This document shows positions 1-64,000 of a stretch of 64,000 nucleotides of DNA, piece after piece. Position 1 is the stretch's first letter, and every line of letters starts with the position of its first letter. This DNA is from an uncultured delta proteobacterium (GTDB taxonomy: Bacteria; Desulfobacterota; Binatia; Binatales; Binataceae). Position numbers and translations under genes: made by a program. A model generated the notes under the pieces. The model was not told where the DNA came from and searched no databases. It saw only the letters and a list, made by a program, of their open reading frames with translations. Location of the stretch: assembly GCA_963808235.1 (NCBI GenBank), contig CAWEEQ010000004.1, positions 2,619,611 to 2,683,610 of the forward strand. The letters run 5' to 3'.

Positions 1-681
1 AACAAAAATTATGAACAGCTTCGGCCAGCGCGGCCCCGGATGATCTAACCCGACGGTTACTCGATTCAGGCCGGCGCCAATGATCATTTGTACGATCGCC
101 AACGAAAGCTTTAGCCACCACTCTCGATTCACAACTTCAGTAGCCGTTCGCTTCGACTCGGCATTGCCGTATTGCGGAAAAAACTCGCTCGGGCGAATAA
201 GCGGTCCAAGCAGCGTGAATGGAAACGTGATCCAGATCACGTAGTCGATAAAATCGAGCTTCTTCAAACGCCCCGATCCGAATTCCCACAAGAACGATAT
301 AGTTCGCAGCAGCAGCCACATGTCGTGGTCGGGCAGCGTCCATAAAACTCCAAATGCATGCACACTGAAGCGGTCCAGTAGATGCACGCTGCCGGCAAAG
401 AAAATTGCGATCACCGCAATCATCGTGGCGCATGCGTACGTCCACCGCCGCTTCCCGAGTTTCGCCTCGAGAGGCGTGATCCTTTCGAGGAACCGCGCAA
501 AACCGAACAGCAACAGTATCCAGAGCAGGTAGCCGAAGAACTGATTCCGATAAACGACAGTAGCGACTATCAAGCTGAGCGCTAGATAGCCATATCGGCG
601 GCGAAGCAATGGCAGGCATATGACAGCCACTGCGCTTGCAATGACGGCGACTAGCGAGTACTCGGCTGCGATGAGCATCAT
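1..681 (-). CDS. MBOAT-family membrane O-acyltransferase (AlgI/DltB-like), N-terminal about 227 aa; C-terminus lies beyond the window start
   Basis: Reading the minus strand from ATG ATG at 681/678 gives MMLIAAEYSLVAVIASAVAVICLPLL... with no stop through position 1. The translation has several TM helices and the MBOAT signature WITFPFTLLGPLIRPSEF (compare AlgI FFPQLIAGPI). It is absent from the ORF track because it runs off the edge. It lies in a different frame from the listed 137..619 ORF. Confidence 0.5.
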   Translation of the reverse strand, partial: MMLIAAEYSLVAVIASAVAVICLPLLRRRYGYLALSLIVATVVYRNQFFGYLLWILLLFGFARFLERITPLEAKLGKRRWTYACATMIAVIAIFFAGSVHLLDRFSVHAFGVLWTLPDHDMWLLLRTISFLWEFGSGRLKKLDFIDYVIWITFPFTLLGPLIRPSEFFPQYGNAESKRTATEVVNREWWLKLSLAIVQMIIGAGLNRVTVGLDHPGPRWPKLFIIFV

Positions 682-750
682 CTGAGGTGGAAACTGTGGC
701 TATATGGAGCCGAATCGCAAATCAAGATCTCCTCTAGACTCAAACCCTCG

Positions 751-1932
751 GTGAAGCGAGTAGCCCTAGTCTACGGGGCGCCTGCGGGAGTCGGTGGCCT
801 TGGCGGTCAAGCTGCGAGCGCAATCCAGGCTTTGGCGATCGATGGCGTGGAACTCCATGCATTCGGCCCCGGCCACGCCGAGCGTTGGCCTCTCACCTGC
901 GCTACACCTGGTATTTTCTGGCACGAAGCCCCCCGCCCGATTTCGCGCTGGAGAACGCAGTACACCCTGCTGCGATGGCGCCAGGGGCGGTTGGTATTCG
1001 AAAATAGTCGCGCGCTCGGACGCTGGGCGGCCGAGCAAATCGCGCGCCTCAAGCCGGATTGCTGCTACGTTTTCACACAAGTCGGCCTCGAGTCACTGAA
1101 GTGGGCCGCGCGCGCCTCGATTCCGACCGTGCTCGACAATCCGAATGGACATATCCGGAACTTCCGCCGGGTCTATGACCAGGAGTCCGCGCGATGGTGC
1201 GGCGCGTCATTTCATGGACACCCGACTGCGGCGATGGTCGAGCGGGTCGAGAATGAATACCTACTCGCCGGACGGATCCGCGTTTCCTCGCAATGGGCGA
1301 AGCGTTCGATGCTGTCTCATGGTGTGGCCGGCAAGGAGATCGGCGTGTTCGGCCAGCCAGTCGATCTGACCCGATACGCGCCGAACGCAACCCCGGCGCA
1401 AGCCGAAGGCAGGCTCCGGGTCTGTTATGTGGGCGCTCTGGATCTCCGCAAAGGCTTCGTCTACCTCCTGCGCGCCGCAAAGATGCTCGGGGCGGATGCT
1501 ATCGACCTGGAGATCGTCGGAGCAACCGGGGACCGCGCGAGCCGCATACTATTCGAGCACGAATCCGCCGGCGTTAACTTGCGGTGTGCTCCGGGCGATC
1601 CGATCCCGGCGTATCAGCGCGCCGAGCTGTTTGTATTGCCAACCCTCGAGGACGGTTTCGGCTTCGTCGTCGCGGAAGCAATGGCAAGCGGCCTGCCCGT
1701 CGTCGTGACCGACTGTTGCGGCGCGGCGGAGTGGGTGCGGCCGGGCGAGACCGGCTGGGTGGTGCCCGGCGGAGACGCCGAAGCATTGGCGGGGGCCTTC
1801 CGGGACGCGATACGTCGGCGCAAAGATCTTCGTGCGATGGGTCGGCGCGCTCGCTACGACGCGGAGAATCGCGGCGGCCTTCATTGTTCCGTTGCGCTGC
1901 GCCAATGGGTCTTCGGGGAAGCCCGGCACTGA
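751..1932 (+). CDS. glycosyltransferase family 1 (GT4)
   Basis: GTG start. C-terminal GT4 motif EDGFGFVVAEAMASGLPVVVTD...GETG. Confidence 0.85.
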   Translation: MKRVALVYGAPAGVGGLGGQAASAIQALAIDGVELHAFGPGHAERWPLTCATPGIFWHEAPRPISRWRTQYTLLRWRQGRLVFENSRALGRWAAEQIARLKPDCCYVFTQVGLESLKWAARASIPTVLDNPNGHIRNFRRVYDQESARWCGASFHGHPTAAMVERVENEYLLAGRIRVSSQWAKRSMLSHGVAGKEIGVFGQPVDLTRYAPNATPAQAEGRLRVCYVGALDLRKGFVYLLRAAKMLGADAIDLEIVGATGDRASRILFEHESAGVNLRCAPGDPIPAYQRAELFVLPTLEDGFGFVVAEAMASGLPVVVTDCCGAAEWVRPGETGWVVPGGDAEALAGAFRDAIRRRKDLRAMGRRARYDAENRGGLHCSVALRQWVFGEARH

Positions 1933-1947
1933 GCCGGCGATTTCGCG

Positions 1948-2679
1948 ATGCCAACGCCAGCGTGGAAAAAGCTCGCGCGCATCGTCGCGTGGCCGCTGAG
2001 GTCGGGATGGCCCGACGAAGCGCGATGGGTAGTTCAGGGTCCGATATTCGGTCGCCTGATCAATAGCGCAACCCTCGGCGCGCCGCGCGGTTTGACGATT
2101 CTCAATGCAGGCGCCGGCGAAGGATCGTTTTCCCCGTTGCTGCTTGCGATCCCGGGCGCGGCGCATGTGGTCGAGATGGACTATTCATACCGAACCGGTC
2201 CGCGCAGTGTCTCTGATACCCGCCAGCACGTGGTGGCCGCGTCGCTGACCAACATTCCGATCAAGTCCGCGTCTTTCGACTTCGTCTTGTGCAGCGAAGT
2301 CCTGGAGCACATCGACGACGACGCCTCGGCTCTCGATGAACTTTGCCGCGTGGTGGCTCCGGGCGGATGGCTGCTGATTTCTGTGCCTACGCCGCCGGCG
2401 GTTTACGATCCCGACCATGCGCGCGAGGGTTACGCTGCGGCCGATCTGACCCGGATGCTGCGCGACCGCGGACTCGGCGTGGTCGAGGTCGCCTATTGCA
2501 TGCACGGCGCTTTCAAACTGGTACTTCGCGGATGGCGCCGGTTCGGCCGTCTGCCGCGAGCTCTCTTGCTTGGCCTCGCGACCTTCGACCGGTTCTGCCG
2601 CATCGGCGCCCCCATGGACCTAATCGTGCTCTCGCGGCTTCCCAGCGGCGATGATCCACGACCCCTCACGAGTCAATAG
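1948..2679 (+). CDS. class I SAM-dependent methyltransferase
   Basis: Motif I ILNAGAGEGSF, then LDELCRVVAPGGWLLISVP (Methyltransf_11/23-like). Confidence 0.75.
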   Translation: MPTPAWKKLARIVAWPLRSGWPDEARWVVQGPIFGRLINSATLGAPRGLTILNAGAGEGSFSPLLLAIPGAAHVVEMDYSYRTGPRSVSDTRQHVVAASLTNIPIKSASFDFVLCSEVLEHIDDDASALDELCRVVAPGGWLLISVPTPPAVYDPDHAREGYAAADLTRMLRDRGLGVVEVAYCMHGAFKLVLRGWRRFGRLPRALLLGLATFDRFCRIGAPMDLIVLSRLPSGDDPRPLTSQ

Positions 2680-5600
2680 CCTTCCACGATTACCCAGCCC
2701 GTTTTCGTCGCGCTCATCGAGGCCGGTAGGGTCAGCGCCGTTGTCGAGGCGGTCGAGCCACCCGAGTCGTCGGCGGTGATCTTCGGCACGTTCGCGAATG
2801 CGATGGGATAGGTGATCGTCTGTGCTGTCGCGGTCGTGTTCTCATACCCGTTAAGAAAGACCACGACCTTCTTCACACTCGAGTCCATCGCCGGCTGGGA
2901 CCATACCGCTGTCCCCGCCGTCGTTCCGTTGAGCGTCGTCTGGGTGCGGGTGCTGCCGCCAATCACCTGATATGGAACTCCCGCGCTGGTAAAGCTATTG
3001 CCGGATGGCGGCGTGGTAAGGTGAGCCTCGAAGGTCACGTTATCGAAAACCACCGCGCCGAAGATCGGCGGCGTACCGGTCAGGTTCGTGCCGTCAACGT
3101 AAGGGCCGGTGCCCGATACGTGCGTCATCTCGCCGTTGTGAATGCCAATTCCGCCAAGGATCTGACCGTCAAGCGTGATCACCGGGGCGTTGAAAGAGGC
3201 AAGCGAGCTATTCGACACTGACAGCCACGGCCCGGTAGGTTGGAGCATGTTCGGCACTTCGACAACTGTGAAGGTGCCGCCATTCTCGGAATCGATCGAA
3301 GTCGAATCGACGTGCAGCCAACCAGGATCGATAATCGCCCACTTGGTGCTCGACGGGGTCAGAAAATATGAACCGCTGACGAGCGGGCCGTTGGTCTCGA
3401 TACACGCACTGCCACAGGTGAAATTCAGATTGTAGAGCGGAGTCAGGCCGCCGTTTACCGACATGGCAATGGCAGCTCCGGGAGCTCCCGGGCCGCCGAA
3501 CAGATTTCGCCCCGAGCCGCCGTAGTCGTTGATCTGATCGAGCATCAGACCGTATTGCGCGCCGTTAAAGCCGATGTTCTCCAGTTGCGGCGCGGTTACG
3601 TTGGCAATCAGGTTGAAGCTGCCGCCCGAGATCGTCAGGTCCTTGATATGCGGCTGATTGCCGCCCGCGTTACCCAGCCCGAAATTTCGCATCATCATCC
3701 ACGGCTGATCTTGCGCCGTCGACGCGAGGTTGCCACCGGCCAGGAAATATCCTTCCGGACTTACCAACGGCAGGCTGGTGTTACTCCAGTTTTCAAGCAG
3801 GACCGTGTTTGCATCGTTTGCCAGCTTCGAATTTGGCGCCGTGCAGCCACCAGAGTCGTTGGTGCATCGAGCGGAGTTGCTGAGTCGGACCGAGTCCATC
3901 TTGCCCTGAAAATTCTCCTGCGGAACCAGCAGATGCCAATATTCCACGTCAGAGCCAAGCACCAGGTCCTCATCGACGCGCTGTGACACCGTGCCAGTCA
4001 TCGCAATCTTGCCGTCTGAAGTGAGTGCCGCTCCGGGGATGGCGTGGTAGAACCGGGCATTGGAGCCGTCGTAGGAGAGTTGATAGTAGTAAGTCGTGTT
4101 CGCTGATAGTGCGGCGGCAGTCTTGAACGTGCTCGCGCCGACCCATCCCGTAGTGCTGGTATGAAAACGCGCTTTCAGCTTGCTGTCAGCGCCATCCCAG
4201 AACACTTCAAACGCACCCTTGCAACTTGGTGGACTTGCGCCGTCGCTCGGAAACTGACTGCATCCCGTCGCGACCGGCGCCACCGCTCCCAGGCTGCCGA
4301 TCAGCATCTGCGTCGCACCAGCGTTCGTCGTCGTGAAGAAGCCCTCCGCCGTGAACGCTGCAAGACCGTTCAACGCGCGATTACCCAGCGCCTCGTCAGC
4401 GTCAAACAACACGGAGCCGGTGCCGAAGTTGAACGAATTGCCGCTGCCAACGAGTGCCGGGGCAAGACCCGCTCCACCGGCGTTACTCATAACAGCCGGT
4501 GGCGCGAGGACCATCGTCGGCATCACGGAACGCCTTCGGCACGGCAGAATCGTCGTCTCCAGCCGCCCCGCGCCTAGCACGTCGGGAAGATTCGGGTTGC
4601 TCGCGCAAGTGTGAAACCACGGCTGCGCGCACACCTGGTAAGACCCGGCAGGGAGACAAACCGGCACTCCCTTCGCGCAAGCGTCGAGGCTCGCCGCGTC
4701 GAGAGCCGCATAGGAATCATTGGCGCCGGTAGGATCGGCGCCGTACTTTGGATCGACCGGGTTAACACAATTATTTACATCGAAGCCGGTTAGCGGACTG
4801 GAGAGCTGCGAATAGTTAGCTGAGTTGGTAGAGCGCAGAGAAGTTAAGGTCATCGGCTGATCTTGTACCGCGACATTCTCCGGCGCCGACGCGACCGGCA
4901 GAATTGCGATCTGCGCGACTCCCCATGCGCCGCTGCCGATTGCCCTGCCCGTCGCGGTCGCGGGAGCGGTGTTGTACGACCAGCAAAACTCATTGCCCAT
5001 GTTGGCAATTCCGGTGTTCGAGGCCGGAGCAGTAAGGGCTAGCGGCGGATTTTGCTGGGAGGCACATACGATCATGAGATCTTTGGAGTTCGTCGTGACC
5101 GGTGCTGCCTGACTGAAGGTTGTCGATGACGCTATCGTGCTGCCGGAACTTACATCAGGCAGCCCTGCCTGGCCCAAGTCCATCAGAACTCCAAAGCCGA
5201 AGGTCGCGACAGAGTAGCCGACCGTGTAAGTCGATGGTTCGCTGGCGGTTGCTACTTTGTAAAAGCAGTTGTGAGTCTGGCCGTTGCCCTGGTCCTGCCG
5301 GATTTGCGTGAACGATGCCGGCGGAGTCACCGTCTCCGTCCCGGTTGGCATCCCGGAGCAGAACAGAAGCAAGTCTCCCTGGACTGTGTTGCTCGGCTTG
5401 TTAGCCGTACAACTTGTCGTATTGCCAGTTTGACAAGTAGTCGCGCCGGGCCTGATGAAAGGCTGCAGCCAGGTACCGAGCTGAGCACCAACCTGGCCGA
5501 ACGCTAGCGCATCTCCAAACGAAGTTGCGCTGGCCAGGTTGGTGACTTTGTGCGCGTTGAAGTTCACGTCGGCAATCGGACTCAGGCTGCCTACTCCGCA

Positions 5601-5951
5601 CGTCCACTGCCCGTTTTGTCCCATCGCCCAGGCGCCGTTTCCGCCAGCCGCGCAGGGAATGGTCTTCGTGCAGTTGTTGCAGTAGATAAGCGTGCCATCT
5701 TGTTCGGCCGGAAAACTCGCAAATGCCACGTTGACGATTGTCGGCGCGATCGGCTGGATGCCGGAGAGGCGGTCGTTGATTGCCTGGCGGAATTGCAAGC
5801 CCGCGCCGACTCCGGTGAAGTTTGGGATCGGCTGGTATGCTCCGGGTGGCGGCAGGTTCTGCGCCTTGACGAGGCTTGCCAGGAGAATCCAGATTGCGAG
5901 CGCCAGAATTGGAGCACCGAACGCGCGCCCGAAGAACCTTCTGAAATCCAT
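2673..5951 (-). CDS. large secreted protein (about 1092 aa) with signal peptide, Cys-rich N-domain, right-handed beta-helix (pectate-lyase-like) region and LamG/concanavalin-like domain
   Basis: The track ORF 2673..6206 is trimmed to the internal ATG at 5951, where MDFRRFFGRAFGAPILALAIWILLASLVKA| is a clear signal peptide. VDPKYGADPTGANDSYAALDAA matches the N-cap of Pectate_lyase_3/beta-helix proteins. FHTSTTGWVGA...TTYYYQLSYDGSNARFY is LamG-like. The protein is Thr/Ser/Asn/Gly-rich with many N-x-S/T sequons. Confidence 0.65.
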   Translation of the reverse strand: MDFRRFFGRAFGAPILALAIWILLASLVKAQNLPPPGAYQPIPNFTGVGAGLQFRQAINDRLSGIQPIAPTIVNVAFASFPAEQDGTLIYCNNCTKTIPCAAGGNGAWAMGQNGQWTCGVGSLSPIADVNFNAHKVTNLASATSFGDALAFGQVGAQLGTWLQPFIRPGATTCQTGNTTSCTANKPSNTVQGDLLLFCSGMPTGTETVTPPASFTQIRQDQGNGQTHNCFYKVATASEPSTYTVGYSVATFGFGVLMDLGQAGLPDVSSGSTIASSTTFSQAAPVTTNSKDLMIVCASQQNPPLALTAPASNTGIANMGNEFCWSYNTAPATATGRAIGSGAWGVAQIAILPVASAPENVAVQDQPMTLTSLRSTNSANYSQLSSPLTGFDVNNCVNPVDPKYGADPTGANDSYAALDAASLDACAKGVPVCLPAGSYQVCAQPWFHTCASNPNLPDVLGAGRLETTILPCRRRSVMPTMVLAPPAVMSNAGGAGLAPALVGSGNSFNFGTGSVLFDADEALGNRALNGLAAFTAEGFFTTTNAGATQMLIGSLGAVAPVATGCSQFPSDGASPPSCKGAFEVFWDGADSKLKARFHTSTTGWVGASTFKTAAALSANTTYYYQLSYDGSNARFYHAIPGAALTSDGKIAMTGTVSQRVDEDLVLGSDVEYWHLLVPQENFQGKMDSVRLSNSARCTNDSGGCTAPNSKLANDANTVLLENWSNTSLPLVSPEGYFLAGGNLASTAQDQPWMMMRNFGLGNAGGNQPHIKDLTISGGSFNLIANVTAPQLENIGFNGAQYGLMLDQINDYGGSGRNLFGGPGAPGAAIAMSVNGGLTPLYNLNFTCGSACIETNGPLVSGSYFLTPSSTKWAIIDPGWLHVDSTSIDSENGGTFTVVEVPNMLQPTGPWLSVSNSSLASFNAPVITLDGQILGGIGIHNGEMTHVSGTGPYVDGTNLTGTPPIFGAVVFDNVTFEAHLTTPPSGNSFTSAGVPYQVIGGSTRTQTTLNGTTAGTAVWSQPAMDSSVKKVVVFLNGYENTTATAQTITYPIAFANVPKITADDSGGSTASTTALTLPASMSATKTGWVIVEGY

Positions 5952-6076
5952 CCAATCTCTCCCGCGCACGGACGCGCGTTGATATTCGAGGCACCGCCGG
6001 CCCGACCTGGCGGAGATGCTTCTGCCGGTCATTGTGGCTCGGAAAACCGGGGAGCGTAAGGCTGAACAGTTCATCC

Positions 6077-7297
6077 CTAAGGAATTTTGGCGGAGGCCGA
6101 CAAAATGTCGAGGAGGCGGGCTAAATGGGAGCTCAATTCGAATTGTGACGCCAATCGGAATGCGCCTTCGCGCAGTTGGCTGAAATGCGGTTCGTCGCGC
6201 ACGCATTGGGCTATTGCGCCGGCCAATTTGTCGGGGCGGGCGGGATGCGCGTCGGCAAGATGGCCGTTGACTCCGTCATGAAGCCACTCGGGGATGCCGC
6301 CGACGGCAAATGCCGCGGCCGGAACGCGGTGCAGCCCTGCTTCCGGACCGGTCAGTCCAAACGGTTCCGGCCAGACACTCGGGACGACCAGCAGATCGGA
6401 GTTGTCGAAGGCAGCGGCCAGGTCCGCCGACTCGAGGATGGGGTGAAAAACAATTTTCAGGCTGGAATTCTGCCGCATGATCTCGGTCGCCAAGATTTGC
6501 GACGCCACTTTCGCTTGTCCTTCGCCAACAAGATCCAGTTGGATTGAGCGGCCGCCGACCTGTGACGCTATGATCGGCAATGCACGGAGCAAGACCTCTG
6601 CGCCTTTTTCGAACACCATTCGGCCGGCGAAGAGCAATTTGAGTTGGACGCTGCGATCGGCGGCCGTTCTCGAGGATGGCACGCTCGATTTGTGCTCGGT
6701 AATTGGCAGACGCACGAGATGGACCGAGCCGGCGGAGAGTCCGTGCTTCAGGTACTCGCGACGCATGTGCTCGCTGCCCACAATGATCGCGCGATAGCGG
6801 CCAAGGTTGCGAAGCCTGGTTTCCTGTTGGCGATAATCATTCCACATCGTCACGGGATTCAAGCCGCCGCATCGGCGCGGGTAGTAGTAGGCCAGGCAAG
6901 CCGCGCCGAAGCGCCGGTCGCATGGTTCGAAAGCGGGAATCCGGAAACTCTTACGCCCGCTGATGCAGGTTCCCGAGTAAACGTGTGCGTAGAAGACCGC
7001 GGGAGCAATCGCCAGCAACTGAGTTTCGATAGCAGGATCCTGGATGCCATTGACGTAGATCACATCCGGACGCCAGTCGCGAAGCGCGGCGAGTGCGGCG
7101 GGCGCACCCAGCTCAACAATGCACCAGATGGGCACGTCGTTTGAGGCGATTATCGGCGGGCGCGTGTCGACGCCGCCATTCTCGGAGAATAGTGCGACTT
7201 CGCAACCGTGCTGGCGCATCTCTGGCGCCAATCGTTGAAGGTAGGTCTCGACGCCGCCGGCCATGCGATAGGAGCAGTTGACAATAGCTACTCGCAA
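6077..7297 (-). CDS. glycosyltransferase family 1 (GT4)
   Basis: EPFGLTGPEAGLHRVPAAAFAVGGIPEWLHDGVNGHL (E-x7-E GT4 motif). Confidence 0.85.
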   Translation of the reverse strand: MRVAIVNCSYRMAGGVETYLQRLAPEMRQHGCEVALFSENGGVDTRPPIIASNDVPIWCIVELGAPAALAALRDWRPDVIYVNGIQDPAIETQLLAIAPAVFYAHVYSGTCISGRKSFRIPAFEPCDRRFGAACLAYYYPRRCGGLNPVTMWNDYRQQETRLRNLGRYRAIIVGSEHMRREYLKHGLSAGSVHLVRLPITEHKSSVPSSRTAADRSVQLKLLFAGRMVFEKGAEVLLRALPIIASQVGGRSIQLDLVGEGQAKVASQILATEIMRQNSSLKIVFHPILESADLAAAFDNSDLLVVPSVWPEPFGLTGPEAGLHRVPAAAFAVGGIPEWLHDGVNGHLADAHPARPDKLAGAIAQCVRDEPHFSQLREGAFRLASQFELSSHLARLLDILSASAKIP

Positions 7298-7301
7298 AGG
7301 G

Positions 7302-8012
7302 CTACCGATGCTGCTTAGCGACGCTAGCGATATACAGCAGCTGCCAGCCGAAGAGTCCCGGCAAGTAGCTGGTCGCGAAGCGATCCAGGGCTGCTACCGT
7401 CTGTGAAGGAAGGTTCAATTTTCGCGCCAGGGGGAATATGCCTTCTACCGTGGCGGTCGAAACCTGAAAGCCGTTTGACTCCAAAAGCCTTCTGCCCGAA
7501 GCGAAGGTATAGAACCGCACGTGGGTGGTGTCCATGATCCCGCCTTCCTCGTACTCGAATTTTCCGAGCAGGAAACTCAGGCGATAGCGCCAGCTCACGA
7601 CGTTCGGCAACGCAACGGCGACGATGCCTCCCGACGCCAGCACGCGATGCAAATCGCCAAGAACTCGAGCTGGATTGCGCAGGTGTTCGAGCACATGGGA
7701 GAGGACCACCAAATCGTAACCGTCGCTGACTGCGGGTGGGAGTCCTGATTCGAGATCCGCGATAATAACTGTCTTACAAGTTCGCGAGGCTTTGGATTGC
7801 TCTTCGGGACTGATCGTTATGCCGTCAACCATCCATCCGCGGCTGGAAAGGATGCGGGCGTTGTCGCCGGCGCCGCAGCCGCAATCGAGCGCGTGGCCTG
7901 CCGGCTTCGACTTGATCAGATCAAGCAGTGCGAGATTGCCGGTGTTCTCATAGATGCGATTTGCGCAGTCTCTGTTTGCGCTAGATCCCGCGGTCTCATC
8001 CGGCCCGCGCAT
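7302..8012 (-). CDS. class I SAM-dependent methyltransferase
   Basis: LDCGCGAGDNARIL motif I and LASGGIVAVALPN. Start chosen at the internal ATG (MRGPDETAG...) because the longer ORF to 8357 would overlap the upstream SDR gene by 360 nt. Confidence 0.7.
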   Translation of the reverse strand: MRGPDETAGSSANRDCANRIYENTGNLALLDLIKSKPAGHALDCGCGAGDNARILSSRGWMVDGITISPEEQSKASRTCKTVIIADLESGLPPAVSDGYDLVVLSHVLEHLRNPARVLGDLHRVLASGGIVAVALPNVVSWRYRLSFLLGKFEYEEGGIMDTTHVRFYTFASGRRLLESNGFQVSTATVEGIFPLARKLNLPSQTVAALDRFATSYLPGLFGWQLLYIASVAKQHR

Positions 8013-8916
8013 CGGTTCTCCACCATTTGATAGACTCAGCGATGCCGCCTTGCAGCGTCCATCGCGGGTTCCATCCAACTTCTTCGCGCACTTTGCGGGT
8101 ATCGGCACAAACCACAGGAGGATCGCCGGGCGCCGACTCGATGGCACCGAATTCGATCTGAGCGGGCTGGTGGCTTTGCGTCTCGATCTGCCGCGCGATC
8201 TCTTCGACGATGGAGCGAATTGTAATCGCCTCGCCAGATCCAATGTTGATTGCGCCGTTCGACGAGCTATCCAACAGCGCAACGAAAGCTTCGGCAACAT
8301 CCGCGACGTAGAGGAAATCGCGCATCTGACGCCCGTGACTGCATCGCGCTTTCTCACCCCGCAGCAAGGAAGTTATTACTGAGGGGACCAGCCGTTCGCG
8401 AGCCTCGCGCGGACCGTAAAGGTAGAAGACCCGGCCCCATGCGGCGCTGACTCCCGCGCGGGCGGAAAATTCCATGACGTTGCGGCGGAGACTATCTTTG
8501 CAGGTTCCGTAGAGTGTCGAAGGAGCGGTAGGAGTTAGATCCTCAGAGCAGGTACCGCGGCCAAGATCGTATTCGAAGCAGGAGCCCGCAAAGACCGCAC
8601 GCTTACCGCCGTTCTCCGCGAATTCCTTGAGCAGGCACATCCCGGCCTCGCACCACCGGAGATTTTCGCGCGACTCGCGATAGTCGCGCGGCTGCGCGTA
8701 CCAGGCGAGATGAAGCAGATGAGTCGGGCTCACTTCGCGCACCAGATTGGCGATAGCTGACGGTTCGAGGAGATCGGCGCGATGCCATTCGACGCCATCG
8801 ACCTCGCGACGATTTTTGAGCCACGCCGCATGAACCTCGTAACCCTTGCTTTGAAGGACATCCAGGCTGTGGCTTCCGATGAAACCGCTCGCACCGGTAA
8901 CCAAGACGCGTCTCAT
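7996..8916 (-). CDS. NAD-dependent epimerase/dehydratase family (SDR) protein, likely nucleotide-6-deoxyhexose 4-reductase
   Basis: N-terminal Rossmann motif MRRVLVTGASGFIGSH; extended-SDR length. Sits in the CDP-sugar operon. Confidence 0.8.
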   Translation of the reverse strand: MRRVLVTGASGFIGSHSLDVLQSKGYEVHAAWLKNRREVDGVEWHRADLLEPSAIANLVREVSPTHLLHLAWYAQPRDYRESRENLRWCEAGMCLLKEFAENGGKRAVFAGSCFEYDLGRGTCSEDLTPTAPSTLYGTCKDSLRRNVMEFSARAGVSAAWGRVFYLYGPREARERLVPSVITSLLRGEKARCSHGRQMRDFLYVADVAEAFVALLDSSSNGAINIGSGEAITIRSIVEEIARQIETQSHQPAQIEFGAIESAPGDPPVVCADTRKVREEVGWNPRWTLQGGIAESIKWWRTDARAG

Positions 8917-9443
8917 GAGACAAAATCCGGATGACTGCTATCTTTGGATGAGATCACTTCGGGTCGCATCGGCCACAGAATGTTGAAGGCCGGATCGTTC
9001 CATCGGACGGCGCGCTCGGACTCGGGAGAATAAAATGCCGAGACCTGGTACAAAATCTCACAGTTGTCAGTCAGAGTGAGATAGCCGTGTGCGAATCCGG
9101 CGGGCACATAGAGCATCCGGCGGTTCTCAGCGTCGAGCTGAAGACCTATCCAGTCCCGGTAACTGGGTGAGGCCGTTCTGAGATCGACGACCACGTCGTA
9201 TATAGCACCGCGGACGCATCGCACCAGCTTAGTCTCCTCGTTGGGCCTGACCTGGTAGTGCATACCGCGCAGGGTGCCGCGCTGACTGTTAAAGGATAGA
9301 TTGCTTTGCACGAAGTCGGTGGCCAGGCCATGCGCGGCGAATTCATTGCGGCAGAATGCTCGTGCAAAGAATCCACGCTCGTCGTCTTTGCGCTCGAGGT
9401 CAATCAGGTAAGCGTCCTTCAATTTGCACGCGGTGAAAATCAC
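8913..9443 (-). CDS. RmlC-like cupin, nucleotide-4-keto-6-deoxyhexose 3,5-epimerase
   Basis: MIFTACKLKDAYLIDLERKDDERGFFARAF...RGMHYQ is typical of dTDP/CDP-4-dehydro-6-deoxyhexose 3,5-epimerases. 4-nt overlaps with both neighbours. Confidence 0.8.
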   Translation of the reverse strand: MIFTACKLKDAYLIDLERKDDERGFFARAFCRNEFAAHGLATDFVQSNLSFNSQRGTLRGMHYQVRPNEETKLVRCVRGAIYDVVVDLRTASPSYRDWIGLQLDAENRRMLYVPAGFAHGYLTLTDNCEILYQVSAFYSPESERAVRWNDPAFNILWPMRPEVISSKDSSHPDFVS

Positions 9444-10549
9444 TTAAGTGTCGTGCCAGCGCCGACGCTCGTGTCAGCGGGCGCGTGAAGTAGCTCCTCA
9501 TATAGTAGTAGCTGCTGCACGGTAAGTTGGCGCATAGCTGATGCGGGACGGATAGCCGCCTCGCGATACCACTGCACGGTAAGACGAACCGCGTCGCGAA
9601 GCTTCAGCCGAGGCTGCCATGGCAAGCGCGTCCGGGCGCGCTCGGAATCGAGGCCCAAGTATGGCGACTCATGTAAGCCGTCGGACTGGGGCTCTGCGCG
9701 CCAGGATCCATCACCCCATTCATGAATAAGCATCTTGACCAGGTCGGATACGCTGACAGCGTCGCCCTCGTCCGGCCCGAAATTCCAGGCGCCACTCCAT
9801 TGCTTACCGTCCACAGATAGCCGCTGCGCAAGGATAAGGTATCCCGAAAGCGGCTCCAGGACGTGCTGCCAGGGCCGGACCGCACCGGGATTGCGGACGA
9901 CCAGCGTCTCTTTGCGACTCAGCGCGCGGATCGCATCGGGAACGATGCGATCAGGCGCCAGGTCGCCACCGCCGATCACGTTTCCCGCTCGCGCCGTGGC
10001 GATAGCGATAACGCGTTCCGCGCTCTCGAAGAAAGATCGCGTATAAGCGTGCGTGACCAGTTCAGCACATGCCTTGCTCGCGCTGTAAGGGTCCGAGCCT
10101 CCCAGGCGATCGTTTTCGCGGTAGCTTTTGGGAGCACTTTGATTCTCGTAGCACTTGTCGCTGGTGACAATCACCGCGGAACGAACAGACGGGCATCCGC
10201 GAATAGCTTCAAGCACGTTGACCGTACCGATCACGTTCGTTTCGAAGGTGGCGGCAGGCTCGCGATAGGAGCGACGGACGAGCGATTGAGCAGCAAGGTG
10301 AAACACCACTTCGGCTTTGCTCGCTTCCAGCGCGCGTCTTACGACCGACGCATCGCGCACGTCGCCGATGCTCGAATGAATGACTTCCTCAAGCCCGCAT
10401 GCATCATAGAAGCTGTTCGGCACTTCAGGGGGCAGCGCCAATCCATACACATCGGCACCCATCTCGCTCAGCCAAAGAGCAAGCCATCCGCCCTTGAACC
10501 CGGTATGGCCGGTGAGTAGTACGCGACGTCCGCGCCAGAAATTAATCAT
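9440..10549 (-). CDS. rfbG: CDP-glucose 4,6-dehydratase
   Basis: N-terminus FWRGRRVLLTGHTGFKGGWLALWLSEMGADV is diagnostic of RfbG/DdhB. Confidence 0.85.
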   Translation of the reverse strand: MINFWRGRRVLLTGHTGFKGGWLALWLSEMGADVYGLALPPEVPNSFYDACGLEEVIHSSIGDVRDASVVRRALEASKAEVVFHLAAQSLVRRSYREPAATFETNVIGTVNVLEAIRGCPSVRSAVIVTSDKCYENQSAPKSYRENDRLGGSDPYSASKACAELVTHAYTRSFFESAERVIAIATARAGNVIGGGDLAPDRIVPDAIRALSRKETLVVRNPGAVRPWQHVLEPLSGYLILAQRLSVDGKQWSGAWNFGPDEGDAVSVSDLVKMLIHEWGDGSWRAEPQSDGLHESPYLGLDSERARTRLPWQPRLKLRDAVRLTVQWYREAAIRPASAMRQLTVQQLLLYEELLHAPADTSVGAGTTLK

Positions 10550-10596
10550 TACAAAAGGCCAGCGTTTGCATTATATAAGGCCAGCGTTCGGATGGG

Positions 10597-11371
10597 CTAA
10601 CGCCAGGTTTTCCAGGGAGCTGCCCCACGTTCCCATAAGTCGTTCAGAAAGAGGGTCTCGCGATAGGTGTCCATGCACTGCCAGAACCCATCATGCTGAT
10701 AGACGGCCAACTCGCCGCGCTCAGACAACCTGCTAAGCAGTCCAGTCTCGAGCACGTCGGCGTCGTCCTCGAATCAGGTCCAGAGCCTCCGGCTTGAAGA
10801 CAAAGAACCCTCCATTGATCCATCCCTGCGTTACATTCGCCTTTTCGCGAAACAACACTACCTTGCTGTCCTTGATAGCAAGCTCTCCGTAGCGCGAAGA
10901 AGGGCGAACCGCTGTTACGGTAGCAAGGCGCCCTTCGCGATTGTGGCAAGCTATTAGGGCAGCCAGATCGATATTGGCGACACCGTCTCCATAAGTCACC
11001 ATAAAGGCCGAATCGCCGACGTATCTAGCGATTCGCTTGATACGACCACCAGTCATAGTATGCTTGCCGGTGTCGGAAAGTGTCACGCGCCAGCCGCTCT
11101 CGCCGTGGGCATCGTGAACGTCAACCTGATGCGACCCCAGAACTACCGTGAGGTCGCGATTGCGCATCTCGTAGTTCAGAAAATAGTCTCTAATCTGATC
11201 GCCTTTGTAGCCGAGGCAGATCACGAAATCGGTATGACCTTGAGCGGCGTAGAGCTTCATTATGTGCCACAGGATCGGCCGGTCGCCAATCTCGACCATC
11301 GGTTTGGGCCGATACTCAGTCTCCTCGCGGAGCCGAGTCCCGAGTCCACCTGCCAGGATTACTACTTTCAT
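10597..11371 (-). CDS. rfbF: glucose-1-phosphate cytidylyltransferase (RfbF/DdhA), interrupted by a 1-nt frameshift near 10771 (possible pseudogene or sequence error)
   Basis: The track ORF 10733..11371 (MKVVILAGGLGTRL...GWINGGFFVFKPEALDLI) then ends in an unrelated RGRRRRARDWTA tail. Shifting one nucleotide at about 10771 continues as EDDADVLETGLLSRLSERGELAVYQHDGFWQCMDTYRETLFLNDLWERGAAPWKTWR*, which is the canonical RfbF C-terminus (HxGFWQxMDT...LW..G.APWKTW). Confidence 0.75.
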
Positions 11372-11456
11372 ACCCGGTATACTTTATATTCCTATGCAGA
11401 CTTGCGAGCCAGATGTGAGTCGGCAATCGATCGCATCGAGCTGGAAGCGGGCGCCC

Positions 11457-12494
11457 TCACCCGACGTTCGCGGACTTCGTCGGCCTCTCCCGATGGGAGA
11501 GGCGAATAAGTCTCAGGTGTCCGTAGAGGTTCATCGCGCCGCGCGCAATGCTGGCACCACAATAACTGAGAAGCAGAGCAGACGCGGCGCGGGCGGTGAC
11601 GCCGGATTGCATCGCAGCCACCAACTCGCCGCGCGCTTCGATGGCCGATCCTTGTCTCAATAGGGCTATGCCATGAGCGACTTGCGCTTCCACGTATCGC
11701 GCCTGGAAGATGTGGTGGTATTCGCGCAAAGCCGGGTCATCCAGGAAACGGGAGTAGATATACTTGGAAGAGCTGCTGTTCTCGGGCGATTGCGAGGCTG
11801 TTTGCGCCGTCGCATGCACTCTATAACGCACCATCCGCTCGGGAACATAGAACGCACCCTTTCCTGACCTGGCAGCCAGATAGGTGAGCCATAGGTCGTA
11901 GTGAGGGCCGACCTCGAGCGGAAAATCGCTGAAGTCGATCAGGTTCGTCTTGATAACAGCCCCCATGACCATCGGGATGCTCTGCTGGACCAATCCGATT
12001 TTGAAGAACGGCCGATGAGTGCCGGGGCTCAGTGTGTCGCGACTCCACCGTCGAGTATTCAGCTCGGTCTGGTGGGCGTCTATTTTCCCCTGGCTGTCGA
12101 TTATGTGGTGATCGCAGAATGCCACCGCTACATCGTCGTCCGCCACTAGTGGAACCATCCGCGTGAGTAAGTCCGCTTCCCACTCGTCATCGTCATTCAG
12201 GACCGCAAAGAGACTACCGGTCATCTCACGAAAGGCGGCGAGGTGGTTGCCTGCTATGCCGAGATTGGTGTCGTTGCATCGGAAGCGGATGCGAGGATCG
12301 GCGAAAGAGTCGACCACGGCGCGGGTTGCCGCCGACTTCAGATTGGATGAGACGATGATCTCGACGTTGGCGTAGGTGCCGGCGATCGCGCTGGCGATCG
12401 CCTTGGCCAGGTAATCAGGCCGGTCGTAGGTGCATATGATGACGCTTACTAATGGTGGCTTATCGCTACTGTTTGTTGGGCTGGCTAACGTCAC
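11457..12494 (-). CDS. glycosyltransferase family 2
   Basis: LVSVIICTYDRPDYLAKAIASA...DDDEW (GT2 DxD). Confidence 0.8.
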   Translation of the reverse strand: MTLASPTNSSDKPPLVSVIICTYDRPDYLAKAIASAIAGTYANVEIIVSSNLKSAATRAVVDSFADPRIRFRCNDTNLGIAGNHLAAFREMTGSLFAVLNDDDEWEADLLTRMVPLVADDDVAVAFCDHHIIDSQGKIDAHQTELNTRRWSRDTLSPGTHRPFFKIGLVQQSIPMVMGAVIKTNLIDFSDFPLEVGPHYDLWLTYLAARSGKGAFYVPERMVRYRVHATAQTASQSPENSSSSKYIYSRFLDDPALREYHHIFQARYVEAQVAHGIALLRQGSAIEARGELVAAMQSGVTARAASALLLSYCGASIARGAMNLYGHLRLIRLSHRERPTKSANVG

Positions 12495-12609
12495 GGCGTT
12501 GTTCGGTCTGGAGGCCCTCCGAGCTTCAGGCCAAATGGAATCGAACAGTTGCGAGTTCTGCGGAGAACCCGGACTCGGGGGATTCCATCACGGGCGATCG
12601 CGATGCTAT

Positions 12610-12633
12610 CTTTGCCAGACTGTTTTTGCAAAG
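12610..12633. promoter_or_regulatory. perfect 6-bp inverted repeat (CTTTGC-N12-GCAAAG) in a divergent, locally AT-rich promoter region
   Basis: ctttgccagactgtttttgcaaag lies between divergent GT2 (-) and GT87 (+) genes, next to ctaaatattttttgatg. Confidence 0.2.
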
Positions 12634-12654
12634 TAGCACTATCCTAAATATTTT

Positions 12655-13899
12655 TTGATGCTCGAGAGACGCGAAATTAAGCATTTGGAGATCCCGGTCC
12701 GGGAGACCGCGGGGCACGACTTTAGCCGGGTAAAGCTTCTGCTGGCGGGATGCCTGGCCGCTTTGAGTATCGCTTACCTCGCGAAGGGTTTTTACTACGG
12801 GATGTTCGTTGACGGCAGCGACGTGCTTCGTCGCTGGCTCGAACAGCGATTCGTATTCGGCCAGGAAAATCTGGATCCGCGAATTGTCGCCTTCGTACGC
12901 ACGGAATTAATTTATCCTCCGTGGTCATATTTCACGGGCGTGCTTTTCTTTTGGCCGCCATGGCCGCAGGCGCGAATCTGGTTTGGCCTGGTCAACCTGG
13001 CGTCCCTGATATGGATCGTGCGATTCGTAGACGCGTATGCACGTGAGCAATCCAAACTGGATCGGCTGCTACTGGTGCTGTCGGTCACAGCTATCGCCGC
13101 AATCTGCACTACGCTGGGAGTTGGCAACTACCCGGTAATAGTAGTTGCGCTGCTGATCGGAGCGTACCAGGCGGATGAAGCAGACCGTCCCGTTTTGTCC
13201 GGCTTGCTGATCGGCGTGGCGATGCTCAAGCCGCAGATCGCGGGACCATTTTTACTGGTGGCGCTGGTGCGGGGGCGATTTCGCGCGCTGGCCGCCGCTG
13301 CGATCTATCTGATCGTTGCATGCGCCGCGATCTGGATGCTTTCGCCTGTAAACCCGCTCCGGATGCTTTCTCAATCGGCGCAACTGGGGAGCAACTTTGC
13401 CAATACCACTGACGGGCTGCTGGGCGTCGTACTCAACCTCGGCGTGCCCTACCGGCTGGCAGCTCCTATAACGGCGATCACAAGTCTCGCGATATTTATC
13501 CCGGTGCTCTGGTACTGTCGCGAGCGATCGCTGATGGTTCTGTTTGCGATTGCGGCGCTGACGAGCCGGGTGTGGACTTACAATCTCAATACCTCGAACC
13601 TGGTGTTTATCTTCCTTCTGCTGGCGCTGTGGAAGCTGGCGATCGAAAAGCGCGACACGCGGGCCGGCGCGCTGTTCATGGCGGTGGGCGTATCGCTGTG
13701 GATTCCGGCCAGCCTCTCCAGGTATCCCCTCCTCCAGATCGTCGAGCACCTGATCTGGCTCGGGGGACTTGCAGGGCTGCTGATTTTGGATCGCGGCGCG
13801 ACCGCCGCTATCCGCCAATCTGGTACATCGAGCGGTCACGCGTCGAGCGGCCTTCGAGCAGGTGGTGCCCGGTTGGCTTCAGCTCGACCGCGCGCTTGA
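12655..13899 (+). CDS. DUF2029 / GT87-like polytopic membrane glycosyltransferase
   Basis: Multi-TM protein with the conserved AMLKPQ motif (GT87 KP motif). Paralog of 47842..49086. Confidence 0.7.
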   Translation: MMLERREIKHLEIPVRETAGHDFSRVKLLLAGCLAALSIAYLAKGFYYGMFVDGSDVLRRWLEQRFVFGQENLDPRIVAFVRTELIYPPWSYFTGVLFFWPPWPQARIWFGLVNLASLIWIVRFVDAYAREQSKLDRLLLVLSVTAIAAICTTLGVGNYPVIVVALLIGAYQADEADRPVLSGLLIGVAMLKPQIAGPFLLVALVRGRFRALAAAAIYLIVACAAIWMLSPVNPLRMLSQSAQLGSNFANTTDGLLGVVLNLGVPYRLAAPITAITSLAIFIPVLWYCRERSLMVLFAIAALTSRVWTYNLNTSNLVFIFLLLALWKLAIEKRDTRAGALFMAVGVSLWIPASLSRYPLLQIVEHLIWLGGLAGLLILDRGATAAIRQSGTSSGHASSGLRAGGARLASARPRA

Positions 13900-14839
13900 G
13901 GATTCGCGCAACCGCGCCGATTCGATCGGTCGATTCAGAGCGCAGTGCGCCGCGCACGTCGAGCTCGTCGTCGTTGAGCAGGCAGAGGTGAAATTTGCCG
14001 TCCGCGGTGAGGCGCATCCGGTTGCAGGTTCCGCAATAAGGCTCGCTGACCGGGCTGATGAAACCGATCACGCCGCGCGCGCCGTGGATGCGGAAGTTGC
14101 GCGATTCGTCGGCCAGGTTTTCCGGCGGGATTTCGATCATGTTGCCGAGCGCCGCTTCGATTCTGCGCCGCGTCTCGATATTCGAAACGTAGCGCTTGAC
14201 CGACAGCGTGGCGCATTCGCCGCCGCCGAGCGGCATCAGCTCGATGAATCGCACGTGCCAATCGCGCTCGAGGGTAAGGCGGGCGAGATCGACAACGTCG
14301 GATTCGTTGAAGCCGGCGGTGACGACCGCGTTGAGCTTGATCGGCGTCAGGCCGGCTTCTTCGGCGGCGAGGATTCCGCGCCAAATCTTCTCGAAGCTGC
14401 CCCATCGCATCTGCCGCTCGACGGTTTGCGGGTCGAGGCTGTCCAGATGCACGTTGATTCGATTCAGTCCCGCGCGGCGGAGCGGTCGCGCGAGATCGCC
14501 GAGCAGAAGCGCGTTGGTGGTCAGCGCGAGCGCGTTGACGCCGGGGACGCGGGCGAGGCGCTCACAGATCTCGACGATATCCAGGCGCAGCGTCGGCTCG
14601 CCTCCGGTCAGCCGGAATTTTCGAAAGCCCACGCTAACGGCGGCGCGCGCGACGGTCTCGAATTCGGCCGGCGTCAGCAGCTCGGCGTTGGGGAGAAAGC
14701 GCAAGCCTTCGAGCGGCATGCAGTAGACGCATCGGAGGTTGCAGCGGTCGATTACGGACAGGCGCAGGTAATCGATCTCACGGTTGAAGGAATCGCGGGG
14801 CACAACTTCATAGTTATCGGAGCGCCTCCGATGAAACAA
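13808..14839 (-). CDS. moaA: GTP 3',8-cyclase MoaA (radical SAM)
   Basis: IDYLRLSVIDRCNLRCVYCMP radical-SAM CxxxCxxC with a MoaA-like body. Confidence 0.9.
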   Translation of the reverse strand: MFHRRRSDNYEVVPRDSFNREIDYLRLSVIDRCNLRCVYCMPLEGLRFLPNAELLTPAEFETVARAAVSVGFRKFRLTGGEPTLRLDIVEICERLARVPGVNALALTTNALLLGDLARPLRRAGLNRINVHLDSLDPQTVERQMRWGSFEKIWRGILAAEEAGLTPIKLNAVVTAGFNESDVVDLARLTLERDWHVRFIELMPLGGGECATLSVKRYVSNIETRRRIEAALGNMIEIPPENLADESRNFRIHGARGVIGFISPVSEPYCGTCNRMRLTADGKFHLCLLNDDELDVRGALRSESTDRIGAVARILKRAVELKPTGHHLLEGRSTRDRSMYQIGG

Positions 14840-14925
14840 CGTGGCCTCGGTACGATTGTTTCGCGGCGCGGAGGAATCCTGTTAGGCTGAGCGCGACAAT
14901 TTCCGAGGCGTGAGAGTCGATAATC

Positions 14926-15552
14926 GTGACGATTTTTTTCCGATTGCGCAGTCGCATGACGACGGTGGCGATAGCGCTCGCGGGATGTGCGATGCTGGCG
15001 TCTTCGAGCTACGCATCGTCGAGCAACCGTGCGGCTTCCGACGTGATCGTCGGCGATGCTGAAGCTCTCATCAAGCGGGCCGGTCAATCCGATCCGGCCG
15101 ACACCAAAAAAATACATGAGGCGATGGACAAACTGCACGAAGCCCTGCGTGTCGATCCCGAAAACGACTCCGCTTATGTGGACTTAGGCTTCTGTTACGG
15201 GGTGCTGCGCGACGGGACCACGGCGACCGACATGTACACCAAGGCGACCCAGCTGAATCCGTCGGGCGCGAATTTTATCGAATTGGCCGACATCTATTTG
15301 CGCACGGGCGACGCCGAAGATGCGCTGTTGGCGGCCAACGCCGGACTCGCAAAAGATCCGGAAAATGCGCGTCTCTACAATGCCAAAGGCATGGCGCTCA
15401 ACGATTTGCAGCGCTTCGACGAGGCGGAAGAGGCGTGGGAAAAGGCGCTGCGGCTGAAGCCGGACTTCCCGGCCGCGAAGGCAAATCTGCAAGCGCTGAA
15501 CGGGGGCGCGACCGGCCGCGGCAGTATCACAAAGCATCCGGCGCAGAACTAG
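14926..15552 (+). CDS. TPR-repeat lipoprotein
   Basis: Signal peptide with lipobox LAGCAM; TPR repeats (AYVDLGFCYG, NAKGMALNDL...). Confidence 0.7.
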   Translation: MTIFFRLRSRMTTVAIALAGCAMLASSSYASSSNRAASDVIVGDAEALIKRAGQSDPADTKKIHEAMDKLHEALRVDPENDSAYVDLGFCYGVLRDGTTATDMYTKATQLNPSGANFIELADIYLRTGDAEDALLAANAGLAKDPENARLYNAKGMALNDLQRFDEAEEAWEKALRLKPDFPAAKANLQALNGGATGRGSITKHPAQN

Positions 15553-15568
15553 TCGAATCTCTAGTTTT

Positions 15569-15904
15569 TCACTGGCCGCTGATCGGACGCTCGGGCTCAC
15601 CGACGCAGTAAGCGCATCGGCACAGATCTCTCAGCTGGCGCATCGTGTAGATACTCTCGTGACCATCGACCCATCCGATGAAGACTGCCGCATCGCCGAG
15701 GCGCGAAAACTGCGCGAGGCGCTGGCTGGCAGGCGGAATCTCGCCGGTCAATCCGCCCTTGCACGCATCGCAGAGGCATCCGCGGCGCAAATTCTCGAGC
15801 GGAAAAATACTGTCGTGACCGTCGACCCACTGCACGCCGACGGCGTAGCGCCCGACTTCGTGAAGTTCTTTGATCTTCGGAGTCTTTGACTTGATAAGGG
15901 CCAT
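15569..15904 (-). CDS. DUF971 domain protein
   Basis: Two WVDGH(D/E)S...Y repeats characteristic of DUF971. Confidence 0.6.
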   Translation of the reverse strand: MALIKSKTPKIKELHEVGRYAVGVQWVDGHDSIFPLENLRRGCLCDACKGGLTGEIPPASQRLAQFSRLGDAAVFIGWVDGHESIYTMRQLRDLCRCAYCVGEPERPISGQ

Positions 15905-15996
15905 GGGTAAAGTCTCGAAAAGAGTATATCCCCTCGATCGACGACGCGGAACAATTTCATGATTCGCATCTTAATCACCCGAAGGAGTTTTCGATC

Positions 15997-16473
15997 ATGG
16001 ATGAAAAAGCGAAAAAACAAGCGCTCCTGATGATCCCCTACGGACTCTTCGTGCTTGGCGCCACGCACGGCGGAACGGCCACTGCGGCCACCGTCAACTG
16101 GGTTACGCAAGCGAGTTTCAACCCGCCGCTGGTGGTGGTGGGAATCAAGAAGGACTCGGGTTCGCATGCGATGGTGAAGGACTCGAAGAAGTTTGCGCTG
16201 TCGGTGCTCGGCGCGGGACAAAAGGCGATCGCGGGGGCATTCTTTCGCCACGTCGAACCCAAGGACGGCAAGTTCGGCGACTTCGCTTTTCAGAATGGAA
16301 AAAACGGCGCGCCGATAATCAGCGACGCGCCCGCGTCGGTGGAGTGCGAGGTGGTCGGCTTCTACGAACTCGGCGATCACAGCGTCGTGGTCGGCAAAGT
16401 GACCGAGGCGCATATCAATCGCGAGGGCGAGGCTCTCACGATGAAAGAGACCGGTTGGAATTACGGTGGATAG
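15997..16473 (+). CDS. flavin reductase family protein (FMN-binding split barrel)
   Basis: LMIPYGLFVLGATHGGTATAATVNWVTQASFNPPLVVVGI motif. Confidence 0.8.
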   Translation: MDEKAKKQALLMIPYGLFVLGATHGGTATAATVNWVTQASFNPPLVVVGIKKDSGSHAMVKDSKKFALSVLGAGQKAIAGAFFRHVEPKDGKFGDFAFQNGKNGAPIISDAPASVECEVVGFYELGDHSVVVGKVTEAHINREGEALTMKETGWNYGG

Positions 16474-16485
16474 AATCGGCTGACG

Positions 16486-17532
16486 ATGGCTTCCGAAGCG
16501 GCGAAGATTTCGAGTGACGAGATGCGCCGCTCACTCGAGCGGCTCGCATCGCATGCGGGAGCAGAGCTAGTCGCCAAGCAGCCGCATTGGGGCGACGCGA
16601 TTCTGTGTGACGGGTTGATCTACGCCGCGACGGCGCTTGGAAAAGGTGACCCGATCCAGGCGGCAGAGAAATGGTTCGCACCGAAGCTCGGGCAGGGTCC
16701 CCGGACCGGCGGATGGTTCTGGTTCTGGGCGGCGGAGGCGCTGCCGGCGCTGGACTTGCATCTGAAGACCGGTGACGCGCGCTATCTCGAATACGCGCGC
16801 ACCGTCATCGACTTCATGGAGAACACGGCCGCACGCACTCCCGACGGCGCATTCGTACCGCATCCGCCGGCACTCGAGGTGTGGATCGACGTCTGCTACT
16901 TCACTGCGCCGGCGATCGCGAGGCTCGGGCGAATCTCGGACGACACCTCGATGATCGAGCGCGCGCTCGATCAGATGATTCTTCACGCTGATCATCTTGT
17001 CGATTCGCACAGCGGACTTTTCTGGCATGTAGCTTACGTCGAAAAAAAGTCGCATTCCGCGTGCTTGTGGGCTCGCGGCAATAGCTGGTTTTCGATTGCG
17101 GCGCCGCAAGTGCTCGCGGAAGTCGACGCGGCCGCACTAAGCGCGCGTTTCGCCGACAAGACTGAAAAAATTCGCACTGTGCTTGCGCGCCAGCTGAACG
17201 CGATCGCACGGCCTCAGGACGACAGCGGGCTCTGGCATACCGTGATCGATCGCCCCGATTCGTACCTGGAAGCGTCTTCCGCGGCTGGATTCGCACTGGC
17301 GCTGGGACGCGCGCTCAAGACCGGGCTCGTCGGACTCGATCGCGACCTCTTGAGCCAATCGTACACGCGCGCGCTTCGCGCGATCTGCGCGAAGATAGAC
17401 TCGACGGGAGAGTTCACCGGCGTGTCGCAGCAGACTCCGCCCGGAGACTTCGCCTTTTACAACTCGATAGAGACTGGAACAGCGCCGTTCGCGACCGGCG
17501 TCTGCATGATGGCCCTAAGCGAGGCGGTTTAG
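16486..17532 (+). CDS. glycoside hydrolase family 88/105-like (unsaturated glycuronyl hydrolase-like)
   Basis: WARGNSW motif and alpha/alpha-toroid-like composition. Confidence 0.55.
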   Translation: MASEAAKISSDEMRRSLERLASHAGAELVAKQPHWGDAILCDGLIYAATALGKGDPIQAAEKWFAPKLGQGPRTGGWFWFWAAEALPALDLHLKTGDARYLEYARTVIDFMENTAARTPDGAFVPHPPALEVWIDVCYFTAPAIARLGRISDDTSMIERALDQMILHADHLVDSHSGLFWHVAYVEKKSHSACLWARGNSWFSIAAPQVLAEVDAAALSARFADKTEKIRTVLARQLNAIARPQDDSGLWHTVIDRPDSYLEASSAAGFALALGRALKTGLVGLDRDLLSQSYTRALRAICAKIDSTGEFTGVSQQTPPGDFAFYNSIETGTAPFATGVCMMALSEAV

Positions 17533-17534
17533 AC

Positions 17535-18638
17535 ATGCCAAACAAAAAAGTCGTAGTGCTGCCGGGCGACGATGCGGCGCCGGAAGCGATGGCGGCGACG
17601 ATGGACACGCTGCGCGCGCTCAAACTGGCAATCGATTACGTCGAATTTCCGCCCGGTGACAAGTGGGTCCGCGGCGAGACCGACGCTGCCGCGCGCAAAG
17701 CGATCGACGCATCCGACACCACGCTGTTCGGATCGACCTCGGGCAAGACCACCGCGATCACGTATCTGCGCTGGGGCAAACAGACGTTCGCCAACGTTCG
17801 GCCAATCCGCTACTCGAAGGGTTTCAATAGCCCGCTCGCGCATCCGGAGGGAATCGACTTCGTGATCGTGCGCGAAAATCTGGAGGACTTGTATCTCGGC
17901 CTCGAGGGACCGCTCGAAGCGCTCGCGCCGCTGCGCCTGATGAGCAAGATTTTGCGCGCGCCGCTGGACACCACGGAACGCGGAATCTACGCGATAAAAG
18001 TGATCACCGAGCGCGCGACGCGCCGGGTCGCCGAGTTCGCATGCCAGCTCGCGATCAAACGCAAACGCGCGGGCGGCAAGGGCAAGCTAACCTGCACCTC
18101 GAAGTACAACATGCTGCGCGAGTCAGACGGTCTGTTCCGCAGAATCGTCGAGGAGACCGCGGCCACGCATCCGGAAATCAAGTACGAACAGTTTATCGTG
18201 GACGACTTCGCGCGGCGGCTGGTGCAATCTCCGCAGGACCTCGACGTGGTGGTCGCGCCAAATCTCTACGGCGACATCCTGTCCGACGCGGCGGCGGGAA
18301 CGATCGGCGGACTCGGACTCGCGCCAAGCGGATGCTACGGCGCGGATTACGCCTACTTCGAATCGGTGCATGGCACCGCGCCCGATATCATGGGAATGGG
18401 CATCATCAATCCGTCGGCGACGATGCTCTCGGCGGCGCTGATGCTCGAGTACCTCGGCTTCGCCGACGCGGGCGCGCGCTTCGATGCCGCAGTGCGCAAA
18501 GTCTACGCGGAGGGGCGAGTGCTCACACCCGACCAGGGCGGCACCGCGAAGACGTTCAGAGTTCACGCGCGCTGTAATTGGGAATCTGTAAGATCCAAAA
18601 TCACTGAAATGCGGACATTACCGCTTCGTAGTATTTGA
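17535..18638 (+). CDS. isocitrate/isopropylmalate dehydrogenase family protein
   Basis: NLYGDILSDAAAGTIGGLGLAPS signature; N-terminal VVVLPGDDAAPE. Confidence 0.8.
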   Translation: MPNKKVVVLPGDDAAPEAMAATMDTLRALKLAIDYVEFPPGDKWVRGETDAAARKAIDASDTTLFGSTSGKTTAITYLRWGKQTFANVRPIRYSKGFNSPLAHPEGIDFVIVRENLEDLYLGLEGPLEALAPLRLMSKILRAPLDTTERGIYAIKVITERATRRVAEFACQLAIKRKRAGGKGKLTCTSKYNMLRESDGLFRRIVEETAATHPEIKYEQFIVDDFARRLVQSPQDLDVVVAPNLYGDILSDAAAGTIGGLGLAPSGCYGADYAYFESVHGTAPDIMGMGIINPSATMLSAALMLEYLGFADAGARFDAAVRKVYAEGRVLTPDQGGTAKTFRVHARCNWESVRSKITEMRTLPLRSI

Positions 18639-19518
18639 TCGCGCCCGTCGGATCCGGATGTCCGACTGACGCGCGGCGACAGGTTTGGCAATCGAGCCAT
18701 CCCGGGACGAGGCGGATGCATGCCTCGGTGCGTTGATCGACAACCTCGTCTTCTGCCGCCAAATCCATCCCGACGTTCCATAGCCAGGGATCCGACTCGA
18801 ACAAAGCATTCTGCGCCTGGAACGGCGGGAGTATGTAAGTGATTCTGTTGTCGGCGACGTCCTTTACGGCGGCTTTGAAGCAGAGATCGGACTCGGTCCA
18901 GAATTGAACCGCGAGGTCGCGCGGATCGTTGGCGCCGGCACTCTGCATCAAAACCTCGACATTGGGAATCCCGCGCGCCTTCAACAGGAATGGTATCCCG
19001 TGCTCCTCACTGTTCTCGCTGAGGATCGGATAGTAGCCGAGCAGGATAATTCTGCACTGAGGATCCGAGAACTTCGCGCAGACCGCCTGCAGCAAAAGTT
19101 TCATATCGGCATAGCAATGCTGCTTGATCAGGGCGCTGAGCGTTGGTGGCGCGGTGGTCGGATTCAACAAGACGCGGATATCGATGTCGTTGATTCCGCC
19201 ATTCATCAGAATCACGCGCACGGCGGATGGTTCGGCGTACTGATTGCACTGATCGAAAATGGTCGGACCCGACGACGGGATCTCGCCCGGTAACGTGGGC
19301 CATTTTGAATTTATTCCGGCTCCGATGACCGCCCCCGAATGCGCGCGCATCGCAGCCTGCAGGCCCGGATACTGCTGCGACAACTGATCGAACACCAACT
19401 GATGGAACTTGTTGCCTTCTTCGAGGCCCTGTCCCCACATGACCGAGTCGCCCATCACCAGCATCACGGGCGGCTGTGCATTGGTTGTCGGCGGATTGGT
19501 ACCTGTTGGTGCACTCAC
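18601..19518 (-). CDS. SGNH/GDSL hydrolase family protein
   Basis: VMLVMGDSVMWG (GDS motif block I), GGINDI block. Confidence 0.7.
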   Translation of the reverse strand: MSAPTGTNPPTTNAQPPVMLVMGDSVMWGQGLEEGNKFHQLVFDQLSQQYPGLQAAMRAHSGAVIGAGINSKWPTLPGEIPSSGPTIFDQCNQYAEPSAVRVILMNGGINDIDIRVLLNPTTAPPTLSALIKQHCYADMKLLLQAVCAKFSDPQCRIILLGYYPILSENSEEHGIPFLLKARGIPNVEVLMQSAGANDPRDLAVQFWTESDLCFKAAVKDVADNRITYILPPFQAQNALFESDPWLWNVGMDLAAEDEVVDQRTEACIRLVPGWLDCQTCRRASVGHPDPTGAIKYYEAVMSAFQ

Positions 19519-19548
19519 GGTTAAGTCCCCTTTGATTCCGGAAACAGA

Positions 19549-20178
19549 CTAGTTCGCGCGCCGAATAGCGGCTACTCCGGCGCCCGCCGCGATCAGCATC
19601 GCGCCCGCCGCGGTGTTGGTCGCTCGCGCAAAGCGCGGACGTGTCGCCAGGTGGGTCAGGCGGCCGGCGGCCGCACCGTAGGCAAACAGGACGAAGAATT
19701 CAATCGTGATGCTGGTGGCGGCAAGAATCGCGACCTGAATCGCGACGCTCCCGCGCGGATCGATAAATTGCGGCAGCAGCGCGGCAAAGAAGATTAGCGC
19801 TTTGGGGTTCGATGCCTGCAGGATGAATCCGTTGAGCATCATCCGCGCTGACGAAACGGGCGGCGCGTTTGCGCGTGCGGACGAAACTGCCGATGACCTC
19901 TTGAAGATCGTGACGACGCCGAGCCACACCAGGTATCCGGCGCCGATCCATTTGATCATGAAAAAGAGATTGTACGATGCGATCAGAATCGCGCCGATGC
20001 CGGTTGCGGAAATCAGGAAGTAAAATGCGTTGCCGGCGAGAATTCCCAGACTCGACCATAACGCGGCAATTCGTCCCCGCGACAATCCCTGCGCAACCAC
20101 CAGCAATACGGCAGGTCCGGGGGTCAGGCAAAGAATCGTCTCGGTGACCGCAAACAATGCCCAGATTTTCCAGCTCAT
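19549..20178 (-). CDS. LysE/RhtB family amino-acid exporter
   Basis: N-terminal LTPGPAVLLVVAQGLSRGR and six TM helices. Confidence 0.85.
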   Translation of the reverse strand: MSWKIWALFAVTETILCLTPGPAVLLVVAQGLSRGRIAALWSSLGILAGNAFYFLISATGIGAILIASYNLFFMIKWIGAGYLVWLGVVTIFKRSSAVSSARANAPPVSSARMMLNGFILQASNPKALIFFAALLPQFIDPRGSVAIQVAILAATSITIEFFVLFAYGAAAGRLTHLATRPRFARATNTAAGAMLIAAGAGVAAIRRAN

Positions 20179-20231
20179 CGAGGAAATACTAAATCACAGT
20201 TTTCGAACCTGGATCGACGCGCTTGTTACAG

Positions 20232-20260
20232 TTGACTCGGGGCACGGAGGCGCGGATATT
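20232..20260 (+). promoter_or_regulatory. candidate sigma70-type promoter (TTGACT-N17-GATATT)
   Basis: ttgact(20232-37), 17-nt spacer, gatatt(20255-60). No annotated gene follows immediately; see the finding on a small transcript. Confidence 0.25.
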
Positions 20261-20388
20261 CTCATCAACTCCCCGGCGGGAGGTGCGCACAAAATGAATA
20301 GCAACTTGAAAGATCTTGTCGAATTGCGCGTGAGTGCGCCTCCGCTGAGCAGTCGCCGGTAAAGAACAGAAATTCCCCGACATCTCAG

Positions 20389-20418
20389 CCACGGAGGCAT
20401 CGCTCCCGTGGTTTTTTT
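20389..20418 (+). terminator. intrinsic terminator (GC hairpin + T7)
   Basis: ccacggagg-catcg-ctcccgtgg followed by ttttttt. Orientation is plus-strand only. Confidence 0.5.
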
Positions 20419-20573
20419 GCGTCCGCTGCGCGCCGCTACGGTGGCCGACGCGCTCGCGCGCGATTGACGATTTCCACTTTTTCACTTTTCACGTTTCGAA
20501 AAATCGCAAATGGAGGACGAAGCCATGAGGAAAAATAATTGGCGGCCGAAACCCGTAAGCAACGGAGTACAAG

Positions 20574-21311
20574 ATGTTCGAAAACGATACAGAGGACGCA
20601 TTCGACGCGTTCATCGGCGACGGATTGATAAGTGAAGTTCTTTACGAAGTCCGCAGCGGCAAGGAGGCGACGGTGTATTGCTGCCGCGGCGCGGAATCGA
20701 GTGGAAGAGAGTTCGTGGCGGCGAAAGTTTACCGGCCGCTCGAGCATCGCGGATTTCGCAACGACGCAATCTACCAGACCGGCCGCGACGCCCCTTTGGA
20801 CAGCCGCAGCCGGCGCGCGTTGGCGAACAAGACCCGGCATGGGCGCGATGTCCAATTCGGCACCTGGATCAATGCGGAGTTTCAGATCATGCGCCTGCTG
20901 CATGACGCGGGCGCAGACGTGCCCGAGGTGCTCGCACGATCGGGAAGCGCTCTGCTGATGGAATATTTCGGCGACGAGCGCGGTGCCGCGCCGATGCTGT
21001 TCCGCGCCGCGCTCAATCGCGAAGAGGCCGGCGCGATTCTCCGCAAGATAATCGACAACGTGACCCTATGGCTCGCGAACCATCTGGTGCATGGCGACCT
21101 GTCGCCGTACAACCTTCTTTACTGGGAGGGGCGAATCGTCGCGATCGATTTTCCGCAGGCGGTCGACGCGCGGGTCAATCCGGCGGCGCGGTCGTTGCTG
21201 ATGCGCGATCTGGAAAATGTGTGCGGGTATTTTTCGAAGTATGGAATCCGCGCGGACGCGCATCGGATCGCCAACGGTCTCTGGGTGCAGTACCAGGCTG
21301 GACGGCTCTAG
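20574..21311 (+). CDS. RIO-type serine protein kinase
   Basis: ATVYCC...AAKVYR (ATP-binding Lys), HGDLSPYNLLY catalytic loop, IDFPQAVD metal-binding loop. Confidence 0.8.
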   Translation: MFENDTEDAFDAFIGDGLISEVLYEVRSGKEATVYCCRGAESSGREFVAAKVYRPLEHRGFRNDAIYQTGRDAPLDSRSRRALANKTRHGRDVQFGTWINAEFQIMRLLHDAGADVPEVLARSGSALLMEYFGDERGAAPMLFRAALNREEAGAILRKIIDNVTLWLANHLVHGDLSPYNLLYWEGRIVAIDFPQAVDARVNPAARSLLMRDLENVCGYFSKYGIRADAHRIANGLWVQYQAGRL

Positions 21312-21518
21312 GAGTCGGAGCGATCGGGGGTGCGGCGCGCCCACCAGAAGATGTCGCATAGCGCGCCGCATGCGGGGAGGTAGACTTTTGGCGGCTCGGC
21401 GCGATCGACGGCGGCGTCAATGGGCGAATCTGCCTGCTCGGGCGATGCAGTGTTAGGAAGAGCCGCCCTTTTCCCGCCGCGTTCCATTGTCACTAATTCT
21501 AGTCGAACCCGAGCGCCG

Positions 21519-22478
21519 CTAGTAGAAGCGATGTTCTCCGGGAGGGCGGGTTTTCCAGCGGCGGTGGATCCAGTTCCAGTGGTCGGGATGCTCGCGGATC
21601 ATGCCCTCGAGCGTGCTCGTATAGCGCTGGGTGTACTCGCGGACGTCTCTTTCGCGGTCGCGGGTTTTCTCGGCATAGATGGCGGGGAGAATAGTGATCT
21701 TGTGGTGAACCGTGTCGCCCTGCCGCACCATGAAGACCGGAATCACCGGCGCGCCGGTCGCGATTGCGAGCCGCGCCATCCCGTCGCTGGTCGATGCGGG
21801 CATCCCGAAAAAATCCACGAACACTCCCTTGCGCACGTCGAGGTCGAGCGCGATCGCGATCATCCAGTTCTGCCGGAGCATCCGGAGCATCTCGCGGCCG
21901 CCGGCCTTGCGCTCGATGACCCGGTTGCCATAGCGGACGCGCGCGCCGCATACGGCCGCATCGATAAGCGGATTGCGCAGCGCGCGATGCACGATCGCGA
22001 GATGATATCCGTAAATAGAATGGGCGAGCTGCAGAAGTTCGAAATTTCCGTAATGCCCGGTCAGTACGAACAGACCGCGGCCCTTGCTGCGGCGTTCGGC
22101 TTCGTCCCAATGCTCCTTGCCCTCGTAGGTGGCGACGCTCTCGATATTGGCGCGGCTCAGCTCGCCGCAGTGAGTCCACTCGGCGAGCATCCGGCCCCAG
22201 CTGCGATACATCTTGCGGAGCATCGCGAGCCGCTCCTGCGCGGTCATCTCGGGGAAAGCGATCTCGAGGTTCTTGAGCGCAATCGGCCGGTTGGGACGAT
22301 CGAAATTCATCGCCCATCCGCCGAGGCGAGCACCCGCACGCACGGCGCGCTGAAGCGGCATCGCACGCAACGCGGCAGTCACGGCAGAAATGCCGGTGTA
22401 TTCGATTCGAGCTTGAACAGCGCCTATCTGTCGGGCCATTGGAATTTGAGAATGTTCAGACAAAGCAACGGCGCGCAA
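21519..22478 (-). CDS. lpxL: lipid A biosynthesis lauroyl/myristoyl acyltransferase (LpxL/LpxM family)
   Basis: LKNLEIAFPEMTAQER, LTGHYGNFEL, HPDHWNWIHRRWK. The antisense 378-aa ORF on + is regarded as spurious. Confidence 0.8.
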   Translation of the reverse strand: MRAVALSEHSQIPMARQIGAVQARIEYTGISAVTAALRAMPLQRAVRAGARLGGWAMNFDRPNRPIALKNLEIAFPEMTAQERLAMLRKMYRSWGRMLAEWTHCGELSRANIESVATYEGKEHWDEAERRSKGRGLFVLTGHYGNFELLQLAHSIYGYHLAIVHRALRNPLIDAAVCGARVRYGNRVIERKAGGREMLRMLRQNWMIAIALDLDVRKGVFVDFFGMPASTSDGMARLAIATGAPVIPVFMVRQGDTVHHKITILPAIYAEKTRDRERDVREYTQRYTSTLEGMIREHPDHWNWIHRRWKTRPPGEHRFY

Positions 22479-22520
22479 GCTGAACGCATGCGCGCCGCCG
22501 TGGTGCTCTACACTTTTGAT

Positions 22521-25202
22521 TTACGGAGCGAGCGCCGGGGTAACTCCCTTCGATGATGCGCCAAGCGCGCTCGATGACTCCGAGAGCCCGTCGCCGGTGG
22601 CGGCGGGACTGGCGGAAACGGTGCCCGCACCCGAATCAAGCGGAGCACTCGGAGCACTGGAGGCAATTGGAGCACTCGATGCACTCGGAGCTCTGGTCGC
22701 AATCGAAGCGCTAGCGGCGCCGGGTGTCTTGTTCATCGAGGTCGGCCCGATCTCTTCGGTATTGAACGGAGTCTCGACGTTTCCGCTGCTGCCCGGAGCC
22801 ACTTCGCCCGGCGTTGGATTCTCAGGACCCGGTGCGACGGCCGCGCCGCCATAAGGAGCGTTCAGGTCAGCCTCGGGAGAAACGGGAATCGAGAAGCTCG
22901 GCTTGTACAGTTCTCTGATCTGCGAAGCCGGCATGTCGTGAATTTCCTTGCGGCCGATCGAGTTGGCGAACCGCTGGCGTTCGTCGAGAGCGAGCGAGCG
23001 CAGCTCGGTCTTGTTGCGAATGACGTGCGGGGTCAGGAACACGATCAGGTTGTCCTTCTGCTTGTCGTTGCTCTTGTCGCTGAACAGGTTTCCGAGCACC
23101 GGGATACTCGAGATGAACGGGATGCCCTGGTTGGTGATCTGATCCTGGCTTGCGAGCAAGCCGCCGATTACCGCGGTGCGATGGTTCTGGATCATCACCG
23201 TGGTCGAGGCGGAGCGAATGGTCGTGGTCGGGCCGAGCGGGTTGTTCGCGGTGCCGTTGACGACGTTGGAAACCTCTTCGTAGAGATCCAGTTTGACGTA
23301 GTCGCCTTCTATTCCGGAGACTTGCGGCACGATATCGAGCGTGATGCCGACGTTCTGGCGTTCGACCGAGTTGAAGATCTGCCCGGGCAGTCCGGCGTTG
23401 GCCGCCGACGAGCCGACGAAGGGCAGGTTCTGCCCGACCACAATCATGGCTTCTTCATTGTCGGCGGTCAGCAGGGTCGGCGCGGAGAGCACGTTGGCGT
23501 GCTGGTCGGTTTCGAGCGCGATGAGGAGTGCCGCGTCGCAAGGAATGTTCACCGTGCCGGTGGTGGAGGTGCCGGTGCCGCCTGTTCCCGAAGCGGCCGC
23601 CGCGAGCGTGCTCGGGACTGCACACATCGTTTTCGAGGCAAGCCCCATCGCGAGGCCGGTCACTCCGAGCGGATTGCCGAGCACATTCTGAAGCTGGCCG
23701 GTGTTAAATGTGCCGACGCCGATCGTACTTCCACTAATGTTCGTGCCGGCGTTGAAGTTGACGCCCAACTCGCGCTGGCGCTCGGCGGATACTTCGACGA
23801 TGACGGCTTGCACGAAGATCTGGACGCGCGGCTTGTCAAGGTCGTCAACAATTTGCCGGAGCGTCTCCCAATCCTGCGGCAACGCGCTGATCACGAGCTG
23901 GTTGGTCGCGGGATCGGCAGTTACTTGTACCGGGTAATGGAAATCGACACCCTTGCCGGCGGAACTCGCTGACGACGATCCGCTACCGGCAGCAGAGGAG
24001 CCACTGCTGCTGCGCAGCCCGCCGCCACCCCCAAATCCGCCGCCGCCGCCGAATCCACCGCCGCCGCCAAAGCCGCCGCCGCCACTGGAACCGCCAAAGC
24101 TTGCGCTGCTCATCAACCCGCCGCCGCCGCCGCCATAGCCGCCGCCGATTCCGCCAAAGCCCGAATTGCCGTAGCCACTGGCGGCGCTGTTGAAACTCGA
24201 GCGACCGAGCGATCCTTTGCCGGTGGTCGGCGAGAGCGTGCTCGGGCTGCTGCCGTTGTTGAGCAGGCTGTTGAGCACCTGGACCATCTCGATCGCCTCG
24301 GCGTTCTTCAGCCGGTAAACATGTATTCGCGAGGTCGCGTTGGTCGGTGAAACGTCAAGCTTGCCGACGATATCCGAGATCTCGCGCATCTGAAGCGGCG
24401 GCGCCAGCACGATCAGCGAGTTGGTGCGCTCGTCGGGGATGACTTTGTAGCCGGTCGCTGATCCAGTGGAGGAAGCGCCTCCGATACCCAGTTGCGGGCG
24501 TCCGGGCACTTGCGCGCCGCCCGAGGACTGCATCCGCGCCGCCATCAACTGATCGATCTCCGGGGCCAACTCGCCCGCGAACGCTATTCTGAGCGGGATA
24601 ACCTCGACGGTCGGCTGATCGCCGCGCACGTCGAGGCTGCCGATTACCTGGAGCAATCTTTCGACGTTGTAAGCGTCGTCGGTCACGATGACGGTGTTGT
24701 CACTGGGAAACGCGGCGACCAGACCGTCGTGCGAGACCATCGGCTGGATAACTCCGACCACCGAGGCCGCGTCGATATTTTTAAGCCGCACCATCCGGGT
24801 GACGTACTCGTCGCCCCGGGTCTCGGCAGGCGACTGGGATTGGGTCAGCGCAGCCGACGAGCGGATGTTGCGCGCGGGAACGATTTTGATCACCTTGCCG
24901 GCCTGGACGGTGGTGAAGCCCTTAACCTGTAGGACGGACTGGAAAATCGAATAGGCCTGTTCGGGAGTCACCTTGCTCGGCGAGATGATAGTAACCTTGC
25001 CGCGCACGCTTTCGTCGATGATGAAGTTGCGGCCGGTGATCTCGCTGATGAACTTGGCGAGAACGGGAATATCCACGTTCTGGAAATTCATCGTGATCTG
25101 ATTTTGTGGAGGCAGTCCGACGGGATCCGCCGCAGACGCCCGGAACGCGCAGGCTCCAACAAATAGCGCTGCTGCCAGCGCCCCGGCCAATAGACGGTTC
25201 AT
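22521..25202 (-). CDS. gspD: secretin (GspD-type) with signal peptide, internal Gly-rich linker and long Ser/Ala/Pro-rich C-terminal extension
   Basis: Start set at MNRLLAGALAAALFVGACAFRASA (25202); the track ORF to 26276 is an upstream read-through. N0 domain NVDIPVLAKFISEITGRNFIIDESVRGKVTIISP; secretin domain VQIFVQAVIVEVSAERQRELGVNF... No other T2SS/T4P genes in the window. Confidence 0.85.
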   Translation of the reverse strand: MNRLLAGALAAALFVGACAFRASAADPVGLPPQNQITMNFQNVDIPVLAKFISEITGRNFIIDESVRGKVTIISPSKVTPEQAYSIFQSVLQVKGFTTVQAGKVIKIVPARNIRSSAALTQSQSPAETRGDEYVTRMVRLKNIDAASVVGVIQPMVSHDGLVAAFPSDNTVIVTDDAYNVERLLQVIGSLDVRGDQPTVEVIPLRIAFAGELAPEIDQLMAARMQSSGGAQVPGRPQLGIGGASSTGSATGYKVIPDERTNSLIVLAPPLQMREISDIVGKLDVSPTNATSRIHVYRLKNAEAIEMVQVLNSLLNNGSSPSTLSPTTGKGSLGRSSFNSAASGYGNSGFGGIGGGYGGGGGGLMSSASFGGSSGGGGFGGGGGFGGGGGFGGGGGLRSSSGSSAAGSGSSSASSAGKGVDFHYPVQVTADPATNQLVISALPQDWETLRQIVDDLDKPRVQIFVQAVIVEVSAERQRELGVNFNAGTNISGSTIGVGTFNTGQLQNVLGNPLGVTGLAMGLASKTMCAVPSTLAAAASGTGGTGTSTTGTVNIPCDAALLIALETDQHANVLSAPTLLTADNEEAMIVVGQNLPFVGSSAANAGLPGQIFNSVERQNVGITLDIVPQVSGIEGDYVKLDLYEEVSNVVNGTANNPLGPTTTIRSASTTVMIQNHRTAVIGGLLASQDQITNQGIPFISSIPVLGNLFSDKSNDKQKDNLIVFLTPHVIRNKTELRSLALDERQRFANSIGRKEIHDMPASQIRELYKPSFSIPVSPEADLNAPYGGAAVAPGPENPTPGEVAPGSSGNVETPFNTEEIGPTSMNKTPGAASASIATRAPSASSAPIASSAPSAPLDSGAGTVSASPAATGDGLSESSSALGASSKGVTPALAP
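22600..22720. repeat. imperfect short tandem DNA repeats (ggagcactcg units) encoding the Ser/Ala-rich tail of the secretin
   Basis: gagcactcggagcactggaggcaattggagcactcgatgcactcggagctctgg. Confidence 0.4.
23995..24135. repeat. 15-nt tandem repeat (ccgccgccgccgaaTccA-like) encoding (GGGGF)n inside the secretin gene
   Basis: Minus-strand protein GGGYGGGGGGLMSSASFGGSSGGGGFGGGGGFGGGGGFGGGGG; plus strand reads PPPPNPPPPPNPPPPPKPPPP. Confidence 0.5.
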
Positions 25203-25367
25203 CCGAGCACCCTCCCCGCAATTTCGGGTCAAACGCCGTGAGCTTAATTCACACCCCCGAGGCAGTGCAACCCACAAAGATTGCAAATGCGCCGAGGCTC
25301 GGCGACTATGACGAAGTCTGCGCCCATTTGATTCAATGAACCCCGCGAACCAAAACGCTTTCCGCAC

Positions 25368-26699
25368 GTGCGCAGGTCCGCGCGGGGCCGCCGCCGGCAG
25401 CCGGTAAGGATATCCGGATTGCGCTTCGAATTCCTGATCGGACTGCGATATTTGCGGGCCCGGCGCCGCGAACGATTCGTCTCGCTGATCGCGATAATTT
25501 CTCTTATCGGAGTCACACTCGGGACTTGGGCGCTGACGGTTGCGCTGTCGGTGATGTGCGGATTCCAGGAAGATTTGCGCGGCCGGCTGCTCGCATTCAC
25601 TCCGCAAATCACGATCGAACGCAGTGACGGCGGGGTCTGGAATCCAGCCGACCTGGAGAAGAAACTCGCGGCTATTCCCGCCGTGACCGCGTCTGCGCCA
25701 TTCGTTACCTCGCAGGTGATGGCGGTATCGAGCACGGATACTGGGGCACCCGGGCTCGTTTCGGGCGGAATTTTGCGCGGCGTTATCGCACACGACAACC
25801 CGGTCCTGAAAGAATTGCAAAGCACGCTCGAGTCGGGAAGCCTCGCCGGACTGGAGAAGACCTATCCGGTGACTATCTTGGACAAGAGCGTGAAGCGGGA
25901 AGTCGAGCTGCCGGGCGCGATAGTCGGCAGGCAGCTCGCCTTGGACCTCGACGCGAGAGTTGGCGATCCGATCATTCTGATTTCGCCCGCAAGCCTGGGC
26001 TCGGGAATCGGGCCGCCGCGGCTCAAGCGATTCGTGGTCGAGGGCATCTTTCACTCCGGCATGTACGAGTTCGACTCGACGCTGGTTTTCACCGCGCTGA
26101 AAGACGGACGCGCGCTGCTGGCTGATGATCCGAATCTGGAGAGCGGGCTGGAACTCAGGCTGGTCAACATGTTCGACGCGCCGGCGATGCGCAACCAGAT
26201 CGCGGCGATCGCGGGGCCGGACTTCGAGGTTTCCGATTGGACCACGGCCAACGCGCCGCTCTTCTCCGCGCTGCAACTGGAGAAGTTCACCTATTTCATG
26301 GTGCTGCTGCTGATCGTGCTGGTCGCCGCGTTCAACATTATCGCGACGCTGGTGATGGTGGTGATGGAGCGACGCAAGGAAATCGCTATTGTGCGCGCGA
26401 TGGGCGCGCGGGCCGTGTCGGTGGCGGCGATCTTCTTATGCGAAGGGGCGGCGCTCGGGATCGTCGGCACGATGATCGGCGTCGTTGCGGGCTTTCTGAC
26501 TTCTTTCGCAATCGGCAGGTACCATCTGATTCGTCTGCCCGCCGACATGTTCATGGTGAGCAACGTGCCGGTGTGCCTGCGTGCGGTTAATTTTATCGCG
26601 GTGGCGGCGGCGACGATCGTGCTGTGCCTGCTCGCGGCGGTTTACCCGGCATTGCAGGCGATGCGCCTCTCGCCGGTCGAGGTGATTCGTTATGAGTGA
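25368..26699 (+). CDS. lipoprotein-releasing ABC transporter permease (LolC/E family, FtsX-like); single permease gene (LolF-type arrangement)
   Basis: FEFLIGLRYLRARR N-terminus; large periplasmic loop; C-terminal FtsX 4-TM. GTG start at 25368; alternative TTG at 25419. Confidence 0.85.
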   Translation: MRRSARGRRRQPVRISGLRFEFLIGLRYLRARRRERFVSLIAIISLIGVTLGTWALTVALSVMCGFQEDLRGRLLAFTPQITIERSDGGVWNPADLEKKLAAIPAVTASAPFVTSQVMAVSSTDTGAPGLVSGGILRGVIAHDNPVLKELQSTLESGSLAGLEKTYPVTILDKSVKREVELPGAIVGRQLALDLDARVGDPIILISPASLGSGIGPPRLKRFVVEGIFHSGMYEFDSTLVFTALKDGRALLADDPNLESGLELRLVNMFDAPAMRNQIAAIAGPDFEVSDWTTANAPLFSALQLEKFTYFMVLLLIVLVAAFNIIATLVMVVMERRKEIAIVRAMGARAVSVAAIFLCEGAALGIVGTMIGVVAGFLTSFAIGRYHLIRLPADMFMVSNVPVCLRAVNFIAVAAATIVLCLLAAVYPALQAMRLSPVEVIRYE

Positions 26700-27420
26700 A
26701 CCGCGCGCGGGCGCAGCGAAACCGAAAGGCGCGGGCGGGCGTCTAATCGAGGTGCGCGGCCTCGACAAGAATTTCTATGACGCCGATCGCGAGATCCGGG
26801 TGCTGCGTGGGCTCGACCTTACGGTAAATGCCGGTGAGGAGGTCGCGATCGTCGGGCAATCGGGAACCGGCAAGTCGACGCTGTTGTACATCATCGGCAG
26901 CCTGGAGGAGGCGACTGCGGGCAAGGTTTTTTTCGAAGGCGAGGATTTGTTCGCGCTCGATCAGAAAGCGCTCGCCGAGTTCCGCAATCTGAAGCTGGGC
27001 TTCGTGTTCCAGTTCCATTACCTGCTCGCTGATTTCACGGCGCTGGAGAACGTTATGATGCCCGCGTTGATTGGCCGGATGCCCGATGAAACCGCGCGCA
27101 AGCTCGCGACCGAGGTGCTGGAGATCGTGGGACTCGGCGACAAGCTCGGGCGGCGGCCGGCGGAGCTTTCGGGCGGCGAGCAGCAGCGGGTAGCGGTCGC
27201 GCGCGCGGTGGTGCTGCGGCCGAAGCTGCTGCTTGCGGACGAGCCGACCGGCAACCTGGATCCGCACACCGCCGAGGAAGTTCACGACTTGTTCCACAAA
27301 CTGAACCGCGAGTTGGGGATAACGCTGGTGATCGCGACTCACAATGAGCGCCTGACGCGCAGCGTCGGCCGCGCATTGCGCCTTCATGAGGGAAAATTGC
27401 TCGCCGAGCCGAAGAGCTGA
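26692..27420 (+). CDS. lolD: lipoprotein-releasing ABC transporter ATP-binding protein LolD
   Basis: Walker [10 protein letters not shown]; [14 protein letters not shown]; Walker [13 protein letters not shown]. 8-nt overlap with the permease gene. Confidence 0.85.
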
Positions 27421-27547
27421 CGGCTCTTGAGCGATCGCAGCGTGATGAAAAGCGCCGCGGCGAGTCGGCGAAGTTGCTTGGGCGGATAAGTCGGTTTACA
27501 TGGGAAGACCGATTGGCTAGTTTGGTCGCCGTTTTTAGTGTGGTTGA

Positions 27548-29959
27548 GTGACATTAGAAAAATTCAACGCGCGCACGCGTCGCGCGCCGCTATATCGAGG
27601 ACTGTCGACCCGTGTCCGCGCGATGCTGATCCTCGCGCTGGGGCTGCTTTTTACGGCGGCCGCCGCACTTGCGCAGGGCCCCGCGCCAACAATTTCGCGG
27701 ATCGAGATCACCGGTAATCAACGCGTCGAAGCCGACGCGATTCGCATCCACATCAGCCAGCAACCCGGCCAACCGCTCGACCATGACGCCGTCGACGCGG
27801 ACATCAAGGCAATTTACAAGATGGGTTTTTTCGACAACGTGACGGCCGCGGTCGAGCAACGCGGCGGCGCCAACGTGCTGGTGTACAGGATCAGCGAACG
27901 CCCGCAGATAAGCGACGTCAAGCTGTACGGGATGAAAAAGATCCGCTCGAACGACGACAAGATCGTCGCGGCGGTCAAGGTTCATCCCGGCGCGATCCTG
28001 GATCCGATCGCGGTCAAGGAGAGCATCAACGGCATCACCCAGGTTTACGCGGAGAAGGGCTATACCGACGCGAAGGTGACTTTCAAAGCGATCCCGCAGC
28101 CCGACAACACGGCGTTCGCGGAATTCGACGTGGTCGAAGGCGGCACGGTCCAGATCACGAAGATCAACTTCGAGGGCAACAAGGCGTTTTCCTCGCGGAC
28201 GCTGGGCTCGGTCATCGAAACCAAAACTTACAGCAAGCTTCTCAGCTGGGTCACGGGATGGGGCGCGCTGGATCAGAAGAAGCTGCAGGAAGACGTCGAT
28301 CGGCTGAGCGCATTTTATTACGACAACGGATACCTGAACGTCCAGATAACGCCGCCGCGGGTGGTGCGCACGGGCGACCAGATTGCGCTGACCTTCACGA
28401 TTGACGAGGGCATCCCGTTCCGGGTCGGCAAAATCAATATCGAAGGCAATTTGAAGTTCCCGCGCCGCGAGCTGCGCAAACAAGTGACGATGAAGACCGG
28501 CGAGCTGTTTCGCGGCTCCGCGCTGCAGCATCAGGTGCTCGCGCTGTCGGACTTCTACTCTAATCGCGGCTACGCATACGTGAACGTCGATCCGCGCACG
28601 CAACTGATCAACTCGACCAAGAAGGTCAACGTCACCTTCGTTGTCAACCCGGGCCATGAAGTCCTGATCGATCGGATCAATATCAGCGGCAATACCAAGA
28701 CTGCCGACAAGGTTATCCGGCGCGAGGTCCAGATCCAGGAACAGGAGCCGTACAGCGCCGAGGAGATTCGCGACTCCAAGGTCCGGCTCGATCGGCTGGG
28801 TTTCTTCAGCGACACGCGAATCACAACCACGCCCGCGGCGCAGCCGGACAAGATCAATCTCAACGTCAACGTTACCGAGGCCAACACCGCATCGTTCCAG
28901 GTCGCGGGCGGTTTCGACAGCTATCAATCGCTGTTCGGCAATTTCACGCTGGGCAATACCAACCTGTTCGGCGGCGGCGAATCGTTGATCCTGAACGCGC
29001 AGGTCGGCTTCCTGTTCCAGAACTACAGCATCAGTTATACGGAGCCGTGGTTCCTGGATATTCCGCTCGGCGTGGGCCTGCAGTTGTTCGACAACAAGAC
29101 CTACCTGCTGAGCTTCAACCAGTCGTCGGCCGGATTTACGCTGACGACGACTTATCCGCTGACCGAACTGGGCTTCAAGAAGCTAGGCCCCCTTTCGCTC
29201 AAGGACGTAAGCGCGGGGCTCGGCTACTCGTTCCAGAGCGTCGGAATCACCGGATTGAACCCGCTCACGACTTTCCAGATTGCGCGCTATCGCGGCTATA
29301 CGCAGACCTCGGAGATAACGCCGACGATTCGGCGCTTCACGGTGGACAATCCGACCGACCCGCGCACCGGCACCGTCGAGAGTCTCAGCATGCAGTTCGG
29401 CGGAATCGGCGGGGGCAACGAATTCATCAAGGGGGTCGCGCACGCGCGCTACTTCTATCCCTTCCTGAAGAGCCAGACGTTTGGAACTTTTGTGCTTTCG
29501 CAGGGCGTCACGTTCGGCATCGGAACCAATCTGAAAAGCGGCACCGGCGGCGAACTTCCACTCTACGAGCGGTTCTTTCCGGGTGGCGTAGGCGGTCCCG
29601 GCGATGTGCGCGGCTACCAGTTGTATTCGCTCGGACCGCAGGTGACGATTTTCAACTCGGGTGGACAGCCGATCAGCGTTCAGGACGTCGGTGGCAGCAA
29701 GGAACTGCTCTTCAGCAACGAAATCACCTTCCCGATACTCTCGGGGCTTGGAATCCGTGGGGTGATATTCAGCGACGCGGGGCAATCGTTCCGGCTCAAG
29801 GATTCGCTGGACATCACAAAATTGCAGGCTTCGTTCGGCTTCGGCGTGCGCTGGAAATCGCCGTTCGGGCCGCTCGCGGTAGATCTCGCATTCCCGATAA
29901 ATCCGCGACCGGCGGATCAGAGTACAGTTTTCGAGGTCGGCGCCGGCTCGCCGCTCTAA
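27548..29959 (+). CDS. bamA: outer membrane protein assembly factor BamA
   Basis: Signal peptide, five POTRA-like repeats (ISRIEITGNQRV..., ISDVKLYGMKKI..., ITKINFEGNKAFS..., VGKINIEGNLKF..., IDRINISGNTKT...), C-terminal beta-barrel. Confidence 0.9.
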   Translation: MTLEKFNARTRRAPLYRGLSTRVRAMLILALGLLFTAAAALAQGPAPTISRIEITGNQRVEADAIRIHISQQPGQPLDHDAVDADIKAIYKMGFFDNVTAAVEQRGGANVLVYRISERPQISDVKLYGMKKIRSNDDKIVAAVKVHPGAILDPIAVKESINGITQVYAEKGYTDAKVTFKAIPQPDNTAFAEFDVVEGGTVQITKINFEGNKAFSSRTLGSVIETKTYSKLLSWVTGWGALDQKKLQEDVDRLSAFYYDNGYLNVQITPPRVVRTGDQIALTFTIDEGIPFRVGKINIEGNLKFPRRELRKQVTMKTGELFRGSALQHQVLALSDFYSNRGYAYVNVDPRTQLINSTKKVNVTFVVNPGHEVLIDRINISGNTKTADKVIRREVQIQEQEPYSAEEIRDSKVRLDRLGFFSDTRITTTPAAQPDKINLNVNVTEANTASFQVAGGFDSYQSLFGNFTLGNTNLFGGGESLILNAQVGFLFQNYSISYTEPWFLDIPLGVGLQLFDNKTYLLSFNQSSAGFTLTTTYPLTELGFKKLGPLSLKDVSAGLGYSFQSVGITGLNPLTTFQIARYRGYTQTSEITPTIRRFTVDNPTDPRTGTVESLSMQFGGIGGGNEFIKGVAHARYFYPFLKSQTFGTFVLSQGVTFGIGTNLKSGTGGELPLYERFFPGGVGGPGDVRGYQLYSLGPQVTIFNSGGQPISVQDVGGSKELLFSNEITFPILSGLGIRGVIFSDAGQSFRLKDSLDITKLQASFGFGVRWKSPFGPLAVDLAFPINPRPADQSTVFEVGAGSPL

Positions 29960-30139
29960 GCGATGCGTTGAGAGTGCATTTTCTGCGATTGCCAGATTGG
30001 CGGCGCTGGCCGGTCGCTTCGCTTTGGTGTTAACGGACGGAATAACGTGTATATTTCACCCAGCAGCGGCTGACGCATTGCCACTGCCGTGGAGACTTTT
30101 CCCAAAAACCGCAATTAGCAGGGAGGCAGTCCGGGCTGT

Positions 30140-30790
30140 ATGAGGCAACGATTTTTGTTCGGTGCGTTGATGGGCGCGGTGCTTGCGCTGATGTCCGCCG
30201 CGATTCCCGCGCGCGCCGAAATGAAGTTCGCGTACGTCGACGTGCAGCGTGCGCTCAATGAGTGCGACGCCGGCAAGAAGGCCAAGGCCGAGTTCCAGGG
30301 ACGCGTCACCTCGCTCGAAGGGCGCCTGCAGCGGCAGCAAAACGAGGTCCAGGCCCTTAAGGACGAGATCGAGAAAAAGGGCATGCTGATGACCGAGACC
30401 GAACGGCAGAGCAAGCAGGATCAGTACGTTGCCAAGCTCAAGAACTTCGAGCGTGACTACAAGGATTCGAAGGACGAACTGCAGGCCAAGGACAACGAGA
30501 TGACCTCCAAGATCGTGCACGATCTCGCCCAGGTCATTCGAACTATCGGCGAGCGCGACAACTACACGATGGTCATGGAAAAAGGATCGATACTGTGGGG
30601 CGCCCCCGGGATCGATATCACCGACCAGGTAATTCGCAGTTACAACGCGATGCACGTGCAGGTCGGCATGGTTGGAGAGACCGGTGGAGGCGGAGTATCG
30701 CGCACCAGTGCCAGCTCGGAACAGGCCGGCGCTCCGGTGCCGTCTGAGTTCGGCTCGTCCGCGGCCAAGCGCTCGACTATTTCGAAGTAA
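30140..30790 (+). CDS. skp: periplasmic chaperone Skp/OmpH
   Basis: Signal peptide then KFAYVDVQRALNECDAGKKAKAEF... coiled-coil OmpH pattern. Confidence 0.85.
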   Translation: MRQRFLFGALMGAVLALMSAAIPARAEMKFAYVDVQRALNECDAGKKAKAEFQGRVTSLEGRLQRQQNEVQALKDEIEKKGMLMTETERQSKQDQYVAKLKNFERDYKDSKDELQAKDNEMTSKIVHDLAQVIRTIGERDNYTMVMEKGSILWGAPGIDITDQVIRSYNAMHVQVGMVGETGGGGVSRTSASSEQAGAPVPSEFGSSAAKRSTISK

Positions 30791-30800
30791 GCTACCCGCC

Positions 30801-31256
30801 ATGTCTGACGACGCAAAGGTCGCCGAGCTTTCGCGGGTGCTGGGGCTGCTGCCCCATCGCTATCCATTTCTGCTGGTCGATCGGATCCTGGAAATCGGCA
30901 AGGGCCGGGTGGTGACTATCAAGAACGTCACCTTCAACGAGCCGTTCTTCGCCGGCCACTTTCCGGAGCGCCCGGTGATGCCGGGGGTGCTGATCGTCGA
31001 GGCGCTGGCGCAGTCGGGCGCAATCCTGGCGCTGAGCGAATTGGGTGCGAGCGCGAGCCGTCTGTTCATGCTTACGGGGCTCGACAAGGTGCGTTTTCGG
31101 CGCCGTGTGATTCCCGGCGATCAGCTTCGGATGGAAGTAAAAATTCTCAAATTTCATCGCCCGCTATGGCGAATGCAGGGCGTGGCGCGGGTCGGCGACG
31201 AGTTGGCGGCGGAGGCGGAGCTGTCCGCGATGGAAGTCCAGGAGCAAGTACCATAG
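30801..31256 (+). CDS. fabZ: 3-hydroxyacyl-ACP dehydratase FabZ
   Basis: LPHRYPFLLVDRILE...FFAGHFPERPVMPGVLIVEALAQ. Start set at MSDDAKV (30801). Confidence 0.9.
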   Translation: MSDDAKVAELSRVLGLLPHRYPFLLVDRILEIGKGRVVTIKNVTFNEPFFAGHFPERPVMPGVLIVEALAQSGAILALSELGASASRLFMLTGLDKVRFRRRVIPGDQLRMEVKILKFHRPLWRMQGVARVGDELAAEAELSAMEVQEQVP

Positions 31257-32044
31257 CCGGCCGAATCCATCCTTCAGCGATCGTCGACCAAAGCGCCGAA
31301 ATCGACACGAGCGTCGAAATCGGCGCCGGCACGGTCGTCGGGCCTGGCGTCAAAATCGGAGCCGGCACGGTAGTCGGCCCAAACGTGGTGATCGAATGTC
31401 TCACCACTATCGGTAAGCGCAATCGAATCTTCCCGTTCGCCATGGTGGGCGCCGCTACTCCCGATTTAAAATTTCATGGTGAGCCGGCGACGCTGGAGAT
31501 TGGCGACGACAACACGATTCGCGAGTTCACCTCGATTCATCGCGGCACCGAGGTTGGCGGGATGCGCACGACCATCGGCAATCACGTGCTGATCATGCCG
31601 TACGTGCATATCGCCCACGACTGCGAGATCGGCGACAATTGCATCCTGGTCAACTCGACCCAGCTCGGCGGGCACTGCGTGCTGGAGGAATTCGTGAATC
31701 TCGAAGGCATGAGCGGAGTGCATCAGTTCTGCCGCATCGGAGCTCACGCGTTCGTCGCGGCGGGCGCCAAGGTCGCGCAGGATGTGCCGCCGTACTCGAT
31801 GGTGGCTGGCGATCGTGCGCGGCTGGCGGGTATCAACGAGATTGGACTGCAGCGCCGCGGTTTTGGTCCGGAAAAGATCCTTGCGATCAAAGCCGCGACC
31901 CGCACCCTGTTTTTTTCGAAGCTGCTCCGCGAAGAAGCGATCGCGAAAACTCTCGCGGACCACGGCGACCTCTTGGAGGTCCGCCGGCTGGTCGATTTCA
32001 TCAACAACTCCAAGCGCGGAGTCGTTGGCCGCGAGCGTGAATAA
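31166..32044 (+). CDS. lpxA: acyl-ACP--UDP-N-acetylglucosamine O-acyltransferase LpxA
   Basis: IHPSAIVD...hexapeptide repeats...C-terminal helical domain. Start uncertain: first ATG is 91 nt inside fabZ. Confidence 0.88.
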   Translation: MANAGRGAGRRRVGGGGGAVRDGSPGASTIAGRIHPSAIVDQSAEIDTSVEIGAGTVVGPGVKIGAGTVVGPNVVIECLTTIGKRNRIFPFAMVGAATPDLKFHGEPATLEIGDDNTIREFTSIHRGTEVGGMRTTIGNHVLIMPYVHIAHDCEIGDNCILVNSTQLGGHCVLEEFVNLEGMSGVHQFCRIGAHAFVAAGAKVAQDVPPYSMVAGDRARLAGINEIGLQRRGFGPEKILAIKAATRTLFFSKLLREEAIAKTLADHGDLLEVRRLVDFINNSKRGVVGRERE

Positions 32045-32840
32045 GCTCGGGCTCATCGCGGGCAACGGTGTCTTTCCGCTCGAAGTGGCGCGCGCGGCGC
32101 GCGGCCGCGGACTCAAAGTCATCGCAATCGCGCATCTCAACGAAAGCGATCGCGCGATCGACAAGATCGCCGACGAAGTCACGTGGATCAAGGTCGGCGA
32201 GCTGCAGAAAATTATCGACGTGTTCAAAAAAGCCGGCGTCGCGGAAGCCGCGATGGCGGGCGGCATCTCGCGCGCTCGGCTCAAAGATTCGTTCGCACCT
32301 GACGCGCGCGCGCTCGCGATGCTCGCGAGCATCGGACGCTTCAGCGACGACGCGGTGCTGCGCGGAGTAGCGCGCGAAGTCGAAGCGGACGGAATCAGGA
32401 TGATCGATCCAGTTCCGATGATTCCGCACTGGCTGGCGCCGGCCGGTCTCGCCGCCGGACCGGAGCCGACTCCCGCGCAACTGCGCGATCTGGATCTGGC
32501 ATTCGCAGTCGCGCGGCAGTTGGGGCAATTCGACATCGGGCAGACCGTAGCGGTACGTGATGGAGCGGTCGCGGCGGTCGAAGCGCTCGAGGGCACCGAC
32601 GCGGCGCTGCGTCGCGCAGCATCGATCGTCGGCGCGGGACTGGTCGTCGCAAAAGCGGCCAAGCCCGGTCAGGACATCCGCTTCGATCGTCCCGCGATTG
32701 GACCTGCGACCATCGAGTTGCTTGCCGAGATCGGCGCGGCGATGCTCGGCGTCGAGGCCGGCATCGCGCTCATCCTCGAGCACGATCGCACGCTGGAGCT
32801 GGCGCGCTCGAAAAACGTGGGCGTGTACGGCCATGCGTGA
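32037..32840 (+). CDS. lpxI: UDP-2,3-diacylglucosamine hydrolase LpxI (DUF1009)
   Basis: GTG start VNKLGLIAGNGVFPLEVA; DIGQTVAVRDGAVAAVEALEGTDAALRR matches LpxI. 8-nt overlap with lpxA. Confidence 0.8.
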   Translation: MNKLGLIAGNGVFPLEVARAARGRGLKVIAIAHLNESDRAIDKIADEVTWIKVGELQKIIDVFKKAGVAEAAMAGGISRARLKDSFAPDARALAMLASIGRFSDDAVLRGVAREVEADGIRMIDPVPMIPHWLAPAGLAAGPEPTPAQLRDLDLAFAVARQLGQFDIGQTVAVRDGAVAAVEALEGTDAALRRAASIVGAGLVVAKAAKPGQDIRFDRPAIGPATIELLAEIGAAMLGVEAGIALILEHDRTLELARSKNVGVYGHA

Positions 32841-33783
32841 GCTGCGCGCAGCCGTAGTCGGAGCAGGCCGCCTGGGCACGCTTCACGCGCGCAAGTACGC
32901 CGCGGTTGAGGGCATCAAGCTCACGCACATAGTTGACCTCGACGAAGGACGCGCACAGAGTGTCGCGTCGGAACTCGGGGCGACGCCGCTCGCCGATTAT
33001 CGGTTGCTCGCGGGCAAAGTCGATCTTGTTACGGTGGCGTCGCCGGGCGTGACGCATCATGAGATCGCGTCGGCGATGCTGAAATCCGGAATCGACGTGC
33101 TGCTCGAGAAGCCGATGGCGGAGACGCTGGCGCAGGCCCGCGAACTCGCGAAATTGGCGTCAGCGAGCGGGCGTATTCTTCAAATCGGGCATCTCGAACG
33201 ATTCAATCCGGCAGTCGTTCATCTGCATTCGATCGTGAAAAATCCGCGCTTCGTCGAATGCCATCGGCTGGCGCCGTTCACCGAGCGCGGCACCGACGTG
33301 GATGTCGTGCTCGATCTGATGGTGCACGATCTCGACGTGATCATGTCGGTCGCGCCGTCGGAAGTCGCCTCGCTGGAAGCTATCGGGGTCGCGATTCTCA
33401 CCGATCGAATCGATCTCGCCAACGCGCGCATCCGCTTCCAGAGCGGGCTTATCGCCAACCTGGTGACGAGCCGCGTTTCCGCGCGGCGCGAGCGCAAGAT
33501 TCGCTTCTTCCAGCCCGACGCGTATATCTCGGTGGATTACGAAGCGCGCAGCATCCAGCTTTATCGCAAGACTCCCGCCGCGCGCGGCGCGAACTTCCCG
33601 ACTATTTCCGCGGAGCAGATAGAACTCGGCGAGGGCGATCCGCTCGCCGACGAGGTAAATGCGTTCGTCGATGCGGTGCGGCGCCGCTCCAAGCCCGCAG
33701 TCAGCGCCGAGGACGGGCTGCGGGTGATGGAACTAAGCGAGCGAATCAAGGACGTAATGCTGACCGACGCGATCGCGACTTGA
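32833..33783 (+). CDS. Gfo/Idh/MocA family oxidoreductase, GnnA-like by context (possible UDP-GlcNAc 3-dehydrogenase)
   Basis: MRELRAAVVGAGRLGTLHARKY Rossmann fold; EKPMA motif; ATGCGTGA overlap with lpxI. Confidence 0.75.
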   Translation: MRELRAAVVGAGRLGTLHARKYAAVEGIKLTHIVDLDEGRAQSVASELGATPLADYRLLAGKVDLVTVASPGVTHHEIASAMLKSGIDVLLEKPMAETLAQARELAKLASASGRILQIGHLERFNPAVVHLHSIVKNPRFVECHRLAPFTERGTDVDVVLDLMVHDLDVIMSVAPSEVASLEAIGVAILTDRIDLANARIRFQSGLIANLVTSRVSARRERKIRFFQPDAYISVDYEARSIQLYRKTPAARGANFPTISAEQIELGEGDPLADEVNAFVDAVRRRSKPAVSAEDGLRVMELSERIKDVMLTDAIAT

Positions 33784-33832
33784 CGCCTCCTTCCGGCTGC
33801 GCCAGCATTGACGTGGAGCTCCTGTTGAAAAA

Positions 33833-34279
33833 ATGCGTTCGACGAAATTCAAAATACTAGGCGGCGTCGTGCTCGCGGTGGGCGTGGGATTCTTAGTCTT
33901 CACCTCGAGTTCAAACTGCCGGATGGTGACCGGCCGCGAGGCGGTCGACGTCAACGTATCCGCGATGCGTCCGGGAAGCGCGCAACTGTTTTGCTACACG
34001 GACGACGCGGGCAAAAGACTTCGCTTCGTGCTCGCGCGCGGCACCGACGGCAAAGTGCGCACCGTGTTCGACGCGTGCCGGCAATGCTTCACGTTCCATC
34101 GCGGGTACCAGGTGGTGGGCGGCGAACTAATCTGCCGGGTATGCGGCAACCACTACCGCATCGATCGAATGGCCGAGGGCAAAGCGTCGTGCGTGCCGGC
34201 AAGCCTGCCGCATGAAGACGGGTCGGGGGTGGTGAGAATCAAGACCTCGGACTTGCAAGCCGGGCACGCGCTCTTCTAA
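33833..34279 (+). CDS. membrane-anchored Cys-ribbon protein (CxxC...CxxC), uncharacterised
   Basis: N-terminal TM helix; FDACRQC...ICRVCG four-Cys motif; immediately upstream of SCO1. Lacks the H/M-rich motifs of PCuAC. Confidence 0.5.
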   Translation: MRSTKFKILGGVVLAVGVGFLVFTSSSNCRMVTGREAVDVNVSAMRPGSAQLFCYTDDAGKRLRFVLARGTDGKVRTVFDACRQCFTFHRGYQVVGGELICRVCGNHYRIDRMAEGKASCVPASLPHEDGSGVVRIKTSDLQAGHALF

Positions 34280-34287
34280 GCAAATCC

Positions 34288-34899
34288 ATGAATCAAGGCC
34301 GCACCAGTCGTGTTCGCGGACGAGTCTTCTCGATCGTCGCCGTGGCGTTTCTGGTTGTTTTCTCGGCATGCAATCGGGAGGCGGCCGGCGATTATCCGGC
34401 GGCGAACGGGAATAATTGCCTGCCCGATGTGAGTCTGATCGATCAGCACGGGAGTACTGTTTCGCTGGCCTCGCTGAAGGGCAAACCGGTGCTGATCGAT
34501 TTCATCTACACGTCTTGCGCGTCGACCTGCCCGGTACTGACGGCGAAGATGGTGTCCGTGGCGCGCCAACTCGGCCCCGCTCTGGGAGCCAACGTGACGA
34601 TTGTTTCGATTACGCTCGATCCCGAGCACGACGGTCCCGCGCAACTCGCGAGCTATGCGAAATCGCAAGGCGCCGACGCTCGTGGGTGGCTGTTTCTGAC
34701 CGGCAAGCCCGCCCAAGTCGACCAGGTGCTCGCGCTGTTCAAGCTGCGGCGGATGCGCGAGAGCGACGGATCGATCACGCATTCGGTGTCGGCATTCCTG
34801 CTCGGTCCCGACGGCCACCAGGTTCGCCAGTACAATGCACTCAACGTCAACGCGAGCGCGGTAGTCGGCGATATCGATCGCTCGCGCGGCAAGAGTTAA
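34288..34899 (+). CDS. SCO1/SenC family copper chaperone (thioredoxin fold)
   Basis: LKGKPVLIDFIYTSCASTCP (CxxxC) ... TLDPEHD ... conserved His in SITHSV. Confidence 0.85.
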   Translation: MNQGRTSRVRGRVFSIVAVAFLVVFSACNREAAGDYPAANGNNCLPDVSLIDQHGSTVSLASLKGKPVLIDFIYTSCASTCPVLTAKMVSVARQLGPALGANVTIVSITLDPEHDGPAQLASYAKSQGADARGWLFLTGKPAQVDQVLALFKLRRMRESDGSITHSVSAFLLGPDGHQVRQYNALNVNASAVVGDIDRSRGKS

Positions 34900-34902
34900 C
34901 CG

Positions 34903-35223
34903 ATGGCAACCTCGCTGGGAATCGATCGGCTCTCTATTCGTCAACTTGCCGGCGCGATGGCGCTGGTGATGATGATTGCGAGTCTGCCGGCGATCGGCGT
35001 GATCGTCATTGCCGATCGTGCGGGGCCAACTATATCGCTCGACATCTGTCATCCGCTGCAATCGCTCGACGCGTCACCAGGCGCCGTGTCGATCGCGCGC
35101 CCCGCGCAGCCGGAGATTGGCATCCAGATTCTTGCGCATGAGGCATTTGCCCAGTTTGTTCCCATTGCGAAGAGTAAATTCGCCGAGACTCCCGATCCGC
35201 CTCCGCCCAAGTCGCTCTGCTAG
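34903..35223 (+). CDS. small single-TM protein with conserved C-terminal TPDPPPPKSL motif (uncharacterised family; paralog of 37617..37931)
   Basis: LVMMIASLPAIGVIVIA TM; ICHPLQ; ARPAQPE; ends ETPDPPPPKSLC. Clear paralogy with 37617..37931. Confidence 0.5.
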   Translation: MATSLGIDRLSIRQLAGAMALVMMIASLPAIGVIVIADRAGPTISLDICHPLQSLDASPGAVSIARPAQPEIGIQILAHEAFAQFVPIAKSKFAETPDPPPPKSLC

Positions 35224-35316
35224 ACGGACACCCTTACATTTTTTCGCAGATAGACGATTGCTCGCGGACCTCGACGGTTCGCGAGAGCAGGATACGGCCC
35301 GAGCTGGCCGCGGTGG

Positions 35317-36291
35317 ATGCTTATGCGGAGGAATTTTGTTTTTGCGTTGATAGCCGTGCTGGTGTTGCGCGCGAGCGCGGCATCCGCGCACGGAGTTGTG
35401 GGAGACTACGTGTTCCTTGAGCCGCTGGTGGCCGAGGATCCCACTCCCGCCAATGAGCTGGACATCCTGGCGCCATCGTGGGTCAGAAGCAGCGACGCTA
35501 ATGACTACTCGATCGGATTCTCGGGCGAGAAAGTTCTTTGGATCGACGACAACTACATGCCGACATTCAGCCTGGCGGCCGGTACGGCGTGGCATCATGT
35601 TTCGCCGTTTAACATCTCTGTGCCGCGATCACGGGTCCTCGGAACGCTCGCCCCACTGCACACACCCAGCCACGAAGGAGTTGATAATCCGGAGGTAGCC
35701 GCAAAATGGGCCTTCTTCTATTCGCTGCCACATGAGTTTCTGACCTCGGTAGCATTGGTAGCCGACTTGCCGGTGGGCAACAGCGCGATCCGGAATCAGA
35801 GCCACACGAGCCTAGGTCCGGAACTGCTTATGGAAAAGGGTCTCGGCGACCTTCCCAATATGCCGGTGCTGAAATATCTTCGGCCGCTGGGACTCCAGGG
35901 CAACGTCGGTTATTTGCCGGCACTAGGCGGGCAGACCAGTCATGACCTGTTTGCCAATGCTGTGATTGAGTATTCGCTCCCGTACCTGAGCAACAATGTT
36001 CAGGATATTGGACTCAAGTGGCCGCTCCGCAACCTCTACCCGTTCGTGGAAATCAACTACGATCAACTGGTCAAAGGACCATCGGGCCAGACATTCCCCT
36101 CGATCCTGGCGACCCCCGGCATCGCGTACGTCAGCTATCACTTCGAACTGAGCCTTGGCACTCAGTTCGCGCTCAACGACGCAGCCCGACCCGGCACCCA
36201 TGCCGCGGTGCTTGGTCTGCTGGACATTTTTTACGATTCGTTTTTCCCGAAATGGGGCAACTGGACTATCAATCGAGGACCCGGCCAATGA
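35317..36291 (+). CDS. exported hypothetical protein; predicted mature N-terminus begins with His (ASAASA|HGVVGDY); translationally coupled (ATGA) to copC
   Basis: Signal peptide MLMRRNFVFALIAVLVLRASAASA; amphipathic beta-strand-like C-terminal region. No recognised family. Confidence 0.55.
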   Translation: MLMRRNFVFALIAVLVLRASAASAHGVVGDYVFLEPLVAEDPTPANELDILAPSWVRSSDANDYSIGFSGEKVLWIDDNYMPTFSLAAGTAWHHVSPFNISVPRSRVLGTLAPLHTPSHEGVDNPEVAAKWAFFYSLPHEFLTSVALVADLPVGNSAIRNQSHTSLGPELLMEKGLGDLPNMPVLKYLRPLGLQGNVGYLPALGGQTSHDLFANAVIEYSLPYLSNNVQDIGLKWPLRNLYPFVEINYDQLVKGPSGQTFPSILATPGIAYVSYHFELSLGTQFALNDAARPGTHAAVLGLLDIFYDSFFPKWGNWTINRGPGQ

Positions 36292-36668
36292 AGACTTCGA
36301 AAATGTGCGTATCGGGTGCGGCGCTAGTTGCTATTGGGATGAGCTTTGCGATCGTGGCGTGGGCACATTCGTTTCCCGAGTCGGAGACTCCGTCGGCGGG
36401 ACAAACGGTCGCATCCGCTCCCGCCGAGATAACGATCAACTTCGACGCTCCGATAGAGAAGCTGTTCGCCAAGCTGGAAGTGACCGGCGCCGACGGCAAG
36501 AACGAAGCGGCCGGCGCTCCGCAGATCAGCGACGACGGACGGCGGATGTCGGTGAAGGTCAACGCGCTCAAACCCGGCGACTACGCGGTCAAGTGGGCCG
36601 TCGTAGGTATCGATACGCATCATACGCAAGGCTCGTACACGTTCGCGATCGCAAGCGGAGGATCGTGA
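36288..36668 (+). CDS. copC: copper resistance protein CopC (periplasmic Cu-binding, His1 mature N-terminus)
   Basis: Signal peptide ...IVAWA|HSFPESETPSAG; KPGDYAVKWAVVGIDTHHTQGSYTFAI matches the CopC fold. Confidence 0.85.
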   Translation: MKTSKMCVSGAALVAIGMSFAIVAWAHSFPESETPSAGQTVASAPAEITINFDAPIEKLFAKLEVTGADGKNEAAGAPQISDDGRRMSVKVNALKPGDYAVKWAVVGIDTHHTQGSYTFAIASGGS

Positions 36669-37531
36669 TCGAACCAGCGGTAATTCTGGCCTGGCCATTG
36701 ATCACGGCCCAGATCGTGATTTTTGGAACTGCGGCTTTTGCGCTGATGACATCACCTGGCGAGGTCCCGGGCGGCGATGGACCGACCCACGCCCTCATCG
36801 TGCTATGGCGCGGACTGGCGCTTGCGATTCTTGCAATTTCGCCGGTGAGGTTCCTGGCCGTGGCGGCCGGCATGGCCGACACTACGTTGAAGGAAGCCAT
36901 TCCATTTGTGCCGCAGATAATGCGCGAAACATTCGCCGGGCGGGTGTGGGCATGGCGACTCGGCGTCGACGCGATTCTGGCGATTGCGGCGTGGCTTCCA
37001 GCGCGTCGGAAGCTCCCGGTTCTGATCTCCGCGATTTCGTGCGCACTGCTCCTATTCCAGAGCGTCACGAGTCACGCGGTGGATAGCGGCGCGTACGCGA
37101 TCGCAATTGTATTCATTCATCAGGTTGCCGCGGGCTTGTGGATCGGAGCGCTGGTAACCTTGCTGGTTGGAGCAACCTTCGGCCGCGCGGGCGCCGAGTG
37201 GCTCAAGTGGGCTTCGGGGCGAGTGTCAACGACTGCGGGATGGTCGGTAGCGGCGCTTGCCATCACCGGCGCGATCAGGGCGTGGTACGCGCTCGGACTG
37301 CGCTACGACCTGCTGGTGTATTCGCTCTACGGCCGCACCCTGCTCTGGAAGCTCGCGACCGCGGCAACGGTGATTCTGATCGGCGGATACAACCGCTATC
37401 GCCTGGTGCCGGCAGTGGGCGAAGCGTCGGCGCGCACGACGCTGATTCATAATGTCACCCTGGAATGCCTGCTGCTGGCCGCGGTTCTCGGTTGGTCCGC
37501 GCTGCTGGCCAACACGCCGCCGCCGCATTGA
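36665..37531 (+). CDS. copD: copper resistance protein CopD (8-TM membrane protein)
   Basis: GTG start overlapping the copC stop (GTGA); polytopic; conserved His residues (FQSVTSHAVDSG..FIHQVAAGLW). Confidence 0.8.
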   Translation: MIEPAVILAWPLITAQIVIFGTAAFALMTSPGEVPGGDGPTHALIVLWRGLALAILAISPVRFLAVAAGMADTTLKEAIPFVPQIMRETFAGRVWAWRLGVDAILAIAAWLPARRKLPVLISAISCALLLFQSVTSHAVDSGAYAIAIVFIHQVAAGLWIGALVTLLVGATFGRAGAEWLKWASGRVSTTAGWSVAALAITGAIRAWYALGLRYDLLVYSLYGRTLLWKLATAATVILIGGYNRYRLVPAVGEASARTTLIHNVTLECLLLAAVLGWSALLANTPPPH

Positions 37532-37616
37532 CGAAAGTTTTGCGCCAGGCACCGCGATCGCGATGCCAATGGACATTGAACTCGGGGGACGGTTACTTTA
37601 GAACGGTAACTGCGCT

Positions 37617-37931
37617 ATGAGGCAATTCTTTTCAAAGGCGGACTTGCGGGACCTGAGTTTGGTCATGGCCATAGTGATGCTGTTGGCCAGCATCCCCGTG
37701 ACTGAGGGGTTCGTCGTCGTCTCGAGGCCGAGCGGACCAGAATTGACCGCCAACATTTGCCAGCCGATTCAAATGTTCGACCGCGCGTCGAACACGTTGC
37801 TCGCGCGCCCCGCGGCCGTCGCGCCGGAGGTCGTTCTCTGCGATCTGGGCCCGGCCGCGATAAAGGAGACGGTGCGATTGGTCGACATCAAGATCGCTCC
37901 CGACACTCCGCCCCCAAAGAGCCTCGTCTAA
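37617..37931 (+). CDS. small single-TM protein with C-terminal DTPPPKSL motif (paralog of 34903..35223)
   Basis: LVMAIVMLLASIPVTEGFVVV TM; ICQPIQ; ARPAAVAPE; ends APDTPPPKSLV. Confidence 0.5.
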   Translation: MRQFFSKADLRDLSLVMAIVMLLASIPVTEGFVVVSRPSGPELTANICQPIQMFDRASNTLLARPAAVAPEVVLCDLGPAAIKETVRLVDIKIAPDTPPPKSLV

Positions 37932-38018
37932 GAACTCTCGACAACGTTTCCTCTGATAGCCACGCTGCGAACCTCGCGGCGGAAGGCGTTTTCTCTGAGG
38001 CAAGCGGCGCGCCGCAAG

Positions 38019-39002
38019 GTGTCCGCTGGGAGATGTTCTATGCGACGGAGTTATTGGGTTGCCCTGTTGGCAGGAGCGGCCGTTTTTCTGATCGGCCTGA
38101 CGCCCGATCTGAGCTGGGCCTGCGCTTGTGGATGTGGAGTCTACGAAGTCGGTACCGCAGCGTTGTTTCCGACCGACCACGGCGGAACGGTCTGGTTGGA
38201 GTATGACTACCAGGATCAGTACCTGAACTGGCATGCGACCCAAATCGCCTCAGGGGCCAAGAATGGCGACAAGAGAATCCGGACGCACTTTCTGACTCTC
38301 GGTGGTCAGTACATGTTCAACCGGAGTTGGGGAGTGCAGCTGGAGCTCCCGTACGCGTTTCGCTACTTCAAATCGACCAACGACGCCGGCCAGATTTTCG
38401 GGACCAACTTCAACACCATCGGGGACATCCGTATCCAAGGAATGTACACCGGGCTCTCGGAAGACATGTCGACGGGGCTGATGGCCGGCGCGAAGTTCCC
38501 GAGCGGATGGTGGACTTATCCGCATGCCGATCGAGACACCCAGATTGGCTCGGGGAGCACCGATCTACTGCTCTCGGCTTACCATCTCGGAACGTTTCCA
38601 ACCCATGTTGGGAAGCTGCCGCTGACGTTCAGGGATCGCCCTTTCAACTGGTTTGTGCAGGCGTACGAGGATTTCCCGGTTTTCACGCAAGACCACTATA
38701 CCCCGGGAAGGGAATTCGACTCGGCGCTGGGGGTCTACTACAACTTCGGCACGGTTGGCCCTTTGAAGGAACTCGCGCCGATGCTGACCTTTCTCGCTTC
38801 CGACCGCGCGCGTGACCAAGGCGCCTCTGCCAATCATGAGAACAGCGGCTATACGCGCTTTCTCATTGCTCCTGGAGCCGAGATCAAACTCGGAATCTTG
38901 CGACTATACGGAGACGTCGAGGTCCCGTTTTTTCAAAATATGATTGGTAATCAGATAACCGCGCCGCTCCTGTTCAAGACCATTGTAAGCTACGACTTCT
39001 AG
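38019..39002 (+). CDS. putative outer-membrane beta-barrel protein with CACGCG motif at predicted mature N-terminus
   Basis: Signal peptide ...LTPDLSWA|CACGCGVYEV; alternating-hydrophobic strands; C-terminal ...LLFKTIVSYDF (aromatic terminal residue typical of OMPs). Confidence 0.55.
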   Translation: MSAGRCSMRRSYWVALLAGAAVFLIGLTPDLSWACACGCGVYEVGTAALFPTDHGGTVWLEYDYQDQYLNWHATQIASGAKNGDKRIRTHFLTLGGQYMFNRSWGVQLELPYAFRYFKSTNDAGQIFGTNFNTIGDIRIQGMYTGLSEDMSTGLMAGAKFPSGWWTYPHADRDTQIGSGSTDLLLSAYHLGTFPTHVGKLPLTFRDRPFNWFVQAYEDFPVFTQDHYTPGREFDSALGVYYNFGTVGPLKELAPMLTFLASDRARDQGASANHENSGYTRFLIAPGAEIKLGILRLYGDVEVPFFQNMIGNQITAPLLFKTIVSYDF

Positions 39003-39011
39003 GAGCATCAG

Positions 39012-39545
39012 ATGCGCTCAAAAATGTCCTGGTTCGCCGCAGTTGTTGCCGGGATCCTTGCGTTTGCCGGTTCCAGCACTTTCGCGCGCGCGGCCACCGA
39101 TGTCGGTCAGCCCGCGCCCGCGCTGGTCGTGCCGGAACTGGACGGCCAGGCGTTTGACCTAAGTGCGATGCGCGGGAAGGTCGTAATCGTCAATTTCTGG
39201 GCCACCTGGTGTCCTCCCTGCCGCGAGGAGATGCCGGCCCTCGACAGTTTCTATCGGCGCTATCATGGTCAGGGGCTTGAAATGATCGGTCTCAGCTCCG
39301 ACCGCCCGCACAATCGGTCCGACGTGACCAAGGTCATGCAATCATTCAGCTATCCGGCGGCGATGCTGGATGACGCCAAGGTCAACGAGTTCGGCACATC
39401 CAGCGTTCTGCCGATCACCGTCATCGTGGATAGAAATGGCGTGGTGCGCGCGAAGCTTACCCCCGATCAAACCCCGGTTACCGAGAAGAGTCTATCCGAC
39501 GCGGTGCTACCGCTGCTGGCGCAAAGTTCGGCGGCGAATCCTTAG
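39012..39545 (+). CDS. TlpA/ResA-family thiol-disulfide oxidoreductase
   Basis: Signal peptide; VVIVNFWATWCPPCREEMP (WCxxC). Confidence 0.8.
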   Translation: MRSKMSWFAAVVAGILAFAGSSTFARAATDVGQPAPALVVPELDGQAFDLSAMRGKVVIVNFWATWCPPCREEMPALDSFYRRYHGQGLEMIGLSSDRPHNRSDVTKVMQSFSYPAAMLDDAKVNEFGTSSVLPITVIVDRNGVVRAKLTPDQTPVTEKSLSDAVLPLLAQSSAANP

Positions 39546-39552
39546 GCTCCCA

Positions 39553-39882
39553 ATGAAGACCTTCGCCTTACTCGCGATCATTCTGATGGCTGGATGCTCA
39601 GCCGCGAACACTCACACCGGTGATATGGATCCGAGGCTCGCTGACCTGGAAGCACAGAGGCAGACGATCGCCGGGCGCGAGAAAAAGTGCATCGACGAAA
39701 CGCAGGCGCGTAGCCATGATCAAGTGGAGCGCGATCGGGAAGTTTTGGAATGCCACGCGACGGCGCATCACGAAAACGCCGAAATCTCCGAGCAAGAGCG
39801 CAAAGAATATGAGCTTCAGGCGCAGGAGGAGAGGCATCGTGCTTCCCTTATGGCGATTCTTACGACCTCTCAGCCACGCTGA
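39553..39882 (+). CDS. small lipoprotein, charged/coiled, Cys-His-rich (hypothetical)
   Basis: Lipobox LMAGCSA; KKCIDE...LECHATAHHENAE. Visibly lower GC than the neighbours. Confidence 0.45.
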   Translation: MKTFALLAIILMAGCSAANTHTGDMDPRLADLEAQRQTIAGREKKCIDETQARSHDQVERDREVLECHATAHHENAEISEQERKEYELQAQEERHRASLMAILTTSQPR

Positions 39883-39887
39883 GGACT

Positions 39888-40529
39888 ATGAATGGAAGTA
39901 GAATGGATTCGAGTCGAACTGCAGCCGATCTTGTTCATATGACTTCAACAGTGTCGATCGCCAGTACTGATTCGGCGCGCATCCCACAGGGAGGGGGTCT
40001 CGGAATGCAGGTTCTGCGCGATCTCGGTGGGGTCGCGCTGCTCGCAATCGCGTCGCTCGCGGCTGGACTCGTGATTAACCGGTTTTCACACGGCCCGCTT
40101 CCAGTCGTGTATCAGACGCCAGAGGAGCGGTTCGATGCCGAGCTGACGACTCTGGTCGCGGCGCCGCCGTTTAAGATCGCGCCCGCGGCAACGGTCGGAC
40201 TCGATGAATTCCGCAAGGCCGTCGAAAGCAAGAGTGCGCTCATCCTGGATGCGCGCCCGTCCGTGTTCTTCGAACAGGGACACGTCCCGGGGGCGCTCAA
40301 TCTCGCGCGAGACGACTTCGCGCGCGACTATCGGAACTTGGCTGGCGTGCTGCAGGCCGCCCATGACAAACCGATCGTCGTGTATTGCTCCGGTGGCGAC
40401 TGTCATGACAGCCGGCTGGTTGCGAACGCGCTGCTGAGTCTCGGCATCAACAATGTGACGATCTTCACCGGGGGTTGGAATGAGTGGTCGGCGGCCGGAC
40501 TGCCGGCATCGACGGGGAGCGGACCATGA
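39888..40529 (+). CDS. membrane-anchored rhodanese-domain sulfurtransferase
   Basis: ALILDARPSVFFEQGHVPGALNL ... PIVVYCSGGDCHDS (active-site Cys loop) ... GGWNEW. The true start may be internal. Confidence 0.75.
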   Translation: MNGSRMDSSRTAADLVHMTSTVSIASTDSARIPQGGGLGMQVLRDLGGVALLAIASLAAGLVINRFSHGPLPVVYQTPEERFDAELTTLVAAPPFKIAPAATVGLDEFRKAVESKSALILDARPSVFFEQGHVPGALNLARDDFARDYRNLAGVLQAAHDKPIVVYCSGGDCHDSRLVANALLSLGINNVTIFTGGWNEWSAAGLPASTGSGP

Positions 40530-41014
40530 TGACGCTCGACAGCTCGCGCCGCTACGTCGTGTTGGCGATCAGCGCGGTGCTGGCCGGCGTGTTCATCTAC
40601 GCGGGCATCGATAAGATTCGCGACCCGCTGCAGTTTGCGGATAGTATCGCGGCATTCGCGATCCTGCCGGTCGTGTTGATCAACCTGCCTGCGATCGGGT
40701 TGCCACCATTCGAGATAGGTTGCGCGCTCCTGTTGCTTCCGCCGGCGACCAGGCGGATCGGTGCGCTCGCCGTGGCTCTTCTGTCCGTCGTTTTCATGAT
40801 CGCCCTGTCGTCCGCACTGCGTCGAGGTCTCACGCTCGACTGCGGATGTTTCGGGACCGGCGCGCCGTCGCGGCCGAGAATGTGGTTGGAGCTGGCGCTG
40901 GACGCAGGTTTGTTCGCGGGCGCGGTGTTCGTCTATTTGAGCTCGATCGCCCGCCTCTCCGCGCGGACGCCGTCTCTCTCTTCTTCACCGCAGCCTCAGG
41001 TTACAAACGAGTGA
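40526..41014 (+). CDS. MauE/DoxX-family redox-associated membrane protein
   Basis: 4 TM; LDCGCFGTG motif typical of MauE; ATGATGA overlap with the rhodanese gene. Confidence 0.7.
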   Translation: MMTLDSSRRYVVLAISAVLAGVFIYAGIDKIRDPLQFADSIAAFAILPVVLINLPAIGLPPFEIGCALLLLPPATRRIGALAVALLSVVFMIALSSALRRGLTLDCGCFGTGAPSRPRMWLELALDAGLFAGAVFVYLSSIARLSARTPSLSSSPQPQVTNE

Positions 41015-41044
41015 CCGGCGACAACAACAATCCAAATATCAGGA

Positions 41045-41656
41045 ATGGATGCAAATATGAGTATTCATCGTAGTCTCAGATCTCTAGCTATCGTCGCAGC
41101 AATAACGTCGAGCCTGCTCGCGGTGACTGGATGCCATCGCGGCGCCGCCGCGGATGACGCGGCCGCCTCGAACTGCCTCACGGACACCAGCCTCATCGAT
41201 CAGAATGGCGACAAGGTCTCGCTCGCGTCGCTCAAGGGCAAGCCGCTGGTGGTGGATTTCATCTATACGTCGTGTCCGGGGCCGTGCCTGATGGAGACGG
41301 CGAAGCTGGCCAACGTCGCGCTTCGATTGGGAAGCGATCTCGGTTCAAAGGTCATGATCGTTTCGATCAGCGTCGATCCCGAGCATGACGGGCCCAAACA
41401 ATTGCTCGCTTACTCGCGTCAGCAGGGCGCGGACGAGAAGGGCTGGTATTTCCTGACCGGAGGTCCCGGCGACGTCGACAAAGCGCTGGCGGGTTTCAAG
41501 CTCAGCAGGCAAATCGAACCCGATGGCTCGGTCGGGCACCTGGTCGATATGATGCTTATCGGACCCGACGGGCGGCTGGTTCATGAATACAACGGCGAAG
41601 TCGTAAAAGCTCAGACTATCGTCGATGATGTCAGGAAGACCCTGAACAAGAGTTGA
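41045..41656 (+). CDS. SCO1/SenC family copper chaperone (second paralog; lipoprotein)
   Basis: Lipobox LAVTGC; LKGKPLVVDFIYTSCPGPCL (CxxxC); SVDPEHD; about 50% identical to 34288..34899. Confidence 0.85.
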   Translation: MDANMSIHRSLRSLAIVAAITSSLLAVTGCHRGAAADDAAASNCLTDTSLIDQNGDKVSLASLKGKPLVVDFIYTSCPGPCLMETAKLANVALRLGSDLGSKVMIVSISVDPEHDGPKQLLAYSRQQGADEKGWYFLTGGPGDVDKALAGFKLSRQIEPDGSVGHLVDMMLIGPDGRLVHEYNGEVVKAQTIVDDVRKTLNKS

Positions 41657-41666
41657 AGGGTGCAGC

Positions 41667-42131
41667 ATGAGACGAGCAATCATTTTCGGATCTTCGCTCG
41701 CGACGATTCTGGCGCTGGCATATTTGTGGCCGATGGTCGCTGGTTCGTCGGCGCAGAGCGGCGGTCCTCGCGGAGCGATGTGCGTCGCGGGCCATTGCTG
41801 CTGCTCGGGACGCGCAGAGGCGCAGACCGTCGCGGCTAACGAATCACAAGGCGCTCCGACGCTCGATCCAAAGCAGTTCGTGGGTCCGGTAAGAGAGGCG
41901 TACACATTTGCGGGGAAGGATCCCGCGCTGCTGGCGCAACTGCATTGCTACTGCGGATGCGACAAGGCGTTCGGTCATCAGAGCCTGCTCGATTGCTATC
42001 GCGGCACCCATGGAGCGACGTGCGAGGTCTGCACTCAGGAGGCGTTGCTGGCGAAGCGCATGTCGGAGCAAGGTTCGCCGGTCGATGAGATACGCAACGC
42101 GATTCGCAGAAACTTCGCGCCCGACAATTGA
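41667..42131 (+). CDS. PCYCGC-motif protein (Cys-rich, secreted)
   Basis: Signal peptide; GHCCCSG; LHCYCGCDKAFGHQSLLDCYRGTHGATCEVC matches the PCYCGC family signature. Confidence 0.6.
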   Translation: MRRAIIFGSSLATILALAYLWPMVAGSSAQSGGPRGAMCVAGHCCCSGRAEAQTVAANESQGAPTLDPKQFVGPVREAYTFAGKDPALLAQLHCYCGCDKAFGHQSLLDCYRGTHGATCEVCTQEALLAKRMSEQGSPVDEIRNAIRRNFAPDN

Positions 42132-42257
42132 GTTGCGGGGGACAACCTATTTGCGACGTCGTGCTTTTCAATCACAATCGCTTCGATGCGATTGAATGCC
42201 GAAGCACAGCGACCGCCAGGTGACCGCCTGAAGGAAACCGAACGCCGACGCCGAATC

Positions 42258-43373
42258 ATGATCGTGGCGGGCGAGGCGTCGGGCGACCTTCATGGCGGCG
42301 ACCTGGCGCGCGAGATCGCGGCGCGCAATCCGGGCTGCGAACTGTTCGGAATAGCCGGCGAGAAGATGCGCGCGGCGGGAGTGCGAGCGCTGGTCAGGAT
42401 GGAGGATATCCACGGGCTCGGACTCTCCGAACTCGCCTCGACGATCGGACGCACGGTTTCCGCGTTTCGCGAGCTGCGGAGGATCATCAAGCGCGACAAG
42501 CCCGACCTCGTGATCCTGATCGATTACGCCGAATTCAACCTGATTCTCTCCGGCACCGCCCGGCGCGCGGGCGTGCCAGTGCTCTATTACATCACGCCGC
42601 AGGTGTGGGCGTGGCGGCGCGGGCGCGTCGACAAGCTGGTCGATCGCGCGGACCGTCTCGCGGTGGTGCTGCCATTCGAGAAGGAGCTGTTTCATCGCGC
42701 GGGCGAGCGGGTTTCATTCGTCGGGCATCCTTTGCTTGACCGCGTCGCGAAGGTGTCGAGTCGCGCGGAGACGTTGAAGCTTCACGGATTTTCACCAGGA
42801 GCACGACTGATCGCGATTCTGCCCGGGAGCCGCCGCGCGGAAGTTCGCTACCTGCTGAAGCCGATGGTGGAGGCGGCGCGGATCATTGCGCGCGACAATA
42901 ACCTGGAAGTAGCGCTCGCGCTCGCGCCGACGCTGACCCGCGACGAACTTGCCGCGGTCGGGCGCGCAGATCTCGCCGGAGTGCGAATTGTCGAGAACGA
43001 TACGTATAGTATTGTCGCCGCGAGCCAGCTTGCGCTGGTGGCGTCGGGGACTGCCACGCTCGAGACGGCGCTGCTCGGATGCCCCGAGGTGATCGCTTAC
43101 AAAGTCTCGCCACTTACCTATATTCTAGGGCGGATGCTTGTGACCGGAGTGGATTTTATCGGGATGCCGAACATATTGGCGGGCCAGCAAATTGTGCCGG
43201 AACTGATCCAGGGCGAGGTGACCGTGGAAAACCTCGTGCGGGCCGCCGAGCCGCTGCTCAGCGATACGATTCGCGCCGAAACAGTAACGGCGCTCGGCGC
43301 GCTGCGTGACAAGCTGGGCGCTCCGGGAGCCGCCGGCCGCGTCGCCGAAATTGCGCTGAGCATGATCGCATGA
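42258..43373 (+). CDS. lpxB: lipid-A-disaccharide synthase LpxB
   Basis: IMIVAGEASGDLHGG...PDLVILIDYAEFNL...YYITPQVWAWR. Start set at MIVAGE (42258). Confidence 0.85.
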   Translation: MIVAGEASGDLHGGDLAREIAARNPGCELFGIAGEKMRAAGVRALVRMEDIHGLGLSELASTIGRTVSAFRELRRIIKRDKPDLVILIDYAEFNLILSGTARRAGVPVLYYITPQVWAWRRGRVDKLVDRADRLAVVLPFEKELFHRAGERVSFVGHPLLDRVAKVSSRAETLKLHGFSPGARLIAILPGSRRAEVRYLLKPMVEAARIIARDNNLEVALALAPTLTRDELAAVGRADLAGVRIVENDTYSIVAASQLALVASGTATLETALLGCPEVIAYKVSPLTYILGRMLVTGVDFIGMPNILAGQQIVPELIQGEVTVENLVRAAEPLLSDTIRAETVTALGALRDKLGAPGAAGRVAEIALSMIA

Positions 43374-45163
43374 AGATGCTCACCCCATTGCAATTGCGCA
43401 TGCTCGGATACCTCCGCCGGTACATGTTTCCCTACGTGGTATTGCTTGCAATCGCGATGCTCACGCTGTCAGCGGCTACCGGGGGCGTGCCGGTGCTGGT
43501 ACGGATGGTGGTCGATCTCGGGACCAGTCTCGGCGTTTCGCATCGTCTCGATAGGCACGGCGCCTTCATGCTGCGGGAATACTCGCTGGTGCTGGCGGGA
43601 CTATTTTTGCTCCGCGCGATCGCCAATTTCTCCGATGACTATTTGAGCGCCTACATCGCCCAGAAGGTCACGATGGATCTTCGCGCCGATCTCAACGAAA
43701 GCCTGCAACGCCAATCGCTCAGCTTTTTCAATCGCACCCCGACTGGAGTGATGGTTTCACGCGTGATCAATGATGTGAACCTCGTCACGCAAGCCATCAC
43801 CAACGGAGTATTTTCCGTCTTCGGCGGCGGCGCGTCGCTGATAGTGCTTCTCGTGGTCGCATTCAAGCTCGATTGGCGGCTGGCGATTGTCGCCTTTATC
43901 GGTTTCCCAATCGTCGTCATTCCGATCGTAAGTCTTTCCAAGAAAGTGCGCCGCGAGACCAAGAATTCACAGAAGCAAATGAGCGGCCTGCAATCGCTGC
44001 TGCACGAAACCTTCCAGGGAAACCGCGTCGTCAAGGCGTTCGGGATGGAAGATTACGAGCGCAAGCGATTCAACCGCGAGCTGAAGCGCCTGTTTCGAAT
44101 CTACCTGCGCGTCGCGCGAATCAAAGCGTTTACCGGTCCGCTGATCGAGGCGATGGGGGCGTTCGCGGTCGTGGCGGTCGTATGGTGGGCGATGGGCTCG
44201 CTGCAATCGGGCGCGCGCACGCTCGGTCAATTCGCCGGTTTTTTCACGGTGATGATCCTGGTGTACCCGCCCTTCAAGAGCGTCAGCAAGACCAACAACA
44301 CCATCCAGCAGGGGCTCGCCGCCGCCGAGCGCGTCTTCGAAATGATGGATCATCCGAGCGATGTGCCCGACAATCCCGATGCGACGGAGCTAGCGCACGG
44401 CCCGCATAGCATCGCGTTCGAAAACGTGAGTTTCAGATACGGCGAGGAATGGGTGCTGCGCGATATCAACCTCGAGATTGGCGCGGGCAAGGTGGTGGCG
44501 CTGGTCGGGATGAGCGGTGGCGGCAAATCCACGATCGCGGACCTGATTCCGCGCTTCTATGACGTTCAGAAAGGGCGCGTAACGATCGACGGAATCGACG
44601 TGCGCAACCTGAAAATTGCATCGCTACGCGCGGAAATCGGCCTGGTCACTCAGCATACGTTTCTCTTCGACGACACGATTCGCGACAACATCGCGTACGG
44701 CAGCGGCGACCGGAAACTCGATCGGCTGAGCGCGGCCGCCAAGCTCGCCAACGCGCACGACTTCATCTCACGGCTGCCGGCGGGCTACGAGACGATGGTC
44801 GGTGAGCTGGGCGTTCGCATGTCGGGCGGCGAGCGCCAGCGTATCGCGATCGCGCGCGCACTCTTGAAGGACGCACCGATCCTGATTCTCGACGAAGCGA
44901 CTTCTTCACTCGACTCGGAGTCAGAACGATCGGTGCAGGAGGCGCTCGAGCATCTGATGGCGAATCGAACCACGCTGGTGATTGCGCATCGCTTGTCCAC
45001 CGTGCGCCGCGCGGATCGAATTGTAGTGATCGTCCACGGTCGAATCGTCGAAGAGGGAACTCACGACGAGCTGTTCGCGCGGGGCCGCGAATATCGCAAA
45101 CTTTACGATCTCCAGTTCATGTCGCCCGAGGATCTCGCCGGCAACGGCGGACTCGTCAACTGA
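43370..45163 (+). CDS. msbA: lipid A export ABC transporter permease/ATPase MsbA
   Basis: 6-TM exporter domain + NBD (GMSGGGKST, LSGGERQRIAIARAL, ILILDEATSSLD). 4-nt overlap with lpxB. Confidence 0.85.
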   Translation: MKMLTPLQLRMLGYLRRYMFPYVVLLAIAMLTLSAATGGVPVLVRMVVDLGTSLGVSHRLDRHGAFMLREYSLVLAGLFLLRAIANFSDDYLSAYIAQKVTMDLRADLNESLQRQSLSFFNRTPTGVMVSRVINDVNLVTQAITNGVFSVFGGGASLIVLLVVAFKLDWRLAIVAFIGFPIVVIPIVSLSKKVRRETKNSQKQMSGLQSLLHETFQGNRVVKAFGMEDYERKRFNRELKRLFRIYLRVARIKAFTGPLIEAMGAFAVVAVVWWAMGSLQSGARTLGQFAGFFTVMILVYPPFKSVSKTNNTIQQGLAAAERVFEMMDHPSDVPDNPDATELAHGPHSIAFENVSFRYGEEWVLRDINLEIGAGKVVALVGMSGGGKSTIADLIPRFYDVQKGRVTIDGIDVRNLKIASLRAEIGLVTQHTFLFDDTIRDNIAYGSGDRKLDRLSAAAKLANAHDFISRLPAGYETMVGELGVRMSGGERQRIAIARALLKDAPILILDEATSSLDSESERSVQEALEHLMANRTTLVIAHRLSTVRRADRIVVIVHGRIVEEGTHDELFARGREYRKLYDLQFMSPEDLAGNGGLVN

Positions 45164-45169
45164 GATGCC

Positions 45170-46468
45170 TTGCTGCGCGCGCCCGAGCTTGCGCAAATCC
45201 ATGAGGCTTCGATGTTGAACGCGGCGTACAATTTGCTCTGGTATCCGGCGCTACCCTTCGCGCTGCTCGCGGCGCATCCGGCGAATATGCGGGATTTTTC
45301 CGAGCGCATGGGTCGTGGAGAATTTCCAGAAGCAACCGGCGCTCCGCGAATCTGGATTCATGCGTCCTCGGTCGGCGAAATAGAAGCTATCCGGCCAGTC
45401 GCGATGGGATTGCTGGAGCATTATCCGAGTGCGGTCCTTGCGATTACCACCATGACCGCAACGGGCCGCGATGCGGCGGAGCGTCGAATACCCAAGGCGT
45501 CGGCATGGATGCTCGCGCCGTTCGACACGCCGTGGGCGGTTCGATCGTTTCTGGCGCGCTTTCGTCCGAAGGTACTGCTGATCACCGAGACCGAAATCTG
45601 GCCCAACTACTTTCGCGAGGCGGCGCGATTCGGCGCACGGATTGCAGTTGTCAACGGCCGCATGTCCGAACGATCGATGCGCCGCTATTTGCTTGCGCGG
45701 AGCCTGTTCGAAAACGCACTTGGGCGCGCGAACCTGATCATGACGCAGAGCAGCGACGATGCGTACCGCTATGCCAAGTTCGAGCTCGCGACGAAAATCA
45801 TCGTGACCGGAAATACGAAAATCGCGGAGCAGGTGGATGAAGCCGCGATTCGACCCGAACTGCTCGCGTTTGCGCCCGAACGGCAAATTTTGGTTGCTGG
45901 CTCGACGGCGGCAGGCGAAGAACCCGTCGTCGTCGATGCATATCGAATACTGCGTACGCGTTTTACGAGTCTCGCGCTGGTGCTGGCGCCGCGTCATCTG
46001 GAACGCGTTGGTGAACTCGAAAAGATGCTGCAAGCCGATTCGTTGCGCTACGTGAAGGCGTCGAGCCTGGGTCGCGAAAATTCGATCGGGAGCGCCAACA
46101 TTTTGCTGCTCGATACGATGGGCGAACTGCGCGCACTCTATCGCCGCGCAACCGTCGCTTTCGTCGGCGGCAGCCTTGTTCCTGGACGCGGCGGCCAGAG
46201 CCCCGTGGAACCCGCGATGGCGAGCGTCCCGGTCCTCACCGGTCCGCATCACAAGAACCAACGCGAGGTTGTGAACGCCCTGCTCGAGGCTGGCGGAGCC
46301 GCGGTGGTCAAGAATGCTCGCGACATCGCAAACGAATGCACGCGTTGGCTTGCTGACGACGCGGCGCGGCAGGACGCGGGCCGCAGCGCGCAGATCGCGA
46401 TCTCCAAACGATCGGGCAGCGCGCGAATCTCCGTTGAACAGATCCAGGCGCTGATCGATCGTGGCTGA
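45170..46468 (+). CDS. waaA: 3-deoxy-D-manno-octulosonic acid (Kdo) transferase WaaA/KdtA
   Basis: IWIHASSVGEIEAIRPV...ITTMTATGR...LLITETEIWPN. The true start may be the internal MLNAAYNLLWYP. Confidence 0.85.
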   Translation: MLRAPELAQIHEASMLNAAYNLLWYPALPFALLAAHPANMRDFSERMGRGEFPEATGAPRIWIHASSVGEIEAIRPVAMGLLEHYPSAVLAITTMTATGRDAAERRIPKASAWMLAPFDTPWAVRSFLARFRPKVLLITETEIWPNYFREAARFGARIAVVNGRMSERSMRRYLLARSLFENALGRANLIMTQSSDDAYRYAKFELATKIIVTGNTKIAEQVDEAAIRPELLAFAPERQILVAGSTAAGEEPVVVDAYRILRTRFTSLALVLAPRHLERVGELEKMLQADSLRYVKASSLGRENSIGSANILLLDTMGELRALYRRATVAFVGGSLVPGRGGQSPVEPAMASVPVLTGPHHKNQREVVNALLEAGGAAVVKNARDIANECTRWLADDAARQDAGRSAQIAISKRSGSARISVEQIQALIDRG

Positions 46469-47593
46469 TTGATGGCGTCTCGCGAGCCAGGCCGAAATCG
46501 CCCGCGAATCGAACGGCTGTGGACGCGGAAGCTTCCCGCGCGCGACTTGCCCGGATGGCTTCCACTCGCCGCCGCGGCCGGACTCTACCGCTTTGGAATC
46601 AGCGTCCGACATCTATATTGGCGGTTGAACAAGCGCCGGGTGGACGTGATGACGATCAGCGTCGGCAACCTGACGGTCGGTGGCAACGGCAAGACTCCGT
46701 TCACGCTGTTTCTCGCCAACCGCTTGCAGAGCCATGGTCTGAAGGTTGCGATAGTGAGTCGCGGCTATAATCGTGCACCGTCGCGAGCGCTCGCATTGCT
46801 GGTTGCCGACGGCGGCACCTTGAAAGTCTCACCGGAAGAAGCGGGCGACGAACCGACGATGCTCGCAAAGTTGTTCAGCGGACCGATCGCAGTCGCGCGG
46901 CGCCGAATAGATGCGATCGAGTTGCTGACGCAACTAGGCCCGCTCGATGCAGTTATCCTCGACGATGGATTTCAGCACGAACGGTTGTATCGCGATGTCG
47001 ATCTGCTGCTGGTGAGCAGCCAGCGGGGATTTGGCAATGGCTGGATGCTTCCGGCCGGCCCGATGCGCGAGCCGATCGGCTCCGTGAGGCGCGCCGACGC
47101 GATCGTGATCGTAAATTTTGGCGATCAAGCATCGTCCTTGCGTCCGTCCGAAATCGCGAAACTCAGCTCGCGAAAGGTTCTCCGCGCTTCGATTCGTCCG
47201 CACTCCTTCCTCGCTATCGAGAACGGAGAATGGCGCGAAATCCCGCTCGGCCTTGCCGGACGGCGGGTGCTCGCGGTCAGCGGCCTCGCCGACGCGAGCG
47301 GTTTTTATGCGATGCTGCGCGATCTCGACGCGGACCTGGTCGGTGTTTTCGAGTATCCTGATCATCATGCCTACACCAGTGCAGATTGGCAGACTATTGT
47401 GAATGCGATGCGCGATGTGGACCTGGTCGTCACCACCGAGAAGGATCTAGTAAAGCTGGAACGGTTTCCGTTCGCGCGCGATTCGCTATACGCTCTCAGG
47501 CTCGAAGTTACGATGGACCCGGCCGATGCGCTGGCGCTTGATGAATTGATACTGGGCGCCGCGAACAAGCGCGCTGCCGCGTCGCACGCATAG
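46469..47593 (+). CDS. lpxK: tetraacyldisaccharide 4'-kinase LpxK
   Basis: [15 protein letters not shown] (P-loop) ... VSRGY. Confidence 0.85.
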
Positions 47594-47627
47594 AAACTCC
47601 GGAGAAATCGATCGGAGGGTTTCCGCA

Positions 47628-47798
47628 ATGGCGCTGAATCAGGAACTGCTCGACATCCTCGCGTGCCCGAAGTGCAAGGGCGCCCTGCGACTGAATCCGA
47701 AGCAGGACGGCCTGGTCTGCGATGCCTGCAAACTGGAATATCCGGTGCGCGACGATATTCCGATCATGCTGATCGAGGAAGCTAAGCCGATTTCGTGA
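47628..47798 (+). CDS. Trm112-like small protein (YcaR/DUF343), 56 aa
   Basis: MALNQELLDILACPKCKGALRLNPKQDGLVCDACKLEYPVRDDIPIMLIEEAKPIS; SD ggaggg 8 nt upstream. Below the 60-aa cutoff of the ORF track. Follows lpxK as ycaR does in E. coli. Confidence 0.7.
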   Translation: MALNQELLDILACPKCKGALRLNPKQDGLVCDACKLEYPVRDDIPIMLIEEAKPIS

Positions 47799-47841
47799 GC
47801 GCCGTTTCGCCGCTCGTCGCGCAGCCGTTACGCTCCGCCCA

Positions 47842-49086
47842 ATGAGAACCATCGACGAGGAGCGCGCGCGCCGGCTCGCGTGGCTCGCGATGGGCCTTTA
47901 CATCGCAGGACTTGGCATCTCGGCGACGCTGCGCAAGCAGGGCGATTTCAACGTCTACTATCGCACCGGTCATCGCGTGCTTCACGGCCTCGCGATCTAT
48001 CCGCCTGACGATTCGGATCGATTTCTCTACGCGCCAATCTTTGCGATCGCTTTCGCGCCGCTGGCCGCGCTGCCGCGCCGTCTTGCGCAGTTCGTCTTCT
48101 TCACGATCAACGCCTACGCCCTGGTCGAGTTCGTACTCGGCGCGGGCGTGATCCTGTTTGGCCGCGTGCGACGATTGCCCGCGGCGCTGATTGTGCTTCC
48201 CGTGCTTCTCGCATTTGTCTTCATCGACAACAACATCGAGCACGGTCAGATCAACCTGCCCACGCTCGCGCTGATTGTCTGGACGATCGTAGCCGCCGAG
48301 GAATCGCACGACCCATCGGCAGGCGGGATGCTCGCCGCCGCAATACTGATCAAACCATTTGCGGTTCTCGCCGCGCTTTACCTGTTGATCAGAGGCCGGT
48401 TTAAGGCGCTCGGATGGACCGTCGTCGCGGGAATCGCGCTGTTGGTGGCGCCGATCGTGTTTTTCGGGCCGCATCGATGGATCGATCAGAGCGCCGCCTA
48501 CGTGACTGCGATGCTATCGATGACGAATCGATATCGAACCATGATCACCAACCAGTCGGCAGTGTCGGCGGTGGCGCGCGTGATGAGCCTGCAAATCGGC
48601 ACGGACGCGGAAACATCGTCGATTCCTACGATTGTCGGAATGTCGCTCGAAATGATTCTCATCGCCGCGGTGCTTTTCTGGGACTCGCGCGCGCGCGAAC
48701 GCGGGCCTTTGCGCGGCCGTCTCGCGCTGTGCGGACTCTTCTGTTTGATGCCCTCGTTCGCGCCGATTTCATGGAAGAGTTACTACGCCGCGATGCTGCT
48801 GCCATACATGGCACTGATCGCCGCCTTGTGGACGGATCGCGCTGACGGCGACCGCGCGCAACCCGCAGTGTGGACGTTGTTGGGGCTATCGATCGCACTC
48901 AATTACATTCCGGAACTTCATTGGAACCGATTCGCGCTATTTTACTCAGCGCATTTTGTTTCTTCGCTCCTCACGCTAGCCGCGCTGTTTGTCCTCTGGC
49001 TCAGAAGTGGCGAGATTGATCGCATGACCGCTACTATGAATTCCGCGGCCGAAATCGTTACTCATCGGCCCGCAGCCAACAGGTGA
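47842..49086 (+). CDS. DUF2029 / GT87-like polytopic membrane glycosyltransferase
   Basis: DFNVYYRTGHRVLHGLAIYPP...FLYAPIFAIAFAP...ILIKPF (KP motif). Paralog of 12655..13899. Confidence 0.75.
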   Translation: MRTIDEERARRLAWLAMGLYIAGLGISATLRKQGDFNVYYRTGHRVLHGLAIYPPDDSDRFLYAPIFAIAFAPLAALPRRLAQFVFFTINAYALVEFVLGAGVILFGRVRRLPAALIVLPVLLAFVFIDNNIEHGQINLPTLALIVWTIVAAEESHDPSAGGMLAAAILIKPFAVLAALYLLIRGRFKALGWTVVAGIALLVAPIVFFGPHRWIDQSAAYVTAMLSMTNRYRTMITNQSAVSAVARVMSLQIGTDAETSSIPTIVGMSLEMILIAAVLFWDSRARERGPLRGRLALCGLFCLMPSFAPISWKSYYAAMLLPYMALIAALWTDRADGDRAQPAVWTLLGLSIALNYIPELHWNRFALFYSAHFVSSLLTLAALFVLWLRSGEIDRMTATMNSAAEIVTHRPAANR

Positions 49087-49850
49087 GACCTGCATCGCAA
49101 ATTCAGTGGCGCGCCGATCCGAACTTCACCCGAATCAGGCTCGGACGCCGCGACATAATCTTGCATCGCGACGTTGCAGCGCTCGCGTCCGCGATTCTTC
49201 AGAGCCTCGGCACACTCGGCGCCGCGGGGGCATTGGGGGCGGGCAATCGGCAGAGCGCGTTTCGCATCAATATCGAGGGGGCGCCGGAGATGTACGCGCG
49301 ACGCTCGCGCCGCGGCGGCATCATTGCGTCGATACTCAACGATGTTTACCTGGGCATCAATCCACGTCCGCTGATTGAACTCGCGGTGACGGTCGCCGCG
49401 ATGAATCGCGGAGTTCCGGTCGCGGAGCCGATGGGCGCGATCGTCGAATGGATTGGTCCTGCGCTTTACCGCGGATTTTTTCTGACCCGCGCGATGCCGG
49501 GAATGACGCTCTGGGAATTCATTCAGACCGACGACGATCCGGTGGTGCGAAGTCACGTCCTCGAACAGGCTCGCGCCGCAATCGAAACGATGCATCGCAA
49601 GGGCCTCTTGCACGCCGACCTCAACCTGCACAACCTGCTCGTGACCCAGGCCGGCGAGAGTTTCACCGTGATGATCCTCGACCTCGATAAGTCACGGCTA
49701 TACGATTCTCCGCTGTCGCCTGCGATGCGCCGCACGAACCTCGCGCCTCGCGCGTTCCGCGCGCAAACTCGATCCCGCCCAAAAGTACCTGGACGCCGCC
49801 GCCTTCGCGATTCTGAACCTGGAGTGATCTCGGCTGCCTGGAACGCGTGA
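49083..49850 (+). CDS. lipopolysaccharide kinase (Kdo/WaaP/InaA family), likely Kdo kinase
   Basis: LHADLNLHNLLV catalytic loop, ILDLDKS. 4-nt overlap with the upstream GT87 gene. Confidence 0.65.
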   Translation: MRPASQIQWRADPNFTRIRLGRRDIILHRDVAALASAILQSLGTLGAAGALGAGNRQSAFRINIEGAPEMYARRSRRGGIIASILNDVYLGINPRPLIELAVTVAAMNRGVPVAEPMGAIVEWIGPALYRGFFLTRAMPGMTLWEFIQTDDDPVVRSHVLEQARAAIETMHRKGLLHADLNLHNLLVTQAGESFTVMILDLDKSRLYDSPLSPAMRRTNLAPRAFRAQTRSRPKVPGRRRLRDSEPGVISAAWNA

Positions 49851-50032
49851 CTGCCGATCAAAGTCAATGAAAGCGGCTTGCTTTAGACGTGGTGCGTTTG
49901 TATTGTCCGTCGCCTGGAACGATAAGACACTTCTTAACGACCCGCGGCCAGCAGCAGTCACCAAGACCGGAATGGTGATGTGCATCCGAGGAAAATGTTG
50001 GCCGGACTGAGCGAACTCAAATCGGTGAAAAA

Positions 50033-51286
50033 ATGCGCAAGAAAAACACGTCGCGGGCATTGAGGGCAAGCGGTTGGCTTACCTTGGCACTTACCCTTGC
50101 CGTTGCGCTCGGGGCCGGCACTGTCCAGGCGTTACCCTTGATCAGTTGCAATAATGCGTCGCTCACTCCTCCGTTTGGGCCGATTACGACCTACGACTTT
50201 AACGGCGGGGCCACCGTCGGCTCCTTCCTTCCAACAGGAGCCGATAACGGCCGGGGTCTCTTGGTCGTCGGCAACCTGGTCTACTATACAGATCTAGGCG
50301 CTCCCTTTGGCTTCGGGCCCCCGGCTTTCATCCACATCGCGCCGCTTAATGGCGGGGCTGGAGGCGCAGACATCGGGACGATACCTAACCCACGGCCTGC
50401 TGATGGCGTTCAGGATATCGCTATCTTCAACGGGGCGCTCTACGTCCTGACAGGCTATCCCAACGATCCGCCAGAAGTGTTCAAACTCAATGCAACTACG
50501 GGGGCAGTAATTGGCGGTCCGATCTCGATTGCCGCGCCGGCCGCGATAGATTCTGATGGTTTCGCCGTACTAGCGAACGGCAACTTCTTTCTCAACAGTG
50601 GCGATGGGGACTGCAACTACAATCAATACAATCCCACGACGGGCGCCTTGATCGGCGGCACCACGATTGTGGTACCGGGCGCCTCCTTTTGCACGGGAGT
50701 GGATACCGATGGGGTATCGCTGTTCTTTGAAACCGACTTGGACAGCTTCACCCAAACGGATCTGGCCGGGAATCTCATCAGGCGCCAAGCTGTGGCCGCG
50801 AACCAATGTGAAGACATATCGCTAGACTTAGCCGCAACCTGCAACGCGGGCGTCACGATCTCCGGATCAATGGAGGGAAACCTGCCTGTTCACTCCGGCG
50901 ACACTCTACGTGCCGGCTTTGATTTCAGTATCCCCGGCAATCATCCCGCCGATACCGTTACATTCTCGAACATAAACGTGTCCATGACGGTCCAGTGTCC
51001 GGATAAAACGTCGGTGACGCTGAATGTCCCCATGCCAAATCAGACCATCACTGACCCAGCTCACGACAACGACTGGCTACCGAGCGGAAATCAAAGCAGC
51101 AATCTGGTTTACCAGGGTTCGATAACTGTTCCCCCAATTTGCGGCGGCGCAACCGGCCACGTACCCAAAGGCGCAACATTCACCGCCGTCCTGATGGGGT
51201 CTACAAATGACAGCGTCCACGTCCGCTTCCACTATAGCGACGCCACTTCCGGCTCGTGGAGCGGCACGCAGGGATACTGCCACTGA
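50033..51286 (+). CDS. secreted hypothetical protein with beta-propeller-like repeats plus C-terminal beta-sandwich
   Basis: Signal peptide; repeated GxLxY(Y/V)TD/LTG blades (GNLVYYTDLG, GALYVLTGY, NGNFFLNSGDG, GVSLFFETDLD). Confidence 0.5.
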   Translation: MRKKNTSRALRASGWLTLALTLAVALGAGTVQALPLISCNNASLTPPFGPITTYDFNGGATVGSFLPTGADNGRGLLVVGNLVYYTDLGAPFGFGPPAFIHIAPLNGGAGGADIGTIPNPRPADGVQDIAIFNGALYVLTGYPNDPPEVFKLNATTGAVIGGPISIAAPAAIDSDGFAVLANGNFFLNSGDGDCNYNQYNPTTGALIGGTTIVVPGASFCTGVDTDGVSLFFETDLDSFTQTDLAGNLIRRQAVAANQCEDISLDLAATCNAGVTISGSMEGNLPVHSGDTLRAGFDFSIPGNHPADTVTFSNINVSMTVQCPDKTSVTLNVPMPNQTITDPAHDNDWLPSGNQSSNLVYQGSITVPPICGGATGHVPKGATFTAVLMGSTNDSVHVRFHYSDATSGSWSGTQGYCH

Positions 51287-51304
51287 ACCCGGATGGTCTT
51301 TAGC

Positions 51305-51328
51305 GTAGCCGGTCGACGGACCGGCTAC
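51305..51328. terminator. perfect 10-bp GC-rich hairpin between convergent genes (candidate bidirectional terminator)
   Basis: gtagccggtc-gacg-gaccggctac. Weak U-tract, as is usual in high-GC genomes. Confidence 0.35.
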
Positions 51329-51335
51329 GCGCCGT

Positions 51336-51734
51336 TTACTCAGATACAAGCGACATTCGCTTCGTCGCGATCGCGTCAATCTCGATTCGAGCCTTGCGCG
51401 GCAACGCCGCGACCTGGACCGTCGAGCGCGCCGGATACGGTGGCTCGAAATGCTCGCCGTAGATACGGTTGACCGTCTCGAACTCGCTGAGATCGACCAT
51501 GAAGATCGTTGTCCGGATCACATCGACAAAATCCACGCCCGCGGCTGCCAGCACTTCGCCAAGATTCTGGAGCGCACGCCGCGTTTCGAATTCGATTCCG
51601 CCTTCCACCAACGTCCCCGACAGCGGATCGAAACCAATCTGCCCCGAGCAGAAGATCATTCCGCGCTGTTCGACAGCCTGCGAGTACGGACCGAGCGCAG
51701 CTGGCGCCTGTTTGGTATGAATCGCTGTCTTCAT
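51336..51734 (-). CDS. ridA: RidA family (YjgF) reactive-intermediate deaminase
   Basis: APAALGPYSQAV...TTIFMVDLSEFETVNRIY...PARSTVQVAALP. Confidence 0.85.
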   Translation of the reverse strand: MKTAIHTKQAPAALGPYSQAVEQRGMIFCSGQIGFDPLSGTLVEGGIEFETRRALQNLGEVLAAAGVDFVDVIRTTIFMVDLSEFETVNRIYGEHFEPPYPARSTVQVAALPRKARIEIDAIATKRMSLVSE

Positions 51735-51752
51735 CGCATTGCGCGCAAACGA

Positions 51753-53966
51753 TCAGAAGCGATGGCCGTTTTGCTGGCCCAGGCGCGACACTCTCATCAC
51801 GCCGTCGATCGCGCCGATCGAGTTCATCAGGTTGTTCAACTGCCGCGCGCTGGTGACGCTGACTTCGAACACCGACAGCGCGCGTCCGTCCGCGCCTCGG
51901 GTCTTTACTTCCGCAGTCGAGATATTGACGCCAGCCGAAGCGATCGCCTTGGTCATCGCGGCGAGCAATCCCGGCTGATCGGCGCACAAGACCTCGAGGC
52001 GGATCTGCCGTGGCGCTTCCTCCCCGTCTTTCCAAACCACCGGGACGCGTCGTTGCGGATCTGTATTGAGCGCATGCGGGCATCCCGCGACATGGACCGT
52101 GACGCCGCGTCCGCGAGTAATGAACCCGGTGATCGCCTCACCCGGCAGCGGATTGCAGCATCGCGCGAATCGCACCAGCATGTCGCCGACGCCGGACACA
52201 ACCACCGCGCTGCTGGCCGACTTGCGCGCTTCCTTGGCGGCGCGCTCACGCTGCGCGGGCCCGAAAGCCGTGGGCGGCTTGTCCGGCCGGTAGATCTTTA
52301 ATTCTTCCGGGGTCAGAACCTTCGCGAGCAATTGTGCCGGCGTGATTATTCCGTAGCCGATCGCGGCGAGCAGACTCTCGACGTCGCGCTGCGAAAATTC
52401 CGAAAGCACATTTTCGAGTCGTTTGCTCGATCGAAGCTGCCCAACGCTCAGCTTGAGCGGTTCCAGTTCTCGATCGACCAGAGATACCGCCAGATCGCGC
52501 GATCGTTCCGCCTGCTGATTGCGAAGCCACTGGCGGATGCGTGATTTTGCGCGCGCCGTGGCCGCAAAATTGGTCCAGTCCTTGCCCGGCACCTGCTTTT
52601 CGGAAGTCAGCACTTCAACCGTGTCGCCCGAGCGAAGCCGGTAGCGCAGCGGAACCATCCGCCCGTTCACGCGCGCGCCGGCCAGATGGTTTCCAACTTC
52701 CGAGTGAATTCGATATGCGAAGTCGATCACCGTCGAGCCGAGTGGGAAATCGAAGACGTCGCCCTTGGGCGTGAAGACGAAAACTTCTTCGGGAAATAAA
52801 TCGTCCTTGACTGTGGAGAGAAATTCCTGCGGGTCCTTGAGGTTCTGCTGCCACTCGATAAGCCTGCGCAGCCACGCGAACCGCTCCGTATCCCTGAGTT
52901 CCTTGGAGTTGCCCTCCTTGTAACTCCAGTGCGCCGCGATTCCCTCTTCCGCCACCTTGTGCATTTCGCGGGTGCGGATTTGCACTTCCATCCGCTGGCC
53001 GCGCGGCCCAATCACCGTGGTATGCAGCGACTGGTACATGTTGGCCTTGGGCAGCGCGATATAATCCTTGAAGCGCCCCGGCACCGGCTTCCAATTCGCA
53101 TGCACTACGCCGAGCGCCTCGTAACATTCGCGGACCGTGTCGACGATGATACGGAACGCGACCAAGTCGTAGATTTCCTCGAAGCTGAGCCCCAGCTCCT
53201 GCATCTTGGTGTGGATCGAGTAGAAGTGTTTCGGACGGCCGGTGACTTCCGCCTTCACGCTGCTTTCGTCGAGGCGCCGGGAGAGAATCTCGATCACGCT
53301 CGCGATATATTCCTCGCGCTCCTTGCGTTTCTTCGCGACGAAAGCCTTGAGCGTGCCGTACGCGCTGGTGTTCAGATAGCGAAAAGAAAGATCCTCGAGC
53401 TCGGACTTGAGCCAGTAGATGCCGAGGCGGTGGGCGATCGGCGCGTAGATTTCCATCGTCTCGCGCGCGATTTCCTGCTGCCGGTCCGCGTCCAGATGAT
53501 CGAGAGTGCGCATGTTGTGCAGGCGATCGGCGAGCTTGATCAGCACCACCCGGATGTCATGCGCCATCGCGATGATCATCTTGCGGAAATTCTCCGCCTG
53601 CTTTTCTTCGCGGCTCTGGAAAGTGATCTTCGAGACCTTGGTCACCCCGTCGACGAGTTGCGCAACCTCGGCGCCGAAGTCCGACTGCACTTCGGCGAGC
53701 GACGCCTGGGTGTCTTCCACCACGTCGTGGAGCAGGCCGGTAACGATCGACGGTACGTCGAGTTTGAGCTGCGCGATGATCAGCGCGACGTTGAGCGGAT
53801 GGATTACATACGGCTCGCCTGACTCGCGCTTCTGATCGACATGCATCCGCGCCGAATATTCGTAAGCGCGGCGAATAAGAGCGACGTCGGCCTGCGGGCT
53901 GTAACTCTGAACCCGCCCGATAAGGTCCGCGAGTTGATCGGGACTACTTTGAGCTAACTCTTCCAC
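51753..53966 (-). CDS. rel: bifunctional (p)ppGpp synthetase/hydrolase (RelA/SpoT family)
   Basis: HD domain (HPLNVALI...LLHDVVEDT), synthetase domain (RPKHFYSIHTKM...YQSLHTTV), TGS and ACT domains. Confidence 0.9.
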   Translation of the reverse strand: MEELAQSSPDQLADLIGRVQSYSPQADVALIRRAYEYSARMHVDQKRESGEPYVIHPLNVALIIAQLKLDVPSIVTGLLHDVVEDTQASLAEVQSDFGAEVAQLVDGVTKVSKITFQSREEKQAENFRKMIIAMAHDIRVVLIKLADRLHNMRTLDHLDADRQQEIARETMEIYAPIAHRLGIYWLKSELEDLSFRYLNTSAYGTLKAFVAKKRKEREEYIASVIEILSRRLDESSVKAEVTGRPKHFYSIHTKMQELGLSFEEIYDLVAFRIIVDTVRECYEALGVVHANWKPVPGRFKDYIALPKANMYQSLHTTVIGPRGQRMEVQIRTREMHKVAEEGIAAHWSYKEGNSKELRDTERFAWLRRLIEWQQNLKDPQEFLSTVKDDLFPEEVFVFTPKGDVFDFPLGSTVIDFAYRIHSEVGNHLAGARVNGRMVPLRYRLRSGDTVEVLTSEKQVPGKDWTNFAATARAKSRIRQWLRNQQAERSRDLAVSLVDRELEPLKLSVGQLRSSKRLENVLSEFSQRDVESLLAAIGYGIITPAQLLAKVLTPEELKIYRPDKPPTAFGPAQRERAAKEARKSASSAVVVSGVGDMLVRFARCCNPLPGEAITGFITRGRGVTVHVAGCPHALNTDPQRRVPVVWKDGEEAPRQIRLEVLCADQPGLLAAMTKAIASAGVNISTAEVKTRGADGRALSVFEVSVTSARQLNNLMNSIGAIDGVMRVSRLGQQNGHRF

Positions 53967-54583
53967 GGCGCGAAATCGGCCCGCAAGCGGCCGACCCTGA
54001 GCCTCTCCGCGTTCACGATCGCCTGCAGGCGCGCGATCGAATCATTCACTTTGGAGTTGATTATCAGGTAGTCGTATTCCGGAAATGCCTCCGCTTCGCT
54101 GCGCGCCTTCAGAAGGCGATGCTGGATCTTCGATTCTTCCTCAGTGCCGCGCTTACGTAGCCGCCCTTCCAGTTCGGCGAAGCTCGGGGGAAGAACAAAG
54201 ACCGCGACGGAGTCGTCGGGATAGATCGCGCGAATCTGGCGAGCGCCCTGGATATCGATATCGAGCAGGATGTCGTGGCCGACCGCAACTGCGGCGTCGA
54301 GCGGAGCGCGCGGGGTGCCATACGAAGACTCAAACACACGCGCCCATTCCGCAAGTTCGCCGGAAGATTGCCTGCGTCTGAACTCGTCTTCACTCACAAA
54401 GCGATAATCGATTCCTTCTGCCTCTCCCTCTCGAGGCGTGCGAGTGGTCAGCGATACCGAGAACTCGAGGTCCGCAATTGCCTTGAGCGCCTCACGATAA
54501 ATCGTAGTCTTGCCAGCACCCGAAGGCGCCGAAAGGATGAAGATTATACCGCGTCTCGGCGGCGGGGAGTCATCTGATCTCAA
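53954..54583 (-). CDS. gmk: guanylate kinase
   Basis: IIFILSAPSGAGKTT...SVSLTTRTPREGE. Confidence 0.9.
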   Translation of the reverse strand: MRSDDSPPPRRGIIFILSAPSGAGKTTIYREALKAIADLEFSVSLTTRTPREGEAEGIDYRFVSEDEFRRRQSSGELAEWARVFESSYGTPRAPLDAAVAVGHDILLDIDIQGARQIRAIYPDDSVAVFVLPPSFAELEGRLRKRGTEEESKIQHRLLKARSEAEAFPEYDYLIINSKVNDSIARLQAIVNAERLRVGRLRADFAPWKS

Positions 54584-54630
54584 GAATATCTAACCCGTCC
54601 CATAGGTGCAAATGACGTTTAATACTATGC

Positions 54631-55506
54631 CTATTCGACGTTTTGCACCTGCTCCCGCATCTTTTCCGCTTCCGCCTTAACTTCAACCGTTACTTGAGAA
54701 AGTGCCGCGTTCTGCGACTTCGAGCCCATCGTGTTCACTTCGCGGTTAATTTCCTGGAGTAGAAACTCGATCGATTTCCCGACCTGCCCTTTGCGTTTCA
54801 ACAGCGACTTGAGGCCCTCCAGATGGGTGCGAAGGCGCGTGATCTCCTCGCTGATATCGCCATGCTGCGAGGCCGATGACGCTTCCTCGTAGAGCTTCTT
54901 CTCGTTGACGGGCAGGTCCGCGAGCAGTTCGCGAACGCGTTTGTGAAAGTTCTCCATTATCTCGGCGCGGGACTGTTCGGCGAGCTGCTCGATCTTCGGC
55001 ACCATGGTCTCGATACTACGCATCCGGGTCGCAAAGTCGTTGTGCAGGCTGCGGCCCTCACGCTGGCGCTCGGCGTCGAGCGCCTTCAGCGCGCGAGAGA
55101 GCGCTTTTTGGCCGAGCGCAAACGCCGCGCGCGAGTCATGTTCTTCCTCGATCACGTGGAAAATTTCGGGACGGCTCAATATCGAACCGATTTCCGGATT
55201 GCCATTGAGATGGAGCTGCTTGCCGAGCCGGCGCAGTTCCGCGACGTAGAGGTTTGCGAGCCGATCGTTCACCTCCAGGCGCACCGGCGGCGGCTTTATC
55301 GCAACTGATTTGATAAACACCTCGACGCGGCCACGCGCGACTACGTTCTGCACGGATTTGCGGATCTCCGCTTCGTGCTCGCCCCATCCGCGCGGCACCG
55401 CGAGCTTGAGTTCGAAAAAGCGCTGATTGAGCGCGCGCACTTCGGCGGTCACGCGGGTGCCGTTATGCTCGGCAATCGCTCTGCCGAAGCCGGTCATGCT
55501 TTTCAT
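54631..55506 (-). CDS. yicC: YicC family stress-induced protein
   Basis: MKSMTGFGRA N-terminus; DUF1732 C-terminal ISEEITRLRTH. Confidence 0.85.
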   Translation of the reverse strand: MKSMTGFGRAIAEHNGTRVTAEVRALNQRFFELKLAVPRGWGEHEAEIRKSVQNVVARGRVEVFIKSVAIKPPPVRLEVNDRLANLYVAELRRLGKQLHLNGNPEIGSILSRPEIFHVIEEEHDSRAAFALGQKALSRALKALDAERQREGRSLHNDFATRMRSIETMVPKIEQLAEQSRAEIMENFHKRVRELLADLPVNEKKLYEEASSASQHGDISEEITRLRTHLEGLKSLLKRKGQVGKSIEFLLQEINREVNTMGSKSQNAALSQVTVEVKAEAEKMREQVQNVE

Positions 55507-56696
55507 TGGTTCGAGTTCCTTACTCCCCGGGTTTTTTTGAGCGCCGCCCGATAGAGCTCAAGCGTCCGTTCAGCCATCGAGTCCATCGAGTATTTGTTTT
55601 CCGCATGCGCACGCGCCGCCGCACCCATGTTTGCTCGGAGCTCGGCGGATTTTGCCAGCCAGGAGATCGCAGATCCGATTTCATCTGCACGACCGGGCGC
55701 GACCAATATCCCGGTGATGTCGTGCTCGACGACTTCGCGGAGTCCGCCGACAGCGCTCGCGATCGCGGGCAATCCGCTTGCCATGGCTTCCAGAGCCGCA
55801 ACGCCGAGACCCTCATTCAGGGAAGGCATCGCGAATATGTCCGACGCCCACAGCAGTTCGCGCGGATGCTCGATTCGGCCAAGCATCGTAACATGCTGGG
55901 CGCATCCAAGCTCAGCGATCTGGCGCACCAGATCCCGGCGAATCGATCCCTCGCCCGCGATGAAGCACCTGACCGGGAAGGCTGACTCCGCCAGAGTCGC
56001 GATCGCTTCGACCAGATAGCGATGACCCTTGCGAGCTTCGAGCGCGCCGACCGCGGTTATCGCAATCTCGTCTTCTCCTATTCCGAGTGCCGCTCGCGCG
56101 CCGGCGCGTTGATCGGCGGTCGGAGGATGGAAGCGCTCGCAATCGACTCCGCTTGGAACAACCGCGATGCGAGCGCGATCTACATTAGCCGCCGCCAGAG
56201 AATCGGCAACGCCGCCAGAAATCGCGACCACGCAATCGACCGCACGATTGAACAGGTACGGCGCGAAAATACGATTGGGCCGGTAGTCCATGCGGCGCGT
56301 GACAAACAACGCCGGCGCAAACCCGCGCACCAGCGGCGCCATCGAATGCGCGCGTGAAGTGTGGAAGTGGACGATGTCGTAGTGCTCACGTTTGAGAATT
56401 CCGCGCAGCCGGATCGCGGCGGGAATGTCAACCGCGTTGCGGATTCGCAGAGGATGGCATCGGATACCGGCATTGGCTGCCCGCTCCCAGAGCCGGGCCG
56501 CCGGATCGCAAATCAGTTCAGCGCTGTGGCCGGCCGCGATCAGCGCAAGCGTCAGGCCCATAACCTGGGTCTCGCCACCGCCGAAGCCGAGTTCGGGATC
56601 GACGCCTGCGATGCGCAGCCGTGACATAGGGACAGTGTTCGGTTGCGGGGCCAGCGACTGGGCGGGTGCAGATTTCATATTATAGTTTGATCGCAT
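55503..56696 (-). CDS. glycosyltransferase family 1 (GT4)
   Basis: LNEGLGVAALEAMASGLPAIASAVGGLREVVEHDITG. Confidence 0.85.
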   Translation of the reverse strand: MRSNYNMKSAPAQSLAPQPNTVPMSRLRIAGVDPELGFGGGETQVMGLTLALIAAGHSAELICDPAARLWERAANAGIRCHPLRIRNAVDIPAAIRLRGILKREHYDIVHFHTSRAHSMAPLVRGFAPALFVTRRMDYRPNRIFAPYLFNRAVDCVVAISGGVADSLAAANVDRARIAVVPSGVDCERFHPPTADQRAGARAALGIGEDEIAITAVGALEARKGHRYLVEAIATLAESAFPVRCFIAGEGSIRRDLVRQIAELGCAQHVTMLGRIEHPRELLWASDIFAMPSLNEGLGVAALEAMASGLPAIASAVGGLREVVEHDITGILVAPGRADEIGSAISWLAKSAELRANMGAAARAHAENKYSMDSMAERTLELYRAALKKTRGVRNSNQ

Positions 56697-57388
56697 CAGT
56701 CGAAGAATCGGTAATACAAAATTGCGCCCACCGCGCTCAGCGCATCGCGGAATCCGATCTTCTTGCCCTCCTCGTAGGTGCGTCCCGAGTACGAGACCGG
56801 TACTTCATATATTCGCCATCGCGCGCGCGCCGCCTTGGCCGTTACCTCCGGCTCGAAGGTAAAGCGATTTGCGCTGAGCTTGAGGGTGACGAGCTTCTCG
56901 CGCACGAAAGCTTTCATGCCGGTTTCCATGTCGGTCAGATTCAAGTCGCTGATCATGTCGGAGAGCAGGGTCACGCTGCGGTTGGCCACGTAATGCCAGA
57001 AGAACATCACACGATGAGGACCGGATAGGAAGCGCGAGCCATAAACCATATCGGCGCGGCCGTCGAGCAAAGGCGGAATCATCGCGGCGTAATCTTTTGG
57101 ATCGTATTCGAGGTCGGCGTCCTGCACGAAGAGGTATGGATTTTTCGCGGCGGCAAAACCAAGCCTCAGCGCGGCGCCTTTGCCACGATTGACGGCGTGA
57201 TAAAAGCACTGCACGCGTGGATGATTGAACTTTTGTAGAAATTCGCGAGTCCCGTCCGTGGAAGCATCGTCGACCACGATAACTTCAGCGTCGAATCCGC
57301 AGTCGAGTACGCGCTCGATCACGCGGCCGATGGTGTTGGCTTCGTTGTAGACCGGGATCACCACCGAAATCTTCGCCGGAGCCATCAA
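56696..57388 (-). CDS. GT2 polyprenyl-phosphate glycosyltransferase (DPM1/ArnC-like)
   Basis: ISVVIPVYNEANTIGRVIER...VVDDASTDGT...VQDADLEYDP. Confidence 0.8.
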   Translation of the reverse strand: MMAPAKISVVIPVYNEANTIGRVIERVLDCGFDAEVIVVDDASTDGTREFLQKFNHPRVQCFYHAVNRGKGAALRLGFAAAKNPYLFVQDADLEYDPKDYAAMIPPLLDGRADMVYGSRFLSGPHRVMFFWHYVANRSVTLLSDMISDLNLTDMETGMKAFVREKLVTLKLSANRFTFEPEVTAKAARARWRIYEVPVSYSGRTYEEGKKIGFRDALSAVGAILYYRFFD

Positions 57389-58095
57389 CCCTCCCTTGCC
57401 TCCCTGCGCTCGGGCCGAATCTCTTCCGCAGCTTGCGCGAGATCCCGGTCACGCGCAATTCGCGCCCGCAGCATCTGCGCAACGCGCCGGCGCGTCGTGC
57501 GCCGGCGCCGGGGCGGCATCGCCGCCGAATAACCGCACCACACCCGCATACGATCGGTATTGCTGATCGTCTTGAGGTCGAGATGGCCGAGTTGAACGAG
57601 ATTGCGCATCCGCGGCCGCTCGAAGCGGCTAAGAATCGTGCGCCGGGTGCGATCGTGATCGATAAACACAAACTGCGGCGGATTCACGCCGGTGACGAAA
57701 ATATTATACGGGGTGAGATCGCCATGGAGATAACCGGCGCGATGCAGCCGCGCGACCTCCCCGCCGAGTGCGCGCAGGATTCCGCGTTTTGCCGCAAGCG
57801 TCTCGCGCCGCAGGCGCAGGTGCCGCGGAATGTTCCAACCGTCGACGGCCGCGGTCGCCACGATCTCGCGGCCGCCGTGCTGTTCCGCACCGAGCAGCAA
57901 AATTTCGGGAACGCCAATCCCGTCGCCGCGAAGATGCTCCGATATGCGCGCGACGTGCGCGACCCGCGAGCCCTTGAACATCCGCCGGATCGAGAGCGGT
58001 CCGCGAGTCGCGTCAATCACCTTGAAGTAGACAAACGGGCCGCTGGCGCCGCCCAGACGCTCGCGCCAGGTCTCCGCGTGACGCGAGCGACGCAC
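57385..58095 (-). CDS. lipopolysaccharide kinase family protein (Kdo/WaaP/InaA-like)
   Basis: LHGDLTPYNIFV catalytic loop, FIDHDRT. GTG start; start uncertain (see finding). Confidence 0.6.
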   Translation of the reverse strand: MRRSRHAETWRERLGGASGPFVYFKVIDATRGPLSIRRMFKGSRVAHVARISEHLRGDGIGVPEILLLGAEQHGGREIVATAAVDGWNIPRHLRLRRETLAAKRGILRALGGEVARLHRAGYLHGDLTPYNIFVTGVNPPQFVFIDHDRTRRTILSRFERPRMRNLVQLGHLDLKTISNTDRMRVWCGYSAAMPPRRRRTTRRRVAQMLRARIARDRDLAQAAEEIRPERREAREG

Positions 58096-58248
58096 GCATT
58101 TGGCCAGAGTCCCGTCGATGGCCGCGAACGCGGAATCGATCAGAACTTCGCGAAGTTCTTCGGAAAATCGCGCGTCGTAGTCAAGCAGGAACAGAACCCA
58201 TCCCCCCCGCCTGAGCGGTACGCCCTCGAACCCAGAACGTCCACCAGT

Positions 58249-59322
58249 TCAATTCGACGCTCCGCGCAGATCGAGCGCGCGCCGTAAGGCCGCACTGACT
58301 TCGCCCGGGGATATTCGCCGCATGCATTCCCGCCCGATCGGGCATTGGCGAAGATAGCAGGGATGACATGGGATCTCGCCGCTGACGGCGAATTCGGCAA
58401 AGCCCCACGGCGCGGAACGTTCGGCCGCGGTCGCGCCCCAGAGCGACACGACGGGACATCCGACGGCCGCCGCGATATGCATCGGGCCTGAGTCGGGACC
58501 GAACGCCGCGGCGCATTCCTGGAAGACCGCGATCAGGTCGCGAAGCGAGGTGCGGCCGGCAAGATTCAGCGCCGGCGTATCGCCAAGATGACGCATCACG
58601 TCGCCGGCGAGCCCGGTCTCATCGGGACCGCCGAGCAAAACTGGAAACAGTGCTGGAGAATTTGTGCCGGCGCGCACCAGTTCGGTGATTACCGCTGCGG
58701 TCGATTCGGGGAAGTAGATGCGGCTCGGCCACGACGAACCGAGAATGACGGCGAGTCGCGGCCGCGGCGCATCGGTGAGGATTGCACGCGCACGATCGCG
58801 TTCCTGATCAGACGCGGTCAGTCCAAATTCAATGGGCGCCGGTGGAATTTCGAGCGCGTCGCCGAACGCCTGGTACTGAAGCAGCTTCAGTCGCATGTTG
58901 GGCTGTGGCGCAATGTGATGATTGGAAAAGAGATGGTTGAACTCCTTGGTGTTCACCGCGGAGAAACCAAATCGATCGCAAGCGCCAGAGACTCTCGACG
59001 CGAGCCCGCTCTTTAGATGGCGCTGAAGGTCGAGGACCAGGTCGAAGCCTCCGCCGCGAATCCGGTTCAGGAAGGGAAGAAAGGTCCACGGCGCGTGAGC
59101 GCGATCGTACATGATCACCTGGTCGAGCCAGGGATGATTCTCGAGCAGTGGAGCCGATTTCGGTTCGACAGCCCACCCGATATGCGCGTCCGGCCACGCG
59201 TGGCGGATGCGTCCGAGCAACGGAAGTGCGCGAACAACGTCGCCAATGGCGCCGAGCAGCACGATCAGCACGCGGCGCGGGCGCGTCATAATTTGCGGAG
59301 CGATGGCTTCGGCAGCGGACAT
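58249..59322 (-). CDS. GT9 ADP-heptose:LPS heptosyltransferase (WaaF/WaaC family)
   Basis: RVLIVLLGAIGDVVRALPLL...DSGPMHIAAAVGCPVVSLWG. Confidence 0.8.
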   Translation of the reverse strand: MSAAEAIAPQIMTRPRRVLIVLLGAIGDVVRALPLLGRIRHAWPDAHIGWAVEPKSAPLLENHPWLDQVIMYDRAHAPWTFLPFLNRIRGGGFDLVLDLQRHLKSGLASRVSGACDRFGFSAVNTKEFNHLFSNHHIAPQPNMRLKLLQYQAFGDALEIPPAPIEFGLTASDQERDRARAILTDAPRPRLAVILGSSWPSRIYFPESTAAVITELVRAGTNSPALFPVLLGGPDETGLAGDVMRHLGDTPALNLAGRTSLRDLIAVFQECAAAFGPDSGPMHIAAAVGCPVVSLWGATAAERSAPWGFAEFAVSGEIPCHPCYLRQCPIGRECMRRISPGEVSAALRRALDLRGASN

Positions 59323-59482
59323 CCGTAGAGGTGCTCGAGTCTCAGTTCGACTCCGACCGGTCGATCATAACGACCAAGGCGAGCCGGGCAAAGAGCGGGC
59401 GGGTAACCGTTAAGCCCGCAATTGTTCGGAGACGCGCCATCTGCGTATAAGAGGCGCTGGGGGTTGGCGGAGGAGATTCCAC

Positions 59483-61888
59483 TTGACGACGGGACTGCGC
59501 GATCCGGGCGATCTGACCGGACCGGTAACTTTTCTTTTGTTGTGTCTCATTGCGCTGGTTGTGATCCGCGGCAGCGAGGCGCCATCTATCGGCGTGACGG
59601 AACCGCCCGCGTCGGAATTCTCGCCGGCGCGCGCGATGCGCGACGTGCGGGCAATCGCGGTGCGGCCTCATCCAGTCTCATCCACCGAGCACGAACGGGT
59701 ACTCGAATATATCGTCGGGCGGCTGCAGGAACTCGGCGCGAATCCTGAAGTTCAGACTGCGACCGTCGCGCGGCACATTCCGTTCGGGCCCGATACGTGG
59801 GCCGTGGTGCGCAATATCGTAGGACGGGTCCCGGGCCTGGCAACAGATCCCGCGAAAAAATCTACCGGCGCGGTGATGCTGGTCGCGCACTATGACTCTG
59901 TGCCAAGCGGGCCGGGCGCGGGCGACGATGCCGCGTCGGTCGCGGCAATCCTGGAGACGATTCGCGCGCTGAAAGCCGGCCGCGCGCTGCGCAACGATCT
60001 CATCGTGCTGTTCACCGATGGCGAGGAACTCGGCTTACTGGGCGCCAAGGCTTTCGTCGAAACGTACCCGACTCTGCGCGAGGTCAAGGTCGTGCTGAAC
60101 TTCGAGTTTCGCGGCGACGAAGGGCCGTCGATGATGTTCCAGACCAGTGAGCGCAATCAATGGCTGGTCGATCAGTTCGCAGCCGCGGCGCCATTTCCGC
60201 GCGCGACCTCGGCGGCGGTATCGGTGTATCGGAGAATGCCGAGCGACACGGACCTTACTGTTTTTCTTGCGACCGGAGTCGACGGTATGGATTTCGCGCC
60301 ATCGGGCGGGATTACCCGTTATCACACGGAACTCGACAACGCCGACCAGCTCGACCCGCGCTCGCTTCAGCATCAGGGAATGTACGCGCTGTCGATGGCG
60401 CGGCAGTTTGGATCGATAGCGTTGAGCGATCCTCGATTCGACGACCAGGTCTTTTTTGTCGCCGGCGGCATCCTGATGCATTACACGAAGCATTTCGCGC
60501 TACCGCTTGCCTTGCTGGTGGCGATGCTGGTTGCCGGCGGATTGGGAATCGGAATTTACGACGGACGATTTAACGCCGGAGGTATCGCCGCGGGAGCTGC
60601 GATCTATGCCCTTGCGCTCGTTGTCGCGGTGTTGGAGGCACGCGGCACGTGGGGACTAATGTCCGAGCTGGCGGGCTACCAGATGCTGCCGTGTGGAACG
60701 ACCTACGGCGGCGGGTGCTACTCGGTCGCGGCGCTCGCAATCATTTTCTGCACATTGTGGACGACATACGTTTTGATGAGCCGGAGGATTCGCGCGCAAA
60801 ACCTCGGTGCGGGTGCGCTGATTGTCTGGACGGTGCTTATGCTCGCCGTCAGCGTCGGATTTCCCGGCGGCAGCTATATGTTCACCTGGCCGCTGTTGTT
60901 TGCGACGCTCGCAATCAGTTATCGCTCGGGCGCGACACTGGAACGCGCATCGATTCGGCCCGCGATTCTTGCGCTCGTCGGGTTGGTGCCGGGCACCGCG
61001 ATGATAGCGCCGGCCTTCGTCGCTTCGCCGGATGGAACGCTGCTCTTCCTCGTACTATCGGGACTGACAGCCGCACTTCTGTTTGGCCTATTGATCCCTT
61101 ACATGGACTGGCTGACGAGCGGCTGGCGATGGTTCGTGCCGTCGGTGTCGGGATTTCTCGCGCTTGTCATGATCATCGAGGGTCTCGGGGCGAGCAGGTT
61201 CGACGCGACCCGGCCGCATCCGGACAGTATCTTTTATGTTCTCGACACGGATCGCGGACGAGCGACGTGGGCGAGCCTGGATTCGCAGCCCGACGTTTTC
61301 ACCGCGCAATTTTTCCATCGTCACGTGCGCGCGGGATGGCTCGCGCGGCTGACAGGGCTGGCGACAATCGACGCGGCGAACGATACGCTCAAACGAATTC
61401 CGGTCTTGCGCAATTTCGCTTATCTCAATCATGGGCGAACGATCGAAGGCGACGCGCCGGCGATCAAGGCGGCTGCGCCGGAAATCAAGGTACTCGATGA
61501 CGCGAGCAAAGACGGCGCGCGCGCGGTTAGGATTCATATCGCGTCGGAGCGCAACGCGCCGATCGTGTGGATGTCGGTGCCGTTCGGCGTGACGGTTCTG
61601 GGCAGTTCGATCGACGGCAAATCGGCGGGCGACCGAATCACCAACGGATGGACCGGGTGGTATTGGAACGCGCCGCCAACTGGTTTCGACCTTGAGCTCA
61701 AGCTCGCGGCGCAGGGGCCATTCGCGCTGACCGTGATCGATCAGACTGCGGAATTACCGGAGACGCCTGGGTTTTCGTTCGAGCCTCGCGGAACGGCCAT
61801 GATGCCGACGCCGTTTCTCTTTTTCGACTCGGCAACCCTTGTCACAAGGACGATCGCAATCGGCGGCGAGGCGTTAACGACGCGGTGA
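59483..61888 (+). CDS. membrane-bound M28-family zinc peptidase (N-terminal peptidase domain + multi-TM region + C-terminal domain)
   Basis: VAHYDSVPSGPGAGDDAASVAAILE...LFTDGEELGLLGAKAF (M28 Zn ligands), followed by at least 8 TM helices. Confidence 0.8.
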   Translation: MTTGLRDPGDLTGPVTFLLLCLIALVVIRGSEAPSIGVTEPPASEFSPARAMRDVRAIAVRPHPVSSTEHERVLEYIVGRLQELGANPEVQTATVARHIPFGPDTWAVVRNIVGRVPGLATDPAKKSTGAVMLVAHYDSVPSGPGAGDDAASVAAILETIRALKAGRALRNDLIVLFTDGEELGLLGAKAFVETYPTLREVKVVLNFEFRGDEGPSMMFQTSERNQWLVDQFAAAAPFPRATSAAVSVYRRMPSDTDLTVFLATGVDGMDFAPSGGITRYHTELDNADQLDPRSLQHQGMYALSMARQFGSIALSDPRFDDQVFFVAGGILMHYTKHFALPLALLVAMLVAGGLGIGIYDGRFNAGGIAAGAAIYALALVVAVLEARGTWGLMSELAGYQMLPCGTTYGGGCYSVAALAIIFCTLWTTYVLMSRRIRAQNLGAGALIVWTVLMLAVSVGFPGGSYMFTWPLLFATLAISYRSGATLERASIRPAILALVGLVPGTAMIAPAFVASPDGTLLFLVLSGLTAALLFGLLIPYMDWLTSGWRWFVPSVSGFLALVMIIEGLGASRFDATRPHPDSIFYVLDTDRGRATWASLDSQPDVFTAQFFHRHVRAGWLARLTGLATIDAANDTLKRIPVLRNFAYLNHGRTIEGDAPAIKAAAPEIKVLDDASKDGARAVRIHIASERNAPIVWMSVPFGVTVLGSSIDGKSAGDRITNGWTGWYWNAPPTGFDLELKLAAQGPFALTVIDQTAELPETPGFSFEPRGTAMMPTPFLFFDSATLVTRTIAIGGEALTTR

Positions 61889-61909
61889 GCAAAGCGCGAT
61901 GCAGACCGA

Positions 61910-63124
61910 TCACCGATCGCATTCGCCGCCGATCATGTTGACCATCCCGAAGGTCGTGATGATGTCGGGGATCATGTGGCCGATCAGCATTTTGTGGAGC
62001 ACGCCCATCCCGAGAAAACACGGCGGCCTGACTCGCACCCGGTACGGACGCCCGCTGCCGTCGCTCACGACGTAAAATCCCAACTCGCCGTTGGCGCCCT
62101 CGACCGCCTGGTAAATTTCGCCCGCGGGCACGTGGATGCCTTCCATGATGAGCTTGAAATGGTTCATCAGGCCTTCGATCGAGTTGTACACTTTCTCTTT
62201 TTCGGGCAGCACGATTTTAGGATCGGTGATCGTCACTGGCCCCTCCGGAAGGGACTTAACCGCCTGCTCGATGATTCGCTTTGATTGATACATCTCGCGG
62301 AAGCGCACGTTGAAGCGGTCGTAGTTGTCGCCTTGCTCGCCGACCGGGACTTCGAAATCCATTCGATCGTAGACGAGATATGGATGCGCCTTGCGGACGT
62401 CGTATGAGACCCCAGTCGCGCGCAGCAGCGGCCCGGTGAGGCCGTAGGAGATCGCGTCCCGCTTCGGCAGAATCCCGACACCCGACATCCGATCGATGAA
62501 CACGCGATTGCGGCTCAGCAGTTTGTCGCAGTCGCTCAAGACCTGGTCGATCCTGACGAATGCGGCCTTCATCCGATCCGCAAAGTCGGCGGGAAGATCG
62601 TGAGTCATGCCGCCCACGCGGCACCATGTCACCGTCAGCCGCGCGCCGGTCACCGATTCGATCAAATCGTAAAGGAACTCGCGCGCCTCGAGCATGAACA
62701 TAAACACGGTCGCTGCGCCGACCTCGTTGGAAGCCGCCCCAAGGCAGGTCAGATGGTCGGCGATGCGCGAGACCTCGCTCATGATCATGCGCACGTACTT
62801 GCATCGCTCAGTCGTCTCGACTCCGAGCAGGCGCTCGACGGCGAGCGCAAAGCCGACGTTGTTGATGCACGGCGACGCGTAGTTGAGCCGGTCGGTGTAC
62901 GGGAAGCATTGGGTCCAGGTGCCCTGCTCGCACATCTTTTCGAATCCGCGATGCAGGTAGCCGACCTCGACGTCGCAATCGACGATCCGCTCGCCGTCGA
63001 GCTTCAGGTTGAACTTGATGGTGCCGTGGGACGCGGGATGCGACGGCCCCATCTGGAGTTCCATTATCTCGTCGGACGGATCCGACGGCACGATTTTATC
63101 TTCCCAGCGCGCGGGTAGTGCCAT
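61910..63124 (-). CDS. nuoD: NADH-quinone oxidoreductase subunit D
   Basis: LQMGPSHPASHGTIKFNLKLDGERIV...GYLHRGFEKM. Start set at MALPARWEDK (63124). Confidence 0.9.
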   Translation of the reverse strand: MALPARWEDKIVPSDPSDEIMELQMGPSHPASHGTIKFNLKLDGERIVDCDVEVGYLHRGFEKMCEQGTWTQCFPYTDRLNYASPCINNVGFALAVERLLGVETTERCKYVRMIMSEVSRIADHLTCLGAASNEVGAATVFMFMLEAREFLYDLIESVTGARLTVTWCRVGGMTHDLPADFADRMKAAFVRIDQVLSDCDKLLSRNRVFIDRMSGVGILPKRDAISYGLTGPLLRATGVSYDVRKAHPYLVYDRMDFEVPVGEQGDNYDRFNVRFREMYQSKRIIEQAVKSLPEGPVTITDPKIVLPEKEKVYNSIEGLMNHFKLIMEGIHVPAGEIYQAVEGANGELGFYVVSDGSGRPYRVRVRPPCFLGMGVLHKMLIGHMIPDIITTFGMVNMIGGECDR

Positions 63125-63146
63125 GATTTTTTTCACGTCTGCGTCT

Positions 63147-63647
63147 TCAGCGCGAGGAGCGGATCGGATGCACGATCGGATCGATCTCCTCAACGATGGG
63201 CTGGCGTTTGTTGTAGAGATAATCCTTGCGCAGCGGATGGCCCTCGAATGAATCGTACATCAGGATGCGGCGCAGGTCGGGATGGCCCTTGAAATTGATT
63301 CCGAACATGTCGAAGCATTCGCGCTCCAGCCAATCGGCCGCGCCCCAGATGCCGACGATGCTGTGCACCCACGGGTCGGCACCATCTACGCCTATTTTGA
63401 CCCGGAGGCGATGACCCAGGGTCAGCGAATTCAGTTGGTAGACGACATCGAAGCGCGGATTGCGCTCGAGCCAGTCAACCGCTGTCAAGTCGGTCAGGAA
63501 GTTGAACTCGAAGCCGGGTTCGTCGCGGAGCGCGCGAAAAAAATCGTACCCATGCTCGCGGCCGATGGTGACAGTTTCCTCGCCGCGAGCGTCTTCGCTA
63601 TCGAGGATCTCCGCGCCGAAGCGCTGCTTTAATTTTTCGATCAACAT
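63147..63647 (-). CDS. nuoC: NADH-quinone oxidoreductase subunit C
   Basis: LTDLTAVDWLERNPRFDVVYQLNSLTLGHRLRVKIGV...ECFDMFGINFKGHPD. Confidence 0.9.
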   Translation of the reverse strand: MLIEKLKQRFGAEILDSEDARGEETVTIGREHGYDFFRALRDEPGFEFNFLTDLTAVDWLERNPRFDVVYQLNSLTLGHRLRVKIGVDGADPWVHSIVGIWGAADWLERECFDMFGINFKGHPDLRRILMYDSFEGHPLRKDYLYNKRQPIVEEIDPIVHPIRSSR

Positions 63648-63653
63648 TGAGAA

Positions 63654-64000
63654 TCAATCCCAATCCAGCGCGCCGCGCTGCCACGCGTAAACGAGACCCA
63701 CCACAAGTATCGAGATGAAAATCAGCGCCTCGACGAAACCAAACATCCCAAGATGCCGCAGCTCGACCGCCCACGGATAGAGAAAAATCACTTCCACATC
63801 GAAGAGCAGGAACAGGATCGCGGTCAGGTAAAATCGCACCGTAAAGCGACCCCATGCCGAACCGCTCGGCGGGTTGCCGCATTCGAACGCCTCTCCCTTC
63901 ACCTGGCTCGGTCGAGAGGGGCCGACAAGCATGTTGATGGTGCACATCACGCCGACAATCACGGCGGCGAGGACGATCGTCACAGCGATGGGGAACCAGG
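63654..64000 (-). CDS. nuoA: NADH-quinone oxidoreductase subunit A (N-terminus beyond window end)
   Basis: ECGNPP...FDVEVIFLYPWAV...ALDW. The frame stays open upstream of the listed GTG through position 64000 (WFPIAV...). Confidence 0.8.
   Translation of the reverse strand, partial: WFPIAVTIVLAAVIVGVMCTINMLVGPSRPSQVKGEAFECGNPPSGSAWGRFTVRFYLTAILFLLFDVEVIFLYPWAVELRHLGMFGFVEALIFISILVVGLVYAWQRGALDWD

Follow-up and report, generated by a model that had tools for sequence, protein, structure and literature searches.

A modular block of envelope copper-chaperone and thiol-redox genes splits the lipid A operon of Candidatus Binatus

Introduction

In Candidatus Binatus, an uncultured bacterium of soil, a block of 14 envelope copper-chaperone/thiol-redox genes separates one half of a lipid A operon from the other, which raises the question of how these genes came to lie there and what they do. 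A sequence-only reading of the locus had taken the block for an island acquired into a conserved operon. Here we have analysed the window, a 64-kb stretch of DNA that as a whole is an envelope/LPS supercluster, along with the corresponding loci of related genomes.

Results

Gene content of the block and its flanks

The block occupies positions 33833-42131, all 14 of its genes lie on the + strand, and the gaps between them range from -4 to 108 nt. To its left the order is bamA-skp-fabZ-lpxA-lpxI-gfo and to its right lpxB-msbA-waaA-lpxK. Pfam assigns the left-hand genes to an FtsX/MacB permease (25368-26699), an ABC ATPase (26692-27420), BamA (27548-29959), OmpH/Skp (30140-30790), FabZ (about 30798-31256), LpxA (31166-32044) and LpxI (32040-32840). 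The final gene of this upstream lipid A block, gfo, forms the left border of a variable site and encodes a Gfo/Idh/MocA oxidoreductase (32827..33783, + strand; PF01408, E 1.2e-26) whose top NCBIfam match, UDP-GlcNAc 3-dehydrogenase (NF040723), scores 182 bits, under the cutoff of 450. The right border is lpxB (42186..43373, + strand; PF02684, E 5.2e-93, 312 bits), which is 84-88% identical across Ca. Binatus genomes and contigs; it is followed by genes for an MsbA-type ABC protein (43370-45163), WaaA (45170-46468) and LpxK (46469-47593), and then by GT87 and Kdo kinase genes.

The block encodes an FtrD-like protein, two SCO1 proteins, CopC, CopD, a TlpA-like protein, a rhodanese, MauE, a CYCXC/PCYCGC protein, a lipoprotein, two small 'PPPKSL' proteins and two outer-membrane barrels, one of them (exp324) probable. 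Pfam and NCBIfam annotation thus bore out the gene order and content that had been read by eye, and, in keeping with the earlier claim that the block is unrelated to LPS, none of its proteins belongs to a known LPS family. Five genes (PPPKSL-a and -b, exp324, the 327-aa OMP and the 109-aa lipoprotein) gave no match in Pfam or NCBIfam; judged by homologues, which number 599, 455 and 2603 clusters among these genes, they are real and conserved. No cuproenzyme, PCuAC, P-type ATPase or regulator was found within the 64-kb window.

We define the core of the block as the FtrD-like, SCO1 and CYCXC genes. The membrane-anchored FtrD-like/DUF2318 protein (33833..34279, + strand; PF10080, E 3.5e-18) has two CxxC pairs, CRQC and CRVC, and its gene is found in all Ca. 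Binatus loci. SCO1a (34288..34899, + strand; PF02630, E 2.6e-28), a Sco-type copper chaperone/thiol-disulfide oxidoreductase, reads in translation with a lipobox (FSAC), CASTC and a His within THSV, and SCO1b (41045..41656, + strand; PF02630, E 3.5e-23) with VTGC, CPGPC and a His within GHLV, so that both copies, which are 52% identical, carry CxxxC and His. Orthologues of SCO1b, 76-83% identical, adjoin lpxB in most Ca. Binatus loci. The core ends in a membrane-anchored, Cys-rich PCYCGC protein (41667..42131, + strand; PF13798, E 4.2e-12) with the motif HCYCGC, which scores 114 bits against the NCBIfam CYCXC model NF041379, over its cutoff of 90.

Module A consists of (PPPKSL)-exp324-CopC-CopD. 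It opens with exp324 (35317..36291, + strand), an exported 324-aa protein whose mature N-terminus, HGVVGDYxFLEP, is invariant in the homologue alignment. PF13557 matches weakly in 2 of 25 homologues, and the AF2 model is all-beta at low confidence (pLDDT 57.6), with FapF as its best Foldseek matches (E 1e-5); exp324 is therefore a probable COG4313/FapF-like outer-membrane barrel. The start of the gene for CopC, a periplasmic copper-binding protein (36288..36668, + strand; PF04234, E 7.6e-22), overlaps the exp324 stop by 4 nt. CopC has a His straight after the signal peptide (AWA/HSFPE) and a D-T-H-H motif, and scores 79 bits against NF033814 (cutoff 95); likewise CopD, an inner-membrane copper permease-like protein (36665..37531, + strand; PF05425, E 1.5e-13), reaches 113 bits against NF033808, under the cutoff of 195.

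Module B consists of (PPPKSL)-OMP-TlpA-lipoprotein-rhodanese-MauE. In the 327-aa OMP (38040..39002, + strand) a CACGCG (CxCxC) motif straight after the signal peptide is invariant, and the C-terminal end is SYDF. Homologue alignment, AF2 (pLDDT 74.4, pTM 0.72; residues 1-45, the N-terminal segment, are poorly modelled, below pLDDT 50) and Foldseek (FapF, E 9e-8; COG4313 Pput2725, 4rl8, E 1.7e-7; target-normalised TM of 0.63-0.71 to FapF/COG4313 structures) identify it as a 12-stranded COG4313/FapF-like barrel. The TlpA/ResA-like periplasmic thiol:disulfide oxidoreductase (39012..39545, + strand; AhpC-TSA, E 4.7e-23; Redoxin, E 3.1e-21) carries WCPPC and scores 95 bits against ResA and 74 bits against TlpA, each under its own cutoff, and 19.8 bits against MauD. 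It is followed by the 109-aa lipoprotein (39553..39882, + strand; lipobox MAGC), which is Glu/His-rich and helical, has no significant family match in Pfam or NCBIfam, and has homologues of 46-53% identity in the same position in relatives. The membrane-anchored rhodanese (39939..40529, + strand, with a possible ORF start as early as 39888; PF00581, E 1.3e-20) has the active-site loop CSGGDC and weak NCBIfam similarity to rhodanese-related (seleno)proteins and TsoB; its stop codon overlaps by 4 nt the start of the gene for a MauE/DoxX-family integral membrane protein (40526..41014, + strand; PF07291, E 2.8e-28).

The PPPKSL proteins form an uncharacterised family; in a set of 1.84 G representatives it comprises 122 clusters when grouped at 50% identity. 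PPPKSL-a (34903..35223, + strand; 106 aa) is anchored in the membrane by its N-terminus, carries the motifs ICHPLQ and ARPA and has PDPPPPKSLC at its C-terminus, with Cys49 and Pro51 invariant in the alignment. PPPKSL-b (37617..37931, + strand), which opens module B in the window, is a divergent paralogue, 37% identical to PPPKSL-a and with ICQP in place of ICHP; across 80 genome loci it has no orthologue above 43% identity, and its nearest representative is 64% identical. A barrel gene directly follows PPPKSL in 25 of 26 loci from genomes and in 55 of 58 cases from metagenomes; in L081-L083 the CxCxC OMP comes next after a b-type PPPKSL, and independent contigs have this OMP and then TlpA after it. 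Comparison of relatives also picked out a conserved leader between PPPKSL-a and exp324 (35224..35316, + strand), which contains TTTCACATTTTCG, the palindrome TTGCTCGCG-N13-CGCGAGC and CGGCC-N6-GGCCG, together with an RBS and the first codons M(L/F)MRRN. RNAalifold gave a weak signal here. In relatives, this leader stands ahead of either exp324 or OMP.

The gfo-lpxB junction is a variable site

The outgroups comprised other Binatia, Desulfobulbia, Syntrophobacteraceae and Gemmatimonadaceae. In all of them, and in many Binataceae, 38-215 bp separate gfo from lpxB, a distance that reaches 9.4 kb within Binataceae; since gfo adjoins lpxB in the outgroups and in many Binataceae, the block is derived. 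Site states were mapped onto a tree of lpxB, msbA and lpxK. Of 74 loci, 27 were empty, 9 had SCO1 only, 6 had SCO1 and a CopC-like gene, 8 had the core, 13 had module A, 3 module B and 8 both. The block is therefore accessory here, and housekeeping sco genes may lie elsewhere in the genome. Gene content between lpxA and lpxB thus varies among relatives, which the sequence-only reading had itself named as the mark of an insertion. The relatives form a graded series, from SCO1 only through SCO1 with CopC and the core to modules A and/or B, and all 305 of 305 homologous ORFs at the site lie on the operon strand, which indicates that within the family the cluster has grown, been lost and been reshuffled in steps, module by module.

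Over most of the block (33700-37531 and 38076-42300), dozens of Ca. Binatus species carry colinear orthologues at this junction, at 66-84% nucleotide identity. Against 'core + A' loci (of the L003/L011 type) the colinearity stops exactly at the CopD stop codon, 37531, and for 37532-38075 Ca. Binatus loci offer no nucleotide homologue. The closest relative by its flanks, L085 (gfo 93%, lpxB 88%), is without module B. The window carries the core with modules A and B, and neither its order of these parts nor its second, divergent PPPKSL gene was found in 160 related loci. Identities are mosaic (OMP 51-90%, exp324 56-80%) in species whose lpxB is 84-87% identical. The present arrangement is probably the product of an insertion, after CopD in a 'core + A' genome, of an entire module B that brought along its own b-type PPPKSL.

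Composition of the block is native

GC content is 0.6025 in the block and 0.6071 in the rest, GC3 is 0.723 versus 0.749 (p=0.15), and tetranucleotide z values for the block run from -1.4 to +1.0, so the foreign composition expected of an island was not seen. The lower GC that had been noticed by eye at 38-40 kb holds numerically (0.572 and 0.587, z -1.55 and -0.88; window mean 0.607, sd 0.022), but not as an anomaly, being inside the normal spread of the window, where 6 of 64 one-kb bins are at or below 0.572. The dip comes from the first two codon positions of both barrel genes and not from GC3. A search for flanking repeats, including the direct repeats suggested earlier, and for tRNAs, integrases and transposases found none. 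We conclude that the block is a native modular cluster, grown stepwise at a lineage-specific variable site, and not a recent foreign island.

Transcription

Terminator signals in the block did not exceed chance, and this, with the tight gene spacing, fits transcription reading through from the lpx genes upstream. A conserved promoter-like element precedes lpxB (42147..42185, + strand) and takes the form CTATTTGCG-(variable 9-10 nt)-TTTTCAATCACAATC. A possible reading is TTGCGA-16-CACAAT, which puts the end of the -10 box 7 nt ahead of the ATG at 42186. The element gave no RNA-structure signal. Its blocks are invariant in 26 Ca. Binatus loci irrespective of the upstream gene, and it is recognisable in Binataceae in which gfo lies directly next to lpxB. 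This conservation whatever gene precedes lpxB favours, and suggests, insulation of lpxB from the block; counted against a promoter of its own is the match to consensus, 8 of 12 positions, under the promoter-scan threshold. The block would thus probably be read together with the upstream lpx genes, with lpxB retaining its own promoter.

The same genes away from lpx

The same genes also occur as free-standing clusters away from lpx genes (L155, L159 and L161), and the gene set is thus a portable unit. In L155, Caa3_CtaG and coxB-coxA-coxC are located within about 4-13 kb of the cluster, and COX2-like cupredoxin genes lie within the cluster in L010 and L155. The proximity to Caa3_CtaG and coxBAC in one contig supports the view that the genes serve cytochrome oxidase by supplying copper and reducing cysteines.

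Discussion

How the block arose can be read from the relatives. An insertion into a conserved operon, as proposed from the sequence, stands in so far as the block is derived; a single, fairly recent horizontal gain of one 8.3-kb foreign island is highly improbable. It would agree with gfo-lpxB adjacency in outgroups, the slightly low GC of the 38-39 kb bin, and PPPKSL-b and spacers that lack a close counterpart in related genomes, but for the block as a whole it is contradicted by native composition, the absence of repeats, tRNA and mobility genes, colinearity with dozens of Ca. Binatus species and intermediate states across the family. That the full cluster was ancestral at the junction in the Binataceae ancestor, and diversified through differential loss alone, we consider quite unlikely. 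All parts are co-directional and of native composition, and module B genes are at the site in the deep-branching Binataceae L062 and L074; however, the site is empty, with a clean spacer of 40-215 bp, in every outgroup outside Binataceae and in most deep lineages of the family, and variable module order, mosaic identities and a distinct PPPKSL-b paralogue mean that gain or recombination is needed. We propose instead that the junction, from the gfo stop codon to the lpxB promoter-like element, is permissive in Binataceae, and that the cluster has been enlarged, reduced and reshuffled there by module.

As to function, we somewhat favour a native, self-contained modular envelope system that handles copper and keeps metal-binding cysteines reduced, settled and reshuffled at gfo-lpxB. 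Its most likely task is to help mature cytochrome c oxidase at the CuA site; other exported copper enzymes may be served too. Before metallation, ScoI and CoxB are reduced by TlpA, and CopD/YcnJ has been implicated in copper import (PMC7558416; PMC11923076). Copper would enter by way of both 12-stranded barrels in the outer membrane and be bound by CopC, which would hand it on to CopD and/or the two lipoprotein Sco chaperones. The TlpA-like reductase would keep Sco and CuA cysteines reduced, conceivably with reducing power brought across the inner membrane by MauE and its rhodanese partner, and the PPPKSL, FtrD-like and CYCXC proteins may be additional membrane-anchored thiol/metal carriers. 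We counted against copper supply the lack of a cuproenzyme, PCuAC, P-type ATPase or regulator in the window, the empty loci, the scores of CopC, CopD and TlpA under NCBIfam equivalog cutoffs and the low model confidence for exp324 and for OMP residues 1-45. A copper/thiophilic-metal resistance island, which would detoxify or sequester periplasmic excess and not supply enzymes, with barrels as exporters like PcoB/CopB and variable content mirroring local metal stress in soils and peat, seems unlikely to us. CopC and CopD were originally defined from resistance operons (PMC7558416), the distribution in close species is accessory and patchy, several block proteins are Cys- or His-rich and periplasmic, and L062 has further metal-related cargo at the site (NicO, YHS, an ECF sigma factor). 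Yet no multicopper oxidase CopA/PcoA, PcoB/CopB family member, P1B ATPase, CusCBA or CopRS/CueR was found in the window, Sco and TlpA are assembly factors, and related clusters show COX2-like genes and a cox/CtaG neighbourhood. A role in LPS or outer-membrane biogenesis, such as redox control of Lpt or Bam, could explain the location in an envelope supercluster and fits the two BAM substrates and three lipoproteins encoded, but there is very little likelihood of it, given the free-standing clusters, the absence of LPS-family proteins from the block and an operon that is intact without it in many relatives.

What is new in this copper and thiol-redox system is the PPPKSL family, along with the two COG4313/FapF-like barrels, which have an invariant N-terminal His or CxCxC and are candidate outer-membrane copper channels. 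Known proteins of the COG4313/FapF fold carry hydrophobic compounds or unfolded polypeptides and not metals (PMC4493636, PMC5557850), which also counts against copper supply. In COG4313, a barrel of 12 strands, the lumen is blocked by the N-terminal ~14 residues (PMC4493636), and the N-terminal His and CxCxC segments of the block barrels would sit where COG4313 channels have this lumen plug.

Gene content of the block between the lipid A genes

The window belongs to a Binatota bacterium of the Binataceae that resembles Candidatus Binatus and whose LpxB is 84-87% identical to that of many Ca. Binatus genome bins and 88% identical to that of metagenome contig L085. Pfam searches bore out the sequence-only reading of the gene order: the upstream flank encodes an FtsX-type permease, an ABC ATPase, BamA, Skp, FabZ, LpxA, LpxI and a Gfo/Idh/MocA oxidoreductase (gfo), the downstream flank encodes LpxB, an MsbA-type ABC exporter, WaaA and LpxK followed by a GT87 glycosyltransferase and a Kdo kinase, and 14 genes (33833-42131), every one on the + strand, lie between these two lipid A halves. 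Spacing within the block is operon-like, with 4-nt overlaps in three gene pairs and only four spacers longer than 50 nt, located 5' of the genes for an exported 324-aa protein (exp324), the second of two small anchored PPPKSL proteins (PPPKSL-b), a 327-aa outer membrane protein (OMP) and LpxB.

Two features of the flanks are recorded here. No lpxD is present between skp and fabZ (30790-30798) or anywhere else in the 64 kb, the sole tblastn match of outgroup LpxD being its paralogue lpxA; an lpxD-like gene occupies the skp-fabZ position in the more distant Binatia loci L064, L065, L067 and L071. Two GT87-family glycosyltransferase genes (12655-13899 and 47842-49086) fall in the LPS/envelope region, and the second is kept 3' of lpxK in nearly all Binataceae loci.

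A family could be assigned to nine of the 14 block genes (an FtrD-like/DUF2318 protein, two SCO1 proteins, CopC, CopD, a TlpA/ResA-like thioredoxin, a rhodanese, MauE and a PCYCGC protein). The two PPPKSL proteins, exp324, OMP and a small lipoprotein have no family in Pfam or NCBIfam, and each has many conserved homologues. SCO1a and SCO1b scored 99.1 and 82.5 bits against PF02630 (gathering cutoff 22.8), and translations and pairwise alignment gave CxxxC plus a distal His in both (CASTC and THSV in SCO1a; CPGPC and GHLV in SCO1b). CopC and CopD exceed their Pfam cutoffs (78.6 versus 23.3 and 51.5 versus 32.1 bits) but do not reach the NCBIfam equivalog cutoffs (79 versus 95 and 113 versus 195), and are therefore family members, not proven equivalogs. 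Candidate copper ligands of CopC are IDTHH and AWA|HSFPE, which, with the cleavage site as read from the translation, would place a His at the N-terminus of the mature protein.

The thioredoxin-like protein matches AhpC-TSA, Redoxin and Thioredoxin_8 and carries WCPPC downstream of a signal peptide. As it stays under the equivalog cutoffs for both TlpA (73.6 bits versus 230) and ResA (95.5 versus 170), we call it TlpA-like only; it is not MauD (19.8 bits against a cutoff of 188.6). MauE has a Pfam match of 99 bits, and no mauA or mauB structural genes, which would point to a MauE/MauD maturation system, occur in the 64-kb window. The PCYCGC gene product scored 114 bits against NF041379 ('CYCXC family (seleno)protein', cutoff 90) and 46.7 against PF13798 (cutoff 25).

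The gfo-lpxB site is polymorphic among relatives

The synteny comparison covered lpxB and 10 kb on either side in 80 loci of species-representative genomes, onto which the window proteins were mapped by tblastn and ORF-level blastp. The gap between gfo and lpxB is 38-133 bp in all outgroups (other Binatia, Desulfobulbia, Syntrophobacteraceae and Gemmatimonadaceae), and gfo also lies directly 5' of lpxB, with a gap of up to 215 bp, in many Binataceae with LpxB 65-76% identical. Both genes were present in 74 loci. No island homologue was found in 27 of these, one SCO1 in nine and SCO1 with a CopC-like gene in six; eight carry a core of FtrD-like, SCO1 and usually PCYCGC genes, 13 have this core with module A (PPPKSL-exp324-CopC-CopD), three have it with module B (PPPKSL-OMP-[SCO1-PCYCGC]-TlpA-lipoprotein-rhodanese-MauE), and eight contain both modules. 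The 305 homologous ORFs all run in the direction of the operon. A neighbour-joining tree of LpxB, MsbA and LpxK places the empty state at the base; the distribution of states follows clades but is patchy. The gfo-lpxB interval thus shows presence/absence polymorphism at a fixed site, in line with the earlier suggestion that the block was gained by a conserved operon. Among Ca. Binatus species that are equidistant by LpxB (84-87%), identity ranges from 51 to 90% for OMP and from 56 to 80% for exp324, a mosaic that suggests recombination or fast evolution of surface proteins.

The same site and other junctions of the operon hold other cargo in relatives, including a sulfotransferase with a HisKA_3 membrane protein, an epimerase, an alpha/beta hydrolase, a set of NicO, YHS protein, cytochrome c and ECF sigma factor genes (L062), and a COX2-like cupredoxin (L010). 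The latter, encoded within the island of this Ca. Binatus relative, is a 200-aa COX2-domain protein (L010, 4940-5542) with an unusual metal-site motif, HGNCDSGCGCNTVCM, that has Cys at the position where CuA sites carry His. Junctions of the downstream operon are also interrupted (L010:11204-14264, L009:12994-15096 and L003:12991-14068): a 3-kb lpxB-msbA insertion encodes a sulfotransferase-like protein and a membrane protein similar to the HisKA_3 protein of L016; insertions between msbA and waaA are 1-2 kb long.

Composition and signs of mobility

The dip in GC that had been noticed by eye at 38-40 kb is real (0.572 and 0.587 against a mean of 0.607); however, it is modest (z = -1.55 and -0.88), and six of the 64 1-kb bins of the window are as low. 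Because the dip is confined to codon positions 1 and 2 of both barrel proteins (OMP and exp324), amino-acid composition lies behind it; GC3 of the barrel genes (0.68-0.70) is within the range of the window. Sliding GC, GC3 and tetranucleotide analyses gave no atypical composition or codon usage for the island: GC is 0.6025 compared with 0.6071 in the rest of the window, GC3 is 0.723 compared with 0.749 in the flanking lpx genes (Mann-Whitney p = 0.15), and tetranucleotide distance in 4-kb windows across the island has z values of -1.4 to +1.0. A search for flanking repeats returned short, chance-level direct and inverted matches around the block. Pfam detected no integrase or transposase domains in the block region, no tRNA or tmRNA genes were found in the window, and no Rfam family reached its gathering score across the whole of it. 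Nothing in composition or mobility signs marks the block as recently foreign. What stands of the proposal of a single foreign island is that the block is derived. It is an old and modular block, native in its composition, that built up by accretion and was not imported in one piece.

The sole tetranucleotide outlier of the window lies elsewhere, at 3001-7000 (z = 3.05). Within it, and within a glycosyltransferase/rhamnose gene region, is a 1177-aa ORF (2673-6206, - strand) without a Pfam match.

The junction with lpxB

A promoter-like element at 42147-42200 of the window, immediately 5' of lpxB (ATG 42186), is made up of the blocks CTATTTGCG and TTTTCAATCACAATC with a variable 9-10 nt between them. 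Both blocks are invariant in 26 of 26 Ca. Binatus loci, whether the preceding gene is PCYCGC, CopD, SCO1 or another, and the element is still recognisable as TTCCATCACAAT in Binataceae in which gfo abuts lpxB. It can be read as TTGCGA-16-CACAAT, with a promoter-scan score below threshold and a -10-like box that ends 7 nt 5' of the ATG, so that a leaderless lpxB mRNA is possible. The island always lies 3' of the gfo stop codon and 5' of this element, and the site therefore looks like a natural operon joint. From these alignments it looks as though cargo joins the 3' end of the upstream unit and lpxB-msbA-waaA-lpxK keeps its own predicted promoter.

Predicted intrinsic terminators and sigma-70 promoters were in no excess over shuffled expectation. 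A riboswitch or attenuator in the lpxB leader (42132-42270) was considered and dropped (RNA structure z -0.67). Conservation in frame extends over the 24 codons that precede the Pfam LpxB domain (MIVAGEASGD at 42258), where indels are of 3 nt.

The PPPKSL family and the arrangement in the window

PPPKSL proteins are about 105 aa long, with a hydrophobic N-terminal anchor followed by I-C-(H/Q)-P, in which the Cys and Pro are invariant, then ARPA and a C-terminal P-D-x-P-P-P-K. No Pfam or NCBIfam model matches them, and at 50% identity the family amounts to only 122 clusters in a set of 1.84 billion representatives. A barrel gene lies directly 3' of the PPPKSL gene in 25 of 26 genome loci and in 55 of 58 metagenome cases. 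PPPKSL-b shares only 37% identity with PPPKSL-a and falls in a separate subfamily, which has NICQP in place of ICHP; a recent duplication was rejected as its origin on these grounds. The genome loci contain no orthologue of PPPKSL-b above 43% identity; members of its subfamily precede a CxCxC OMP, TlpA and lipoprotein in the independent metagenome contigs L081-L083.

Relatives with both modules have B before A and a single PPPKSL gene, whereas the window has A before B and a second PPPKSL gene 5' of OMP, an order found in none of 80 genome loci and none of 80 metagenome loci. Positions 33700-37531 are colinear with loci that carry the core and module A, such as L003 and L011, and nucleotide homology ends exactly at the CopD stop codon. 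The next segment (37532-38075: spacer, PPPKSL-b, spacer) has no nucleotide counterpart in Ca. Binatus loci, and homology resumes from 38076 with module B and then SCO1b-PCYCGC-lpxB. Contig L085, the closest relative by flanking genes, carries only the core and module A. Taken together with the homology break at CopD and the context of the b subfamily, this points to an insertion at that position, and the simplest history would be that a complete b-type module B was inserted 3' of CopD in a genome with the core and module A.

The leader of about 95 nt 3' of PPPKSL-a (35224-35316 in the window; L017:2344-2440, L003:6568-6595 and L014:5666-5757) extends over the ribosome-binding site and into the start of the following gene (M(L/F)MRRN). 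The exp324 and OMP genes share this leader, their first five codons included, and it is therefore a likely point of module exchange; in addition to being a recombination joint, it may act as an operator or RNA element. Its sequence contains a conserved palindrome, TTGCTCGCG-N13-CGCGAGC, as well as another small hairpin. A conserved hairpin in this leader was evaluated by RNAalifold and dropped (-3.5 kcal/mol, with compensatory changes in only one or two sequences), which leaves a palindrome.

Clusters away from the lpx genes

When metagenome contigs were scanned with the PPPKSL alignment, most hits again had the gfo-lpxB context; in addition, three long contigs carry a cluster away from lpx genes. 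That of L159 (9518-17794), 3' of a carboxylesterase gene, reads FtrD-PPPKSL-OMP-TlpA-lipoprotein-exp324-CopC-CopD-SCO1...SCO1-PCYCGC-rhodanese, and that of L161 (9421-13276), in the same neighbourhood, has FtrD-(PPPKSL)-exp324-CopC-CopD-SCO1 only. Both lie 3' of the same pair of genes, for a MetE-like 370-aa protein and a carboxylesterase-like protein of about 510 aa. Module B is present in L159 and missing from L161, so that a second chromosomal site shows the modular polymorphism of the gfo-lpxB site. We conclude that the block is a portable functional cluster whose modular variation recurs at another chromosomal site.

The third cluster (L155, metagenome contig Ga0335085_10000543, region 1499-19004) reads FtrD-PPPKSL-OMP-TlpA-YHS-SCO1-COX2-like-SCO1-PCYCGC, and about 4-13 kb 3' of it are genes for another SCO1, Caa3_CtaG, an exported Fe/Mn superoxide dismutase and a CopC-like protein, and coxB-coxA-coxC. 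Haem-copper oxidase assembly is the best contextual link of the cluster.

The OMP barrel and the probable exp324 barrel

Members of the OMP family have an invariant W-A|C-A-C-G-C right after the signal peptide and S-Y-D-F at the C-terminus. The AlphaFold model of OMP is a 12-stranded barrel (pLDDT 74, pTM 0.72) whose N-terminal segment, residues 1-45, has pLDDT below 50; its best PDB matches by Foldseek are FapF (5o65) and the COG4313 channel Pput2725 (4rl8), with E of about 1e-7 and target-normalised TM of 0.63-0.71. In the exp324 family A|H-G-V-V-G-D-Y-x-F-L-E-P is invariant after the signal peptide, as are four more His. Its model is all-beta but poor (pLDDT 57.6), with FapF as best match (TM 0.4-0.57). 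PF13557 (Phenol_MetA_deg) gave weak matches to two of 25 exp324 homologues (E 0.0099), and neither this nor any other Pfam membership is significant for OMP or exp324 of the window. No homology between exp324 and OMP was detected by BLASTP or hhalign, and a sequence search of both families against PDB chains gave zero matches. The invariant His and Cys motifs appear to be positioned like the N-terminal lumen segment of COG4313 proteins, a part that is poorly resolved in the models.

At residues ~98-113 (35608-35655) exp324 of the window has a 16-residue insertion, NISVPRSRVLGTLAPLH, common only to its closest homologues, clusters P0121 (100% identical) and P0122 (89%), and absent from the other 23 aligned members.

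Possible function of the block

TlpA reduces ScoI and CoxB, and Sco together with thioredoxin-like TlpA prepares and metallates the CuA site (PMC7558416); CopC/CopD-type pairs have been implicated in copper import (PMC7558416; PMC11923076). From this literature and from the cox, CtaG and COX2-like context we infer that the block would serve copper supply and cysteine reduction for cytochrome oxidase, and perhaps for other exported copper enzymes. The barrels would be copper entry channels, MauE and the rhodanese a membrane route for reducing equivalents, and the PPPKSL, FtrD-like and CYCXC (PCYCGC) proteins thiol or metal carriers. The main rival is that the block has a role in detoxification, but no hallmark resistance component is present, which weakens it: neither the island nor the rest of the window has a Pfam match to CopA multicopper oxidase, CopB or a two-component regulator.

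A more specific version of the copper supply reading, which we regard as a rather unlikely one, is that PPPKSL and the two barrels of COG4313/FapF fold form an undescribed outer-membrane copper route. Here exp324 would be gated by the N-terminal ligands of His-Gly-Val-Val-Gly-Asp and OMP by those of Cys-x-Cys-x-Cys. Each barrel would have as its partner an extended PPPKSL protein, anchored in the inner membrane and bearing Cys-(His/Gln), with a proline-rich C-terminal end (PDPPPPK) that reaches the barrel or inserts into it. Copper would be handed to CopC/CopD by exp324 and to the Sco/TlpA branch by OMP. If true, the block would be a complete TonB-independent copper supply line from the outer membrane to the enzyme.

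Apart from a few TonB-dependent receptors and porins, little is understood of how copper passes the outer membrane and arrives at periplasmic chaperones. PPPKSL, the His-N-terminal barrel and the CxCxC barrel are concrete candidates here, as uncharacterised families that are conserved and tightly linked to Sco, TlpA and CopCD. The locus also bears on annotation of Binatota, an uncultured soil phylum of global abundance from which there are reports of copper enzymes, copper membrane monooxygenases among them (PMC8262859). Its genome organisation, taken alone, is a moderate curiosity. It gives a clear case in nature of an accessory cluster growing at a single junction of an operon that is conserved and essential, which is apparently tolerated since the gene downstream retains a promoter of its own.

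Comparison with known systems

Like classical genomic islands, the block is variably present among close relatives at one chromosomal site; unlike them, it has no compositional deviation, tRNA or repeat borders, integrase or transposase.

The Streptomyces sco operon combines Sco with a CopCD-like gene. CopC-CopD import modules are represented by YcnJ of B. subtilis and YobA-YebZ-YebY of E. coli (PMC8689200, PMC11923076). The block resembles these in that an overlapping CopD gene comes after CopC, which has an N-terminal His site, and in the association of the pair with Sco, but its pair is preceded by, and translationally coupled to, the exp324 barrel and is linked to PPPKSL.

OMP shares the 12-stranded barrel of COG4313 (Pput2725, PDB 4rl8) and FapF (PDB 5o65), and the matches of exp324 are weaker. 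However, the window proteins are without significant Pfam membership, known members of this fold handle hydrophobic compounds or amyloid subunits, and His or CxCxC N-termini in a copper/thiol context are undescribed for it.

The Campylobacter fetMP-fetABCDEF cluster (P19/Ftr1; PMC10783030) likewise has a DUF2318/FtrD-like Cys-rich domain and periplasmic thioredoxin-like proteins, and YHS-domain proteins are found in the related clusters L062 and L155. The block differs in having no Ftr1 permease, P19 or ABC transporter, and its FtrD-like protein is small with a single anchor, not an eight-helix membrane protein. DoxX, the rhodanese SseA and SodA of Mycobacterium form a membrane oxidoreductase complex. 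The block similarly has a DoxX/MauE-type protein and a rhodanese, and the L155 cluster adjoins the exported Fe/Mn superoxide dismutase; MauE and not DoxX proper is the best family, though, any complex is putative, and the context is one of copper chaperones.

The Bradyrhizobium Sco/TlpA/PCuAC pathway (PMC7558416) offers a further parallel: the block likewise has Sco-family proteins, two in number and with CxxxC and His, and a periplasmic CxxC TlpA/ResA-like reductase, and clusters related to the block adjoin coxBAC and CtaG and include COX2-like cupredoxins (L010, L155). In contrast to that pathway, the block has no PCuAC, its reductase is below the TlpA equivalog cutoff, and it occupies an unusual site inside a lipid A operon; to the Sco/TlpA scheme it adds CopCD, two barrels, MauE/rhodanese, CYCXC, FtrD-like and PPPKSL proteins. 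We conclude that the block is a variation on known Sco/TlpA/CopCD copper trafficking, unusual in its position and in its three uncharacterised, tightly linked families.

Follow-up and report, generated by a model that had tools for sequence, protein, structure and literature searches.

Candidate CutF/CruR-like leader ORFs ahead of predicted outer-membrane barrels in a copper island of an uncultured Binatia bacterium

CopL, a small exported protein with the same cysteine-spacer-proline architecture as CutF and CruR, is encoded directly upstream of copper genes and acts as a cis regulator. Like those two, it senses copper as a nascent chain and stalls at its C-terminal proline motif. CutF and CruR are likewise small and exported: in each, a fixed stretch of ~45 residues separates a Cys motif from a proline arrest motif at the C-terminus, and the copper genes that each regulates in cis lie directly behind it (PMC9973294, PMC9426467). 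The Cys-to-PPP distance in CutF is 45 residues, which has been explained as ribosomal tunnel plus membrane (PMC9973294). In CruR, 45 residues also intervene, a number conserved within 1–2 residues across DUF2946, and adding five residues breaks regulation (PMC9426467). The operon partners of DUF2946 genes include TBDT, Sco, CopC, YcnI and AhpC_TSA (PMC9426467).

The copper island and its two small genes

We analyzed a 64,000-nt stretch of DNA (the window) in which a sequence-only reading had picked out two small ORFs, each with a signal-peptide-bearing protein of ~325 aa some 90 nt behind it (35317..36291 and 38019..39002), as a tandemly duplicated and undescribed copper handling or signalling module. 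All four ORFs are present, the two large ones being 324 and 327 aa long, and the island reads as follows.

33833..34279, + strand: DUF2318/FtrD-like protein, 148 aa, one N-terminal TM plus a CxxC...CxxC domain (Pfam PF10080, E=3.5e-18)
34288..34899, + strand: SCO1/SenC copper chaperone, copy a (Pfam PF02630, E=2.6e-28)
34903..35223, + strand: small gene A, 106 aa, candidate CutF/CruR-like copper-sensing leader ORF
35224..35322, + strand: spacer A, 99 nt, with a pyrimidine-rich stretch, two hairpins and a Shine-Dalgarno sequence (SD)
35323..36291, + strand: large protein A, predicted 12-stranded outer-membrane barrel (listed ORF start 35317)
36288..36668, + strand: CopC, mature N-terminal His (Pfam PF04234, E=7.8e-22; NCBIfam CopC)
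36665..37531, + strand: CopD inner-membrane copper protein, ending ...NTPPPH (Pfam PF05425; NCBIfam CopD, E=1.4e-32)
37617..37931, + strand: small gene B, 104 aa, candidate second leader ORF of the same family, deep "B-type" clade
37932..38039, + strand: spacer B, 108 nt, with two GC-rich hairpins and SD GGGAG (38028-38032)
38040..39002, + strand: large protein B, predicted 12-stranded outer-membrane barrel, C-terminus SYDF (listed ORF start 38019)
39012..39545, + strand: TlpA/ResA-like periplasmic thioredoxin (Pfam AhpC-TSA/Redoxin; NCBIfam ResA/TlpA)
39553..39882, + strand: conserved 109-aa lipoprotein, no Pfam or NCBIfam match, found after TlpA in B modules by synteny

Both large genes follow the small ones closely, but the corrected spacers are 99 nt (A) and 108 nt (B) rather than ~90 nt. 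The start of large A was moved to the second ATG (35323, MRRNFVF) on the basis of conservation across 25 loci; that of large B is probably 38040 (MRRSYW). The proposed ATGA coupling of the large A stop with the copC start (36288/36291) was borne out, and large B does end in ...SYDF. Pfam and NCBIfam also confirmed the copper neighbourhood (SCO1, CopC, CopD). The island as a whole holds SCO1 twice, CopC, CopD, a TlpA-like thioredoxin, a CYCXC protein and a DUF2318/FtrD-like protein, and related loci add YHS-domain and COX2-like genes; this context matches the DUF2946 partners TBDT, Sco, CopC and AhpC_TSA. By synteny, SCO1 copy a lies between the FtrD-like gene and small A in the genus Binatus only, and the TlpA/ResA-like gene constantly follows large B.

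Neither the small nor the large proteins had a match in Pfam or NCBIfam. In structural models, both large proteins are predicted to be 12-stranded barrels of the FapF/COG4313 class, and FapF, a peptide secretion channel, was among the best structural matches. Large A has an invariant mature N-terminus (A↓HGVVGDYxFLEP) and five invariant His residues; the mature N-terminus of large B (W-A↓CACGCGV, hence CxCxC) does not vary either. The two are probably copper-uptake or copper-delivery routes, with copper as the presumed substrate. Large A and large B share no similarity detectable by BLASTP (E=0.69) or hhalign (probability 0.6%). The 106-aa and 104-aa ORFs are indeed paralogs (37% identity over 100 aa, BLASTP E=6e-17), but a tandem duplication of the pair did not hold up, and the module is no doubled small-plus-large unit: the large partners are unrelated in sequence, and small A and small B sit in deeply separated clades. 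In most related genomes the small gene is present only once.

A small-protein family with a fixed Cys-to-proline distance

Small A and small B are members of a stand-alone family whose 122 clusters have so far turned up in Binatia only. The elements that A and B had been noted to share, namely an N-terminal hydrophobic segment, IC[HQ]P[LI]Q, ARPA and a PD[PT]PPPKSL tail, proved to be hallmarks of this family. Small A has its export/anchor segment at about residues 15-38, followed by D47-I-C49-H-P-L-Q, ARPA at 65-68 and P97-D-P-P-P-P-K103, then three residues and the stop; small B has N46-I-C48-Q-P-I-Q and P95-D-T-P-P-P-K101, again with three residues before the stop. Across the family, conservation is limited to three parts: the N-terminal export/anchor segment, an invariant Cys in D-I-C-[HQ]-P-L-Q, and a C-terminal P[DE]xPPP[KR] that ends three residues ahead of the stop; to these, residues of the TM region (S-L-P..G) and ARPA add further conservation. 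One Cys is invariant, and the adjoining His is replaced by Gln in the B type and is variable elsewhere. The hydrophobic segment spans ~23 residues with positive charges ahead and a possible V-x-[SA] cleavage site after it, and the ~65 aa beyond are A/P/S/L/V-rich and variable. The dN/dS of the small genes is 0.33.

Among 73 diverse members, we found no sequence match to DUF2946 or any other Pfam family. What ties them to an already described family and its partner is architecture, not sequence. The family is unannotated, as had been claimed, but this kind of element is not undescribed (CutF, CruR, CopL). The small proteins are a new sequence family in uncultured Binatia that most likely embodies an already known kind of device.

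Over the 91 cluster representatives in which both motifs were found, the Cys lies 46-50 residues ahead of P[DE]xPPP in 90, and 47 or 48 residues ahead in 77. The spacer between the Cys and proline motifs measures 42.7 +/- 0.7 aa, though its sequence varies, and both window copies place the first Pro of PPP 50 residues after the Cys. We read this fixed distance as a ruler, while the conserved TM residues and ARPA count against a pure ruler because a ruler would not need them. Under the rule-based criteria of PMC9973294, both small genes classify as CutF-like on every count: a length of 104-106 aa, PPP(P) within the last eight residues, an N-terminal hydrophobic segment preceded by positive charges, and a same-strand downstream gene at 99/108 nt.

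Gene partners, spacer RNA and the role of the small genes

The gene that follows 49 small genes is large A in 23 cases, large B in 21, and SCO1, a YHS protein or a TonB-dependent receptor in one case each, the last behind a distant family member; in the other two the downstream gene is cut off by the contig end. Small proteins that are nearly identical precede large A in some genomes and large B in others, a genome with both barrels usually holds only one small gene, and in many genomes large A occurs with no small gene of its own. The small gene shows no preference for a particular downstream partner. Of the 49, 42 are preceded by an FtrD-like gene; window copy B and loci L034 and L042 have none adjacent. 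Within the operon the small gene does not come first; as a rule the FtrD-like gene precedes it, and in distant loci the two often overlap or lie within a few nucleotides of each other. This arrangement fits a protein partnership equally well as regulation.

On balance, we favor the reading that the small proteins are a divergent single-Cys family of CutF/CruR-like cis-acting regulators, with a putative mRNA switch. Each small gene would be a cotranslationally exported leader ORF whose N-terminal hydrophobic segment brings the nascent chain to SecYEG. By the time the ribosome arrives at P[DE]xPPP[KR], a candidate polyproline stall site four codons ahead of the stop, the invariant Cys motif 50 residues upstream would be just out on the periplasmic side. 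The state of this Cys (free, copper-loaded or disulfide-bonded) would alter the length of the stall, and the stall length would set expression of the gene ~100 nt downstream, either through remodelling of a structured spacer around the SD, as in CutF, or through control of Rho access, as in CruR. The controlled genes would be the two unrelated 12-stranded barrels with copper-ligand N-termini, large A with His1 and then CopC-CopD, and large B with CxCxC and then TlpA and the lipoprotein. The analysis shows the architecture, how the motifs are spaced, where conservation falls, the synteny and the predicted class of fold, and from these we infer both the stalling and the copper sensing; that copper would repress, as it does the uptake genes under CruR, is our guess. 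As for the proposed "copper handling or signalling module", the copper link is carried by the island genes and "signalling" may be close to the mark, but the unit is not a small-plus-large pair.

In spacer A, hairpin 1 (35261-35285) has 10 bp and hairpin 2 (35295-35310) has 5 bp and a variable loop, with the SD (GGTGGA) at 35312-35317. Across 25 Binatus loci, a single conserved unit runs from the 3' end of the small gene through a ~95-nt two-hairpin spacer and the SD to the first codons, AUGCGGAGG, ahead of either barrel body. The SD/start region is predicted to be mostly paired (mean unpaired probability 0.25); RNAalifold retains only the two hairpins, neither of which covers the SD. Fold z-scores are weak (-0.4 to -2.0), compensatory changes were found in none of the helices (paired cells 91.2% vs 90.9% in shuffles), and in-silico masking of the ribosome footprint at PPP left the SD closed (0.23 vs 0.25, p=0.26). 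These last three results weigh against the leader reading, as do the lack of a DUF2946 match, a single invariant Cys in place of CxxxC or CXXC, and a position behind another gene in the operon.

It is unlikely, but worth weighing, that the small protein is instead a stable structural subunit, an inner-membrane-anchored periplasmic adaptor or copper relay. Its PDPPPPK tail would be docked on or threaded into the 12-stranded barrel, and its Cys would hand Cu(I) to CopC, SCO1 or the FtrD-like CxxC domain. Such a subunit would account for the conserved TM-segment residues and ARPA, the tight and often overlapping junction with the FtrD-like gene, the barrel almost always downstream, and a ~65-aa periplasmic part that could span the periplasm if extended. 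However, it has not co-diversified with barrel type, since the same small protein stands before unrelated barrels, a TBDT, SCO1 or YHS; the single small gene usual in genomes with both barrels also speaks against it. Moreover, a docking tether needs no spacer fixed within one residue and free in sequence, and the position and spacing of the motifs copy those of CutF and CruR.

A dual role strikes us as quite improbable: the small protein would act as a nascent-chain sensor, then persist as a membrane-retained partner of the FtrD-like/DUF2318 protein, whose CxxC and the single Cys would together form the actual copper or thiol-sensing site. A lone invariant Cys is a poor Cu(I) chelator, and DUF2318 proteins with two periplasmic CXXC motifs are found in copper regulons and also beside thioredoxins; the upstream FtrD-like gene, often translationally coupled, is consistent with this role, but the three loci without it are not. 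We give very little credence to a secreted substrate, in which the ~65-aa Cys peptide, its signal peptide cleaved first, would pass through the FapF-like barrel to become a surface or extracellular copper-binding peptide: the match to FapF, the variable, A/P/S/L/V-rich periplasmic part and the possible cleavage site suit it, but one member precedes a TonB-dependent importer, large A often works without its own small gene, a ~23-residue segment is long for a cleaved signal, and the fixed spacing and terminal PPP are left without explanation.

Comparison with known systems

The large proteins resemble the COG4313 channel Pput2725 (PDB 4rl8), FapF (5o65) and PcoB (7pge) in having a conserved N-terminal segment, possibly a plug. 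They differ in that they match neither Pfam Phenol_MetA_deg nor CopB, have His1 (large A) or CxCxC (large B) at their N-termini, and are set among copper genes rather than in a context of amyloid secretion or of hydrophobic uptake. In the fetMP-fetABCDEF cluster of Campylobacter jejuni (PMC10783030), FetA (DUF2318 + YHS) and FetE/F likewise combine a two-CXXC periplasmic DUF2318 domain with periplasmic thioredoxins, and related loci here have YHS genes; FetA, however, has eight TM segments and belongs to an iron-uptake cluster, whereas the DUF2318 protein here has one TM and precedes a candidate leader ORF.

Read as leader ORFs, the small genes share with SecM, MifM, VemP and ApdA-type arrest peptides an N-terminal export/TM segment, a C-terminal arrest motif by the stop, and cis control of the next gene through spacer RNA, which here would be putative. 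Those peptides monitor the export machinery, not metal, and their arrest motifs differ. CruR (Bp2923) of Bordetella pertussis, a DUF2946 protein (PMC9426467), also resembles the small genes: it is encoded by a uORF, has an export signal, an inter-motif spacing conserved within 1-2 residues and a long spacer (162 nt), and controls copper-uptake genes. Its motifs are CXXC and RAPP rather than a single Cys and P[DE]xPPP[KR], it acts by Rho-dependent termination independently of signal peptide and EF-P, DUF2946 genes head their operons while the small genes do not, and the small family is not hit by Pfam's DUF2946 model.

CutF of the Rhodobacter capsulatus cutFOG operon (PMC9973294; bioRxiv 10.1101/2025.02.05.636593) shows no detectable sequence homology with the small family, has CxxxC and two further Cys where the small family has one, and precedes a Tat-exported multicopper oxidase instead of a Sec-signal outer-membrane barrel. 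The small gene is not operon-first, in its ~100-nt spacer neither of the two hairpins obviously covers the SD, and its host is one of the Binatia, not of the Pseudomonadota. Nevertheless, CutF is a 118-aa exported protein with an N-terminal Sec signal and a periplasmic Cys motif ~45 residues before a C-terminal PPP plus basic residue near the stop (GPPPRL). It lies directly upstream of a copper gene across a structured spacer, and its rule-based "CutF-like" relatives, like the small genes, are found ahead of outer-membrane proteins, TonB-dependent receptors and copper chaperones.

Gene order and neighborhoods of the small genes

The gene order places the copper island within a lipid-A gene cluster.

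Genes of the copper island and its flanks, in order of position
5' of the island, + strand: skp, fabZ, lpxA, lpxI and a Gfo/Idh oxidoreductase gene, in that order
33833-34279, + strand: DUF2318/FtrD-like protein
34288-34899, + strand: SCO1
34903-35223, + strand: small A (106 aa)
35317/35323-36291, + strand: large A, the exported protein encoded after small A
36288-36668, + strand: CopC
36665-37531, + strand: CopD
37617-37931, + strand: small B (104 aa)
38019/38040-39002, + strand: large B, the exported protein encoded after small B
3' of large B, + strand: TlpA-like thioredoxin, then a family-less lipoprotein, rhodanese, MauE/DoxX, a second SCO1 and a CYCXC/PCYCGC protein
3' of the CYCXC/PCYCGC gene, + strand: lpxB and msbA

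The sequence-only reading had described the coordinates, motifs and neighbors of the four small and large genes correctly, and small A and small B are indeed paralogs (37% identity, E = 6e-17). Its proposal that each small gene and its partner form a tandemly duplicated two-gene module could not be upheld: large A and large B have no detectable relation (BLASTP E = 0.69; profile-profile probability 0.6%), and the small genes fall into deep, separate clades, window small B grouping with the locus L031 and with copy 2 of the locus L026. The small-protein family beside the copper genes is real and unannotated, while the pair itself had been over-read as duplicated.

Related loci came from a genome scan (34 loci, all Binatia) and from a metagenome scan run with divergent members (12 more), and the next gene was recorded for 49 small genes. 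It was large A in 23 cases, always followed by copC-copD, and large B in 21, usually followed by the TlpA and lipoprotein genes. Single cases had SCO1, a TonB-dependent receptor, or a YHS-domain gene and then an IS element, and two were cut by contig ends. For the receptor, beside the distant member L034, a copper-specific type was not supported, as it gave only generic TBDT matches far below cut-offs. In the small-protein tree, partner types A and B are intermingled even between near-identical sequences (for example, L008 with L012 and L004 with L006), hence the small gene does not co-evolve with the gene downstream. Two small-gene copies were found in the window and in L026 only. At L026 10457-11832, a YHS-domain gene comes after small copy 1, and then, encoded on the opposite strand, an IS-type transposase; beyond these lies a further module of FtrD-like gene, small B and large B.

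The earlier reading had missed a conserved third partner. No upstream neighbor is more constant than the DUF2318/FtrD-like protein, which has a single TM segment and CxxC...CxxC (42/49; window 33833-34279; L031 9479-9946; L026 13497-13964). SCO1 lies between it and the small gene in the genus Binatus. In distant loci, the two genes abut or overlap, the FtrD-like stop often overlapping the small-gene start. DUF2318 also occurs in Firmicutes CsoR copper regulons and in C. jejuni FetA. In the distant island L031 (12436-14546), the genes between the SCO1 copies encode a protein with two YHS domains and a COX2-like cupredoxin whose C-terminus is Cys-rich (HGNCDAGCGCG); this might be one of the system's client cuproproteins.

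Across Binatus (33833-42131 compared with loci L001-L029), the island is modular and sits between the Gfo/Idh gene and lpxB; the large B-(SCO1-CYCXC)-TlpA-lipoprotein-rhodanese-MauE cassette occurs in some loci and not in others, and may stand before or after large A-copCD. Binatus large-B genes share the initial M-[LF]-M-R-R codons of large A, which suggests that cassettes are exchanged just inside the first codons. The lipoprotein kept after TlpA in B modules (39553-39882) is a 109-aa helical protein (MKTFALLAIILMAGC...) with several His and Cys residues and has no family in Pfam or NCBIfam. The distal half of the island (39888-42131) encodes the rhodanese, MauE/DoxX, SCO1 and the CYCXC protein (NCBIfam OS_HP4_CYCXC, E = 2.6e-33). 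Several weaker, below-cutoff matches there to selenoprotein-containing family models (WAxxUGC, rhodanese LYCAU, TsoB) hint at a thiol or selenol redox set tied to copper handling. CopD ends in ...ANTPPPH (37511-37531), with PPP one residue before the stop and 85 nt upstream of small B, and an inverted repeat, GTTAC-N9-GTAAC (37584-37602), directly upstream of the small B start codon could be an operator or a chance occurrence. Promoter and terminator scans found nothing, and the 64-kb window (1-64000) has no tRNA genes and no Rfam family at the gathering threshold.

The small-protein family and the spacer behind it

A word-indexed search returned 197 close relatives of the small proteins, every one labeled 'hypothetical', and an exhaustive profile search of 1.84 billion representatives expanded the family to 122 clusters (E<=1e-3). 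Fusions were absent and almost every member is a stand-alone protein, mostly of ~75-140 aa; most full-length ones have 100-110 aa. One match, P0395 (1,258 aa), was discarded as a repetitive, low-complexity artefact. None of 73 diverse members matched a Pfam family, and small A, small B, large A and large B matched no Pfam or NCBIfam model, save the weak Pfam match of large B given below; PDB sequence and profile searches assigned none of the four window proteins to a known family. The small proteins likewise had no TonB_C match and end three residues after PPPK.

The alignment is almost gapless and conserved in three islands only. The first consists of Arg residues and, after them, a hydrophobic stretch of ~23 residues with S-L-P..G; the second is P-x-[FL]-T-[LI]-[DN]-[ILV]-C-[HQ]-P-[LI]-Q, with an invariant Cys that precedes His in most members and Gln in the B type, and with no CxxxC; the third is P-[DE]-x-P-P-P-[KR], which leaves three residues before the stop (PDPPPPKSLC in small A, PDTPPPKSLV in small B). 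P99 and P100 (small B numbering) are invariant across the 73 diverse members. Where both motifs were located, the Cys precedes P[DE]xPPP by 46-50 residues in 90 of 91 representatives (by 47 or 48 in 77), and in both window copies it stands 50 residues before the first Pro of PPP. What lies between the motifs, 42.7 +/- 0.7 aa rich in A/P/L/S/V, is highly variable in sequence. Given a median dN/dS of 0.33 across 17 A-type genes, the small gene is a real coding gene under relaxed constraint.

Conservation also extends past the stop codon. A single block, running from the small gene's final codons through a ~95-nt spacer and the SD into the opening codons of the following gene (UAUGCGGAGGAA), is conserved across 25 Binatus loci, irrespective of whether that gene is large A or large B. 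Its conservation fixes the start of large A at the second ATG (35323, MRR...), the sole ATG conserved across the 25 loci, with an SD (GGTGGA) 5 nt upstream. Large B probably starts at ATG 38040, which the SD GGGAG fits, and the listed starts, 35317 and 38019, are probably wrong. The gap from the small gene to the conserved start is then 99 nt in A and 108 nt in B (91-105 nt in the 25 Binatus loci).

Shortly before the SD come two conserved hairpins, one at 35261-35285 and one, whose loop varies, at 35295-35310; both were recovered by RNAalifold, with no compensatory change in their pairs. Single-sequence folds gave z-scores from -0.4 to -2.0, and in predictions little of the SD/start region is unpaired (mean unpaired probability 0.25). 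In module A, the polyproline codons (CCUCCGC) are perfectly complementary to GCGGAGG, which lies at the start of the next gene; the equivalent pair in module B is ACUCCG and CGGAGU. A long-range helix between the polyproline codons and the start region is nevertheless unsupported: over the 25 loci, 91.2% of cells were paired versus 90.9% after shuffling, and 10/25 have a broken central pair, with one compensatory case (L009). Masking the footprint of a ribosome stalled at PPP did not open the SD in silico. Two further candidates were set aside: an anti-SD role for CCU codon choice, which by eye is not enriched among independent lineages, and a basal helix between the U-rich 5' part of the spacer and AUGCGGAGG, which appears in single-sequence folds and is absent from the RNAalifold consensus.

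The exported proteins downstream

AlphaFold2 modeled large A and large B, at moderate confidence, as barrels of ~12 strands (pLDDT 72 and 79, pTM 0.70 and 0.76) with a COG4313-type 12-stranded fold. Neither had a COG4313/Phenol_MetA_deg Pfam match at E<=1; large B alone had a weak OMP_b-brl match, a PDB profile search found nothing, and PcoB/CopB was neither a sequence match nor the best structural match. One match to large A was 100% identical over 99% of the query. In the alignments, the mature N-terminus of large A (HGVVGDYxFLEP after Ala) is invariant, along with five His residues, as is that of large B (CACGCGV after W-A). Together, alignment and models argue for two sequence-unrelated members of one fold class. 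The short, extremely conserved N-terminal segments carry ligands typical of copper: the putative mature large A has His as residue 1, as in CopC, and large B carries CxCxC. We infer that the N-terminal segment of each barrel might form a plug; AlphaFold2 confidence is <50 there (large A residues 22-46, 35386-35460, numbered from the listed start 35317; large B residues 34-54, 38118-38180, numbered from 38019).

The passage of copper through the outer membrane for cuproenzyme assembly is poorly understood. The two unannotated outer-membrane barrel families, one with 455 database relatives and the other with 2,603, are flagged as candidate copper channels; they have invariant N-terminal His or CxCxC and lie beside CopCD and TlpA/SCO1.

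Candidate leader ORFs compared with CutF and CruR

Descriptions of copper sensing by nascent chains across the membrane date only from 2022-2023 and concern DUF2946 proteins, which come mostly from Pseudomonadota and Bacteroidota. We think it reasonably probable that the small genes are leader ORFs of this type. The architecture behind this reading, which suggested an arrest peptide and matches a device known from the literature, comprises an export segment, the Cys motif, a fixed ~50-residue spacer of free sequence, a polyproline motif beside the stop, a structured ~100-nt spacer and a copper gene. Since the downstream genes look like uptake or assembly genes (outer-membrane channel, CopCD, TlpA), our guess is that copper would repress them, as in CruR.

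Five misfits keep our confidence in leader ORFs moderate. There is no sequence match to DUF2946; there is one Cys rather than two, and some members lack the adjacent His; the gene lies within its operon, after the FtrD-like gene to which it is often translationally coupled; residues of the TM segment and the ARPA motif are conserved; and no mRNA switch emerged from the RNA analyses above. We also considered whether the family might have arisen independently of CutF/CruR, without homology, as a second transmembrane stalling sensor, with a single Cys, a trans partner and new channels. Sensing would then need the DUF2318/FtrD-like CxxC protein or SCO1/TlpA in trans; at the periplasmic mouth of SecY, this partner and the nascent chain would together clamp Cu(I) or be joined by a mixed disulfide. 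Such a partner-assisted nascent-chain sensor would act inside the operon, not at its head, and would control two new 12-stranded copper-uptake channel families, whose His1 or CxCxC plugs would gate the entry of copper through the outer membrane. We regard this as doubtful.

That the small protein is instead a stable adaptor or relay subunit seems unlikely. The conserved TM-segment residues and ARPA motif speak against a leader ORF; however, a leader ORF accounts, as a structural partner does not, for a spacer fixed to within one residue, for conservation in three islands, for the indifference to which protein is encoded downstream, and for the joint conservation of small gene, spacer and start codon. 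A dual role, in which the DUF2318 protein would act as co-sensor, is quite improbable in our judgment. The N-terminal hydrophobic segment may be a signal anchor, and a secreted peptide is very improbable, a possible V-x-[SA] cleavage site after the segment notwithstanding.

How closely do the candidate leader ORFs of this family resemble the known sensors? CutF of Rhodobacter capsulatus is exported cotranslationally and works only in cis (PMC9973294; bioRxiv 10.1101/2025.02.05.636593); copper on its periplasmic CxxxC prolongs stalling at a C-terminal PPP (GPPPRL), and the 45-residue distance has been explained as ribosomal tunnel plus membrane (PMC9973294). CruR controls a TonB-dependent transporter through Rho, and adding 5 residues breaks its copper regulation (PMC9426467). 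Operons of the DUF2946 family contain TBDT, Sco, PCuAC, YcnI, CopC and AhpC_TSA genes, and Roy et al. (2022) accepted both signal peptides and signal anchors for DUF2946 (PMC9426467).

By the CutF-like rules of Ozturk et al. (2023), both window proteins are below 150 aa (106 and 104 aa), end in a C-terminal PP motif and are followed by a downstream gene (gaps of 99 and 108 nt); judged by hydropathy, they may also have the N-terminal signal, a hydrophobic stretch of ~23 columns after Arg residues. For the putative Cys/His metal site, they offer one invariant Cys with an adjacent His in most members and Gln in the B type. Scanned by rule, the whole window yielded only small A and small B as stand-alone candidates. 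To DUF2946 (PF11162) there is no sequence match: hmmscan against Pfam-A gave none for either window protein at E<=1 and none among the 73 diverse members at E<=0.1, and the CXXC of DUF2946/CruR is replaced by a single-Cys [DN]-[ILV]-C-[HQ]-P. DUF2946 genes come first in their operons, whereas the FtrD-like gene (and SCO1) precedes here on the same strand in 42/49, often overlapping, and small B follows copD.

Taken together, the small-protein family is most likely a new, divergent variant of the recently described device and not, as had been proposed, a new device. It lies outside the reach of the DUF2946 model and in an uncultured soil phylum. It has the same three elements and ~50-residue ruler with one Cys, and thereby tests which features of transmembrane stalling sensors are essential and what the stalling mechanism really needs. 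Such leader ORFs have probably been missed in annotation well beyond the known family. Compared with CruR, the Pro motif differs (P[DE]xPPP[KR]) while its position, with three residues after K/R, is the same, and the Cys-to-P[DE]xPPP spacing of 46-50 agrees with the ~45-residue inter-motif distance of DUF2946, conserved to within 1-2 residues; the family argues that spacing, not sequence, is the functional core.

Follow-up and report, generated by a model that had tools for sequence, protein, structure and literature searches.

How ionic copper passes the outer membrane towards CopC, CopD, Sco and PCuAC is the question on which the gene family described here bears. The outer-membrane copper routes treated as established in a 2020 review are limited to general porins, TonB-dependent receptors and chalkophores (PMC7558416). 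We analysed a 64-kb stretch of DNA (the window) in which a gene of no obvious family, here called X, stands directly 5' of copC and copD. The original prediction was that X encodes an exported protein with an N-terminal histidine, made together with CopC and CopD, which could bind copper in the periplasm or at the outer membrane.

The predicted mature N-terminus of X

As read from the sequence, the X ORF occupies 35317-36291 on the forward strand and encodes 324 aa. An SD-like GGTGG at 35312-35316 ends immediately before the first ATG, and 6 nt separate it from the ATG at 35323, where the public gene call begins (322 aa, P0001). Given this spacing and the public call, translation probably begins at the third codon, 35323. 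Either start codon (35317 or 35323) leaves the cleavage site unchanged. The signal peptide (35317-35388, start probably 35323) reads as an n-region with two arginines (MLMRRN), the h-region FVFALIAVLVL and the c-region RASAASA, placing Ala at both -3 and -1 of an ASA↓H site (arrow, predicted cleavage). The first residue past this site is His25, codon CAC at 35389-35391, hereafter His1.

The cleavage site was called from the -3/-1 rule together with conservation. Position -1 is Ala in 66 of 73 diverse relatives, small residues predominate at -3, and His occupies +1 in 57 of the 73 diverse cluster representatives. The 120 closest homologues all carry A↓HGVVGDY, and 119/120 proteobacterial homologues carry [AG]↓HE(I/V)VGNRFF. 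His1 is invariant across 68 close relatives (alignment A1) and is found in 128 of 152 distinct full-length family members. Conservation in the family starts precisely at His1, and tblastn alignments to proteobacterial plasmids start exactly at this residue. Judged from these alignments, conservation of the predicted cleavage site and of the His is far beyond chance. Both the AxA site and the histidine expected at the mature N-terminus were thereby borne out, the latter across a very large family. A lipoprotein was rejected, as there is no Cys at +1, and so was an ATCUN site, which would require His at position 3.

The mature N-terminal segment, residues 1-22 (HGVVGDYVFLEPLVAEDPTPAN, 35389-35454), precedes the first strand, and its N-terminal peptide HGVVGDYVFLEPLVAEDPTPANE is a candidate Cu(II)-binding peptide. 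Gly5, Phe9 and Asp17 are conserved in the segment, Asp17 being near-invariant, and Gly5, Arg7, Phe9 and Asp17 are kept also in members that do not have His1. Four columns co-vary with His1: Gly2, Gly5, Glu23 and Asp206. Glu23 occurs at a frequency of 0.97 in His-type versus 0.29 in non-His-type members, and Asp206 at 0.79 versus 0.25. A true histidine brace requires a second His. In the family alignment, no conserved second His was found near the N-terminus and none tracked His1; His115 is conserved whether or not a member is of the His type. The four co-varying columns point, at the sequence level, to a putative mono-histidine brace (His1 plus carboxylate) of the YcnI type, rather than one of the CopC/LPMO type. 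Of the histidine-brace-like site originally proposed, the conserved His1 stands, with Glu23 and Asp206 tracking it.

In the AF2 model, DSSP assigned the N-terminal segment as coil, with a pLDDT of 43 for residues 1-10 (below 50 for residues 1-7) and 81 for residues 11-20. Cys2 and Cys19 co-occur in five family members, suggesting an N-terminal hairpin with residue 2 beside residue 19. His1 is lacking in 16% of the family, suggesting that the segment also has a metal-independent structural role. His- or Met-rich loops were sought as independent evidence of metal handling, with a threshold of 6 His per 25 residues. Only one of 322 family proteins reached 6 His in 25 residues. His-rich stretches were noted in the X protein of a Methylocystis plasmid and in its relative P0255 (5 His in 20 residues, under the threshold); in Methylocystis they are insertions rich in His/Gly/Asp and in His/Glu, placed in two loops predicted to be extracellular. 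These stretches support metal handling weakly.

A small outer-membrane barrel

The AF2 model of X (pLDDT 81.1, pTM 0.79) is all-beta with 12 long strands, the barrel spanning 35455-36291 and ending in an LDxFYD..FP tail. It includes two conserved periplasmic turns, KGxGDLP...LRP and YSLPYL...D.GL, and an 18-aa loop insertion (35611-35664) specific to the window's protein. Many relatives terminate in ...W(T/E)PF, as is usual for outer-membrane proteins. Foldseek against the PDB, which had been proposed as a check on the AlphaFold model, returned FapF as the best match (E 9e-8, TM 0.55-0.71), followed by porins, OMPLA, NanC and OmpG, with a probability of 1.0 for FapF and for other outer-membrane barrels. 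The window also encodes BamA, Skp, LpxB, MsbA, KdtA and LpxK, indicating that the host is diderm. On this model, X is predicted to be exported and to form a small outer-membrane barrel with 12 strands that belongs to the FapF/COG4313 structural class, and therefore not to be a soluble protein of the periplasm. A soluble periplasmic copper protein was rejected on the sequence as well as on the barrel model. The location first given as periplasmic or outer-membrane thus narrows to the outer membrane.

No Pfam or NCBIfam match was obtained for X at E<0.1, and no meaningful PDB sequence match, in agreement with the earlier failure to assign a family. The negative Pfam result includes PF05275 (CopB/PcoB), and where that family has a Met/His-rich N-terminal region, X begins with one His, after which comes a conserved, structured motif. 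It also includes Plug/TonB_dep_Rec; the mature protein has 300 aa. Among the distant relatives, 4 of 73 touched PF13557 (best E 2.9e-5), which X itself did not match. Homology to a non-metal family had been named as grounds for refuting the copper assignment, and the FapF/COG4313 fold together with these four matches gives such homology in a weak form. The His1 feature and the copper context are particular to the X family. In the literature, we found neither a copper link for PF13557 nor any described outer-membrane partner of CopCD.

The X family comprises 614 clusters at 50% identity, and its proteobacterial branch at least 6180 clusters at 90% identity, with every member annotated "hypothetical". 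It is a very widespread family for which there is no curated entry.

The closest structural comparison is with COG4313/PF13557 proteins (Pput2725, PDB 4RL8) and FapF (PDB 5O65), which like X are monomeric, have ~300 aa and 12 strands, and carry a conserved segment ahead of strand 1. The N-terminal segment of Pput2725 fills the lumen of its 12-stranded barrel (PMC4493636), from the periplasmic side. By analogy with Pput2725 (PMC4493636), the N-terminal segment of X may likewise insert into the lumen. The known substrates of these proteins are hydrophobic molecules or unfolded polypeptide, and, unlike X, they have no conserved N-terminal His, CopCD partner or copper-sensing leader.

Copper genes and leader peptides around X

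The gene order in the window, all on the forward strand, is SCO1/SenC, leader 1, X, copC, copD, leader 2 and a second barrel gene. The SCO1/SenC copper chaperone (34288-34899; Pfam SCO1-SenC 2.6e-28) lies directly 5' of leader 1 with a gap of 3 nt. CopC (36288-36668) matched Pfam PF04234 at 7.8e-22, and CopD (36665-37531), an inner-membrane putative copper importer, matched PF05425 at 1.5e-13 and NCBIfam copper_CopD at 1.4e-32. The stop codon of X (TGA, 36289-36291) overlaps the copC ATG (36288-36290) as ATGA, and the copC stop (36666-36668) overlaps the copD GTG (36665-36667) as GTGA. Both overlaps that had been reported are present in the sequence, and X is co-transcribed with CopC and CopD, to which its translation is coupled. 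CopC reads AWA↓HSFPE at its N-terminus, as had been described, and has a D-T-H (DxH) motif in GIDTHH. With His1 and DxH and no Met-rich Cu(I) site, it is a C0-1-type Cu(II) chaperone of the periplasm, a class defined previously (PMC12362106).

The X-CopC-CopD order recurs in Binatia, Nitrospirota, Nitrospinota (locus L075), Alphaproteobacteria and Betaproteobacteria, with junctions that are 4-nt overlaps or gaps of 0-2 nt; the tight coupling first noted in the window is thus a feature of several phyla. The proteobacterial cases are in Paraburkholderia, on Methylocystis and Nitrobacter plasmids and on a Nitrobacteraceae chromosome. In a genome sample drawn with a narrow alignment (A3) and biased towards Binatia, CopC and CopD were immediately 3' of X in 55 of 68 distinct His-type loci, and a poly-Pro leader of the kind described below was 5' of X in 50 of the 68. 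Nine of the 68 were without CopC and CopD; all nine had the poly-Pro leader, and in three of them the contig ends 320 nt or less 3' of X. A subclade with Gln in place of His1 has neither the leader nor CopCD and serves as a natural control. A Sco/TlpA neighbourhood also surrounds X in Paraburkholderia atlantica pBC201.

Leader-peptide gene 1 (34903-35223, 106 aa) encodes an N-terminal transmembrane/export segment, the motif DICHPLQ and the tail PDPPPPKSLC, and leader-peptide gene 2 (37617-37931, 104 aa) encodes NICQPIQ ... PDTPPPKSLV and heads the second cassette. The two are paralogues (37% identity, E 6e-17). An alignment of 23 leaders showed that Cys49 and PxxPPP (PPP 100-102) are invariant at constant spacing, with an unconserved middle. 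Several loci of the closest X relatives have no recognisable leader. Leader 1 gave no Pfam match at E<0.1, PF11162 (DUF2946) included, and hhalign found no similarity between the window leaders and true DUF2946 (probability 0.2). Membership in DUF2946 was therefore rejected, and the window leaders are better described as analogous to it.

In Proteobacteria, by comparison, the leader of X is by sequence a true DUF2946/CruR: the Paraburkholderia leader matched DUF2946 at 9.5e-16, that of Nitrobacteraceae weakly, and the proteobacterial leader reads CAYC, then 44 aa, then RAPP. The DUF2946 family is a copper-sensing uORF that heads copper-uptake operons repressed by copper (PMC9426467). Like CruR (DUF2946) and CutF, the window leaders are small and exported, have a Cys motif ~45-48 aa from a Pro-rich arrest motif (~45 aa, at fixed spacing, in leader 1) and are placed directly 5' of the regulated gene. 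Unlike them, they have a single Cys in C-H/Q-P and a PPPPK tail rather than CXXC/CXXXC and RAPP, and leader 1 does not open its operon. As a candidate translational arrest peptide that senses copper, leader 1 would control X.

An MFE fold predicted an mRNA helix at 35189-35330, in which the poly-Pro codons of leader 1 pair with the start region of X: UCCGCC at 35202-35207 and its flanks pair with the SD-like GGUGGA at 35312-35317 and the X AUG at 35323. The leader-X junction was no more stable than shuffled sequences (z-score -1.08). Across 50 loci, 48% of poly-Pro-codon bases were paired with the X start zone versus 21% in shuffles. These folds are suggestive of an RNA switch.

The second cassette encodes Y (38019-39002), another FapF/COG4313-like outer-membrane barrel, with the mature N-terminus CACGCG. 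Y has 2603 homologues, and A↓CACGC is found in 106 of the top 120. Its AF2 model (pLDDT 82) matched 5o67 at E 2e-8 and 4rl8 at TM 0.67-0.72 in Foldseek; FapF is the best PDB fold match of both X and Y, and 4RL8 matches Y too. No sequence homology between X and Y was found (hhalign probability 0.3). Y is a design parallel to X, with cysteines replacing His1. The pairing of leader 2 with Y also occurs in another Binataceae genome.

A candidate copper gate and its alternatives

Since X shares an operon with CopC and CopD, it probably supplies the outer-membrane step that has been missing from CopC-CopD copper uptake. The explanation we favour, with a probability of roughly 55%, is that X is a TonB-independent, copper-regulated outer-membrane gate in which a Cu(II) site formed by His1 of the N-terminal plug feeds CopC. 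Copper would then be handled in three compartments, with X acting at the outer membrane, CopC within the periplasm and CopD at the inner membrane. The ~22 residues before strand 1 would enter the barrel lumen from the periplasmic side and fold there, and the amino group and imidazole of His1, probably with Glu23, Asp17 or Asp206, would make a Cu(II) site at the constriction, rendering the narrow channel copper-selective. X would pass Cu(II) on to CopC, whose His1/Asp/His site is of similar chemistry, and CopC would supply CopD and the adjoining cuproenzyme-assembly proteins Sco1 and TlpA. Copper would govern expression by way of the leader, on whose PPPP tail arrested ribosomes would unmask the X ribosome-binding site. 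Of this scheme, copper binding, the second ligand and the transport direction are inferences.

Studied proteins lend the scheme chemical precedent. In CopC, YcnI and the anglerases, a His that becomes N-terminal when the signal peptide is removed is an established chelator of Cu(II)/Ni(II) (PMC12362106, PMC12537917), and YcnI exchanges Cu(II) with a CopC domain (PMC12362106). Several observations speak against a copper gate: the nearest structural relatives of X carry hydrophobic molecules or polypeptides rather than metals, no second His is conserved near the N-terminus, 16% of the family is without His1, the window leader has one Cys, not CXXC, and no DUF2946 similarity, some loci of close relatives have no leader, and folding energy does not set the predicted RNA switch apart from shuffles. 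CopCD is also not a proven importer everywhere, as a Methylosinus copCD mutant had no uptake defect (cited in PMC7558416).

Transport in the opposite direction is an unlikely but coherent alternative. X would be an outer-membrane copper release or resistance channel replacing CopB/PcoB, in which CopC hands copper to His1 and copper exits, or periplasmic copper is otherwise lowered. The classical cop operon joins outer-membrane CopB with CopC and CopD (PMC7558416). On Nitrobacter hamburgensis plasmid 2, X-CopC-CopD directly follows CusBA, a CusF-like copper-binding protein and DUF411, so that resistance rather than uptake is conceivable there, and in Paraburkholderia atlantica the module is near a multicopper oxidase. 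Against release, the characterised DUF2946/CruR leaders head copper-repressed operons for uptake receptors, the neighbours of X in the window, Paraburkholderia and Binatia include Sco1 and TlpA of cuproenzyme assembly, a passive barrel has no energy source for export up a gradient, and X has no CopB similarity (no PF05275 match).

Equally improbable is an ordinary small-molecule or hydrophobic COG4313/FapF channel, in which the plug and His1 are structural and the link to copCD reflects co-regulation without copper handling. The fold class, the distant PF13557 matches, the N-terminal residues kept in members without His1 and the rarity of His-rich loops would all fit such a channel. It accounts poorly for the translational coupling to CopC kept across at least five phyla and for the way His1 tracks the copper context, which the non-His clade has lost; a residue conserved exactly at a processed terminus is moreover a hallmark of amino-terminal metal chelation (PMC12537917).

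The weakest alternative, a periplasm-facing dock, maybe a sensor, that anchors CopC or CopC-CopD and shares a Cu site between His1 and CopC with no metal passing through the barrel, draws on the tight gene coupling, which suggests a stoichiometric X-CopC complex, and on the most conserved parts of X (the N-terminus, turns 150-166 and 195-215 and the C-terminal tail), all on the periplasmic side if the N-terminus is periplasmic, but is very unlikely given that an electronegative 12-stranded barrel with a plug has channel architecture and that X appears to work without CopC at the nine His-type loci that have leader and X with no CopC/CopD nearby, three of them at contig ends.

A copper gate of this kind can be set beside systems that share part of its design. 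In Bacillus subtilis, YcnI (DUF1775) is, like X, a third protein encoded with CopC and CopD, there fused as YcnJ. Its processed N-terminal His, by way of the amino group and imidazole, and a carboxylate bind Cu(II) as a mono-histidine brace, and YcnI is required when copper is scarce (PMC12362106, PMC8424229). In contrast to X, an integral outer-membrane barrel of diderms, YcnI comes from a monoderm and consists of a membrane-anchored soluble domain of cupredoxin-like fold, and the two have no sequence or fold relationship. The anglerases Ang-1 and Ang-2 also expose a His by signal cleavage that chelates Cu(II)/Ni(II) and feeds a membrane permease, but they are soluble or tethered domains on HupE/UreJ permeases (Nat Commun 2025, PMC12537917), and no outer-membrane barrel was reported among them (PMC12537917). 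CopB/PcoB resembles X as an outer-membrane barrel genetically linked to CopC/CopD and implicated in copper passage. It differs in having a His/Met-rich disordered N-terminal region, where X has a single processed His, and in belonging to copper-induced resistance operons.

The TonB-dependent copper receptors (OprC/NosA, BfrG, PcuB, TccA) share the presumed job of X, passage of ionic copper across the outer membrane, and its operon position, directly after a DUF2946/CruR leader and beside Sco/PCuAC/CopC. They have 22 strands, a plug, a TonB box, energy coupling and a Cys/Met/His copper site; in contrast to these receptors (TIGR01778), X is a 300-aa protein of 12 strands that lacks a TonB box and is predicted to have an amino-terminal His site. 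X takes the place held by copper TonB receptors in other CruR-headed operons.

A broader and more tentative proposal, which we regard as possible but somewhat doubtful, is that X and Y belong to an unrecognised class of small TonB-independent outer-membrane gates, in which the plug inserted into the lumen of a 12-stranded barrel has a terminus that chelates metal (His1 in X, Cys-x-Cys-x-Cys in Y) and the entire gate is switched by a metal-sensing arrest peptide. The plug would act as a selectivity filter and as a swinging arm giving the ion to a periplasmic chaperone. If such a class exists, it would be the missing outer-membrane step for CopC-CopD in many soil and freshwater bacteria.

X is found in culturable Paraburkholderia, Caballeronia, Cupriavidus, Nitrobacter, Methylocystis and Bradyrhizobium-like strains, so the copper-gate hypothesis is directly testable. 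If it is correct, X would be a fourth outer-membrane copper route, and amino-terminal-His metal chemistry would reach integral outer-membrane proteins. Thousands of "hypothetical proteins" would also gain a function, in groups (nitrifiers, methanotrophs and Binatia) whose key enzymes are copper-dependent.

The X gene, its conserved histidine and its family

The ORF X (35317-36291 (+), 324 aa) is present in the window sequence, and its N-terminus reads as a textbook Sec signal peptide with two Arg residues and an 11-residue hydrophobic core. As the original prediction had proposed, the c-region, RASAASA, has Ala at -3 and -1 and is followed directly by His (codon 35389-35391). The coupling to copC and copD was also borne out: the X stop overlaps the copC start in ATGA (36288-36291) and the copC stop overlaps the GTG start of copD in GTGA (36665-36668), and Pfam and NCBIfam matches confirmed both identities. 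From its sequence, CopC itself begins with His after its signal peptide (AWA, then H) and carries a DxH motif, placing it in C0-1, the Cu(II)-only class of CopC (PMC12362106). An SD-like GGTGG touches the first ATG of X and has the right spacing to serve the ATG at 35323, which is the likelier start and is also the one used by the public gene call, P0001.

X had zero Pfam or NCBIfam matches at E<0.1 and no sequence relative in the PDB, in agreement with the earlier statement that no family could be assigned. A word-indexed search recovered 455 relatives, profile searching across 1.84 billion cluster representatives gave 614 clusters at 50% identity, and a search from the Nitrobacter member gave at least 6180 clusters at 90% identity; every family member is annotated as hypothetical. 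The His is strongly conserved. Ala followed by HGVVGDY was found in 120/120 of the closest relatives, and Ala or Gly followed by HE(I/V)VGNRFF in 119/120 proteobacterial relatives. Diverse representatives (23-62% identity) had Ala at -1 in 66/73 and His at +1 in 57/73, and His occupied +1 in 128 of 152 distinct full-length members. It is also the exact residue at which plasmid genes begin to align in tblastn. Across the whole family, the N-terminus follows the motif H-[GA]-x-[VA]-G-x-R-x-F-...-[DE]-D-P-x-x-x-[DN]-E-L. In five members, Cys at +2 occurs together with Cys at +19; the simplest reading of these sequences is that the pair forms a disulfide, which would bring the terminus back onto the invariant Asp17-Pro18 turn.

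X as a predicted outer-membrane barrel

The AlphaFold2 model of mature X, built with 68 aligned sequences (pLDDT 81, pTM 0.79), was all-beta, its twelve long strands preceded by a 22-residue coil and followed by a conserved tail. Foldseek gave FapF as the best PDB match (E 9e-8, TM 0.55-0.71), followed by porins, OMPLA, NanC, OmpG and autotransporter barrels, all with probability ~1. Many relatives end in W-x-P-F, and the window also encodes BamA, Skp, LpxB, MsbA, KdtA and LpxK, indicating that the host, Candidatus Binatus, is diderm. Together, the model, the Foldseek matches, the C-terminal motif and the diderm host show that X is very probably an integral outer-membrane barrel rather than a soluble periplasmic protein. 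PF13557 was weakly touched by 4/73 distant relatives, so that the family sits on the margin of the COG4313/FapF superfamily.

The window copy carries an 18-aa in-frame insertion, NISVPRSRVLGTLAPLHT (35611-35664), in the predicted extracellular loop between strands 3 and 4, a low-confidence region of the model. None of the 19 homologues compared in a residue-level alignment has it, and most of the close homologues have a length of 306 aa compared to 324 aa in the window. The homologue on the Methylocystis rosea plasmid pGW6_1 (L082 5965-7041) has the Cys2/Cys19 pair in its N-terminal segment and two metal-ligand-rich insertions, HGHGGGGHGDGHEDGHGGG and EVHHEVEEEVEDGETHVHEHTELH. With the N-terminus periplasmic, both of these His-rich insertions map to predicted extracellular loops, 1 and 4, which fits metal capture from outside; such insertions are rare across the family.

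Copper gene neighbourhoods and leader peptides

We fetched 81 loci of X relatives, and used the 68 distinct loci with His at +1 (His-type) for counts. CopC and CopD were directly downstream of every fetched relative with at least 46% identity to X, and both were present in 55/68 His-type loci. The X-CopC-CopD order recurs in Nitrospirota, Nitrospinota (L075), Paraburkholderia phenazinium, the Methylocystis rosea plasmid and a Nitrobacteraceae chromosome; on Nitrobacter hamburgensis plasmid 2 it comes after CusBA, a CusF-like gene and DUF411. Paraburkholderia atlantica pBC201 has the order MCO, HiPIP, TlpA, cytochrome c, TlpA, SCO, DUF2946, X, CopC, CopD. All module junctions are 4-nt overlaps or 0-2-nt gaps. 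X quite probably acts in copper handling. On pBC201 (L086 7392-9512), DUF692 and DUF2282 genes lie directly 3' of the DUF2946-X-CopC-CopD module, a gene pair linked to copper-binding ribosomal peptides (bufferins).

The copper island of the window (~33833-42131, within the region 27548-47593) comprises an FtrD-like gene, SCO1, leader 1, X, CopC, CopD, leader 2, Y, TlpA, rhodanese, MauE, a second SCO1 and PCYCGC. It interrupts an otherwise canonical envelope-biogenesis cluster, with BamA, Skp, FabZ and LpxA before it and LpxB, MsbA, KdtA and LpxK after it.

Leader 1 (34903-35223) is a 106-aa ORF directly upstream of X, and its paralogue, leader 2 (37617-37931, 37% identity), precedes the next barrel gene, Y. 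Across 23 aligned leader ORFs, the Cys in D-I-C-H/Q-P and a P-x-x-P-P-P near the C-terminus are invariant, their spacing is constant around an unconserved spacer of ~48 aa, and there is a hydrophobic export segment; the window tail is PxxPPPK. In 50/68 His-type loci, among them all nine that lack CopCD, X comes after a leader that has a PP motif at its C-terminus. The proteobacterial leader is a genuine DUF2946 (CAYC, 44 aa, RAPP). In Bordetella, the nascent chain of the DUF2946 protein CruR senses copper, and downstream copper-uptake genes are off when copper is present (PMC9426467); CutF acts in a related way (PMC8456105). Neither Pfam nor hhalign matched the window leaders to DUF2946, so they are classed as analogues and not as members. 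Their sequences suggest a new type of metal-sensing arrest peptide, distinct from DUF2946. In the predicted MFE fold of the leader 1-X junction (RNA 35189-35330), the poly-Pro codons form base pairs with both the SD and the AUG of X, and over 50 loci 48% of Pro-codon bases paired with the X start zone compared to 21% in shuffles; the junction folding energy was unremarkable (z -1.08). The leader is present in the window, L010, L014, L015 and L021, whereas among the closest relatives of the window X no DICHP/PPPP leader was found within 1.5 kb upstream in L008, L009, L011-L013, L016 and L017. This suggests gain or loss on a short evolutionary timescale, or a leader elsewhere in those genomes.

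The second outer-membrane barrel, encoded by Y (38019-39002 (+)), has the invariant mature N-terminus CACGCG(V/I)(F/Y)EVGT and 2603 homologues, all hypothetical, and in fold it is matched by FapF and by the COG4313 channel 4RL8. The same leader family precedes Y in the window and in another Binataceae genome (L084). In the window, Y lies near TlpA, rhodanese, MauE/DoxX, SCO1 and PCYCGC, and in L084 near CCP/MauG and SoxA/TsdA; these neighbours suggest a chemistry of thiols or sulfur. The substrate of Y may be Cu(I) or a sulfur species.

A proposed route for copper and its alternatives

A His freed by signal-peptide cleavage binds Cu(II) through its amino group and imidazole in CopC and in YcnI, the product of the third gene in the CopCD system of Bacillus; YcnI exchanges Cu(II) with the CopC domain (PMC12362106). 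The recently described anglerases use the same chelation (PMC12537917). In the solved COG4313 channel, the residues ahead of strand 1 enter from the periplasmic side, fill the lumen and define the constriction below an electronegative outer cavity (PMC4493636). By analogy, the 22-residue N-terminal segment of X would plug the barrel, and His1 with Glu23, Asp17 or Asp206 would form a mono-histidine-brace Cu(II) site. X would bind Cu(II) from outside and hand it to CopC, then to CopD and to Sco1 and TlpA clients, while copper would set X expression through arrest at the PPPP tail of the leader. We give about even odds (0.5) to His1 binding Cu(II) and feeding CopC in the uptake direction. The original prediction, a new periplasmic or outer-membrane copper-binding partner of CopCD using a His1 site, is partly supported: the outer-membrane location, the conserved His1 and the partnership with CopCD hold, the periplasmic option does not, and a brace-like copper-binding site is a candidate feature.

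A role in resistance or efflux would suit the Nitrobacter island, but the logic of CruR, the neighbouring Sco and TlpA genes and the absence of an energy source make it unlikely. That X is a channel independent of metal, in which the His has a structural role alone, is similarly improbable, since His1 is linked to the copper context, as a subclade without it illustrates. These Gln-type proteins (L060, L062, L070, L079 and L080) have the mature end QVGxRNF, two residues shorter and with no His. Their loci have no CopCD and no such leader (a single PP-tail flag, in L070, looks spurious), and are flanked by Amt ammonium transporters (L060, L080) or P-II and DUF1646 genes (L070); the protein may serve in the outer membrane as a channel for some other solute. 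Both types share Asp17, His115-Glu116, the KGxGDLP and YSxPYL turns and C-terminal Asp283, so all of the family has plug and barrel in common. Gly2, Gly5, Glu23, Asp206 and Gly208 separate the His-type, which indicates that the copper context is accompanied by His1, a small second residue and a carboxylate at position 23. A mere docking platform for CopC is less probable still, as leader and X units exist without CopCD.

Among known systems, X is close to COG4313/FapF barrels in fold, to YcnI-YcnJ in proposed chemistry and partnership, and to OprC/BfrG-type TonB receptors in presumed role and place in the operon; the closest known items also include CopB/PcoB and the anglerase concept. In sequence tests, X matched none of PF13557, CopB and TonB-dependent receptors. 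Searches over 8 million papers turned up no outer-membrane CopCD partner of this kind, and a signal-strapping study of N-terminal-His proteins reported no outer-membrane barrel (PMC12537917). X would join a known barrel class to a known metal-binding principle in an undescribed combination, which would fill a recognised gap in copper uptake (PMC7558416).
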